Assembly (NCBI RefSeq): GCF_964355755.1
Contig: NC_092670.1
Span: 7,616,201-7,680,200 of the forward strand
Reading direction: 5' to 3'
DNA length: 64,000 bases
DNA from: Antedon mediterranea
Taxonomy: Eukaryota; Animalia; Echinodermata
Every line of letters begins with the position of its first letter. The stretch's first letter is position 1. Positions 1 through 64,000 of this stretch are shown here, piece after piece. Under the pieces are notes generated by a model that ran no database searches, was not told where the DNA came from, and saw nothing but the letters and a program-made list of their open reading frames with translations. Position numbers and translations under genes: made by a program.

Positions 1-66
1 CGTAAGTTTGGTGGTATTATTCATGATTTATCAAACACTTTATTATTATGTATATTATGTATTTAG

Positions 67-4401
<4,335 letters not shown>

Positions 4402-7400
4402 ATGGAATTGGATGGTTACTTTAATTAATGTGTTTCTGCTGAAAATTTAACTGGTTTTAGTTAAAGACCATGTTGCAGATTATTTTTTACTAAAAATAAA
4501 CCAATTGTTTGTATCAGTTGTCTGTGGTTGGTTGTGTAAAGACATCATTATTATCCATAGAGACACATCCACATCAACCATGGAAACTGTTTTTTTACAA
4601 TTCAAAACAATCAGTTTGGTTTTTAAAACCATTGTTTTTATTACTAGGGCTATTTCTCCCAGACAAAAAAAGCTAGCAAAAACAGTCCTTACACTCCATA
4701 TGAACTTATTTATGACATTAATTTTTACCATTTTTTGGTGATCAGTTAGGGGAAAGTTGGCCAACAGACGAGAGGAATGGAGAAACCTGGTACAAAGAGT
4801 AAGCAAGGCAGCCCAGGCGGAGAAATCAGAAGATTACTCGGCGAAGAGGCACTAAATAAATAAATAATAGTTAGGGGAAAAATGGCAAAATCAGCACTGA
4901 TCATTAAGGTATTATAGGAATTTTGGAGTTGTCTAAACAATGGAGACTATCTTGCATCTTGGGACCTCTAAAGGTTGGGTATTCATATTATCACATTGAA
5001 CATTCCTATATTATACAAATGATTACAATGACTAAAGAATTTTTCAGCTGAAAAAATAACCACATAAACACCTAGAAAGTAGGAAGCCTTTTGCCATTTT
5101 TCTCGGACTTTCATGATTTTGGATATCTCTTTGCAATATCTAATTTTTATGAGAAGGTTTAGCTCTATTTAAACTCATTCCTGAGATTATTATTTAAACT
5201 TTTTCCGTCAATTTAATTATCATTCCAATACCTTAATCCTTACGCAGAATAACTTTGATAGATTATAGATGGTGTGTTAAATTAGGTGGTGTTTCTAAGA
5301 GTTAGCAGTAGAATAATATTGCAAATATACATATTTTATTTTAAAATAAAGTTATTAATATTTTATAAAATTGTATATATATGATATATATTTATAATAT
5401 AAACTAACCGAAGGTTTGTACATTTTTATCGTATTTTTATATATAGTTTTTATTAATTTGGGTTTTAATTAACTGAAAAACTTAAGTTTTATTTATAAAA
5501 TCATACCAGTTATTTTTATCTTTAGAAAGTATGAACATTATAGCACAACTTACTAAAGTTATTTTCAAAACTTAAGCAAAACTGTGGACTTAAAAGAAGC
5601 TTTAAGATGATTTTTTAAATAAATCTAATTCAATGTGAATACATGTTATTGAATTTCATTTGTTCATAGCAAAAATGTATAACTTACATCGCCAAAGCAT
5701 AAAGAAAGGAACTGCTGACATGGAAAAGTCCGGTTACGTTTACGTTCGTGCTACCATAAAAATAATTTATTTATACTTTGCAATAGGCCTAGCTGCAATA
5801 CAGCAGATTTATCCTCTTTTTACTTTCACGATTGCTGCTTTTTGACTTGTGACATAGGAAATAGTAATGTGACATTACCATTTCCTATGGACATAATTTA
5901 TTTTAAAAGAAGATTGATTAGAAGTTCTAATTATCAAAATACTCAATCGTAACCATTTGAATGAAACTCATCTGCATTATATTATCAACATTAACTTTAT
6001 TCAAACAATTACAAAAATGTAATGCATATAAACGTGTGCAAAAACTATATTGTTTACATTGATTGACACCACGAAATTTAACGACTTTAAATGCGTCAAC
6101 TTTGTGTTTCATCCATGTTTCACTAAGAAAAAAACAATTTATATTTTCTTTAAATCATAACGTCTTTCCTCATGCCTTTTATTATAAATCCATTTCAAAC
6201 CTTTCAAATATATTAATATTTATATTTTTTATTTCTTTATTTTTTTTTTACAAATTGTGACCCTTTATGTATATCAGAATAAATAATAAATATAGGCGAA
6301 AGCTACATTCGGCAGGGGGTGCCGTTCAATTCCTTTTATGATTTTTTCTTGTAGCTTCACGTAACGTATGCATGTCTCCTGTTGCAATCAATTGAGCAAT
6401 AATAATTGTCTTGCCCATAAACTCACTTTAAAGTTACATTTTCAGAATGTTCATCTTAACAATAGACCCCACCTATTAATTTAAACAGTATAGGGGTTTT
6501 TTGTGTGTTTTTTTTTCCAAAAATGATTTTCGATTCCTTCCACTGACAACCTAATTGAATTGTTACTTACATTTGTTTTTTGTTCTTTTTTCAAAGATTT
6601 TGAATAAGTTTAACCTTGAAGTAAATGTAGGGCAAACCGTAGCATTGGTTGGTTGCAGTGGGTGTGGTAAAAGTACAACAGTACAGATGATTCAAAGGTT
6701 TTATGACCCAAGCCAAGGTATGGTAAGTGGACCTATTGATAACTACTATAACAAGGCACTTAAGCCCGTTTTACACTAGGTAAATAGAAAACGTTAGTTT
6801 ATGCATATGTATATGCAAAATTCTGTCATATTTTATTCCGCGACAAATTCTAGTTCCTTGAGTATCGCTTTAGCGAAATTAGTATTTTCTATAGCATTTT
6901 TTTTTTACTTTTTGTGCAGCCAAAAAATTTCCCATCCAATCAGACCTGATGAAATGAGTTGTCATATGAATCAAAAGGCTCAGCGATATGTATAATAATA
7001 TATATATAATATTGCAGCTATTTGCTTGTAGTGGAAAGGGTAGCATGATCTTTTATAGCTCGGCAGTGAAAGTAAAAAATGTATATAGCTTGATCTTTTT
7101 TGGAGACAGTACATCTTTAACACAGTAAAATATGTATTTTTTATTTATTAATTTTTGCAGGTAAAGTTAGATGGTACCGACATTCGAGAGTTGAATGTTA
7201 AATGGTTGCGAGAGAGAATTGGAGTAGTTAGTCAAGAACCTGTGCTTTTTGCTACTTCAATTGCAGAGAACATTCGTTATGGGCGTCTTGACGTTACTGC
7301 GGATGAGATTGAAATTGCTGCAATAGAGGCTAACGCACATGAGTTTATATGCTCTCTACCAGATGTAAGGTTTGGTTTAGGGTTTTATTATGGTAAAAAA

Positions 7401-9257
7401 AAACATTTTTACAAAACCTAAAATTAAATGTAAAATGCCTTTTTACCATTTAGTATTGCATTGCTGTTAAACACTGCTCCACATAAATCAGCAGTTTAAA
7501 AATGGTTTTTCAATTTTATGTAAATATATATTTGGGGCAACTTTTTTCTTATTCTCATAGATTGCCTTATTTTTATCATTTCAAATTAATTAATTAAATT
7601 TCAGTATATCACCGGGCGGTTTAGAATTAATGTTCTATGCCTGATGTGTTTATTGCGTTTTTTCAAACACACATTCTTTATTTTCCCATAAAAGAAATAC
7701 ATATAAAAGAGATTACATTTGTATGAAATTAAGGATCTACATCTATTGGCAAAAAAAAATATTGTTTAAAAAATACACTTTTTTTCTGCCAGTAAAAAAA
7801 AATGCCATAAATATACTATATTCACACTTTTTTGCCTGAATTTTTAGGGTTACAATACATTAGTGGGAGAAAGAGGAGCTTAATTGTCAGGTGGTCAAAA
7901 ACAGCGAATAGCAATAGCTCGTGCCTTAGTCCGCAACCCTAAAATCAGCTCTTGATACGGAAAGTGAAAGTATTGTACAAGCAGCTTTTGATAAGGTTAG
8001 TATATTAAGTAACTAGCTACCCAGGGCGGGTATCAACATTAGTTTAAAGCCTTCTCAGTACACAACACCTGACCCTGACGCCAGTACAGGTATCTCCCTA
8101 TACTCACCAACTTCTACCCTTTTCAATAACATCCCATACTTTTTTTTAAAACAAATTCTTCCCAGGGCAGATTTCAATTCAAGAGAGGCCTGGTTTAAGT
8201 ACGTTGTAAACTGTGTAAATGAACAGCTGTCATATATATTATATTGTTATTATATTGGCTTATAATTAAAATATCTAATTTTGATGCTGCAGCCCCCCCC
8301 CCCCCCCCCTTCTTTCTTCTCTCACCATCCCATCCACAATCAACAAACCTTACTCCCCTGGACAGTTAAAATGTAGTAACTTTTCCTAGTACAATTCCAA
8401 TCATTACGCCGGTATTTCCGCCCCTCCTCCCCCCAGATACTGGATGATGTGTTTAAGACAGTAAAAATTATGTTAGCCACCAAATGTAGTACAGTTTCAG
8501 TCATGGTGATAGGCCTACATCCCCACCCCAAACTCCCATCCCCTTCCCAGAGATAATTAAAATACTTTAACATTTTCCTGCCACAATCCGGGTCAATTTG
8601 ATAGTCTACTACCCCTAGCCTAAGCAAAATCCCCACTATCCCTCAACCCCAACTCCCACACCCTATTTCGGTTTATTGGTTTCTGACTCCTGAAGGGTTC
8701 TACTATATTTTTAGGCTTTGTTTTTATAGCGTTTGTAAGAAAAAGAGATTATAATGAATATGGAATTTATGTGTATGGTATTCAACCTGTAGGTACAAGC
8801 AGGGAGGACAACCATAGTAATAGCTCATCGTCTGTCCACCATACAGAAGGCAGATCTCATTTGTTCACTGAACGATGGCAATATTGTTGAGATGGGCTCC
8901 CATGAAGAATTGATGGCCATAGAGTCTGGTATATATAGAACATTGGTTGCTTTAACTATGAGAAAATCAGATGGAAAAGAAACAGAACAAGAATCATCAG
9001 AAGAAGGTAAGTGCAAAATTATCGTCTATAGAGATTGAACTACGCCCTCATCATGCCCGCAAAAAAATCCCAGCTCATAAAGCATTCCATTATCGAGCAT
9101 CAGATCTGCCAATTGGAAGCTGTTATCCATTGTTTTTCCAAGGTTGTTTCTATTTATTTTCTGTACCTATTTCAAAAATCATGTGTTGAAAACATGTCAT
9201 GTCACTACCCTTTCAATTTATATTTATTTGAGTGCGACAATCTCAAGTAAGTAAAAG

Positions 9258-9665
9258 CAGTGGCCTAATGCCCATGAGCGCTCACTGGCTAAACCCGGAG
9301 CTTGAGGGGCCCCGGAGCTTTATTATTGCGAATATAGTAAAGCAAACAAATAACAGTAAATAGCATTCAATTTAGGAAGGCTAGACATTAAAAACAAAAA
9401 CAAAGTTCATCTCCGATACTGTAGATCACATACTCCAGGTATACACTACTTGCAATCAAGTTTTTTTATGATAATAAATATCATTTATAATAAAAAAAAC
9501 TGTATTGTCACTTATTTTTTATTGTATAAGTCTAAACTTATTTGAATGCCTTTGTTTGAACCGTAAAAACGGGCATTAAAATATGTCAAAAAATCATGAA
9601 AGAGCATAAAAAAAACAGAGAGATTGGGGGCCTCTCGTGTCCCCTGGCCGAGCATTACGACACTG
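9258..9665. mobile_element. Degenerate hAT-like MITE (orthologous to 34555-34862)
   Basis: Termini CAGTGGCCTAAT...ATTACGACACTG are imperfect inverted repeats; same position and internal sequence as the cleaner element in copy C. Confidence 0.55.
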
Positions 9666-10046
9666 ATACAAGATACAAGTCTACAATTTAGTCCAGCACA
9701 AAACCGCTTCGAGAGAACACTCAAAGTACATATTTCTTTTTAATTCTAATTCTAATACAAATATTTGATTTCAAACACGACAACATCAATCAAATGTTTC
9801 TTGGTCTTTTCAAACCACCAATCCAGTTTTGTCTTTTTGTGATGTGAATTCTGAAAATACAAGACAGTATGAATGAAGTATAAAAATATACTTTTATAAT
9901 AGACTTAAATCATAGCAGGTAAGACTAGTATCTACAGTACATCTTAAAAAAGATATCATGTATGCTTCATCTATATGCAGGCACTGTTTTGCCTTAGGAG
10001 GAGGCATGTTAACTCTGTCTAACCTAATGCCTTGTAATTACCATGC

Positions 10047-13000
10047 CTAAGATGAAGATTTTAATAGTAGTAGTTGGTAAATTACAACTTGTAATATCTC
10101 GTGAAGTATCAATATTGAAGTCTGGCCTTGTTGGGTGGAGGCAAGAACTATGAGCATCATCATATTGGTCATCACTTTAGAACATATAAATAGAACCGTT
10201 TTCAGCAACATCCTTTCAACAATTCCATCTTCATTTGGCTGATCTATTATCACCTGTGTAAAAAATATAAAGGTATAAAATTTAATTTTCCACAAAGTGT
10301 ATCCAACTAAATGTAGTTTTTAGAACATAATAGGTGCACTATATGGAGACAGACATTGTATCTTTGATCTATTATGCTGTTGCATTCAATTATCTATCGT
10401 TTGACTAACATCTTCATTTTTTAATTGTTAATGAATGAAGTCCAGTTGCAATCGGTAGATAACTCTCCAGATTCTAAAAAGTTAAAAATGTAAGATATAC
10501 TGTATCCCAAGCTCGCCTAAAGTATGAAGAAACATGTATCCTCATGCAATCTTTCCATTGTAGTCCTATTTTTTAATAGAATTTAAAATTTTAATTTAAA
10601 CTTTGCAAAGAAATTTGGCCTACCCATGCATGTCTCTCCTGCAAACTGTAGACACCTTTTTTCAAGAGATTTAATATCAACTGTTGAAGTAGATGATCAA
10701 CTATTTCAGATATATATTTTGGGAATGGAAAAAAAGTGTATATGATAATATTTGAGATACAGCTAGCAACGACGTCCAGCAACGGTTGTACTAAGATTCT
10801 GAAAAGAAAGAAAATTAATGATTTGAAACTACCTAGAGTAATGGTACCTGGTGAATCTAGCATTGAGATTTTGTTTGGTGTTTGGTGTTTTTTGTATTAC
10901 AGTAGCTTCATGACCTTTGGCTTGAAGCTGCAAAGTATCAAGGGAGTTTTTTTGATGTGTTATTCCCATTGTTATATTTTTATTCTTCACATATTAAAAC
11001 CACAATCATTGTGCACATGATAAAGGGACCATAGTATAAAAAAAGCATGTTTACCTTCGAGGCGCAACTGTTTGCTCATTTGGGAATGGAAAAAAGGTGT
11101 ATATGATAATATTTGGAATACAGCTAGCAAAGACATCCAATAAAAGTTTTACTATGATTCTGAAAAGAAAGAAAATTAATAATTTGAAACTACCTACAGA
11201 AATGGTACCTGGTGAATCTAGCATTATAGATTTTTTTTGGTGTTTGGTGTTTTTTGTATTGCAGTAGCTTCATGACCTTTGGCTTGAAGCTGCAAAGTAT
11301 CAAGGGAGTTTTTTTGATGTGTTATTCCCATTGTTATATTTTTATTCTTCACATATTAAAACCACAATCATTGTGCACATGATAAAGGGACCATAGTATA
11401 AAAAAGCATGTTTACCTTCGAGGCGCAACTGTTTGCTCATTTGGGAATGGAAAAAAGGTGTATATGATAATATTTGGAATACAGCTAGCAAAGACATCCA
11501 ATAAAAGTTTTACTATGATTCTGAAAAGAAAGAAAATTAATAATTTGAAACTACCTACAGAAATGGTACCTGGTGAATCTAGCATTATAGATTTTTGTTG
11601 GTGTTTGGTGTTTTTTGTATTACAGTATAGCTTCATGACCTTTGGCTTGAAGCTCCAAAGTATCAAGGGAGTTTTTTTGATGTGTTATTCCCATTGTTAT
11701 ATTTTTATTCTTCACATATTAAAACCACAATCATTGTGCACATGAAAAAGGACCATAGTATAAAAAAGCATGTTTACCTTAACCTGTGAGGAGCAACCCT
11801 TTGCTCATTTGGTTGATCATGAATCGCCTGTGTGTGGAGATTTACAAATGTTAATCACAGAAGCCATCACATAGGCTACTATCTAGCATACGAGTGAGAC
11901 AAAATTGTAGGCAAAGATTTTTTGGTTTTAATAAATGTACTGTATATGTTGTCCTGATCACATACAACGAATCAACCCTCCGTCATCCACTACCTTCATA
12001 TGCAAATGAGCATAAATATGCAAATTAGCTATAAATGTTTGGGAAATTTAGCTTCTATATAATTGTATACCCTTTATATTGTTTTTATGAACCACGAACA
12101 ATATTAACAGATCACTAATGACCTTGTGTATATTATTTCATTTGAAAATGACATCAATGACTGACTGAAATGTATAATATGAGTAAGTAAGAGATACAGA
12201 CTCAGTGTAGTGACAATAATTCGCTGTTGGATTGCAATAAAATAAATAAACATAGTACAGTATACTATGCATACTGTAAAACCTCGAAAAGAAGCCCATC
12301 TCGAGAAGTTTCCAAGAGTAGTATGCGCTTCTTTTCGAGATATCAAAGAAACAAGGTGATTTGATCCCAGATAAACTTGTGATGCAGATATAATGAATGA
12401 TCGATCATACATTTATTTTACAGTTTAAAATGGTATTTTGATCACAAATATGTAAAATTGGCAGTTAATAATAATTTACAGCATTTTTTTTTTCGAAAAG
12501 AAGCCCCCTTTTTTTGGTTTGCAAAAGTAATCTCGAAAAGAGGCCCATCTTGAAAAGAAGCCACCCAAGAATACTAAAAAAGGAAGCCTATGGGAGAGGT
12601 CAACAACAAGATCAAGAAGGCCACAAAAAACACCAAGGATGAGTGGATCGAACAACAATGTAGTGATATGGAGGAGAATATCCAGAATAACAACACAAAG
12701 ACAAAAAGTCAAGGATTTCACAGCGACCAAACAAGTGCGGGTCAACACCATACAAGACAAAATGGGAAATGTCTCACAGAGGAACATGAAATCATGAAAT
12801 GCTGGACTGAGTACTGCTCTTAGCTGTACAACCATAACACCAGAAAAGATCCTGAGGTACTGAATTGTCGTCCTACAGAGGAGGACAACTATCTTTTTCT
12901 TTGAGAAGAAGTGGAGGCAGCAATTAAATATCTCAAGAAAGGAAAGTCAGCTGAGCTCAACTACATTTCAGGGGAATTCATCCAAGCTGGAGGCGATCGA

Positions 13001-16000
13001 TGTACTCACAAAGATCTGCAACAAGATCTGGCAGACAGGAGAATTGCCAACCAAGAAAGGCAACCTGCAAATGTGCCAGAACTACTGCACAATCAGCCTT
13101 ATCAGCCATCCCAGCAAGATTATGCTGAAAATATTGCTAAACAGGTTGAAAATCATTGCCGAAGAGCAGGCAGGATTCAGACCAGGTAGAAGCACCACTG
13201 AACAGATCTTTAATCTGAGAATCGTGTGTGAGAAACATCTACAATAGACAGGTTCCATGATTTCTCAAAAAACGGCCTAGAAAACGAATCAAGAAGCATT
13301 TTTGGGTAGAAGCTGGGATCCACTTGATTTAGGATATTTCGACCTCGCTGATTACGAATATGGCGGATCCCAAGCGAAATTCGGCCATCATAAGCCCTTA
13401 ATTTGCATAATTAAAAATGGCGGCCATTTTTTATAATTACCCTATATCTTGAGAACCACTAGTCACAGATAATTAATTTTGGTCTCAAATTGTTTTAAAT
13501 ATATGTTTTTATATTCACTTTAATGACACATTTTCTCAAAAAATGGATGCAAGTCTTATTTCTGACATTTTGACCTTTGACCTTGATTTATCGTGTCTCA
13601 GTAACCAATAATCGAAGAGACACGAAATAGGGTTCAAATTGTTCAGAAACTATACATTCATATTTATTATAATGAAATGTTTTTACAAAAACTGGCCGAT
13701 TCTATAACTATTGACCTTTGAACTATTAGTCAAATATAATAATATAATAATAATATATTAGTAAAAGGTTCATCTGGATCAGTGTATAGTATATTAAATA
13801 TACTATAATATAACTTTGAAAATTGTGGTCTTATGATTTTTTTTTCTTTTTAATTTGTTTAAAACATGTGTGTTTCTATCCAGTCTAATGGCACATTTTG
13901 TACAAGAATGGCCGATAGTATGGTTATTGACCTTGAAACTACAGCATAGGCCTACTGTATACTAAATATAATATAATTGCATAACTATGAAATTATTTAT
14001 ACACAATAATAATTAGTAAAATTATAAAATTCACTGATGTATTATGATTTATATAGATTAAAAAAAAAAAAATTGAACACGCAGGTTACATTTGTTGAAA
14101 TTTGAAATTTGAAATTACCTGCCATCAATATGATGGAGTATGATTATAGATTTTTTTAAATGTGAACATGTCAGCTACATTTGGAAATTACCTGCCATCA
14201 ATATGATGGATTATGATTATAGATTTAAAAAAGAATTTGAACACGTAAGCTACATTTGAAAATTATCTGCCATCAATATGATGGATTATGATTATAGATT
14301 TAAAAAGAATTGTAACACGTCAGCTACATTTGGAAATTTGGAAATTACCTGCCATCAATATGATGGATTATGATTGTATAGATTTAAAAGAAAATGTGAA
14401 CACGTAAGCTACATTTGAAAATTACCTGCCACCAATATGATGGATTATGATTATAGATTTAAAACAAATTTGAACACGTCAGCTACATTTGGAAATTTTG
14501 AAATTACCTGCCATCAATATGATGGATTATGATTGTATAGGTTTGAAAGAAAATGTGAACACGTAAGCTAAATTTGGAATGAACATGTTAAGGGCATCAG
14601 TTTTGATCATTCATGCAAAGGTTTCCGTCATCTTTAGCGTTGTTACAGCGGCATATAAAGCTGTACATGGTAGTTTTGACTTCTTGCACCTACATCTATT
14701 GGTTATGCATCGTGTCTTGCGTCCACAATAAATCATCTCTAACGAAGGAGTAGGAATAGCTTCATTTTTCAGAAGCACTGGTTGAAGTTTACCATTAGAT
14801 AGCTCCCAACCAAGATCTGTTGGTGATGGCAAATTCTGGATTGGCGATACAGCTTTTTTCCATACGAGTGCTTGGGTGAGAGAATGGGTGCAAAGAAGAA
14901 CAATTTTTAAATATATTCTTTATCCATTTAGTAACGAAATATTAATTGTTTTCATGTTTTACAAATAATATACCACTATACACAGTAAAACATTGCGATT
15001 TAATACTTTGTTGAAACTATCACCGTCGATTGAAATAGTATAGTACAGGTACATGTAACGATACATCACTACGACGTGTATATGTTTATATAATTTAAAA
15101 CAATTTGTGAAAACCACCTCTATTCGGGCAAAATCATAAATTCGATTTAATGGTCAATAAATATTAAAGTATCTAACTCAACTTAATTAGTAGGCATAAT
15201 GGTTTTCAATTGTTTCTTAGAGCCAATTCATACTTAAGTTGGTTCCTACCCTACCCTCCAAAGTTGTTCTGCGTTTAGTTAGGGCATGTGATGTAAAAAC
15301 ATAGATAAACTCACATTATTTTTGCCCGTTGAGTAAATGTATAGTTTTTCTTTACAACAAACAAACTTGACGGGTTGTTTGTTGGTATATATTTACTCCA
15401 TTGTGTTGGTTCAGAGAATGTTTTTCTTACGCACCTGCCTTTCTTGTATTTTGACTCCAAATTTGTTGACTAACTTTATCCTGAATACCACACTTTAAAA
15501 TTAGGATTTATAAGTACTTTCAGAAGGAGAAACACATAAAAACAAATAAATAAATCATTTAAATTGATGATTTTTAACAGACATGTTTCTTTGTATACTC
15601 ATAGAGATAACTCCTCGAGCTCCCCCCATGCTCAATGTTTTTGTTTCTATGAAGCGCCAAAAGAGCAACATATAGTACAAGTATAAAAACAGAAAGAAAA
15701 CGAAACCAAAAAACTTATTATCATGATTTTTAAATTAAAATTTATTTGCCAGTATTTCTTTCTTCGTACTTGCATGATATACTATTATTATTACAATTTT
15801 AATTTTACATTGTTCCATCCACACTGTAGATGGACTCCACAGAGTTTTCAGCCCTCTATATAATTTTTGCTCTTTTGACGTTCCATAGAAACAAAAACAT
15901 TGAACAGAGGGGTAGACCTACTGTACTCTGTAGGCTAGTCGCAAATCGAAATTCGCAAACAGTTTGTGTGCGAGAAAAACGTCTGTAAAATCATCAATTT

Positions 16001-17311
16001 AAAATTGTATTTGTTACTTTTTATGTGATTCTTTTTCATAAAAGTGCCAATTCTAAGGTGTGGTATTCAGAATAAATGTTGGAAGTTAAAATACAAGGCA
16101 GGTGCGAAAGATAAATATTTGTAATCTTAGGTCTTGGGTCTTAGCTTTCGTGATCTTAGGTCTTAGGGGGTCTTAGCGTTCGTGGTCTTAGGTTTCGTGA
16201 CACCCTGTCCAGAATAGCACAAACAACAGCAGCACTGGCAAAATTAAAAGCATAGGGTTTGCCACAAAAATTGTAATAAATGGATTATTAGTTTAGGAGA
16301 TACCGTGAAAATATAGGTTTTATAGCTAATTTGCATATTTATGCTCATTTGCATATGAAGCCGGTTGATGACGGAGGGTTGATTTGTTTTATGTGGTCAA
16401 GACAAAACATATACATTCATTAAAACCGAAAAATCTTTGCCTACAATTTTGTTCCAGTTCACCATATTTTTTAGCTAGATACAGTAGCCTACACAGTGCT
16501 TATATTAATTTAAATGTATTATGCATACCTATTCAAAAGCCAAGTCAAAGTGAAAAGTACCTATCTATTAAAGACGCTTTCCCTGTAATTGTTGACCTTT
16601 TGTAAAAATAATACTTTAAAAACATTTAAAACATTAAACCTGGTCAAAAACAATGTGCCTAAATGTAGTTTGCGTCTATATGCGCACCTAAACATAGGCT
16701 AGTTTGTAGGCTCGAAGAACAGCGGGAACAAAAGAAAATTGTATGCTAGTTCAGTTCTTCCATTTTTTTTTGTTCATGATCGCACCAAAAGTGGTTGCAG
16801 AAGCAAAATGAAAATATCCAGTATTTAGACTTATTTTTCAAATTTGTTACCGTTTATGAGAAAAAGAATTGCAATTATAAGCCAATGTATTGTTTATTTT
16901 TACAAAAAAACAAGTAACTTACAGGATGTTGTCGTGTTTCATTTGGTAAGTGGGCTGGTTCACCTGATGACAAGATAAGACAAAAGACATTCGTAAAAGA
17001 CATTAATGATGAAAGACTCTAAAAAAACATTTCCAGTATAACCTCAGAATAAATTGTATGTAAGCTGGAAAGATGCACACCAGTTCACTACTAATTGGGA
17101 CTAGCTAGTTACTTTTCCTTCCATTGGGACGAATGTACCAAAATGATTCAACTGGTAGTTATTTGCTCAAATGTAACTTTAAAATAGTAGGGCTAAAAAA
17201 AGAAACCAGAACACCGTGGTAATCACCTATTCTTCCGAATGGATGGTATGATTTAGTATATAGAATTTAATATTATTTTACATTACAATTCATCTAACCT
17301 GATTGTTCCAT
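10047..17311 (-). CDS. Nested antisense gene of unknown family, copy B version (predicted 231 aa, hydrophobic repeat modules)
   Basis: Minus-strand GT-AG exons 17311-17299 (ATG in AAAATGG), 16963-16923, 11827-11778, 11520-11416, 11159-11055, 10798-10624, 10253-10047 total 696 nt = 231 codons + TAG with compatible phases. Protein: MEQSGEPAHLPNETRQHPAIHDQPNEQRVAPHRLR-(IIVKLLLDVFASCIPNIIIYTFFPFPNEQTVAPRR)x2-ILVQPLLDVVASC...YSLQERHAW-VIIDQPNEDGIVERMLLKTVLF...LLKSSS. A homologous open model exists in copy C. No expression evidence available. Confidence 0.72.
10718..11810. repeat. ~361-bp tandem triplication (intron + exon unit of the nested gene)
   Basis: TTGGGAATGGAAAAAA recurs at ~10719, ~11080 and ~11441 with near-identical intervening sequence; single copy in C (~38460-38790). 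Confidence 0.92.
12586..13244 (+). mobile_element. Truncated, frameshifted non-LTR retrotransposon (RTE-clade-like) RT fragment
   Basis: Translations EVEAAIKYLKKGKS, KKGNLQMCQNYCTISLISHPSKIMLKILLNRL and EEQAGFRPGRSTTEQIFNLR are typical LINE RT N-terminal motifs, split over several frames. Confidence 0.88.
13245..14880 (-). mobile_element. DNA transposon 3' remnant with Cys-rich (CXC-type) transposase tail, Academ-like
   Basis: Minus-strand QALVWKKA...LPSPTDLGW...LEMIYCGRKTRCITNRCRCKKSKLPCT (14611-14875) resembles the CXC tail of Academ-type transposases. A terminus-like TAGACAGGTTCCATG abuts the LINE fragment at 13245. Superfamily call is from memory. Confidence 0.55.
14075..14590. repeat. 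~72-82 bp minisatellite, ~6.5 copies
   Basis: AAATTACCTGCCATCAATATGATGGA recurs at ~14112, 14184, 14260, 14342, 14419 and 14501 with homologous intervening sequence. Confidence 0.92.
15428..16110. mobile_element. Old foldback MITE (imperfect ~240-bp inverted arms)
   Basis: CGCACCTGCCTT...CTGAATACCACAC...TTTAAATTGATGATTTT...CAATGTTTTTGTTTCTATG...AAAAGAGCAA (15431-15669) is mirrored at 15867-16106. Confidence 0.65.
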
Positions 17312-17934
17312 TTTTGTAAGGATATTAGTAGATTCAAAACGAACTGTTAATTTTGTTTGTGCGTAAATTTCTAAACACTCCGCAACTGCATGGGTTCATT
17401 TGACAATTGACCTCTTAGTTACGTTAAGTTACGGGCCCTCTATAACTATTACAGGCCCTCTATAATTGTAAATTATTTATACACAAACAAACTTACGCAA
17501 CAGGTACAATAAACAATCATTCACAATTGTCAAATGTTACTGTTAAAAAGCGTAATAAAAGATGTTATTATAGAATATTCAACTAGAAAAAGTTTTTATT
17601 AATGTACATGAAATCAGATAGAGAGAGTTGTGAGTATATCATACTACCTCACTTTCTATAATGATGCTGTTACTTACGTTACTTTATGTATTTGTAAAAT
17701 ACATTTTTTCCCTAGGAAATTTTTTTCTTTGAATAGTTCTGTAACTACATTTGAACTGTAACCCATCTAACCTAAGTTTTGTATATTTCAACAATACAAC
17801 TTTTCAAACTAAAAGTATAAAGTATTTGATATAACAACAGTAAGATGTTAAGGCTTGCAAAAAGAAGACCAAAGTGCATGGTTTCAAATGTGTCTGAGGC
17901 AGAGAGTAGAATATATGAGAATTATCCTAACGGA

Positions 17935-18517
17935 TATAGTTGTCCTTGGGGATAGTTGTCCTATAGGTAGTTGTCCTAGGGGTAGTTGTCCTAGGTGGTA
18001 GTTGTCCTAGGTGGTAGTTGTCTTAGGGGGTAGTTGTCTTAGTGGGCAGTTGTCCTAGGGGTACTTGTCCTAAGAGTAGTTGTCCTAGGTGTAGTTGTCC
18101 TGGGGGGGTAGTTGTCTTAGGGGGTAGTTGTTCTAGGGAGTAGTTGTCCTAGGTGGTAGTTGTCCTAGGGGTAGTTGTCCTAAGAGGTAGTTGTCCTAAG
18201 AGGTAGTTGTCCTAAGAGGTAGTTATCTGGGAGAAGTTGTCCTGAGTGGTAGTTGTTCTGGGGGTAGTTGTCTGGGAGGAAGTTGTCCCGGGGATAGTTG
18301 CCTTGGGAGTAGTTGTCTTAGGGTGGTAGTTGTCTGGGTGGTAATTGCTGTCAATGGGAGGGGAGCGTGGTATTTTTCCTAGGGAGTAGTTGTTCTAAGG
18401 GTTAGTTGTCCTTGGGAGGAGGGTGTAGTTATCCGGTGGTAATTGTCCAAGGAGAGTAATTGTCCTAGGGGATAGTTTTCTGGGTGGTAATGCCCAGGGG
18501 ATAGTTATCTGGATACG
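17935..18517. repeat. G-rich 14-15 bp minisatellite (GGTAGTTGTCCTAG)n, probably MITE-derived
   Basis: Several dozen tandem variants of GGTAGTTGTCCT(A/G)G ending in GGATACG; orthologous array at 40860-41238. Confidence 0.92.
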
Positions 18518-21314
18518 AATATTGAATAGTCCTGGGCCCCTCTACAATAAAAACAATCAAAAAACCACCCTGTTCTATGCCAGAAATCTTACCTATTTGA
18601 CATGTAGTTACTGTACTATTTCTAATACTATTTTTAAACTATCACCCACCAGGTACGATAAACAATTTCAATCACGATTGTCATATTCTTTTACAGGTTC
18701 TGTTTTCAAAAATAAATGATGCATATACGCATTCTAACTCTATTTATTATAGTTATTCAACTAAAAAAAAAGTTGATTGTTCCTAATACACCTACCGTAA
18801 TGAACTATAATAGGAAAACAGGATGGGAAAGTATCCACAGATGCCATATTACTTTCCTTTCTGCTGCTGTTATTTTACTTTATATTTATTTCATCATTTT
18901 TTTCTAGACTAACAATTTTCTTTCAATACTGTAGTTCTGTATTATAACATACAATAATAATAATAATTTATTGGAAACTTCACTTTTACAACAGTGGCAC
19001 ACTTTGATGGTAAAGGTGTGGCAAAATAATAACTTAAAATAAAACAAAATAAATGTTGTGTGAAATACAGCATACACGAATAAATAAATTTGTTTTACTT
19101 AAAAATGAATCAAAATAAATGTAAAAATAATAGAATGTAGTAACAAATACAAACATAAGTCTTACATTAACAAAAATATAACAAAAAAAAAATTTAAAAA
19201 AAATAAAAATAAATAAAAATGTTTAGATACACAAAATAAATAGAAATAAACTCTAACTGGCCGAATTTTTGTGTGTTTTAACAATAAAATAACTTTTCAA
19301 ACTGAGAGTATAAAATACTATATTATTAACATAACTATAAAAATAACATTCTGACTATTTAGTGCTTGCTTTCAAATAGTCTGTTCTTATTTTATGTGTA
19401 TATACCATTCTTATAGTTGTAAGTGTTTGACGGCCTTGTTCATGTCAGCCTTTGCTGCCTTGAAGCACCCTTTTATTAAACAAAGTTTAATAATAAAAAA
19501 ATTAAATAAATTTTCAACTACCTACTATTGAGTCAAACAGACAGTATTCACGCTTGTATTTCTGAAAATGTGTTTAGGACTTCATAAAACTAAAAAAATC
19601 CTAATATTCATAAAGGTTGTATACAACATATTGAAAGTTGAAATACACAATAGTTACATAAAGAAAACATAAAAGAGTCAAGTTATTTGTATTAATCTAA
19701 AGGAATTACAAATTATTACACATTTTGGTGATGGTGTAACAAATACAAAATTTTATAACTGATTGCATTGAACATTTTTGGATGGTAATACAGACCAAAC
19801 ATAATGTTCAGTATTATTATCTAAATAAGATTGATCGTAAAGTAGATCAAAGCATGCCAGAATTGTCAACATCTATAAAAAATACTGAATGAAATATGTC
19901 TTCAAATTACAACTATACTACTTGTGTCTGCAGTGTTTATAAACCGATGCCAATTAGGGCCTGGCCTACACAAAAAAATTGATAATCACATTGGATCGAT
20001 TAGAAACTTTACTGTACTTACTTTATACTTCACACTTTGTTGTTGGACTTCATGTTTAATTGTTGTTTGTATACATCATGCTTAGAGCGGCTCTCTGACA
20101 AACTCTCCATGGTGTGAAAAAGTGTTTTTATGTGATAACCTGAAACTTCAGTACCTTGAATTGACTCAATCATTTGCTTTTAACCTCACAATTGACTATG
20201 ACTGAACATCAAACTTCACCACAATACATGGTACTGGTGTTGATAACATATAGGTTGGCCCTCTATAGTATGATTATGATATTTCAATTCTATATAAACA
20301 GGCAAAGAATAAATTCTAAACCACCTGATGATAAGATACCAACAATTAAATCATTTATATATATTTATAATAATTCTAGGTTTTATCTTTCTTTACTTCA
20401 TTGCAGTTTTTCATTCAAAAGAATTTATAACTAAAATATAATCTCTATTAAAAAATGAGAAATATCGAAACAATTGAAAAACTTGAAAGTTGATACATTT
20501 TTATTTTACCCAAAATTTAAATGGGATTCATTTAAAATTTTAAATTAGATGATTTACATTTAAAATTAAATTTAAAGAGGAAACCCTTAAAAAAGCTGAA
20601 TTAATAAAACAAATTAAAAATAGGATTAATGAATTAATGTTGATAATGATACTGTTTAATTATTACTTAAATACCAATATTGTATCATGAACAATGTTCA
20701 AAAGAAAAAGCATAGCGTTTCACATAATATAATTGATAATAAATGTAATAGGTGAAAAATATAGGGAATTCAGGAAAAAATATAAAAGTAACTATACATA
20801 CTATGTTCAATACAACTAAAATGTTTTTTCTAAAACTTTTTCACGATTGTTGGAAAGAAAGAAGGAAAGAAAGAAACAAAGAATAAAAATCATGTCACCT
20901 ATAATTGTTCATTTAACTTAATTTTTTATTTTTGTTTTTATGTTTTTTATGTTTTTTTAAAATTTGATTGTCGAAATTAATTTAAAAAAATTTAATATGC
21001 AAATAATGATGACTTAATCAACTTTTGTTCTCTTAATTTCATAATAAATCATACATATGACATACACTTGATGAAATGAAAAATGTTTGCAAAAAAACAT
21101 GTTTGTGCACAAAACAAAATATATTACTAATGTTTTCATATTTTTATGTAATACCTAATAAACTAAACAAATATATGGCAATAAGTTTCTAGAGAATACT
21201 CACATTAAACGACTTTATTTAAAAGTTTTCTCATCTAAACGTAGCACACCACTTAAACCACAAACAGAAAAATATCTTTCTTTACTCATCACATATTTGT
21301 ATTATTTATGTGAT

Positions 21315-21525
21315 GTACTAGTATACCGGGGTAACCCCCTACTTGTCTTGAAAGATGTACCAGGTTCTTTAAAGTGCACATGAGCTAGATGTGTACCTAT
21401 GGTTTGTAGTCCTTATCCGAGAAGACTCGTCCTTTCACCAGAACCATAGAGCGAGTGAGTCTTGAACTCTTGACTATGTTATGGCTACGTAATTACGGTT
21501 TCACTCGGCCACTCACTCACTCGCA
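21315..21525 (-). mobile_element. tRNA-derived SINE copy (same family as 39519-39854)
   Basis: Reverse complement of the TGGCCGAG...GTTCAAG...TCTTCTCGGATAAGGAC...TTTAAAGAACC core; orthologous copy at ~43305-43530. Confidence 0.78.
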
Positions 21526-24500
21526 TACCATTGCAATGAGCTTCAGTTAAATGTTTATTTTATTGTATATTATTTTTACAGAAGAGATAGATCTGAATGG
21601 CAATGATGAAGTGCTTACACCTGTGATGAAACGAAAGTTGTCACGAGATGTAAAAGGATCCGTCAAAGGACGATTAAAGCGTATGGTTTCAAATGTGTCT
21701 GAGGCAGACAGTAAAATATCAGAGGAATTAACAGTAAGTTCAGCTAATATGTTATTGTTTTTGTGGATTGTATGCACATTGATACTGTACATAGAATGGA
21801 CCTGGTTACATTACCCCAACTGTTGATATAATTTCAGTCATTAAGCCTACCCTCTTATAAGGAAATGTAAATGTGTGGGAATATCCTGTATCTCGCATCC
21901 CAACTGGAGTGAAATGCCTACATCAGCTGTGGCATAATAATACAGCAAGAGCAATACAGGGTGGCAATTGTTTCATATTTATGCTTGGGTTGCCACGGTG
22001 GCTGTCAAAAAGGTCCTGGAACTATAACAGGATTTGAACCTTGGATTGGTAACCAAGTTCATCTTCATCGTTGAGTTCCCACAATCATCATGTTGATTAT
22101 CACGGAACTAGTCGTTGTGGTGGCAGTATTCAAAGCTGGTTTTGGGTTTAGTTTTGATTGTTTGCCGGATTATTTCTATTTATAATATAATTCTTAGTTC
22201 TCAACATGTGAAAAAATGGTTTCAAATTTGCTAATGTGTTAATCTTAATCTAAAATATCTTTACCTTTTTTTAACCTTTTATCAGTTTTCAAAAGTTCAA
22301 ATGAACGCATCATCTTAGGCAACTCAAAAGTCTTCTAATAACAATCCTTATCTTACAGAAAACTGAGGAGGATAGTCTTCTTGAGAGTTTCAGCATTAGT
22401 AGAACAATGCAATTGAACTCACCAGAGTACCATTGGATCGTTATTGGTTGTATTGCTGCTGCTATCAATGGAGCGTCACAACCAGCGTTTGCTATTATAT
22501 TTAGTCGCATACTTGAGGTTAGTATTAGCCCTCCTCAGTGAGGTTTCTAATTTTTTTATATATAGATATGATAATAATATTTATTTAACCATCATAAAAT
22601 GTGTTACGAATTTTAGTCATTTAGTCGACATTGTTGACTTATCGTGTTTGGAAATCAAGTTGTTGTGTGCGCCGTCTACTCTGGGTTGGAGCACTGGCTT
22701 TTTAATGGCCTCATGAAATATTCTCACCATCCAACTAATAAACATTCATTATTTGTATATCATATAATGTTTATTTGTCTTTAAGGCTTTTTCATTTCCT
22801 GATGATGAGTTGAAAAGAAGATCAAGGATTTATTGTGGAATGTTTGCCTTGATTGGTGTTGTCTTGTTTGTAGCTAATTTGATCCAGGTATAATATTTTA
22901 ATAACATTTTGTCCTTTTCTTGTTCGTTTTTTTTTTTTTTACCTTATTTAATGAAGGTGATCCATCCAGCAATTGCTGATCATTAGGGACCCTCAGAGGT
23001 TCACATGACCAACATATACACAAGATGCTTGACATAAACAAGGTCTTATTACAAGTCTTTGGGAGTGGAGTTGTAATTTTGTCCTTAGAAAAAATCCTGA
23101 CATGTGACGGGACCCTTGGAGTGGCAGCCAAGCATCATAACCACCAAGCCACAACTCCACTTCCAATAAGATGAAATCCGTTAGAGATGTATTGTCCCCC
23201 AAAAATATGAATAAGTAGAAAAATGACAAAATAAATTGTTAAATTCAGCTGGAAACTCATTGGCTTGCAGCTAATTTGACTATTTTTTGCTTTAAATAAG
23301 AGTTTTTTCAGGTATAACAATTTTTGGTTAACTAGTATATCACATTTATTAAAATGGCATATTAAACAGAAAGGGACAATACATTCTTAAACAAATTGTA
23401 TTCTTTATAAATTTATTAAAAGCGGACATTAATTAAGATGATTTTGTTGCTAAGCATCTCTAAGTTTTTGATGCTATGCACTGTCTTAACATGAGACCTC
23501 ACAACATGTATAGTATGCTGTCCATAGACAGCAAAGAAACATACATTATTGAGCTTATGTCAGCACATAAATGCAAGTCGAACAACTTGTTGACAAGTGC
23601 TCCGAGCAACTGAACGCAACTGACTGCAATTCATACTAATCATTTCCATGTTACTATGCGCTTGCACATGCAGTACTGGTTCCTATAGAACTACAAATCG
23701 TGTTGTATGTGCAGTATGGTATTAACCATGATTAGTTACAATTGGTTACAATGTTGACATGAAAGCGCTCACACATTAGTTCATTTAAATTCTGTTCAGT
23801 TCCATCACTGGCTTGCTTGCAACTATAGTTCCTTTCAGTTGAGTTCTTCCATATTAAACATACTGTACACCCGCTTAAAAGCATAAGGCGGACTATATCC
23901 AACAGATGAATTAATGAACGAACCTTGATTTTTTAACAGGGAGCAGCTTTTGGTAAATCAGGAGAAGAACTTACAAAAAGAGCCCGTAGTATGTCTTTCA
24001 AGGCCATGTTGAGACAGGTAACAATCCGCAAAACTAATGCAGCTCTCGGGGCACTATCAAAATTAATATAGGTAGTGATATGCCCAAATATAGTAGTTAT
24101 CGGACATCATCCTGTCAATGTATGGGCACATCACATTTTTTTGTCACATAAAGTTTTATATTTTAGACATAGCCTAATGTAGATCTTGGGGCCCCATAAA
24201 AATAAATTAAGCAAATACTTGGCAAAATAAATGGAGTAACAGAAGGTGTGCTATTTATTATTTTGATCCATATTGAAAACAAAGATATTGTAATAAAATT
24301 TGTGAAATCTATTATATTGTTTTCTGAAAATCAATAGGCATTGCCTTTAAGCCCAACAATTCAGGATGATATAATTGGGAAGGTAAAAATAGTACATTGA
24401 CATAACACTGTACTTACTATGGTCTAATGGTAGGCCGTCTAGATTTACATTTGAGATTCTTATAAGAATATTTTTACTCTTATTTTAAGTCTCATTAGAA

Positions 24501-27500
24501 AGCGATTTCTTATAACTCAACATGTTTATTTTCAAGGATATTACCTGGTTTGATGATCAGAGAAATGGTACTGGTGCATTAACATCAAGACTTGCTACCC
24601 AAGCAGCTAATATACAAGGAGTAAGATATATTATTATGTGTTATATATTACTAGCATTTCAATATGATCTCTAGATGGCTTGTTAAAATGATTAGACTTT
24701 GTCATCTGACTTGAAAACAAAATGGACATTGTAAGTGTTAATATAACTGTAAAATATGAAACATGAAACAATACTAAAATTTATTTTCAACTTTTATTAT
24801 TATTATATATAACTATAATTATTATTATTTCTCATTTTTTTTAGTTTTAGTAATTTCGAATAATTCATTTTGTTTATTTTATTTTTTGAACATACACCTT
24901 TAAATTGGTGGCACTCATGGAAAAAAAATGAAAAGGAAAATAATAGAGATAGAAATGAAACACTGTACAAAAGCATAAGGAAAGCCTTATAATACCAAAA
25001 TTAAAACTAACAAATTAATTGAAACTTAAATTTTATTTGCAATACAGATGTTGTATACATTGGTCTGTTTAATTTTTTACCTTTTCCCAAGCTATCTTCG
25101 TATAAGATTTGAAGATATCAAATTAGTGTTTTTATTACGAAAACTTTGATGTATTTAGGCAACTGGAGTAAGACTTGGGACCGTATTTCAGTCAGTTTTT
25201 AACATGGGAGCAGCTTTGATAATTTCATTCATTTATGGCTGGCAGCTTACTCTGTTGGTGTTAGCTCTCTTGCCTCTTATTGTCGTTGCTGGTGCAATAC
25301 AGTGGAAAGTTGTGCAAGGAAATTCAGTAGCTAACAAGGTAGCATACGAAGGTGCTGGCAAGGTACAGTAGATCCATATAACATAGCCTATAATTAAAAC
25401 GTGAACTTGATTGGTTGAAACGGCATCACATGACTAGCTGCTCCGAGGGCTGTAGTTGCTATAGTTCTTCGAGCAGTGTTATTTTGACTAAGTAATTTTC
25501 ATTTAATTTTCGTCATGCGGATGAACAATTGTTTTTATTTTCATCAAAATTGGGTGATGGAAAGTTAATTTTTTTATGACCTTGGTTTTAGTATTTGAAA
25601 ATATAATTAAAATTATTTTGTTGTTCAGAGACTGTATGGAGCCCAGCGTAATGATGGGCTGGCCTATATCATTTGTTTTGCTATTTTGAGGCCATAGGTC
25701 CATTTAACCCACAAATAGCTTACAGTGAACTATGCATACAGTAATCTCAAATGTTGTAAAACTGTATATATTTGGTTGTATCTTTATGTTATAGGTTTCG
25801 AGTGAAGCCATTGACAATGTAAGAACCATTGCATCATTGGCACGTGAAGATACATTCTTTGACAAGTACTCGGATTACCTAGAGGAACCGCACAAGTAAG
25901 ATTTTCAATTTGTTGCAATCAAAAGAACCATATTCAATTTCAAGTCTATCTTATTTTTGGAATCTCTGGTCCATTGAATGTAAAAATTACAAATAAATTA
26001 ATAAAAAAAAAAACAAAAAAATATACTAATTACTACTATTAATGAGACTAAGGATAGTCAGTTAGTTAGACTGTGTATAAAACTGCCTATCTTTATTTAG
26101 ACAAAATCTTCTTAAATGCACACTACTTCTTTGAAAAGTTCTTTGCAAGCACCCATAATCTCCTCCAATCCCCACTTGCTTCATTGACATCTGCTGGAAA
26201 TATGCCTTTTCGATAAAAGTTGGATTAATCCTTTGCTCTATTGGAAAATCCACTTGAATGCCTCTCTCTTTTGAAAAACCTGTTGAAACTCTTTCTCTTT
26301 GTTTAACACGAATTATCCACTGGACAACCTTTCTCTTTTACCATTGAAAAGTCCACTCAGAAGCCCTCCTTTTGGTTCATTGAGTAAGTTCTGCTGGAAA
26401 ACAGTCTTTTGCTTTTTTCGGTAAAGGTTAGCTTAATCTGTTGCTCCATTAAAAAATCGACTCAAAAGTTATGTATTATCTTTCAGATCAAGCCTAGCAA
26501 AGGGCCTGATTGGTGGTTGTGCCTTTGGATTCAGTCAGTGTGTTATATTCTTTATCTATGCAGCAACATTTCTTGTTGTCAGAGACAAGATGGAATTTGA
26601 AGATATATTTTTGTAAGTTGCAATAAATTTTAACATTCTATATAAAAAACAGTTGTAAATGTATGAAATTATTATACAATTTGTGGGTAGAAGTTTATAC
26701 CTAGCCAAAATGGCCATATTCTCAGACGTTTTTGTTGCCTGGCTTGCAAATATAGGAATGATTTATTTTATAGTCTATTGTCACTGCTACTTAGATGCCA
26801 CCTTTCCAATGACCATTACAGTATAATCCGCACACAAATCAATATATTCATTAGAAGTATACTTTTTAAATTTTTTGAATAACTATTGTTATTGTTTACA
26901 CCACCAGAGTTTTTTCAGCCATTGTGTTTGGAGGGTTTGCGTTAGGCCGGGTGTCTTCTCTAGCTCCAGATTATTCTAAAGCCAAGATAGCTACAGCTCA
27001 AATGTTCCAACTCATTGACAAAGTGCCAGACATTGACTCATATAGTACTACTGGAAAAATATTGGTAATTTTAAGCGACTTTTCACAACTCTCTTCTTTG
27101 GTCTGCTGTGCCACCCTCTGCCTCCTACCTAAAACAGAATAGTACTATTGCCTTACTCTAGCCAACCTCTATCTCAGATTTAGTTTAGAGGTAATCTTTT
27201 ACTTTTAAAGCTAAGATATTCTGTACAGTTGGAGGAAAGTTGGAGATAAGACTATATTTTTAACAAATATGGTTCACAAAATCTTTATTTATCAGACAGT
27301 ATAGAATCAAAATGTTATTAGTAGTAGATGGCGCTGGATTGTATAGTGTCGTTTGTACACTGTACTTTCAGGGTTCATTACATCATAAGTTCATTGGCAC
27401 ATAAACGTAAATGTCCACTTACGGTAATCTAAATTTGCTTTTATTATCATAAAAAATCTGATGCCTTTATTTTTTTATTATAATAGGAAAACTTTAAACC

Positions 27501-28550
27501 TCAAGTTCGTTTCCGCAATGTAAAATTCAACTATCCATCAAGACCAGATATCCAGGTTCTTCGGAACCTGTCAGTGGATGTCAGTGAAGGAGAGATGTTG
27601 GCACTGGTTGGCAGCAGTGGATGTGGTAAAAGTACTGCCATCCAGTTATTGGAAAGATTCTATGATACTCGATCTGGAGAAATTGTAAGTATTTATTCAT
27701 TTAAAACAACAGAGTGGCAGATTTAAATCTGCATAATTATCTGATACAAACACAATTATTGTAAGGACATTTTTTTATGTTGCGTAGGTTGCATTACATT
27801 GCGTCGCTAGTGGGAACCAAGCTTTAGTAAATCAGTAAATAAAAAATATTTCAGAGCAAGGCAAAACATCTGCCAATTACTTACTTTCTGGCATAAAGCT
27901 ACTCAACAGTAATTATACAATAATCATCTGATAAAAAACAAGTCAAAAAGTTAAAGCAAAACAAACTTTATAAGACTCTTAATCATGTCTTTCAATTCTT
28001 TTAGCTTCTAGACAACTTTGAGATAAAATTATTGAATGTCAAATGGTTGCGGTCTCAAATTGGTCTTGTGTCTCAAGAACCAACCTTGTTTGATTTGACG
28101 ATTGCTGAAAACATTGCTTATGGTGATAATGGCCGACAAGTCAGTTTGGATGAGATTATGGACGCGGCGCAACAAGCCAATATTCACAAGTTTATAACGT
28201 CACTTCCAGAGGTACATCATATAATGATTACTAATACTAGCAATGCACCTTATTTTTTTCTTTTATTTTATGTATTTAGGCACATGTGGCCAAGGATTAC
28301 CAATAGTAAATTAGTCACTGTCCTATTAGATAGGCGGTAATCAATTCAAATTTCTTTCACCTATCTTAAATTGTATCTAGATTTAGCCGTTTTTGGAAAA
28401 AGATGATGTAGTCTATGAGAAGGATCTTTGAGTTTCTGGAAGTATCGTAGCACAGTCTAGTTTGGCGTTCACATGCATAGGCACAGTACACTGTGTTGTA
28501 ACTGGGAAACATGATTCTATAATTGCCCTTACTTTCATTTTTAACTGTAG

Positions 28551-28772
<222 letters not shown>

Positions 28773-31700
28773 TAGGCAGACACAACGCAAAACAACTTTT
28801 GTGGAAATAATGGCATCTTGGTTACGCTTAACCTACAGTAGCTGTCTTGGATATTTTCAATTCAATTCAATTCAACTTAACATTTATTTCTTCCTTCAAG
28901 AAAATGAGGTAAACATAACAAATTCCAGAAAAAAAATATAACAAGTCAATTGATGATAAAAAAAATAAAGTATACAGATATCAATAAAAGGAAGTAGGCA
29001 GTGCCCAAGAAGATACAAATCTTGTGGCGGGCCAGCCTATTTACAGACACAGGTAATACGGACAAAAATACCAAAAAAATAGGATTCAAAATACAGGACG
29101 TAAGGACAGGGACATAACATGATAGATGATAGATATGAGAACATTATAATACTTACAATTTATGACATTGTTTTTGTTAGAATAAAAAACAAACAGTTTT
29201 TTTTCCCAACACAACATGCCTAAACTCAAACTGCTTCATAGAGACACTTTTTTTTAACTCACTCCCTCTCGTGAATCATGCACTCTTGCAGTATACAACG
29301 TAAAAATATCTCAAAATAATTATATACCTTTATGTTGTCATAATGTGGAATAATTGTACATCGTTACAATTATGTGTAACTTTCTGGCAGGAATTATGTT
29401 GAATTTTAATATCAACTTTTGTTAGGTTGTACAAGATGCTCTGGATAAAGCTAAGAAAGGTAGAACATGTATAGCCATAGCGCACAGACTGTCCACAATA
29501 CAGGATGCAGACAAGATAGTGGTAATCAAGGCTGGCCATGTCTCAGAATCTGGTACTCACCAAGAACTCTTAGAGCAACAGGAATTCTACCATATGCTTT
29601 TTACAGCACAGGATCTGCAACACTGAATGGAATTGGATGGTTACTTTAATTAATGTGTTTCTGCTGAAAATTTAACAGGTTTTAGTTAAAGACCATGTTG
29701 CAGATTATTTTTTACTAAAAATAAACCAATTGTTTGTATCAGTTGTCTGTGGTTGGTTGTGTAATGACATCATTATTATCCATAGAGACACATCCACATC
29801 AACCATGGAAACTGTTTTTTTACAATTCAATACAATCAGTTTGGTTTTTAAAACCATTGTTTTTATTACTAGGGCTATTTCTCCCAGACAAAAAAAGCTA
29901 GTAAAAACAGTCCTTACACTCCATATGAACTTATTTATGACATTAATTTTTACCATTTTTTGGTGATCAGTTAGGGGAAAGTTGGCCAACAGACAAAAGG
30001 AATGGAGAAACCTGGTACAAAGAGTAAGCAAGGCAGCCCAGGCGGAGAAATCAGAAGATTACTCGGCGAAGAGGCACTACATAAATAAATAATAGTTAGG
30101 GGAAAAATGGCAAAATCAGCACTGATCATTAAGGTATTATAGGAATTTTGGAGTTGTCTAAACAATGGAGACTATCTTGCATCTTGGGACCTCTAAAGGT
30201 TGGGTATTCATATTATCACATTGAACATTCCTATATTATACAAATGATTACAATGACTAAAGAATTTTTCAGCTGAAAAAATAACCACATAAACACCTAG
30301 AAAGTAGGAAGCCTTTTGCCATTTTTCTCGGACTTTCATAATTTTGGATATCTCTTTGCAATATCTAATTTTTATGAGAAGGTTTAGCTCTATTTAAACT
30401 CATTCCTGAGATTATTATTTAAACTTTTTCCGTCAATTTAATTATCATTCCAATACCTTAATCCTTACGCAGAATAACTTTGATAGATTATAGATGGTGT
30501 GTTAAATTAGGTGGTGTTTCTAAGAGTTAGCAGTAGAATAATATTGCAAATATACATATTTTATTTTAAAATAAAGTTATTAATATTTTATAAAATTGTA
30601 TATATATGATATATATTTATAATATAAACTAACCGAAGGTTTGTACATTTTTATCGTATTTTTATATATAGTTTTTATTAATTTGGGTTTTAATTAAGTG
30701 AAAAACTTAACTTTTATTTATAAAATCATACCAGTTATTTTTATCTTTAGAAAGTATGAACATTATAGCACAACTTACTAAAGTTATTTTCAAAACTTAA
30801 GCAAAACTGTGGACTTAAAAGAAGCTTTAAGATGATTTTTTAAATAAATCTAATTCAATGTGAATACATGTTATTGAATTTCATTTGTTCATAGCAAAAA
30901 TGTATAACTTACATCGCCAAAGCATAAAGAAAGGAACTGCTGACATGGAAAAGTCCGGTTACGTTTACGTTCGTGCTACCATAAAAATAATTTATTTATA
31001 CTTTGCAATAGGCCTAGCTGCAATACAGCAGATTTATCCTCTTTTTACTTTCACGATTGCTGCTTTTTGACTTGTGACATAGGAAATAGTAATGTGACAT
31101 TACCATTTCCTATGGACATAATTTATTTTAAAAGAAGATTTATTAGAAGTTCTAACTTATCGAAATACTCAATCGTAACCATTTGAATGAAACTCATCTG
31201 CATTATATTATCAACATTAACTTTATTCAAACAATTACAAAAATGTTATGCATATAAACGTGTGCAAAAACTATATTGTTTACATTGATTGACACCACGA
31301 AATTTAACGACTTTAAATGCGTCAACTTTGTGTTTCATCCATGTTTCACTAAGAAAAAAACAATTTATATTTTCTTTAAATCATAACGTCTTTCCTCATG
31401 CCTTTTATTATAAATCCATTTCAAACCTTTCAAATATATTAATATTTATATTTTTTATTTCTTTATTTTTTTTTTACAAATTGTGACCCTTTATGTATAT
31501 CAGAATAAATAATAAATATAGGCGAAAGCTACATTCGGCAGGGGGTGCCGTTCAATTCCTTTTATGATTTTTTCTTGTAGCTTCACGTAACGTATGCATG
31601 TCTCCTGTTGCAATCAATTGAGCAATAATAATTGCCCATAAACTCACTTTAAAGTTACATTTTCAGAATGTTCATCTTAACAATAGACCCCACCTATTAA

Positions 31701-34554
31701 TTTAAACAGTATAGGGGTTTTTTGTGTGTTTTTTTTTCCAAAAATGATTTTCGATTCCTTCCACTGACAACCTAATTGAATTGTTACTTACATTTGTTTT
31801 TTGTTCTTTTTTCAAAGATTTTGAATAAGTTTAACCTTGAAGTAAATGTAGGGCAAACCGTAGCATTGGTTGGTTGCAGTGGGTGTGGTAAAAGTACAAC
31901 AGTACAGATGATTCAAAGGTTTTATGACCCTAGCCAAGGTATGGTAAGTGGACCTATTGATAACTACTATAACAAGGCACTTAAGCCCGTTTTACACTAG
32001 GTAAATAGAAAACGTTAGTTTATGCATATGTATATGCAAAATTCTGTCATATTTTATTCCGCGACAAATTCTAGTTCCTTGAGTATCGCTTTAGCGAAAT
32101 TAGTATTTTCTATAGCATTTTTTTTTTACTTTTTGTGCAGCCAAAAAATTTCCCATCCAATCAGACCTGATGAAATGAGTTGTCATATGAATCAAAAGGC
32201 TCAGCGATATGTATAATAATATATATATAATATTGCAGCTATTTGCTTGTAGTGGAAAGGGTAGCATGATCTTTTATAGCTCGGCAGTGAAAGTAAAAAA
32301 TGTATATAGCTTGATCTTTTTTGGAGACAGTACATCTTTAACACAGTATATAGCTTGATCTTTTTTGGAAACAGTACATCTTTAACACAGTAAAATATGT
32401 ATTTTTTATTTATTAATTTTTGCAGGTAAAGTTAGATGGTACCGACATTCGAGAGTTGAATGTTAAATGGTTGCGAGAGAGAATTGGAGTAGTTAGTCAA
32501 GAACCTGTGCTTTTTGCTACTTCAATTGCAGAGAACATTCGTTATGGGCGTCTTGACGTTACTGCGGATGAGATTGAAATTGCTGCAATAGAGGCTAACG
32601 CACATGAGTTTATATGCTCTCTACCAGATGTAAGGTTTGGTTTAGGGTTTTATTATGGTAAAAAAAAACATTTTTACAAAACCTAAAATTAAATGTAAAA
32701 TGCCTTTTTACCATTTAGTATTGCAATGCTGTTAAACACTGCTCCACATAAATCAGCAGTTTAAAAATGGTTTTTCAATTTTATGTAAATATATATTTGG
32801 GGCAACTTTTTCTTATTCTCATAGATTGCCTCATTTTTATCATTTCAAATTAATTAATTAAATTTCAGTATATCACCGGGCGGTTTAGAATTAATGTTCT
32901 ATGCCTGATGTGTTTATTGCGTTTTTTCAAACACACATTCTTTATTTTCGCATAAAAGAAATACATATAAAAGAGATTACATTTGTATGAAATTAAGGAT
33001 CTACATCTATTGGCAAAAAAAAATTTTTTTTTTTTTTAAATACACTTTTTTTCTGCCAGTTAAAAAAAATGCCATAAATATACTATATTCACACTTTTTT
33101 GCCTGAATTTTTAGGGTTACAATACATTAGTGGGAAAAAGAGGAGCTCAATTGTCAGGTGGTCAAAAACAGCGAATAGCAATAGCTTGTGCCTTGGTCCG
33201 CAACCCTAAAATCAGCTCTTGATACGGAAAGTGAAAGTATTGTACAAGCAGCTTTTGATAAAGTTAGTATATTAAGTAACTAGCTACCCAGGGCGGGTAT
33301 CAACATTAGTTTAAAGCCTTCTCAGTACACAACACCTGACGCCAGTACAGGTATCTCCCTATACTCACCAACCTCTACCCTTTTCAATAACACCCCATAC
33401 TTTTTTTTAAACAAATTCTTCCCAGGGCAGATTTTAATTCAAGAGAGGCCTGGTTTAAGTACGTTTTAAACTGTGTAAATGAACAGCTGTCATATTATAT
33501 TGGCTGATAATTAAAATATCTAATTTTGATACTGCGGCCCCCCCCCCCTTCTTTCTTCTCTCACCATCCCATCCACAATCAACAAACCTTACTCCCCTGG
33601 ACAGTTAAAATGTAGTAACTTTTCCTAGTACAATTCCAATCATGTTATACTTCTTTACGCCGGTATTTCCGCCCCTTCTCCCCCCAGATACTGGAAGATG
33701 TGTTTAAGACAGTACAACTTATGTTAGCCACCAAATGTAGTACAGTTTCAGTCATGGTGATAGGCCTACATCCCCACCCCAAACTCCCATCCCCTTCCCA
33801 GGGATAATTAAAATACTTTAACATTTTCCTGCCACAATCTTGGTCAATTTGATAGCCTACTACCCCTAGCCTAAGCAAAATCCCCACTATCCCTCAACCC
33901 CAACTCCCACACCCTATTTCGGTTTATTGGTTTCTGAATTATTAAGAAAACACCCCATTAAGTGGACGCTTGACTCCTGAAGGGTTCTACTATATTTTTA
34001 GGCTTTGTTTTTATAGCGTTTGTAAGAAAAAGAGATTATAATGAATATGGAATTTATGTGTATGATATTCAACCTGTAGGTACAAGCAGGGAGGACAACC
34101 ATAGTAATAGCTCATCGTCTGTCCACCATACAGAAGGCAGATCTCATTTGTTCACTGAACGATGGCAATATTGTTGAGATGGGCTCCCATGAAGAATTGA
34201 TGGCCAGAGTCGGGTATATATAGAACATTGGTTGCTTTAACTATGAGAAAATCAGGTGAAAAAGAAACAGAACAAGAATCATCAGAAGAAGGTAAGTGAA
34301 AAATTATCGTCTATAGAGATTGAACTACGCCCTCATCATGCCCGTAAAAAAATCTCAGCTCATAAAGCATTCCATTATCGAGCATCAGATCTGCCAATTG
34401 GAAGCTGTTATCCATTGTTTTTCCAAGGTTGTTTCTATTGTTTTTCTGTACCTATTTAAAAAATCATGTGTCGAAAACATGTCATGTCACTACCCTTTCA
34501 ATTTATATTTATTTGAGTCCGACAATCTCAAATAAGTAAGTAAGTAAGTAAAAG

Positions 34555-34862
34555 CAGTGGCATAACACCCATGAGTGCTCACTGGCTAAACCCGGAGTTT
34601 GAGGGACCCCGGAGCTCAATTATTACGAAGATAGTAAAGCAAACAAATAATAGTAATAGTCTAGACTAGACATTAAAAATAAAAACAAAGTTCATCTCCG
34701 ATACTGTAACACATACTCCAGGTATACACTACTTGCAATCAATCAACAAGTTTTTCTATGATAATAAATATTATTTATAATAAAAAAAAATCATGAAAGA
34801 GCATAAAAACAGCAGAGGGATTGGGGCCCCTTGCGTCCCCCTGGCCCAGAGTTACGCCACTG
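34555..34862. mobile_element. hAT-like MITE, 308 bp
   Basis: TIRs CAGTGGCATAAC / GTTACGCCACTG (1 mismatch); flanks AGTAAAAG / AGGAAAAT resemble a decayed 8-bp TSD. Confidence 0.68.
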
Positions 34863-35859
34863 AGGAAAATATTGTAGATATGTAGGGCCATTTACATGTT
34901 GACAGCTTGTGTGATATAAGGCATTTAGCAAAGAAGCAACAAACCTTAAAACAATATAAAACAAATATTTCTTTAATGTTTAATATATTTAAGTTTCAAA
35001 GTGTAGGCTAAACATAGACAAATCATTTTCAAATTAATATAGATTGTCAGAATGCTCAGTGAACCCTATTTTTCATTTCATTTTCTTAAAGTGTATGTAT
35101 CATATTTATGATTTATTATGAAAATAGGAGAAAAACATTTGATTACATCATCATTAATTGCATATTAAATTAAAACAAATTAATTTAAAAAATCTAACGA
35201 ACTATGACATTTTCTTGGACTTGAAATAACAAACTTAACAGTAACAGAATAGTTATGTACTACAGGTATAAATATACAGATATTTACATAATAATGTTGT
35301 ATAATATACATAGTTTAATTTTATCTTATATGAAATATGAATTAAAAAAAAAATTGTATAAATTAATATTGAAAACAAAAAAGAAACGTAACGCAACATA
35401 AGTAACGCACGAGAAGATAAACGAATATAACGATGAGACATAAAACTAGACACAGGAGTAAGAAAAACATTTTTAATATTTTTGTTTTTGTTTTTTTTTA
35501 TATTCGTATTTTAAAATAATGTATATAATCTGTATATAGGGTATAAATGAATTATAAGTCAAAAAATACTACCGAAAATAATTATATAACATTATTAAAT
35601 GTATCTCCTACAGTACATTTATTAGTTAAGTGTTCACAATTTTAGATGTTGAGAATCATAGAACAAAAAAAAAATACTAGAAAATTATGAAAAAAGGTGG
35701 ATAACAGAAAAGAAATATATTAATGTTCTGATTCCAAGAACAGTAACGTTGCTAAAATTAAAAAAAAAAAAATATATATATATATAGTGCTGTTCCGCCG
35801 TACCACGCCGAGAGTGTTAAAGAGTCGCTATCCAATCGAGTTCGAACAATACCATGAAA

Positions 35860-35931
35860 GCCCCAGTGGTCTAATGGTTAGGACATCTGCATATCAAGCA
35901 GACGGTCCGAGTTCGAGACTCGGTTGGGGCG
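35860..35931 (+). tRNA. tRNA-like cloverleaf with ATC (Asp) anticodon inside a repeat; probably not a translational tRNA
   Basis: Acceptor GCCCCAG/TTGGGGC, D arm GTCT-AATGGTTA-GGAC, anticodon arm TCTGC-ATATCAA-GCAGA, T arm CCGAG-TTCGAGA-CTCGG, G discriminator, TTTTT 3 nt downstream. Confidence 0.6.
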
Positions 35932-36221
35932 ACTTTTTCTCATTCTCACAGATTTCCTCATCTTTATCGTTTCAAATTAATTAATTAAATTCCAGTATAT
36001 CACCGGGCGGTTTAGAATTAATGTTCTTTGCCTGTTGTGTTTATATATAAAAGTATCTCTTCGGAGATCCTGCCTCGTGAATTAAAATACTGAAAGATGA
36101 GGGCGTATCAATTTGATCTCTGTTGTGCGTGCGTACAACTGAGGACTAGTGCTGTTCCGCCGTACCACGCCGAGAGTGTTAAAGAGTCGCTATCCAATCG
36201 AGTTCGAACAATACCATGAAA

Positions 36222-36293
36222 GCCCCAGTGGTCTAATGGTTAGGACATCTGCATATCAAGCAGGCGGTCCGAGTTCGAGTCTCAGTTGGGGCG
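36222..36293 (+). tRNA. Second, slightly decayed tRNA-like (ATC) copy
   Basis: Same sequence with three substitutions, including a T-stem mismatch (CTCAG). Confidence 0.45.
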
Positions 36294-36335
36294 ACTTTTT
36301 CTCATTCTCACAGATTTCCTCATCTTTATCGTTTT

Positions 36336-36378
<43 letters not shown>

Positions 36379-37352
36379 ACCAAACAAAAGTAAGAATAAC
36401 AATGAATAGTTATTATTATTATTAGAAATAATTGTATTAATCTGTTGATGAAATGAAATGAATAAATAGTGGTTAACGCCACAAAAGAGAAAAAAAAATG
36501 GATTGTATATACTTTGACAGTTCAACATTTTTAAAAATGTTTAAAGATGTCATCATAATCTATCTGCACCAAAGTGGTTACTGCATAGTAAATACACGGA
36601 AGATTCTTTCTTTAAGTTTTATTCAGGTGTGTATATGTCTCGGTGGTCGCGTCTATAGCACTCAAGGTATTTATAATGAAATCTAGAGAAACTTATATCT
36701 TTATTATTATTTAACAAGGATGGTTTATGACATATACACGAAGGAATCTTTGATCGGTTTTTTTTTGTAAGTGGCTCGATGTGCAGTGATACCAGCTATT
36801 GTATTTGTGCTACGATCTATCTTTCATCTTGATATCTTTTTTTTGTTTTTTGTTTTGTTTCTTTATTTCTATTCACAACAAAAAAACATAAACATACATA
36901 AATATTCAATACAAAAATGAAAGAATGGAAAGGGGGAATCTCTGAAGCACAGCTTATAAGTAGAAACCCCCTGTTACAAAACAGTATATATATTTTACTT
37001 GATTTGAAACACAACAACATTAATCAAATATTTCTTAGTCTTTTTAAACCACCAATCCAGTTTCATCTTGTGATGCGAATTCTGAAAATACAAGACAGTA
37101 TGAATAAAGTATAAAAATATACTTTTATAATAGGCTTAAATCGTAGCAGGGAAGACTAGTATCTACAGTAAATCTTTAAAAGTATGTCATGTATGCATCA
37201 TCTTTATAGAGAAGAGGCAGTATTCTGCCTTAGGAGGGTGCATGTTAACTCTGTGTACACCTAACCTAATGCCTTACCAGGCATATAAGATATTAATATC
37301 CATTTAAATTTGTCCTACCTGTGCATTATCTTCTAAATTTTGACAGAGCTTT

Positions 37353-40303
37353 TTACAGCAGTATGAACAATAGTTTTTGAAGTACTTTGTAAATAAATGA
37401 TCGTAGAATCTTGCGTAGTATCATTATTGAAGCCTGGCCTTGTTGGGCCGGGGTAAAAACTATGTCCATAAGCATGTTAGTGATCAAATTGGAAAACATG
37501 AATAGCACCGTATTCATCAACATCCTGAAACAAAAACAAAGAAGATTAATACCTTGAAACAATGGTACCCGTGGTGAATATAGTGTTGAGTGCATTTTTT
37601 CATTTGATTGGACGACTGTGGGTCACATGATATTAGATAAATGTACTATATATAACACTACTCGCAAGAGTAATACAATTTCATTTTGTGTGTTCACTTT
37701 TGGTACACAGTGATTGAGCAAAAACTTGTGCAACAAGAGGATAGGCTGTTGTTTACTTAAACAAATAATGAATGGTTTTTATTCGTACAATGGTACAAAT
37801 AATTGGTACAAATAATTTCATTCAGTGAAAGATAAAAAAACTCATGAAATTATTTGTACAATCCCACTCTATTATTATTTGTATACTATCAATGTAAATA
37901 TATAAGATATTTGATTTTAAAAAAAAAGTTAACCTTAGCCAGTCAGGCACAATTCCATCTTCATTTGGCTGATCAATTATCACCTGTGCAAAAAATATAA
38001 AGGTATATTTAATTTTCCACAAAGTGTATCCAACTAAATGTTAAGAGTTGCACTATATGGAGACAGGCAATGTATCTTTGATCTATTATGCTGTTGCATG
38101 CCCCATTTCCTTTAGTAATTATCTATGGCTTGACTATAAACATCTTCAATTTGTAATTGAATGAAGTCCAGTTGCAATCGCTAGATAACTCTCCAGATTC
38201 TAAAAAGTTAAAAATGTAAGATATATCTCGAGCTCGCCTTTGTTATACAGTATGAAGAATCATGTATCCTCATTCAATCTTTCCATTGTAGGCCTAATTT
38301 TTAATAGAATTTTTCTCACATTTAGATTGAGTATCAAGAAGAAATTTGCCCTACCGATGCATATCTTTCCTGCAAACTGTAAACACCTTTCTTCAAGAGA
38401 TTTGCAATACATTGTTGAAGCAGATGAGCAAATATTTCTCTTATAGTTGTTGGGGATGTAAGGAAAAAGTCTATTGCCATATGTGATATCCATCTAGCAA
38501 CGATACGGTAAAGAAACTGGTTTACCAAGAACCTGAAAAGAAAGAAAATTAATAATTTGAAACTACCTAAAGTAATTGTACCTGGTGAATCTAGCATTAT
38601 AGATTTTGTTTGTTGTTTTTTGTATTAGCTTAGCTTGAAACTGCAAAGTATCAAGAGAGTTGCTTTCCCATTATTATATTTTTATTCTTCACATATGAAA
38701 ACTACAATCATTGTGCACATGAAAATGGAGCATAGTATAAAAAAGCATGTTTACCTTATCCACTGAGGCGCAACCCTATGTTCATTTGGTTGATCACCAC
38801 GATTCGCCTGTGTGCGGAGATTTACAAATGTTAATCACAGAAGCCATCACATAGGCTACTATCTAGCATATGAGCGAGACACAATTGTAGGCAAAGGTTT
38901 TTCAGTTTTAAATGAATGTATATGTTGTCCTGATCACATACAACAAATCTGTCATCCACCACCTTCATATGCAAATGAGCATAAGTATGCAAATTAGCTA
39001 TAAAACCCATATTTTCACAATATCTCCTAAACTAATAATTCATTTATTACAATTTTTATGGCAAACCCTATGTTTTCATACCCAATGAACACATTTCAGT
39101 GATCAATACCATATAACAGGTGAAAACACAATTTATGTCACGCTTGAGTGATATTTGTCCAAAATTATCATTTTTTCCTGTAAATTTTGGTTCAGATAAC
39201 CGGCTGGAAAAATCTTTGCGTACAATTTTGTTCAGTTCACCATATTTTTGAGCTAGATACAGTAGCCTACACAGTGCTAATATATTAATTTAAATGTATT
39301 AAATGCATACATATTCATAAGCCAAGTCAAAGTGAAAAAAAGTACCTATCTATTAAAGACAATTAAATTGTTGACCTTTTGTAAAAATAATACTTTAAAA
39401 AAGTGGTGGCGCCAGCGGGGTAGGGTTTATTTTTACACAAAACAAGTAACTTACAGGATATTGTCGTGTTTCATTTGGTAAGTGGGTTGCTTCACCTGAT
39501 GACAAGATAAAACAAAAGTGAGTTAGTGAGTGAGTGTGGCCGAGCGGTTAGGACAGTGGGACCGAAATCCATAGCCATAATATTGTCAAGGGTTCGAGGC
39601 TCACTCGCCCCATGGTTCTGGTGGTAGAACAAGTCTTCTCGGATAAGGACTATAAACCGTAGGTCCAGTGTACATCTGGCTCATGTGCACTTTAAAGAAC
39701 CTAGTACATCTTTCGAGACGAGTAGGGGGTAACCCCAGTGTACTACTTCATTCATACACACACACTGTCGTGGACAGATGTATTGGCGCCGTAGTTGGCT
39801 GTCGATGTCACAATGGGACCATTGGTGGAGCAGTAGCCTTCAACTATAAAGTTTGACATTCGTAAAAGACATCAATGATGAAAGACTCTAAAAAAACATT
39901 TCTAGTCTAACCTTCCTTTGAAGAATAGGCGAGGGGAGAGTATGCTCTATGTGGGAACATGAATCCGTGATGAGTCCAGAAAATTCTAAATTGGGTGAAG
40001 CGTTGGTATAAAGATGAAAATACTGTGTAAACATTCAGAATAAATTGTATGTAAGCTAGAAAGATGCACACCAGTTCACTACTAATTGGGACTAGCTAGT
40101 TACATTTCCTTTCATTGGGACGAATGTACCAGAATGATTCAACTATTTATTTGCTAAAACGTAATATTAAAATAGTAGTATGGCTAAAAAAGGAAACCAG
40201 AACACCGTGGTAATCGCCTATTCTTTACAAATGGATGGTAGCATTTAGTCTATAGAATTTAATATTATTTTACGATACAATTCATCTAACCTGATCGTTC
40301 CAT
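37353..40303 (-). CDS. Nested antisense gene of unknown family, copy C version (predicted 205 aa, 7 coding exons)
   Basis: Minus-strand GT-AG exons 40303-40291, 40022-39912, 39495-39455, 38807-38755, 38532-38355, 37983-37934, 37524-37353 total 618 nt = 205 codons + TAA, all phases compatible. Protein: MERSVFSSLYQRFTQFRIFWTHHGFMFPHRAYSPLAYSSKEGEATHLPNETRQYPANRGDQPNEHRVAPQWIRFLVNQFLYRIVARWISHMAIDFFLTSPTTIREIFAHLLQQCIANLLKKGVYSLQERYASVIIDQPNEDGIVPDWLRMLMNTVLFMFSNLITNMLMDIVFTPAQQGQASIMILRKILRSFIYKVLQKLLFILL. Confidence 0.75.
39519..39854 (+). mobile_element. tRNA-derived SINE with Deu/Nin-like core, copy-C-specific insertion
   Basis: A box TGGCCGAGCGG (39537), B box GGGTTCGAGGC (~39590), core TCTTCTCGGATAAGGACTATAAACCGTAGGTCC...TTTAAAGAACC. 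Absent at the orthologous site in B (~16985). Confidence 0.82.
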
Positions 40304-40859
40304 ATTTGTATAGATACCAAGCGATTTAAATCAAATTGTTAATTTTGTTTGTGAGTAAATTTTCCGATCCGCAAAAAATTTATTTGACATTTGACCTCTT
40401 ATAGACAGTAAATATTCTAAGCTACGCGCCCTCTATAATAATTGAAAATTATTTATACACGACATGGTTTAAACTTACACGCAACAGGTATGATAAACAA
40501 TCATTCACAATTGTCAAATGTGTTACTGTTATAAACGTAATAAAAGATGTTATTATAGAATATTCAACTAGAAAAAGTTTTTATTAGAAATCGGACCTCA
40601 CTTTCTATAATGATGCCATTACGTACGTTACTTTACGTATTTGCAAAATACATTTTTTTCCCTAAGAAATTGTTTTCTTTTAATAGTAACTCATCTGAAC
40701 CAAGTTTTGTATATTTCAACAATACAATAACTTTTCAAACTAAAAGTATAAAATATTTGATATAACACCATTAAGACATTAAAGGATTGTAAAAGGGAAA
40801 CTAAAGTGCATGGTTAACTGTGTCTGAGGCAGAGAGTAGAATAATATATGAGAATTATC

Positions 40860-41238
40860 CTATGGGGTATAGTTGTCCTGAGGGATAGTTATCCTAGGGG
40901 TAGTTGTCCTATGGGTAGTTTTCCTAGGGGGTAGTTGTCCTGGGGTAATTGTCCTGAGGGTAGTTGTCCTGAGGGATAGTTATCCTAGGGGTAGTTGTCC
41001 TATGGGTAGTTTTCCTAGGGGGTAGTTGTCCTGGGGGTAATTGTCCTGAGGGTAGTTGTCCTGAGGGGTAGTTATCCTAGGGGTAGTTGTCCTATGGGTA
41101 GTTTTCCTAGGGGGTAGTTGTCCTGGGGGTAATTGTCCTGAGGGTAGTTGTCCTGAGGGGTAGTTGTCCAAGGAGGGTAATTGTCCTAGGGGATAGTTTT
41201 GCAGGTGGTAGTTGCCCAGAGGGTAGTTGTCTGGATAC
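40860..41238. repeat. G-rich ~15-bp minisatellite with ~91-bp higher-order repeat
   Basis: AGTTGTCCTGAGGG(A/G)TAGTTATCCTAGGGG... restarts at ~40871, ~40962 and ~41054. Confidence 0.92.
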
Positions 41239-43304
41239 AAATATTAAATATGAGTATGCATAAAGGGGCCCAGCAGCCCTGGGCCTTTGAAAAAAAATAA
41301 ATAAAAAACCACCCTGTTCTCTGCCAGAAATCTTACCTATTTGACATGTAGTTACTGTACTATTTTTAATACTATTTTTAAACTATCACCAACCAGGTAC
41401 GATAAACAATTTCATTCACTATTGTCCACTCTTTTATAGCTTCTGTTTTACACCTTCTAACTCCATTTATTATAGTTATTCAACTAAAAAAAGTTGATTG
41501 TTCTTAATAATACACCTAATGAACTATGATATTAGGAAAACAGGATGGTCCAATGATCCAATGCCATATTACGTTCCTTTCTCCTTATACTGTATTCATA
41601 CTCATATTTCTGAAATTGTGTTTTGGACTTGATTATAAAACTGAAGAATTCCTAATATTCCTAAAGTTAAAAGAAATTGAAAGTTGAAGTATCACAATAG
41701 TTACATAAAGAATGTAAAGAACATATAGATATAAAAGCGTCAAGTTTTTTCTATTAATCTAAAAGAAGTGATATTATACAGACAGTGGAACAAATAAAAC
41801 ATTTTTTTACTAGATTGCATTGAACATTTTTTACAGACCAATAAAATAATTTTCAGTAATAATATCTAAAAAAAGATTGATCGTAAATTATATCAAAGTG
41901 TTAATAAATGTCATAATTAATCTACTACAAATACTGAATGAAGTACAGCAAAGTAAGGCCTATATACCTTGTAGTTGGAATTAAACATATAATGAAACCA
42001 AATTAGGGCATGGGCCAAAAAAATAAATAAATTGGGCCAATTAGAAAGTTTTACCGTACTTACTTTATACTTTACACTTTGTTGTTGGACTTGTTGGTTG
42101 TTTGCATTCATCATGCCCATGTGGCTCTCTGAAAAATTTCTTTCACTATACTCTTCATGGTGTAAAACAGTTCTCTTTACGTGAATCATTTGCTTTGATC
42201 CTCACATTACAATGGCCAAGTACCTGATTTAGACTCCAATAAATACTTCGCTATGATATTTATGGTTGATAGCACACTACTGTATAGGTTAAAGCCCTCT
42301 ATGATATTTCAGTTATAAGAAAGACACAGAATAAATTCTAAAGCGCCTGGTGATATACTGAAAATTAATTCATTTCTTTATATATATTTATAATTATTCT
42401 GGGTTTTATCATTCTTTACTTCATTGGTGTTGTTCATTCAAAAGAATTTATAACTGAAATATAATCTATCTTAAAAAATGAGAAATATCGGATCAATTGA
42501 AATACTCGAAAGTTGATAAATTTCTATTTTATCCAATATTTAAATGGGATTCATTTACATTTTTTAGATGATTTACATTTAAAAGAAAATTTAAAGAGGA
42601 AACTCTTAGAAAAGCTGAATCAATAAACAAATTAAAAATAGGATTAATTATTTAATGTTGATAATGATACTGTTTAATTATTTACTTAAATACCAATATT
42701 GAACATGAACACTGTTCAAAAGAAAAAGCATAGCGTTTCAATAATAAATGTAATAGGAGAAAAATATAGGAGAGGTGTGAATTCAGGAAGAAGTGGAAAA
42801 ATACAACTTAAAAATTTGCATCTGAAACTTTTAGCAATTGTTGGAAAGGAAGAAGGAAAGAAAGAAAAAAAGTTTTATTTGTGAAACAGAAGCAGCTGCT
42901 GACTGGATAAAAATCATGCCACCTAATTGTTCACTTAACTTGATTAAAAAAAATTATGTTTTTTAATGTTTGTGCAGTTAAACAATAAACAAACAAAAAC
43001 AAAATATACTACTAATGTTTACATATTTTTATTTAATACCTAATAGGAACTATAAACTAAACAAATATGGCAATAAGTCTCTAGAGAATATTCACATTAA
43101 ATGACTTTATCTACAAATTTTCCCCATCTGATTGTAGCATTGCAGCCCTAAACCATAGATTCACAAACAGATGGCCCTATTAAAATGCAGGAAAATATCT
43201 TCTTTTACTCATCACATATTTTTATTATTTGTATTATTTATTTATTTATACTGGGTTACCTCTTCAGTCAAAGACTGGTCTCTCAGAGAGCACAGTTATG
43301 ATCA

Positions 43305-43530
43305 GTGGCTATTGGGTAACCCCCACTTGTCTTAAAAGATGTACAAGGTTCTTTAAAAGTGCACATGCGCTAGATGTGTACACGGGACCTACGGTGTATA
43401 ATCCTTATCCGAGAAGACTCGTTCTTCCACCAGAACCATGGAGCAAGTGAGCCTTGAACCCTTGTCAGCGTTATGGCTACGCAATTATGCTTCCACTATC
43501 ATAACCGCTCGGCCACTCACTCACTCACTC
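43305..43530 (-). mobile_element. tRNA-derived SINE copy
   Basis: Reverse complement of the 39519 element, including TGGCCGAGCGG and GGGTTCAAGGC boxes. Confidence 0.8.
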
Positions 43531-46225
43531 ACATATAATCGCAATGAGCTTCAGTTAAATGTTTATTTTATTTGTATATTATTTTTACAGAAGAGATAGA
43601 TCTGAATGGCAATGATGAAGTGCTTACACCTGTGATGAAGCGGAAGTTGTCACGAGATGTAAAAGGATCCGTCAAAGGACGATTAAAGCGTATGGTTTCA
43701 AATGTGTCTGAAGCAGAAAGTAAAATATCAGAGGAATTAACAGTGAGTTCAGCTAATATGTTATTGTTTTTTGTGAATTTTATTCACACTGATACTGTAC
43801 ATAAAATGTACCTGGTTACACTACCCCAACTGTTGATGTAATGTCAGTCATTAGGCCTACCCTCTTAATAAAAAATGCAAATGTGTGGGAATATCCTCTG
43901 TCTCGCATCCCAACTGGAGTGAAATGCCCACATCAGCTGTGGTCGATGGGCATAACAATACAGCAAGAGCAATACAGGATGGGAAGCCTTGGCTATTGTT
44001 CCATATTTGAAGCTTTGGTTGTCACAGTGTCTGTCAAAAAGGTCCTGGAACTATAACAGGATTTGAACCTTGGATTGGGAACCAAGTTCATCTTCGTCGT
44101 TATGAGTTCTCACAATCATGATGTTGATTATCACGGAACTAGTCGTTGTGGTGGCAGTATTCACAGCTGGTTTTGGGTTTAGTTTTGATTGTTTGCCGGA
44201 TTATTTCTGTTTATAATATAATTCTTAGTTCTCAACATGTGAAAAAATGCTTTCAAATTTGCTAATGTGTTAATCTTAATCTAAAATATCTTTACCCTTT
44301 TTTAACCTTTTATCAGTTTTCAAAAGTTCAAATGAACGCATCATCTTAGGCAACTCAAAAGTCTTCTAATAACAATCCTTATCTTACAGAAAACTGAGGA
44401 AGATAATCTCCTTGAGAGTTTCAGCATTAGTAGAACAATGCAATTGAACTCCGCAGAGTATCATTGGATCGTCATTGGTTGTATTGCTGCTGCTATCAAT
44501 GGAGCGTCACAACCAGCGTTTGCTATTATATTTAGTCGCATACTTGAGGTTAGTATTAGCCCTCCTCAGTGAGGTTTCTAATTTTTTTCTATATAGATAT
44601 GATAATAATATTTATTTAACCATCATAAAATGTGTTACGAATTTTAGTCATTTAGTCGACATTGTTGACTTATCGTGTTTGGAAATCAAGTTGTTGTGTG
44701 CGCCGTCTACTCTGGGTCGGAGCACTGGCTTTTTAATGGCCTCATGAAATATTCTCACCATCCAACTAATAAACATTCATTATTTGTATATCATATAATG
44801 TTTATTTGTCTTTAAGGCTTTTTCATTTCCTGATGATGAGTTGAAAAGAAGATCAAGGATTTATTGTGGAATGTTTGCCTTGATTGGTGTTGTCTTGTTT
44901 GTAGCTAATTTGATCCAGGTATAATATTTTAATAACATTTTGTCCTTTTCTTGTTCGTTTTTTTTTTTACCTTATTTAATGAAGGTGATCCATCCAGCAA
45001 TTGCTGATCATTAGGGACCCTCAGAGGTTCACATGACCAACATACTGTATACACAAGATGCTTGACATAAACAAGGTCTTATTACAAGTCTTTGGAGTGG
45101 AGTTGTAATATTGTCCTTAGAAAAAATCCTGACATGTGACGGGACCCTTGGAGTTGCAGCCAAGCATCATAACCACCAAGCCACAACTCCACTTCCAATA
45201 AGATGAAATCCTTTAGAGATGTATTGTCCCCCAAAAATATGAATAAGTAATTTTGTAACTTTAATATAGTTATTCTCTTTCGTAGAAAAATGACAAAATA
45301 AATTGTTAAATTCAGCTGGAAACTCATTGGCTTGCAGCTAATTTGACTATTTTTTGCTTTAAATAAGAGTTTTTTCAGGTATAACAATTTTTGGTTAACT
45401 AGTATATCACATTTATTAAAATGGCATATTCAACAGAAAGGGACAATACATTCTTAAACAAATTGTATTTTTTATAAATTTATTGAAAGCAGACATTAAT
45501 TAAGATGATTTTGTTGCTAAGTATGATAAACCTAAGCTCTAAGTTTTTGATGCTATGCACTGTCTTAACATGAGACCTCACAACATATAGTATGCTGTCC
45601 ATAGACAGCAAAGAAACATACATTATTGAGCTTATGTCAGCACATAAATGCAAGTCGAACAACTTGTTGACAAGTGCTCCGAGCAACTGAACGCAACTGA
45701 CTGCAATTCATACTAATCATTTCCATGTTACTATGCGCTTGCACATGCAGTACTGGTTCCTATAGAACTACAAATCGTGTTGTATGTGCAGTATGGTATT
45801 AACCATGATTAGTTACAATTGGTTACAATGTTGACATGAAAGCGCTCACACATTAGTTCATTTAAATTCTGTTCAGTTCCATCACTGGCTTGCTTGCAAC
45901 CATAGAGTTCCTTTCAGTTGAGTTCTTCCATATGAAACATACACCCGCTTAAAAGCATAAGGCGGACTATATCCAACAGATGAATTAATGAACGAACCTT
46001 GATTTTTTAACAGGGAGCAGCTTTTGGTAAATCAGGAGAAGAACTTACAAAAAGAGCCCGTAGTATGTCTTTCAAGGCCATGTTGAGACAGGTAACAATC
46101 CGCAAAAGTAATGCAGCTCTCAGGGCACTATCAAAATTAATATAGGTAGTGATATGCCCAAATATAGTAGTTATAGGACATCATCCTGTCAATGTATGGG
46201 CACATCACATTTTTTTGTCACATAA

Positions 46226-46264
<39 letters not shown>

Positions 46265-48665
46265 ATCCATATTGAAAACAAAGATATTGTAATAAAATTT
46301 GTGAAATCTATTATATTGTTTTCTGAAAATCAATAGGCATTGCCTTTAAGCCCAAAAATTCAGGATGATATAATTGGCAAGGTAAAAATAGTACATTGAC
46401 ATAACACTGTACTTACTATGGTCTAATGGTAGGCCGTCTAGATTTACATTTGAGATTCTTATAAGAATATTTTTACTCTTATTATAAGTCTCATTAGAAA
46501 GCGATTTCTTATAACTCAACATGTTTATTTTCAAGGATATTACCTGGTTTGATGATCAGAGAAATGGTACTGGTGCATTAACATCAAGACTTGCTACCCA
46601 AGCAGCTAATATACAAGGAGTAAGATATAGGCCTATTATTATGTGTTATATATTACTAGCATTTCAATGATCTCTAGATGGCTTGTTAAAATGATTAGAC
46701 TTTGTCATCTGACTTGAAAACAAAATGGACATTGTAAGTGTTAATATAACTGTAAAATATGAAACATGAAACAATACTAAAATTTATTTTCAACTTTTAT
46801 TATTATTATATAACTATAATTATTATTATTTCTCATTTTCATTTTTTATTAGTGTTAGTAATTTCGAATAATTCATTTTGTTTATTTTATTTTTTGAACA
46901 TACACCTTTAAATTGGTGGCACTCATGGAAAAAAAATGAAAAGGAAAATCATAGAGATAGAAATGAAATACTGTACAAAAGCATAAGGAAAGCCTTATAA
47001 TACCAAAATTAAAACTAACAAATTAATTGAAACTTAAATTTTATTTGCAATACAGATGTTGTATACATTGGTCTGTTTAATTTTTTACCTTTTCCCAAGC
47101 TATCTTCGTATAAGATTTGAAGATATCAAATTAGTGTTTTTATTACGAAAACTTTGATGTATTTAGGCAACTGGAGTAAGACTTGGGACTGTATTTCAGT
47201 CAGTTTTTAACATGGGAGCAACTTTGATAATTTCATTCATTTATGGCTGGCAGCTTACTCTGTTGGTGTTAGCTCTCTTGCCTCTTATTGTCGTTGCTGG
47301 TGCAATACAGTGGAAAGTTGTGCAAGGAAATTCAGTAGCTAACAAGGTAGCATATGAAGGTGCTGGCAAGGTACAGTAGATCCATATTACATAGCCTATA
47401 ATTAAAACGTGAACTTGATTGGTTGAAACGGCATCACATGACTAGCTGCTCCGAGGGCTGTAATTGCTATAGTTCTTCGAGCAGTGTTATTTTGACTATG
47501 TAATTTTCATTTAATTTTCGTCATGCGGATGAACAATTGTTTTTATTTTCATCAAAATTGGGTGATGGAAAGTTAATTTTTTTATGACCTTGGTTTTAGT
47601 ATTTGAAAATATAATTAAAATTATTTTGTTGTTCAGAGACTGTATGGAGCCCAGCGTAATGATGGACTGGCCTATCATTTGTTTTGCTATTTTGAGGCCA
47701 TAGGTCCATTTAACCCACAAATAGCTTACAGTGAACTATGCATACAGTAATCTCAAATGTTGTAAAACTGTATATATTTGGTTGTATCTTTATGTTATAG
47801 GTTTCGAGTGAAGCCATTGATAATTTAACCATTGCATCATTGGCACGTGAAGATACATTCTTTGACAAGTACTCGGATTACCTAGAGGAACCGCACAAGT
47901 AAGATTTTACATTTGTTGCAATCAAAAGAACCATATTAGGGCATAGACTGTATAAAATTGTCTTCATTTAGACAAAATCTTCTTTAATCCACTCTTCTTC
48001 TTTGAAAAGTCCTTTGCAAGCACCCACAATCTCCTCCAATCCCAGTTGCTTCATTGACATCTGCTGGAAATATTCCTTTTCGATAAAAGTTGGATTAATC
48101 CTTTGCTCTATTGGAAAATCCACTGGAATGCCTCTCTCTTTTGAAAAACCTGTTGAAACGCTTTCTCTTTGTTTAACACGAAATATCCACTGGACAACCT
48201 TTCTCTTTTACCATTGAAAAGTCCACTCAGAAGCCCTCCTTTTGGTTCATTGAGTAAGTTCTGCTGGAAAACAGTCTTTTGCTTTTTTCGGTAAAGGTTA
48301 GCTTAATCTGTTGCTCCATTAAAAAATTGACTGAAAAGTTTTGTATTATCTTTTAGATCAAGCCTAGCAAAGGGCCTGATAGGTGGTTGTGCCTTTGGAT
48401 TCAGTCAGTGTGTTATATTCTTTATCTATGCAGCAACATTTCTTGTTGTCAGAGACAAGATGGAATTTGAAGATATATTTTTGTAAGTTGCAATAAATTT
48501 TAACATTCTATAAAAAAAACAGTTGTAAATGTATGAAATTATTATACAATTTGTGGGTAGAAGTTTATACCTAGCCAAAATGGCCATATTCTCAGACGTT
48601 TTTGTTGCCTGGCTTGCAAATATAGGAATGATTTATTTTATAGTCTATTGTCACTGATACTCTGT

Positions 48666-48871
48666 GAACATCTACACCTTACAGACACTTCTCCAGAAGC
48701 AGACTAACACACTTCACACCTCACCGACAGCATCACTGATCCTCCGTTCCTTATCTATACTTATAGTTGTATATTGTACTGAAGTATTATACTGAATAAA
48801 CAATATGTGTTACGACAGTCAAGCGAGTAAGAGTCTTCATTAGTACCTCAACAACGCAACATTATATTACA
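48666..48871 (+). repeat. 5' LTR remnant (R-U5-like portion only)
   Basis: 48666-48761 equals 56666-56761 (96 bp, 1 mismatch), then AATAAA (~48795) and the ...TTATATTACA end. Confidence 0.85.
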
Positions 48872-49023
48872 TGGTGGAAGACCCAAATTTCATAAGGAAC
48901 AGAGTGAGAAAACAGAATAACAAGAAAACAAGAAATAAACACTTAACAAGACACGAAGACGAAGACGAAGACAAAAATAACCATATTTGTTTGAAAGGAG
49001 AAAACCAGAAATTTACTTTTAAA

Positions 49024-49231
49024 CAAAAGACAAACTGAAATTATATTTGAATGAGATCGAGACAAGCAGAAATTTTATCAAATTATTACCATTGGATGAA
49101 GACAAAGAAGATAATCGAGGAAGACACAAAAGACAAGCTGAAATTATATATTTGAATGAGATCGAGACAAGCAGAAATTTTATCAAATTATAACCATTGG
49201 ATAAAGACAAAGAAGATAATCGAGGAAGACC
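49024..49231 (+). repeat. ~103-bp tandem duplication in the retrotransposon leader
   Basis: CAAAAGACAA(A/G)CTGAAATTATA...GATAATCGAGGAAGAC occurs twice. Confidence 0.85.
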
Positions 49232-49620
49232 CAAGAAGAATCAAAACAGAAGCAAGCGGACAAGAACTGTTTCGTTTGGACACTTTCAACTTCACGCCGT
49301 TTTTTTTCGATCGTTTTTTTTATAATTTACTTTTTTTGAACATTGATGAACACCTTTCGCATTTTTTTTTGAATTCGTTGTTTGAAAAGTTGAACATTGA
49401 TGAGCACCTTTAACATTTCTTTAATTCGTTGTTTGAACATTTAAACATTTCTGAACACTTTTTGCATTCCTTTAATTCATTTTTAATTGGATCCGAAGCA
49501 TTTGGGGTAAGTCAAAACCATTTTGATTTTTGATTTGTAACCTTGATTGAAAAGTGAGAGTTTACATATATATACACTAAATTGTTTTTGATATATGATT
49601 AATAATTAATATTATAAAGT

Positions 49621-50580
49621 ATGGTCGACGTTGTTGATAACGAAGTAATTTTAAATGAGCCTGTCAATCCACACTCCGTGCCCCACCTAAGACAAACCGA
49701 TTTCCTTCCCAAAAGATATGACGGTTCCATAACCGATCACGACCAATGTAGTGCACACTACTTATCGTTTACCGACTACCTTGAGGCCCACACTTTAGAA
49801 AACCCTGTAAACAATGCCCAATTAATTAATGTAATAAGTATTTTCAAACGTAGGCTTCAGGGCCAAGCTAGACTCTGGATTGAGGGAAAGCAGTTCGATT
49901 CACTGGAATCCTTAAAAACCCAATTCATCAACAGGTTTAGTAAAAACAAATCAATCTATGCGCACATAAGAGAATACGATTCAATTACTTACACCACTGG
50001 CGACAACGCCGAAAAGCACTTAACCAAAATCAAACAAGCCGCAGACAGAATTGGATACGCTGACCAGCAGATAAAGAATAAATTTATTTCGACCCTTCCA
50101 CCAAAATGTAGAGCAGCTGTAGCCATGTCCACCCCAATCGATGCCACTATTGACAATATCGTAAACAGCACACAAAATTACCTTGACCTTTCCGTAGATG
50201 ATGCCACACGGGAAGTTTCATTCAATATCAATAAGGAAACAGATAATAGTCTCGAATCGCTCCAACATGAGATAAATTCTCTCAAGTTAGACATGGCCAC
50301 AACAAAACGATCCCTTAATGATGATACTCGACGCTCACGTTCCCCCACCCGAAATTATACCCCAAGACGAAACCGAAGCCCAAGCCCATACAAACCCCGA
50401 TTCCAGACCCCACCGACCCCAAGATATAGACAACCTCCCCCAACCTGTTATTACTGCGGGAAACCAGGCCACATAGCAAGGCATTGCCGACAACAAAACC
50501 GTTCTTACGGAAATTATCCCCCGCCATACCCATACCAACAGTCAAACAATTACTACCCTAGCCACCAGCAGGATTTTTAA
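49621..50580 (+). CDS. gag: Gag polyprotein (capsid-like + CCHC zinc knuckle)
   Basis: 319-aa ORF; LQGQARLW capsid-like motif, RS/P-rich basic region, CYYCGKPGHIARHC knuckle. Confidence 0.92.
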   Translation: MVDVVDNEVILNEPVNPHSVPHLRQTDFLPKRYDGSITDHDQCSAHYLSFTDYLEAHTLENPVNNAQLINVISIFKRRLQGQARLWIEGKQFDSLESLKTQFINRFSKNKSIYAHIREYDSITYTTGDNAEKHLTKIKQAADRIGYADQQIKNKFISTLPPKCRAAVAMSTPIDATIDNIVNSTQNYLDLSVDDATREVSFNINKETDNSLESLQHEINSLKLDMATTKRSLNDDTRRSRSPTRNYTPRRNRSPSPYKPRFQTPPTPRYRQPPPTCYYCGKPGHIARHCRQQNRSYGNYPPPYPYQQSNNYYPSHQQDF

Positions 50581-53500
50581 AAAGGGGACTAGATGCCGCC
50601 TATAATCTGGCCCCCCATACTAAATACGACAATTTTAAGGCAAAATACTTAGGGAATTCAGATAATATTGATTTGTTACTTAACGACAGAAATTACGTTA
50701 AAGGAAATTTACCAGATGGTAGAAATGTTTTAACTTTATTTGACAGTGGTTCAACTAGAACTATAATCTCACAATCGTACGTTAATTCCTCACTTTATTT
50801 ATCGCGTCTAAAGCCAATTAAAGTGAACACAACTAAATTTCGATTAGGCAACGGTGACTTCTTATACGCCAACCACTTAGTGCAATTCGAATTATTTATC
50901 CAAGCACACACATTCAAAATTTCAGCGTTAATCGTTAAAAATTTGACAGGTATTGACCTGATACTTGGAACCGAAACATTGTCTGAACTCGACGGTACTT
51001 TAAATTTTAAGGAAAACACCTTTCGCATTAGACCAAAGATTTTTAGCTTTCGTCCTGTACACAAGATTTTTCTTAAACCCGGTGATACTAGAACAGTTAA
51101 ATTAAAAGGAAGGGTTCCCGCCTTTGTACGCAATTCTGATGTTGTTCTACATGCAACCACCAATATTTCAAAACTTTGTCCATCAGATATGTTAGTAAAA
51201 TTACACAGAGGAGAAACCAACATTGATATCACTAACAACACAAACAGAAACGTATCTCTAAATACACATCAACCTATCGCGAGCCTTCACTTAACCAACC
51301 TTGTAACAGTTACTAACGACCTACCAATTGATAGAATAAAGTTGACCAATGACAACGCAAACAAGTACCCACATTTAGAACGTACAGACCCATTGCTATC
51401 TTTAACCAGGGAAGAGTTTTAACTCTTCCCTGCTTTAACCGAGGAAGAAATAATCAGAAAACAAGTTGATTTAACAGACAGCGTTTTAACACATAGAGAA
51501 AAAGAAGATTTGTATAAAACATTACAACAAAACAGAAACGCATTTTCACTATATGGTGAACTATCTAGCTGCCCAAACTTCAAAGCTGACATACACCTCT
51601 CTAACGATGAACCATTTTTTATTCGACCATACTTCGCGACAGACAAAGACAAACATGTTATTGAGGCCGAATTGAACAAATTAGTCAAACTAGGAATCTT
51701 AGCAGTAGGACACCAATCGTATACTTCCCCTGTCCTTCTTGTTTCAAAGAAAAATTCAAAAGATAAAAGAGTTGTCACAGACTTTCGCTATCTAAATTCC
51801 AGGATAAAACGTATTAATCACCCATTCCCATTATTAGCCGAAACTCTGAAAACAATAGGTAACGCTAATGCAAAGATTCTTAGCGTAATTGATTTGAAAT
51901 CAGCGTTCCACTGTGTACCATTAGCCGAACATGCCCAACAATACACAGGTATAGCTTCATATCATGGTGGAAAGCATTATTATTATAAGAGATTAGCACA
52001 AGGATTAAACGTTTCGCCAGGTATATTTCAAGCAAAGATTGACGAAATTTTAAATGAAATCCCAAATTCTAGAGAATTCTGTATCGCCCATCACGATGAT
52101 ATTATTTTATTTAGCCAAGACAAATTTGCTCATAAGCAGCACCTTGTTTCCGTTTTACAAGCCCTACAATTAAATGGTTTTAGAATTTGCCCAAAGAAAT
52201 GTAAGTTATTCAAGAATAAAGTGCAATATATGGGACACACCATCCTGATTAATTCTTCAGGACACGCATGTATCACACCATTAGGCGACAGGTGTGCAGC
52301 TATCCGAAATTTGCCAGTCCCACGAACCCATAAAGAAACTAAACGATTTATTGGTGCAGTAAATTATGTATCTCATTTTTTCCCTCAAATACAATCAATT
52401 TTACAGCCGTTACACACACTCGCAAGCAAACGCCGAAAATTTTGTTGGTCTACTGAACACCAGAAAGCATTTGACGAAATTAAACAATTAATGGTTAAAC
52501 CACCAACTCTTCAAATGCCTAGAAAAGAAGGTAGATTTACGCTATATAGCGACACTTCAAGAACCGCAACAGGTTCATATTTAACACAAACAGTAAACGA
52601 TAAAGAACACATAATAGGTTATTATTCCAAAATCTTACCACAAGCCTGTCAACGATATAGCGTCACAGAATTAGAGTTATTTGGACTTTACATTAACGTT
52701 TCAGCATTTCGACATTTACTAAAGGGTTGCGAATTTGATGCATTCGTAGACCACTCAGCAATTGTACAAATTTGGAATTCAAAAGATCAGCCATGTACAC
52801 CCCGTTTACAGAAACTAATATTACAATTGTCCGGATACATTTTCCAAATTGGTTATAAGAAAGGAACTGAATTAGTTTTAGCAGATTTTCTCTCCCGAGC
52901 CCCTCGTGACGACGATTCCGAAATTGATCAAGTTGTACCCATTGCATTTAATATTACAGAGACCGAATCTCTTAACCCGATTACAAACACATCCACTAGC
53001 AGACCAGTAACAAGGTCATACGCCAAGAAAATGGGAATAAATATACCTGACCTACATAAACCCAAACCAGTACAAACGCCCGTCATTAATCAAAACCCAG
53101 TGACAACAAACACGCGACCTACACCTCAACCTTCCACTACACCACAGATAATCACGAGACAACAAACAAACGCACATCGATCACCGCCTATCGTAACGCC
53201 ACCTATCGTAACGCCACCCCCAATACGTAATGTAAACATTCGACAACCTCCAGAGGAACGACTAGTAGACAAAAATAAGCTAAGCAAAGATACTACACAT
53301 CGAAATGTACCAGTTGATTTGTATACATCGCCCAAACCACTAGTACCAAACATAACTGAATTTAAGTCAGCACACATCCCAAAACAACAAGACTTAGATA
53401 GATTAATGGATGTTATTCAAAGAAAGATAATTAGAGATTATAACCTCCCAGTAGATGTTAAACAATTACGTGTTGAACAAGAAACTTCACCATTTTTTAA

Positions 53501-55319
53501 GCCAGTTTACGATTATTTAGCTCATGATATCCTTCCAGCTGATAAGAAAGCAGCTCGTGCAGTTCAGAATAAGTCAGAGCAGTACATATTGTGCAACGGT
53601 TTACTATTCCGTTTATTTTTCCAAGATAAAGGTGGAGAATTTGTATTGCAATTATCTGTTCCTGAAAACTTAGCCGAGACCGTTATTTCTCAGTATCACG
53701 ACAATTTGTTAAGTAGCCACCAAGGTACGATGCGTACTTACCTTACTATTAGGAAATTATTTTACATGCCCCTTATGTTCGAGAAAGTCAACAATTATAC
53801 CCAAGCGTGTCTTAGATGTCAACAATTTCGTCCCAAAACCGATAAATTACGTCCTTTACACGATCGAGTACCAGCAACCTACCGTCCCTTTCATACACTC
53901 AGTCTAGATTTTAAGAGTATGCCAACTTCACCTTCAGGTTTTAAACATATTATGGTAGTATGTGATGAGATAACTAGATTTTTGATTTGTGTACCTTTGA
54001 AATCCATTGATGCCGAAACAATTTGCGAAGCACTAATTCAAAAGGTCATCAGTATTTTTGGACCCCCATCTCGTCTTATTTCAGATGCAGCAACCTCCCT
54101 TACAGGAAAATTATTAACACTATTATGTAACACCCTTAATATTGATAGGAAAATCATCAGCGTCCACAATCACGGTAGTTTACAAGTTGAACGTCATATC
54201 CGCACCGTATCGGACCTGTTAAAGGTCAACCTTAACCAATTCGGAATAGATTGGGTTAGATTTGTATCAACAACATGTTATGCTTATAACTCGTTTTCAT
54301 CCCCACATCTAGGAAACCACTCCCCTTACGAATTAGTTTTTGGCCGCCAACCTCCAAGTTTGACCTCATTAGCATTTAACCCTATTTCAGGATTGTCTCA
54401 TTCCTATGAAGAATACTTTGAACATCTCAAGAAGAAATTTCAAAACATTTCACAGACAATGCTACAATTACAGCGAACACAACAAAACGTCCAAAACTCG
54501 AAAATTTCCCAACGCTTAGAAAAAAGTCCAATTTACTCAGTAGGACAACTCGTATATTTATACAAGCCAACATCATCATCACTAACGGCAAATTCAAAGA
54601 AAATCGCCGCAGAATGGGTCGGACCATTAGTAATTCATGAAGTACTAGACAGAACACACTACATCCTAGCGACGATTAAAGGAGAAATACTTCGCGACGT
54701 ATTCAATTATAACAGACTGAAACCTTGTTTTATGAGAACGCCTAAAGAACGCAAAAATTTTACACATCTACAAAAACTTAAACAATTGTTGAATGAACCC
54801 ACCGATGATAATAACGATAAAATCCAAAACACCATTAATGTAGTAAATGACGAAATCAATGTTGAATTTGTAGACGAACATGATAGGACACCCGCCCAAT
54901 TGCAATCAGATACCCTTACACATCCAACTAAGATAGAACCCCTTAACTTGCAACCTTACATTGACTGTGTAGAGAATAACATGGGATTAGCAGCCCCATT
55001 CCAAATGAAAGAAGAACAAATTAAGGAACAAACTAATCTAATTATGACAGCACCTAATGATTCAAATATGACATTAAACCGAGGTAGATTTAAAGCAGGA
55101 CAGTTCCAAGTTTTAGTTTCGTATTCTAAACCCACTTCAGCCAAACGCAACACCGATAAAACAAAACACGAATCTAATGATCGCAAATTTTGGTGGAATA
55201 TTGACAGATATAACGATACAGATAAATTGATTAAAGAGATCATTAATGATAAACAGATACCGATAAGTGGATCGCCAAACCGATTCATAAAACGTTTGTA
55301 TAATGCAACAAGTTACTGA
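50571..55319 (+). CDS. pol: Pol polyprotein (protease, RT, RNase H, integrase) in the -1 frame to gag; one internal stop at 51420-51422
   Basis: Protease LFDSGS; RT DFRYLN, DLKSAF, HHDD, YMGH; RNase H SDTS, ELE, VDH, ADFLSR; integrase H-H-C-C and D(LDF)-D(SDA)-E(VER), plus GPY/F-like WVGP. ORFs 50673-51422 and 51510-55319 share one frame. Confidence 0.92.
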
Positions 55320-56222
55320 TTTAATTTTTTTTGCAAGATTATTTTTAAATTACGACATTTGCTAAATGATAGCATAGTCTACGTATTTGATGAGATTTGT
55401 TTAGTAAATGATGTGATTTTAGTTAAAAGAGAATTGAATTTATGTTTAAGTATTGATTTGTAACGAGTTTTTTGATAAAGATTAATTTTGAATTTTAATG
55501 ATCGATATATTGAGATATTGAAAAGAACGACAATCATTTTGTAACAAATATTTTGTTTAACCTTTGAGTCGTTAATCTCAAGCATTAATTAATTGATATA
55601 CAATAACAGGAGATTTTCTTAGTACTTTTAATTGTAATTTTTTTGACATTGAGTGCAAAAGTCGAATTTGTCGACCGATTGAAATCGTAATTACCTGTGA
55701 ATATAAATGCTTAAATCGATAAAGTTGTGACGATAACGATATATTGTGGATAAGTTTGTGTCAACGGGACACACACATTTGTTTCTTTAAAGCTTTAAAT
55801 GATTAAGTTTGATATTTTGATTCTAAACTAATCAGCCACAGTTTCTTGAGTTTTATGTTTTAATTTGATGATTTATGTTTGAAGACCATTAGAACGCGAT
55901 GAGTTGTCGCACGATTTGATGTATGTTCAATGTAACATACTATTTTTAAGTTTTGTATTTTTATTTTCAACTGATTTATGTTTGATTTACGCGAATTTTA
56001 TACCAAATTCATTTTTAATTTTAATTTTTTTAAAGAGAGAGAAGAGAGAGAGTGAAAGTGATAAGGTTACACTTCAGAGTCAATGGTTTTGGCTAACTCA
56101 ATTTTTGCTTATATGTATAATAATGTTTTTTTTCTTTTATATAACTTTAATTTTGCATGCCACTATTATAACCATTTTTATATTTTAAATAGATTAGAAA
56201 AAAAAAAAGGGAAACAGAGGGA

Positions 56223-56761
56223 TGTAATATAACGATATACTTTTATATTTAAGAAATTGACCTTTGTATCGGAATTCAAATAGGTTCACAAACTTGACCC
56301 AGAAAGTCCAGAGGAGAGTTTGTCCAGATGTTTTAATGACCATTTAGTTTATAATAGAATCCCTAAAGAAAACACTTAGCTTAACTTTGTGACTGTTCCC
56401 ATCGTAAAACAATTAGATATTGACAGTTTTAAGCAGAGATTCGACAGGGCCAATTCATCATTGTAACCTCCCCAGATAAGATCAATCATTCCCACTTAAA
56501 CACCCCTGGACCAACTTAGGACCAATCAGTAACCTCTAAGATTACGTAGTGACATATGCAAATGAACCGAGGGCCAATATACTCCCAAGTTTCAGAAGGG
56601 CCCAGACACACCTCACAGCCACTTCTTCAGAAGAACATCTACACCTTACAGCCACTTCTTCAGAAGAACATCTACACCTTACAGCCACTTCTCCAGAAGC
56701 AGACTAACACACTTCACACCTCACCGACAGCATCACTGATCCTCCGTTCCTTATCTATACT
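56223..56761 (+). repeat. 3' LTR remnant (U3-R-like portion only) with promoter-like motifs and 33-bp tandem repeat
   Basis: Starts TG after the PPT; CCAATC at ~56522, octamer ATGCAAAT at 56556, ~2.8 copies of a 33-bp unit at ~56609-56700; ends before the AATAAA seen in the 5' remnant. Confidence 0.85.
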
Positions 56762-59700
56762 ATTTCCAATGACCATTACAGTAAAATCCGCACACAAATC
56801 AATATATTCATTAGAAGTATACTTTTCAAATTTTTTGAATAACTATTGTTATTGTTTACACCACCAGAGTTTTTTCAGCCATTGTGTTTGGAGGGTTTGC
56901 GTTAGGCCGGGTGTCTTCTCTAGCTCCAGATTATTCTAAAGCCAAGATAGCTACAGCTCAAATGTTCCAACTCATTGACAAAGTGCCAGACATTGATTCA
57001 TAGTACTACTGGAAAAATATTGGTAATTTTAAGCGACTTTTCACAACTCTCTTCTTTGGTCTGCTGTGCCACCCTCTGCCTCCTACCTAAAACAGAATAG
57101 TACTATTGCCTTACTCTAGCCTACCTCTATCTCAGATTTAGTTTAGAGGTAATCTTTTACTTTGAAAGCTAAGATATTCTGTACAGTTGGAGGAAAGTTG
57201 GAGATAAGACTATATTTTTAACAAATATGGTTCATAAAATCTTTATCAGACAGTATAGAATCAACATTTTATTAGTAGTAGATGGCGCTAAATTGTATAG
57301 TGTCGTTTGTACTGTACTGTACTGTACTTTCAGGGTTCATTACATCATAAGTTCATGGGCACATAAACGTAAATGTCCACTTAATCTAAATTTGCTTTTA
57401 TTATCATCAAAAATCTGATGCCTTTATTTTTTTTATTATAATAGGAAAACTTTAAACCTCAAGTTCGTTTCCGCAATGTAAAATTCAACTATCCATCAAG
57501 ACCAGATATTCAGGTTCTTCGGAACCTGTCAGTGGATGTCAGTGAAGGAGAGAAGTTGGCACTGGTTGGCAGCAGTGGATGTGGTAAAAGTACTGCCATC
57601 CAGTTATTGGAGAGATTCTATGATACTCGATCTGGAGAAATTGTAAGTATTTATTCATTTAAAACATCTGAGTGGCAGATTTGAATCTGCATAATTATCT
57701 GATACAAACACAATTATTGTAAGGACATTTTCTTATGTTGCGTAGGTTGCATTACATTGCGTCGCTAGTGGGAACCAAGCTTTAGTAAATCAGTAAATAA
57801 AAAATATTTCAGAGCAAGGCAAAACATCTGCCAATTACTTACTTTCTGACATAAAGCTACTCAACAGAATAATCATCTGATAAAAAACAAGTCAAAAAGT
57901 TAAATCATATGTCTTTCAATTCTTTTAGCTTCTAGACAACTTTGAGATAAAATTATTGAATGTCAAATGGTTGCGGTCTCAAATTGGTCTTGTGTCTCAA
58001 GAACCAACCTTGTTTGATTTGACGATTGCTGAAAACATTGCTTATGGTGATAATGGCCGACAAGTCAGTTTGGATGAGATTATGGACGCGGCGCAACAAG
58101 CCAATATTCACAAGTTTATAACGTCACTTCCAGAGGTACATCATATAATGATTACTAATACTAGCAATGCACCTTATTTTTTTCTTTTATTTGATGTATT
58201 TAGGCTCATGTGGCCAAGGATTACCAATAGTAAATTAATCACTGTCCTATTAGATAGGTGGTAATGAATTCAAATTTCTTTCACCTATCTTAAATTGTAT
58301 CTAGATTTAGCCGTTTTTGGAAAAAGATGATCTAGTCTATGAGAAGGGTCTTTGAGTTTCTGGAAGTATCCTAGCACAGTCTAGTTTGGCGTTCACATGC
58401 ATAGGCACAGTACACTGTGTTGTAACTGGGAAACATGATTCTATAATTGCCCTTACTTTCATTTTAACTGTAGGGCTATGATACAAGAGTTGGAGATAAG
58501 GGCACCCAGTTGTCTGGAGGTCAGAAAGAACGAGTAGCGATTGCACGTGCTCTGGTACGCAATCCGAAGATTCTTTTATTAGATGAAGCGACATCAGCAT
58601 TAGATACAGAAAGTGAAATGGTAATAGTGCATTTACATGTACAGTATTTCTGATAGACATCATTTATTATTGTATTCAATTATTCTGAGATAGGCAGACA
58701 CAACGCAAAACAACTTTTGTGGAAATAATGGCATCTTGGTTACGCTTAACCTACAGTAGCTGTCTTGGATATTTTCAATTCAATTCAATTCAACTTAATA
58801 TTTATTTCTTCCTTCAAGAAAATGAGGTAAACATAACAAATTCCATAAAAAAAATATAACAAGTCAATTGATGATAAAAAAAATAAAGTATACAGATATC
58901 AATAAAAGGAAGTAGGCAGTGCCCAAGAAGATACAAATCTTGTGGCGGGCCAGCCTATTTACAGACACAGGTAATACGGACAAAAATTTAAAAAAAATAG
59001 GATTCAAAATACAGGACGTAAGGACAGGGACATAACATGATAGATGATAGATATGAGAACATTATAATACTTACAATTTATGACATTGTTTTTGTTAGAA
59101 TGAAAAACAAACAGTTTTTTTTCCCAACACAACATGCTTAAACTCAAACTGCTTCATAGAGACACTTTTTTTTAACTCACTCCCTCTTGTGAATCATGCA
59201 CTCTTGCAGTATAAAAAGTAAAAATATCATAAAATAATTATATACCTTTATGTTGTCATAATGTGGAATAATTGTACATCGTTACAATTATGTGTAACTT
59301 TCTGGCAGGAATTATGCTGAATTTTAATATCAACTTTTTTTTTACTTTCGTTAGGTTGTACAAGATGCTCTGGATAAAGCTAAGAAAGGTAGAACATGTA
59401 TAGCCATAGCGCACAGACTCTCCACAATACAGGATGCAGACAAGATAGTGGTTATCAAGGCTGGCCATGTCTCAGAATCTGGTACTCACCAAGAACTCTT
59501 AGAGCAACAGGAATTCTACCATATGCTTTTTACCGCACAGGATCTGCAACACTGAATGGAATTGGATGGTTACTTTAATTAATGTGTTTCTGCTGAAAAT
59601 TTAACAGGTTTTAGTTAAAGACCATGTAGCAGATTATTTTTTACTAAAAATAAACCAATTGTTTGTATCAGTTGTCTGTGGTTGGTTGTGTAATGACATC

Positions 59701-61595
59701 ATTATTATCCATAGAGACACATCCACATCAACCATGGAAACTGTTTTTTTACAATTCAAAACAATCAGTTTGGTTTTTAAAACCATTGTTTTTATTACTA
59801 GGGCTATTTCTCCCAGACAAAAAAAGCTAGCAAAAACAGTCCTTACACTCCATATGAACTTATTTATGACATTAATTTTTACCATTTTTTGGTGATCAGT
59901 TAGGGGAAAGTTGGCCAACAGAAATGGAGAAACCTGGTACAAAGAGTAAGCAAGGCAGCCCAGGCGGAGAAATCAGTAGATTACTCGCCGAAGGGGCACT
60001 AAATAAATAAATAAATAATAGTTAGGGGAAAAATGGCAAAATCAGCACTGATCATTAAGGTATTATAGGAATTTGGGAGTTGCCTAAACAATGGAGACTA
60101 TCTTGCATCTTGGGACCTCTAAAGGTTGGTATTCATATTATCACATTGAACATTCCTATATTAAACAAATGATTACAATGACTAAAGAATTTTTCAGCTG
60201 AAAAATAACCACATAAACACCTAGAAAGTAGGAAGCCTTTTGCCATTTTTCCCGGACTTTCATGATTTTGGATATCTCTTTGCAATATCTAATTTTTATG
60301 TGAAGGTTTAGCTCTATTTAAACTCATTCCTGAGATTATTATTTAAACTTTTTCCGTCAATTTAATTATCATTCCAATACCTTAATCCTTACGCAGAATA
60401 ACTTTGATAGACGATAAATGGTGTGTTTAGGTGGTGTTTATTCTAAGAGTTAGCAGTAGAATAATATTGCAAATATACATATTTTATTTTAAAATAAAGT
60501 TATTGATATTTTATAAAATTGTATATATATGATATATATTTATAATATAAACTAACCGAAGGTTTGTACATTTTTATCGTATTTTTATATAGTTTTTATT
60601 AATTTGGGTTTTTATTTATCAAATCATACCAGTTTTTTTTTATCTTTAGAATTTATGAACATTAATAGCACAACTTACTAAAGTTATTTTCAAAACTTAA
60701 GCAAAACTGTGGACTTAAAAGAAGCTTTAAGATGATTTTTTAAATAAATCTTATTCAATGTAAATACATGTTATTGAATTTCATTTGTTCATAGCAAAAA
60801 TGTATAACTTACATCGCCAAAGCATAAAGAAAGGAACTGTTGACATGGTTACATTTACGTTCGTGCTCCCATAAAAATAATTTATTTATACTTTACTTTT
60901 ATTTATTTTTACTTTGCAATAGGCCTAGCTGCAATACAGCAGATTTATCTTCTTTTTACTTTCACGATTGCTGCTTTTTGACTTGTGACATATGGAAATA
61001 GTAATGTGATAAATTATGCCTATGGGCATAATTTATTTTAAAAGAAGATTTATTAGAAGTTCTAACTTATCGAAATACTCAATCGTAACCATTTGAATGA
61101 AACACATCTGCATTATATTATCAACATTAACTTTATTCAAACAATTACAAAAATGTAATGCATATAAACGTGTGCAAAAACTATATTGTTTACATTGATT
61201 GACACCACGAAATTTAATGACTTTAAATGCGTCAACTTTGTGTTTCATCCATGTTTCACTAAGAAAAAAACAATTTATATTTTCTTCAAATCATAACGTC
61301 TTTCCTCATGCCTTTATTATAAATCCATTTCAAACCTTTCAAATATATTAATATCTATGTTTTTTATTTCTTTAATTGTTTTTTTACAAATTGTGACCGT
61401 TTATGTATATCGGAATAAATAATAAATATAGGTGAGAGCTACATTCTGCAGGCAGTGCCGTTCAACTCATTTTATGATTTTCCTTCCGTAAAACAGAACT
61501 TGTAGCTTCACGTATGCATGTCTTCTGTTGCAATCCATTGAGAAATATTAATAATTGTTATAGTTAAACTTGTAACAATCTTAAATTAGGTGTAC

Positions 61596-62230
61596 TGTCA
61601 GTAACACCGCGAAAAGGCACATGTTGACTTTATCGTTTGAACACGCGCGTACAAAGGGCATTTATCATCACCATTTGAACACGCGCTACAAACTATTGCC
61701 GTCTCTAGTAATTTTGAAGTACAGTATCATAATAGCTATTAACTATCACCAAAAATTTATCGCAAAAAAAAATAATTTAACTGAAATACAGACGTTTTTT
61801 TGTTTAAAAAATAACTTTGACTTCCAGTCAAAGTTTTCGATCAAAACATATCCCATAATGAAATGTGCTTGTTTGGCTGCTCTGTATGCATAATCATAAA
61901 ACTTCCTCACGATCTGTGTGAAAATACCTCCTCAACCGTGACGAGTTGTAAACAATTGTAATTAGCATATGCATAATGCGTACTCGTGGTTTGAAATCTT
62001 TGTTTACTTTCGCTCGCGACGATTTTCCAGAAGAAATGTAAACAAACTAATTTACCTATTAATTACGTAAACTTGTTGCTTTTGGCTTGAATTTTCGACT
62101 TAAAGTGAATAACTTTAATATTACTTTGATATGGCCAATTTAAATTTATAATATTTTTACCTTCATTTTTTTGTGTTTCAAGGGACAATACATCTTTAAA
62201 CACGCGCGTCTCTTCGTGATGTCACCGACA
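61596..62230. mobile_element. Possible old MITE (CpG-rich, imperfect TIRs)
   Basis: TGTCAGTAACACCGCGAAAA vs the reverse complement of TCTTCGTGATGTCACCGACA differ only by transitions (5 of 20). No TSD seen. Confidence 0.35.
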
Positions 62231-62392
62231 TGTTAAGTTGCATTATAGTATTAGGCCTACTATTAATATTTTCATAAAGTAATTCTTGTATTAGGCTTTT
62301 TAATAATGGTATAAATGTTTATTTACATTTGGTGGCAAGATAAATGCACTGGTAACAAATGGATAATAGATAATTAAACAAATGCATGTAGT

Positions 62393-64000
62393 TTAAATGC
62401 TTATGTCATTAGGAATGTTATCTGGGTGAAAGCGAACATAGGGATATGTCCTCACACGGTTTTTCACGTTGATCTCTTTCCCGATCTCATTAAGTGTCCG
62501 CTTAAAACTGAAAAAAAGAAACGTGGAATTTGAGCATTAATTCACACTGTATTCATTTTGCTAGGCCTACTTTAGATGGTAATAACAAGTGACGGGCACA
62601 GTACTTACGTCCTTAGCGCATTGACGCTAGTCTGGTCATACAGAAACTGCGTTTCATATTCGCCTAAACTTTCAGTGTTTTTAGTACTCAAAAGTTTCGA
62701 CAAGGTCATGGAACTCAACATTGTGTCTTTAGTTGGAAGAGCGGCCATCACATCCTGTTCTGTATATTCTTTCTATAAAATAACAAAAACAAGAGCAATT
62801 GTAATTTATTAGTTTCGACATTCTATTCATTCGTCAACCGAAAGAATAATAGCACCTTTTTTTGTTATCTTTGTCTAAATTACCGAAAGCAAAACCAAAC
62901 TAAAAAAATAGTAGGCCTACGTTTAAACGTTTTTTTCCCCACTAAATTTGGTTAAAATAACCTACTGCCTGTAAATCCACCATTTATATAATAATTACTA
63001 ATGTACATCGTGGTGAGAGCCTCTAACAATCTTTTTTGCTATATGTCTTTATCAGCGTTGTTCTAGAAAGAACTTTACTATCAATGGCTACCCAACTATT
63101 CACTGTGTTTATTACAATTATTTAATCAAAATCTGTTTTTGTATTGGAAGCATCAGCGACAGACATTTGCAAGATTTAGTTTGGAAAGTTTGACGAAGGA
63201 GATTCGTACAAATAATCATAGTAGGTCTAAAGCGTGGTTCCCACTAGCGACGCAAAGTAACGCAACGCAGCGACGTTTTTGCTGTATTTTGTATTCACGG
63301 AACGTGAAAAGTGGGAACCGACGACGCAACAGTGCTGCCATTTTTACGTTGCGTTACGTTGCTTCGTTAGTGGGAACCAAGCTTAAGACACCGTTCCAAG
63401 TTCATCGGGACAGTACTTGGTCAATTTAACACTAGTCCTTCGTCTAATTTCTCGAATGAAAGCAATTACTATTTACCTCTTTTGAATTCGGTGGCTTTCC
63501 TCGTAATAATGCTGGGTAGTTTGGTGGGAAGCCATATTGGTCGTACTGGCCAAAGTTGGTAGATGCGTGACCACCGCTAGCCGTGAAGATTATCATAGTG
63601 AATATATCTACGATCTGATCTGTTGTAGTAATACCATCTTCAACGCCAGGTACATCCTGTGAAAGGGTACAGTACAGAAACTATTAACGGTAGCCTACAT
63701 TCTAGGTAATAATTCGTAAAGAAAAACAAATGTTGCATAAATGACGTGTTACGTAAGCTCAGTAAGTACAAGATTAAACGTGGTAAGAACGACTTTAAAA
63801 GCAGACAAATGTAATTCTTTTTTAAACGCAAACATTATTTCACATTTTGGAGTTTCATTTTTTAAACCGTTGTTTCCAGGATATTGCCAGTGGACTAACA
63901 GAGTTCGAGGGGTGTGGCCGCGGGGACCAAGCAGCTCTATTTTATTGATGTCAAAACGGCATCTGCCACTAACCTGAAAACCGCAGCCTCCATTCTCGAT
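62393..64000 (-). CDS. Lipoxygenase (invertebrate AOS-LOX-like LOX domain), last four exons; gene continues beyond the window
   Basis: Exons >64000-63974, 63656-63477, 62772-62609, 62507-62393 splice in frame: IENGGCGFQ|DVPG...IIFTASGGHASTNFGQYDQYGFPPNYP...|KEYTEQDVMAALP...LGEY...|FKRTLNEIGKEINVKN...HPDNIPNDISI*. HxxxN iron-ligand motif and C-terminal Ile are LOX hallmarks. Not in the ORF track. Confidence 0.92.
63231..63383. mobile_element. PIF/Harbinger-type MITE, 153 bp, in a lipoxygenase intron
   Basis: TIRs AGCGTGGTTCCCACTAGCGA / TCGTTAGTGGGAACCAAGCT with TAA on both sides. Half copies at ~2552-2587, ~27789-27823 and ~57747-57781. Confidence 0.85.

Follow-up and report, generated by a model that had tools for sequence, protein, structure and literature searches.

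In the primate red/green opsins, adjacent paralogues have homogenised introns and flanks and are divergent in particular exons, silent sites included, and an exon divergence that exceeds intron divergence in converting duplicates is, in the available portion of the source, the signature of this pair (PMC3924837). The accessible parts of two accounts also state that insertions alone can halt conversion (PMC3924837, PMC3728101). Another described arrangement is that of the host/nested pairs, in which, in the part of the source available here, a whole gene lies within one long intron of its host, on the opposite strand, and is less conserved than that host (PMC11694760). The SpTransformer (Sp185/333) genes provide a third case, this time from the sea urchin, an echinoderm, given that they form a clade-restricted and clustered family of mosaic modules with helical, membrane-associated products, and, in the available portion of the description, comprise two exons and encode a hydrophobic leader along with regions rich in Gly and in His and a central RGD (PMC5491942).

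The locus described here, located in a window of 64,000 nucleotides (the whole stretch of DNA analysed) from the crinoid Antedon mediterranea, resembles each of these systems and departs from each. As in the opsins, conversion between paralogues was found together with a peak of divergence in the exons above the introns, though a non-coding patch reaches 0.24 as well; on the other hand, here an orphan gene lies antisense in a dead host and has undergone shuffling of its modules and loss of an intron, and the comparison is of a single species. As in the host/nested pairs, a whole and less conserved gene occupies one long intron on the opposite strand, but in Antedon the host copies are pseudogenes, and each unit contains no complete gene other than the nested one. 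While the likeness to SpTransformer includes the echinoderm setting, the clustering, the modules, and the helices, the nested gene has 7-9 exons, no leader, hydrophobic helices, and no Gly- or His-rich regions, with a lone RGD in exon 4 of copy C that is absent from copy B. Identity with SpTransformer was rejected on exon number, leader, and composition, and no sequence link was found. The evolutionary pattern is of a known kind, whereas neither the protein nor an arrangement in which the host is dead and the nested orphan alive was found in the literature searched; this literature (main texts, few of them from subscription journals) contained no description of the locus.

Comparison of the window with itself gave the 3' end of one ABCB1 copy (copy A), followed by two tandem units, B and C:

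1 to 6406, plus strand: 3' end of ABCB1 copy A, exons 67-4398, without the 15-nt deletion common to B and C
6407 to 31632 (start and end approximate), plus strand: duplication unit B, a 5'-truncated broken ABCB1 with exons 6594-29623 and the host intron 9006-21581
31633 to 61552, plus strand: duplication unit C, a 5'-truncated broken ABCB1 with exons 31815-59552 and the host intron ~34291-43590
~40780 to 40850 in C and 17860-17924 in B, plus strand: relic of the ABCB1 linker exon, with 83% identity to the true exon

Units B and C both start within the first nucleotide-binding domain (NBD1), at approximately residue 274 of the Anneissia ABCB1, and they therefore have neither a promoter nor the first membrane domain. 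A frameshifting deletion in an NBD1 exon and the 15-nt deletion in a TMD2 exon are common to both, to which unit B adds one stop, while unit C has additional frameshifts and is interrupted by an 8-kb insertion that carries a gag-like ORF. The initial annotation had considered both hosts to be broken, and the truncation, the two common deletions, the stop in B, and the frameshifts in C bear this out: judged by these lesions, the hosts are dead as transporters. The ABCB exons of the window are 99-100% identical to the A. mediterranea RefSeq ABCB1-like fragments XP_071951624.1 and XP_071951635.1, which map to unit B, and 76% identical to those of Anneissia japonica. While the host exons match crinoid ABCB1/P-glycoprotein (XP_071951624.1, XP_071951635.1, XP_033100770.1), the nested protein is unrelated to it, and an origin of the nested gene from ABCB1 sequence was rejected, with an hhalign probability of 0.2% and no tblastn match at the nested exons.

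Other elements were also observed in the units. The insertion in unit C (48666-56761, ~8 kb) contains a 320-aa gag-like ORF with a zinc knuckle (49618-50577), fragmented pol-like frames, and repeated 96-nt flanks (48666-48761 and 56666-56761), and is likely, from its structure, to be an LTR retrotransposon. A very high-copy short element, likely a SINE, is present at 39518-39850, 21313-21505, and 43314-43532, and the first codons of the RefSeq model XP_071951635.1 come from the SINE-like copy at 21389. The linker-exon relic lies ~550 nt upstream of the nested ATG, adjoining a 15-16-bp tandem repeat, and would point to an older rearrangement of the host intron.

In units B and C alike, the nested gene lies wholly within one host intron, the one that separates the last NBD1 exon from the linker exon. 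The minus-strand model of copy C has seven exons and six GT-AG introns with matching phases (618 nt, 205 aa), and that of copy B has seven exons, also with GT-AG introns and matching phases (696 nt, 231 aa). Both ORFs, and the ATG exon conserved between them, had been proposed in the initial annotation and were reproduced exactly, although the model was found to miss a conserved 39-nt PNE exon candidate and the 3' exons. The parts of the gene are as follows:

40303-40291, minus strand: copy C exon 1 (ATG, phase-1 donor), conserved in B at 17311-17299
40142-40104, minus strand: copy C exon 1b candidate, 39 nt, phase 1-1, PN(E/G) motif; in B at 17151-17113, with AG/GT conserved
40022-39912, minus strand: copy C exon 2, 111 nt, phase 1-1, amphipathic helix, in C only
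39495-39455, minus strand: copy C exon 3, PNE linker; in B at 16963-16923
38807-38755, minus strand: copy C exon 4, PNE linker of module 1; in B at 11827-11778
38532-38355, minus strand: copy C exon 5, helix-kink-helix of module 1; in B at 10798-10624, with 55% amino acid identity
37983-37934, minus strand: copy C exon 6, PNE linker of module 2 (in B, part of a fusion with exon 7)
37524-37319, minus strand: copy C exon 7, helical module 2, coding to 37353 (stop 37355-37353), donor after 37319
37081-36995, minus strand: copy C exon 8 candidate, 28 codons in a phase-0 frame that B conserves from 9850 downwards
~36868-36721, minus strand: copy C putative terminal 3' UTR exon, matched by run X1, its acceptor placed by an AG and a long pyrimidine tract before 36868
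17311 to 9755, minus strand: copy B nested gene, exons 17311-17299, 16963-16923, 11827-11778, 11520-11416, 11159-11055, 10798-10624, and 10253-10047

Inclusion of the exon 1b candidate, whose acceptor is weak in copy C, results in proteins of 218 aa (C) and 244 aa (B). Exon 2 is the least certain exon of copy C, being without homology to the other modules and dispensable for the frame. At the other end, the nested gene runs on 3' of its stop, with the donor after 37319, the exon candidate at 37081, and the acceptor at ~36868. Copies B and C both terminate in exon 7, through different lesions; the stop of copy C is aligned with a lysine codon of the sister exon 5, and a 2-nt shift comes next, so that its C-terminus may be a shortened version. 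The exon 8 candidate looks coding when B is compared with C (pS 0.31 and pN 0.08, 4.5 silent changes of 10, p 0.014-0.057), and may represent a longer or alternative C-terminus that exists now or existed formerly. The stop of copy C is 34 nt ahead of the junction at the end of exon 7, and, under the usual 50-55 nt rule, a stop that near to the last junction would escape decay.

The introns and the 3' flank have features of their own. Intron 6 of copy C (37575-37930) contains a high-copy repeat, and the same intron is missing from copy B, whose intron 3 (12100-16400) is swollen by decayed transposon pieces (LINE-like frames at ~12578-13230, a cysteine-rich transposase-like piece at ~14614-14919) and by a tandem array with a 75-82-bp period. 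A 195-nt duplication immediately beyond the 3' end of nested gene C contains two tRNA-Asp-like copies (35860-35931 and 36222-36293), probably pseudogenes, whose anticodon, ATC, is unusual.

The reading frame is maintained across ~96 B-C substitutions, and when the observed substitutions were placed at random, the ATG and the open frame survived in 0.9% of 20,000 trials. All five length differences in the coding sequence are divisible by three, as are only 10 of 27 gaps in the introns (p=0.015, a value that depends on the alignment). A second haplotype of copy C, seen in the eight X3 pieces listed, which cover exons other than exon 3, has 10 differences over 2897 nt, six of which fall within 616 coding bases (p=0.009); five of these six are replacements, and none is frame-breaking. 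In exon 7, three of the four alternate bases are the copy B base, which suggests some conversion, or an ancestral state, inside this exon.

Of five sequencing runs considered, none of them on record as RNA, four (X1, X2, X3, and X5) were mapped on the copy C region 37340-40651 and its neighbourhood. The nature of X1 as RNA is a guess, and X2, X3, and X5, with coverage of introns as well as exons, behave as DNA. In X1, letters 1-101 of a contig of 262 nt (depth 6.35) correspond to 37419-37319, where the match ends exactly at the donor, and letters 149-259 of an X1 contig of equal length, depth, and strand match 36831-36721. These are likely to be one and the same contig, which skips 487 nt from the GT donor predicted by the homology with exon 5; it has 47 unplaced letters against the 37 expected from the nearest good acceptor, the A-rich stretch 36832-36870 being masked, and the mapping reported no joint between its two matches. 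In the three DNA-like runs, the sequence continues without a break over 37319. Another X1 contig is unspliced over the exon-7 acceptor (37402-37574), and exons 1-6 and 8 are uncovered in X1, which is not evidence of silence. Splicing is supported at the last junction only, by one low-depth contig of the presumed RNA run. In addition, X2, X3, and X5 carry one sample code, yet the haplotype of gene C in X3 and X5 differs from that in X2, and X1, from another study, has the same exon 7 bases as X3 and X5.

Given these results, the nested gene is very likely to be transcribed, spliced, and protein-coding, and it is very probably the sole complete, apparently selected content of units B and C. It might instead specify a non-coding antisense RNA, or a regulator of the neighbouring ABCB1, of which the long ORF would be a relic; the X1 reads are from the 3' end, and no annotated protein was found that contains the nested exons, even though ABCB fragments of the same locus are annotated. 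This is very improbable, however, when set against the conservation of codons and frame in both copies.

The protein is modular. Exons 4 and 5, and exons 6 and 7, form a duplicated module, in which a PNE linker (phase 0 to 2) is followed by a helical exon (phase 2 to 0), and the PNE motif is retained in seven of the eight linker exons. The similarity of linker exons 4 and 6 at the DNA level (z 13) and that of helical exons 5 and 7 (z 7) were both unmatched in 1000 shuffles, and the similarity of exons 5 and 7 at the protein level is weak. A 361-bp tandem repeat in copy B accounts for two extra hybrid exons, identical and 105 nt long (11520-11416 and 11159-11055), in each of which the first helix of exon 5 meets the end of exon 4 at a short word present in both; in addition, exons 6 and 7 of copy B are fused (10253-10047), with intron 6 absent precisely at the junction predicted from C. 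The modular build first noticed in the exons is thereby traced to duplication of the DNA, and the hydrophobic and amphipathic helices noticed with it are supported by hydropathy and by moments of 0.4-0.5.

Five 19-residue windows of the copy B protein have a hydropathy of 1.95-2.14, while the best such window of copy C reaches 1.59, this protein being more amphipathic than that of B; the hydropathy scan gave no hydrophobic N-terminal window in either. A structure model of the 59 residues of the exon 5 module is a helix-kink-helix (pLDDT 71), the predicted fold of the fused copy B exon is one long helix, and the prediction of a complex between modules 1 and 2 scored 0.01, which gives no answer on an interface. 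The product would be a signal-less protein made in the cytosol, which binds or enters membranes through one to five helices spaced by PNE linkers. Binding to membranes is rather probable on these predictions, with B appearing to be multi-pass and C more surface-bound. Small, signal-less intracellular effectors with amphipathic or hydrophobic helices and fast evolution are known in APOL, IFITM/CD225, ninjurin, and the four-helix bundle of MLKL; these serve only as an analogy for how the nested protein may work, and its single exons have no Pfam match to any of them.

The homology queries were single exons of 28-101 aa, for which a blank is a weak result. Exon 5, searched against 5.8 billion proteins (longer lengths only), gave none from three candidates, a four-module profile gave none from 3805, and the single match of the profile among 1.84 billion representatives was a tandem-repeat artefact with no significant stretch. 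In Pfam, no match above the cut-off was obtained with 6 + 5 single-exon pieces, the APOL, IFITM, ninjurin, caveolin, and Ctr families included, and the PDB sequences gave a weak match to a CTR1 helix peptide (E 0.019), without Pfam support. The best value in the ESM Atlas was 0.82, below a useful level, metagenome contigs yielded no relative (0 of 204 pattern matches), Foldseek returned no match for the exon 5 model, and the VIA structure comparison of this model reached at best Z 6.2, with generic helices. A suggested resemblance to caveolin and AKAP helices found no support. The early impression that the protein belongs to no recognised family persists through these single-exon protein, Pfam, PDB, and structure searches, in which no homologue or informative fold was found, and its description as lineage-specific is supported in the sense of lineage-restricted, within the reach of the same queries.

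The divergence between the copies is uneven. In a 3' segment of ABCB, it is 0.55% for A-B, 2.2% for A-C, and 2.1% for B-C, and in another ABCB segment it is 2.5%, 2.7%, and 1.4%, respectively, a switch of the nearest copy that likely reflects a mosaic of conversion or crossover among the paralogues. Between B and C, 28 of the 2087 sites in the 12 pseudo-exons of ABCB compared are different, as are 93 of 1341 sites in the introns of the nested gene (6.9%), and the helical exons have a pN of 0.23 and a pS of 0.33, i.e., a divergence of ~25%, so that the order is ABCB (1-2%), nested introns (7%), and helical exons (25%). The values for exons 5 and 7 are 0.24-0.30, against 0.069 in the introns, and the linker exons have a pS of 0.14 and a pN of 0.08, with silent changes at 5 of 37 sites versus 22 of 68 in the helical exons (p=0.04). 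The contrast is repeated inside copy B, where 11 of 81 sites distinguish the helix of the hybrid exon from that of exon 5, while between the copies of the flanking intron the differences number 8 in 254 sites (p=0.001). The dN/dS is 0.64 overall and 0.66 in the helices, neither above 1 nor significantly below it (p 0.10 and 0.16), and 13 of 45 helical replacements cross the boundary between polar and hydrophobic residues.

Divergence peaks may also arise without exons, because the non-coding patch 41786-42360 (~19700-20300 in B) attains 0.17-0.24, near the value of the helical exons. Of 30 non-coding windows of 135 columns, three are at 0.22-0.24 (41929-42360) and none reaches 0.24, the pS of the helical exons (22 of 68) is barely above 0.23 (p=0.05), and the 100 nt before the ATG have a divergence of 0.22. 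A hidden ORF shared within the patch was sought and rejected, none being found; the patch contains a conserved 40-nt stretch that ends in a minus-strand GTAAGT near 42020, which could be an upstream untranslated exon. Decay of CpG, which involves 4 of 79 changes, and GC-biased conversion, given the balance of weak and strong changes, were both rejected as causes of the exon divergence.

Gene conversion likely homogenises the dead transporter around the nested gene, and selection likely keeps the helical exons of B and C different, in a product that would bind cell membranes through repeated hydrophobic or amphipathic helices. On balance, the helical exons probably resist conversion because difference is favoured, and, if so, what is selected in each unit would be the nested gene. 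The initial annotation had supposed that the copy number or diversity of this cargo, rather than the transporter, accounts for the persistence of the duplicates; this view is strengthened by the lack of any other complete gene in either unit, and by helical exons that stay divergent while the ABCB1 remnants are homogenised, and this favours the divergence of the copies but not their number. The duplicates could also persist neutrally. The whole reading, that of two divergent orphan-gene copies, antisense in dead ABCB1, kept distinct by selection, membrane-binding, and most likely engaged in an immune-type conflict, has about an even chance of being correct. A conflict role is proposed because change is confined to the helices, the modules are shuffled, and two very different versions are retained; as a weak inference, conflict with pathogens or between self and non-self is quite possible, if short of an even chance, some other role is a lesser possibility, and one in gametes is rather unlikely.

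The same gene build could be that of a gamete or gonad protein, diversified by reproductive conflict rather than immunity. Gamete proteins of marine spawners evolve fast, and the sequence evidence fits equally; secreted gamete-recognition proteins have a leader, however, and the nested protein has no hydrophobic one at its N-terminus. Mammalian nested genes are less conserved than their hosts, and many pairs are co-expressed in the testis, in the available portion of the source (PMC11694760), which also agrees with this unlikely alternative. It is distinctly unlikely that the copies are old duplicates of a once functional gene, under relaxed selection or in decay, in which conversion is patchy, blocked by insertions, and the units persist neutrally. 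The dN/dS of the helices, the equally divergent non-coding patch, the differing lesions in the tails of exon 7, the many insertions in the block, and the unspliced X1 contig are all as would be expected from decay, but the frame survives the substitutions and the five in-frame indels, the PNE motif persists in the linker exons, the second haplotype of C is intact, and the excess of exon over intron divergence recurs inside B, whereas exons that were merely constrained should convert more readily than introns.

The divergence might also have arisen through conversion by cDNA, in which the exons are rewritten from reverse-transcribed mRNA, raising silent divergence in the exons alone and removing introns precisely. 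The exact loss of intron 6 in B and the high pS of the helical exons and exon 8, with 0.22 in the 100 nt before the ATG, would fit such a process. However, the linker exons are not raised, exon 5 retains both of its introns, and no third copy of at least 88% on exons 5 or 7 was found among the mapped reads, and this explanation is barely credible.

Returning to the reading of two copies kept distinct by selection, an extension that is unlikely to hold in full is that B and C are the first members of a crinoid protein family new to science, membrane-active and serving in recognition or killing (immune or self/non-self). Its old, selected variants would be reshuffled by crossing-over between linker and helix modules, with the dead ABCB1 copies acting as near-identical recombination arms on either flank that drive copy number and pairing. 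To the authors' knowledge, almost no clade-specific genes are known for immunity or self-recognition in crinoids. The locus offers a natural experiment, given that a dead gene homogenised to 1-2% and a live nested gene with helical exons 25% apart are found in one unit. If this is confirmed, annotated expansions of transporters can be pseudogene shells around another, selected gene, and the nested gene provides a testable candidate for a conflict gene and, possibly, a new family of membrane-helix proteins.
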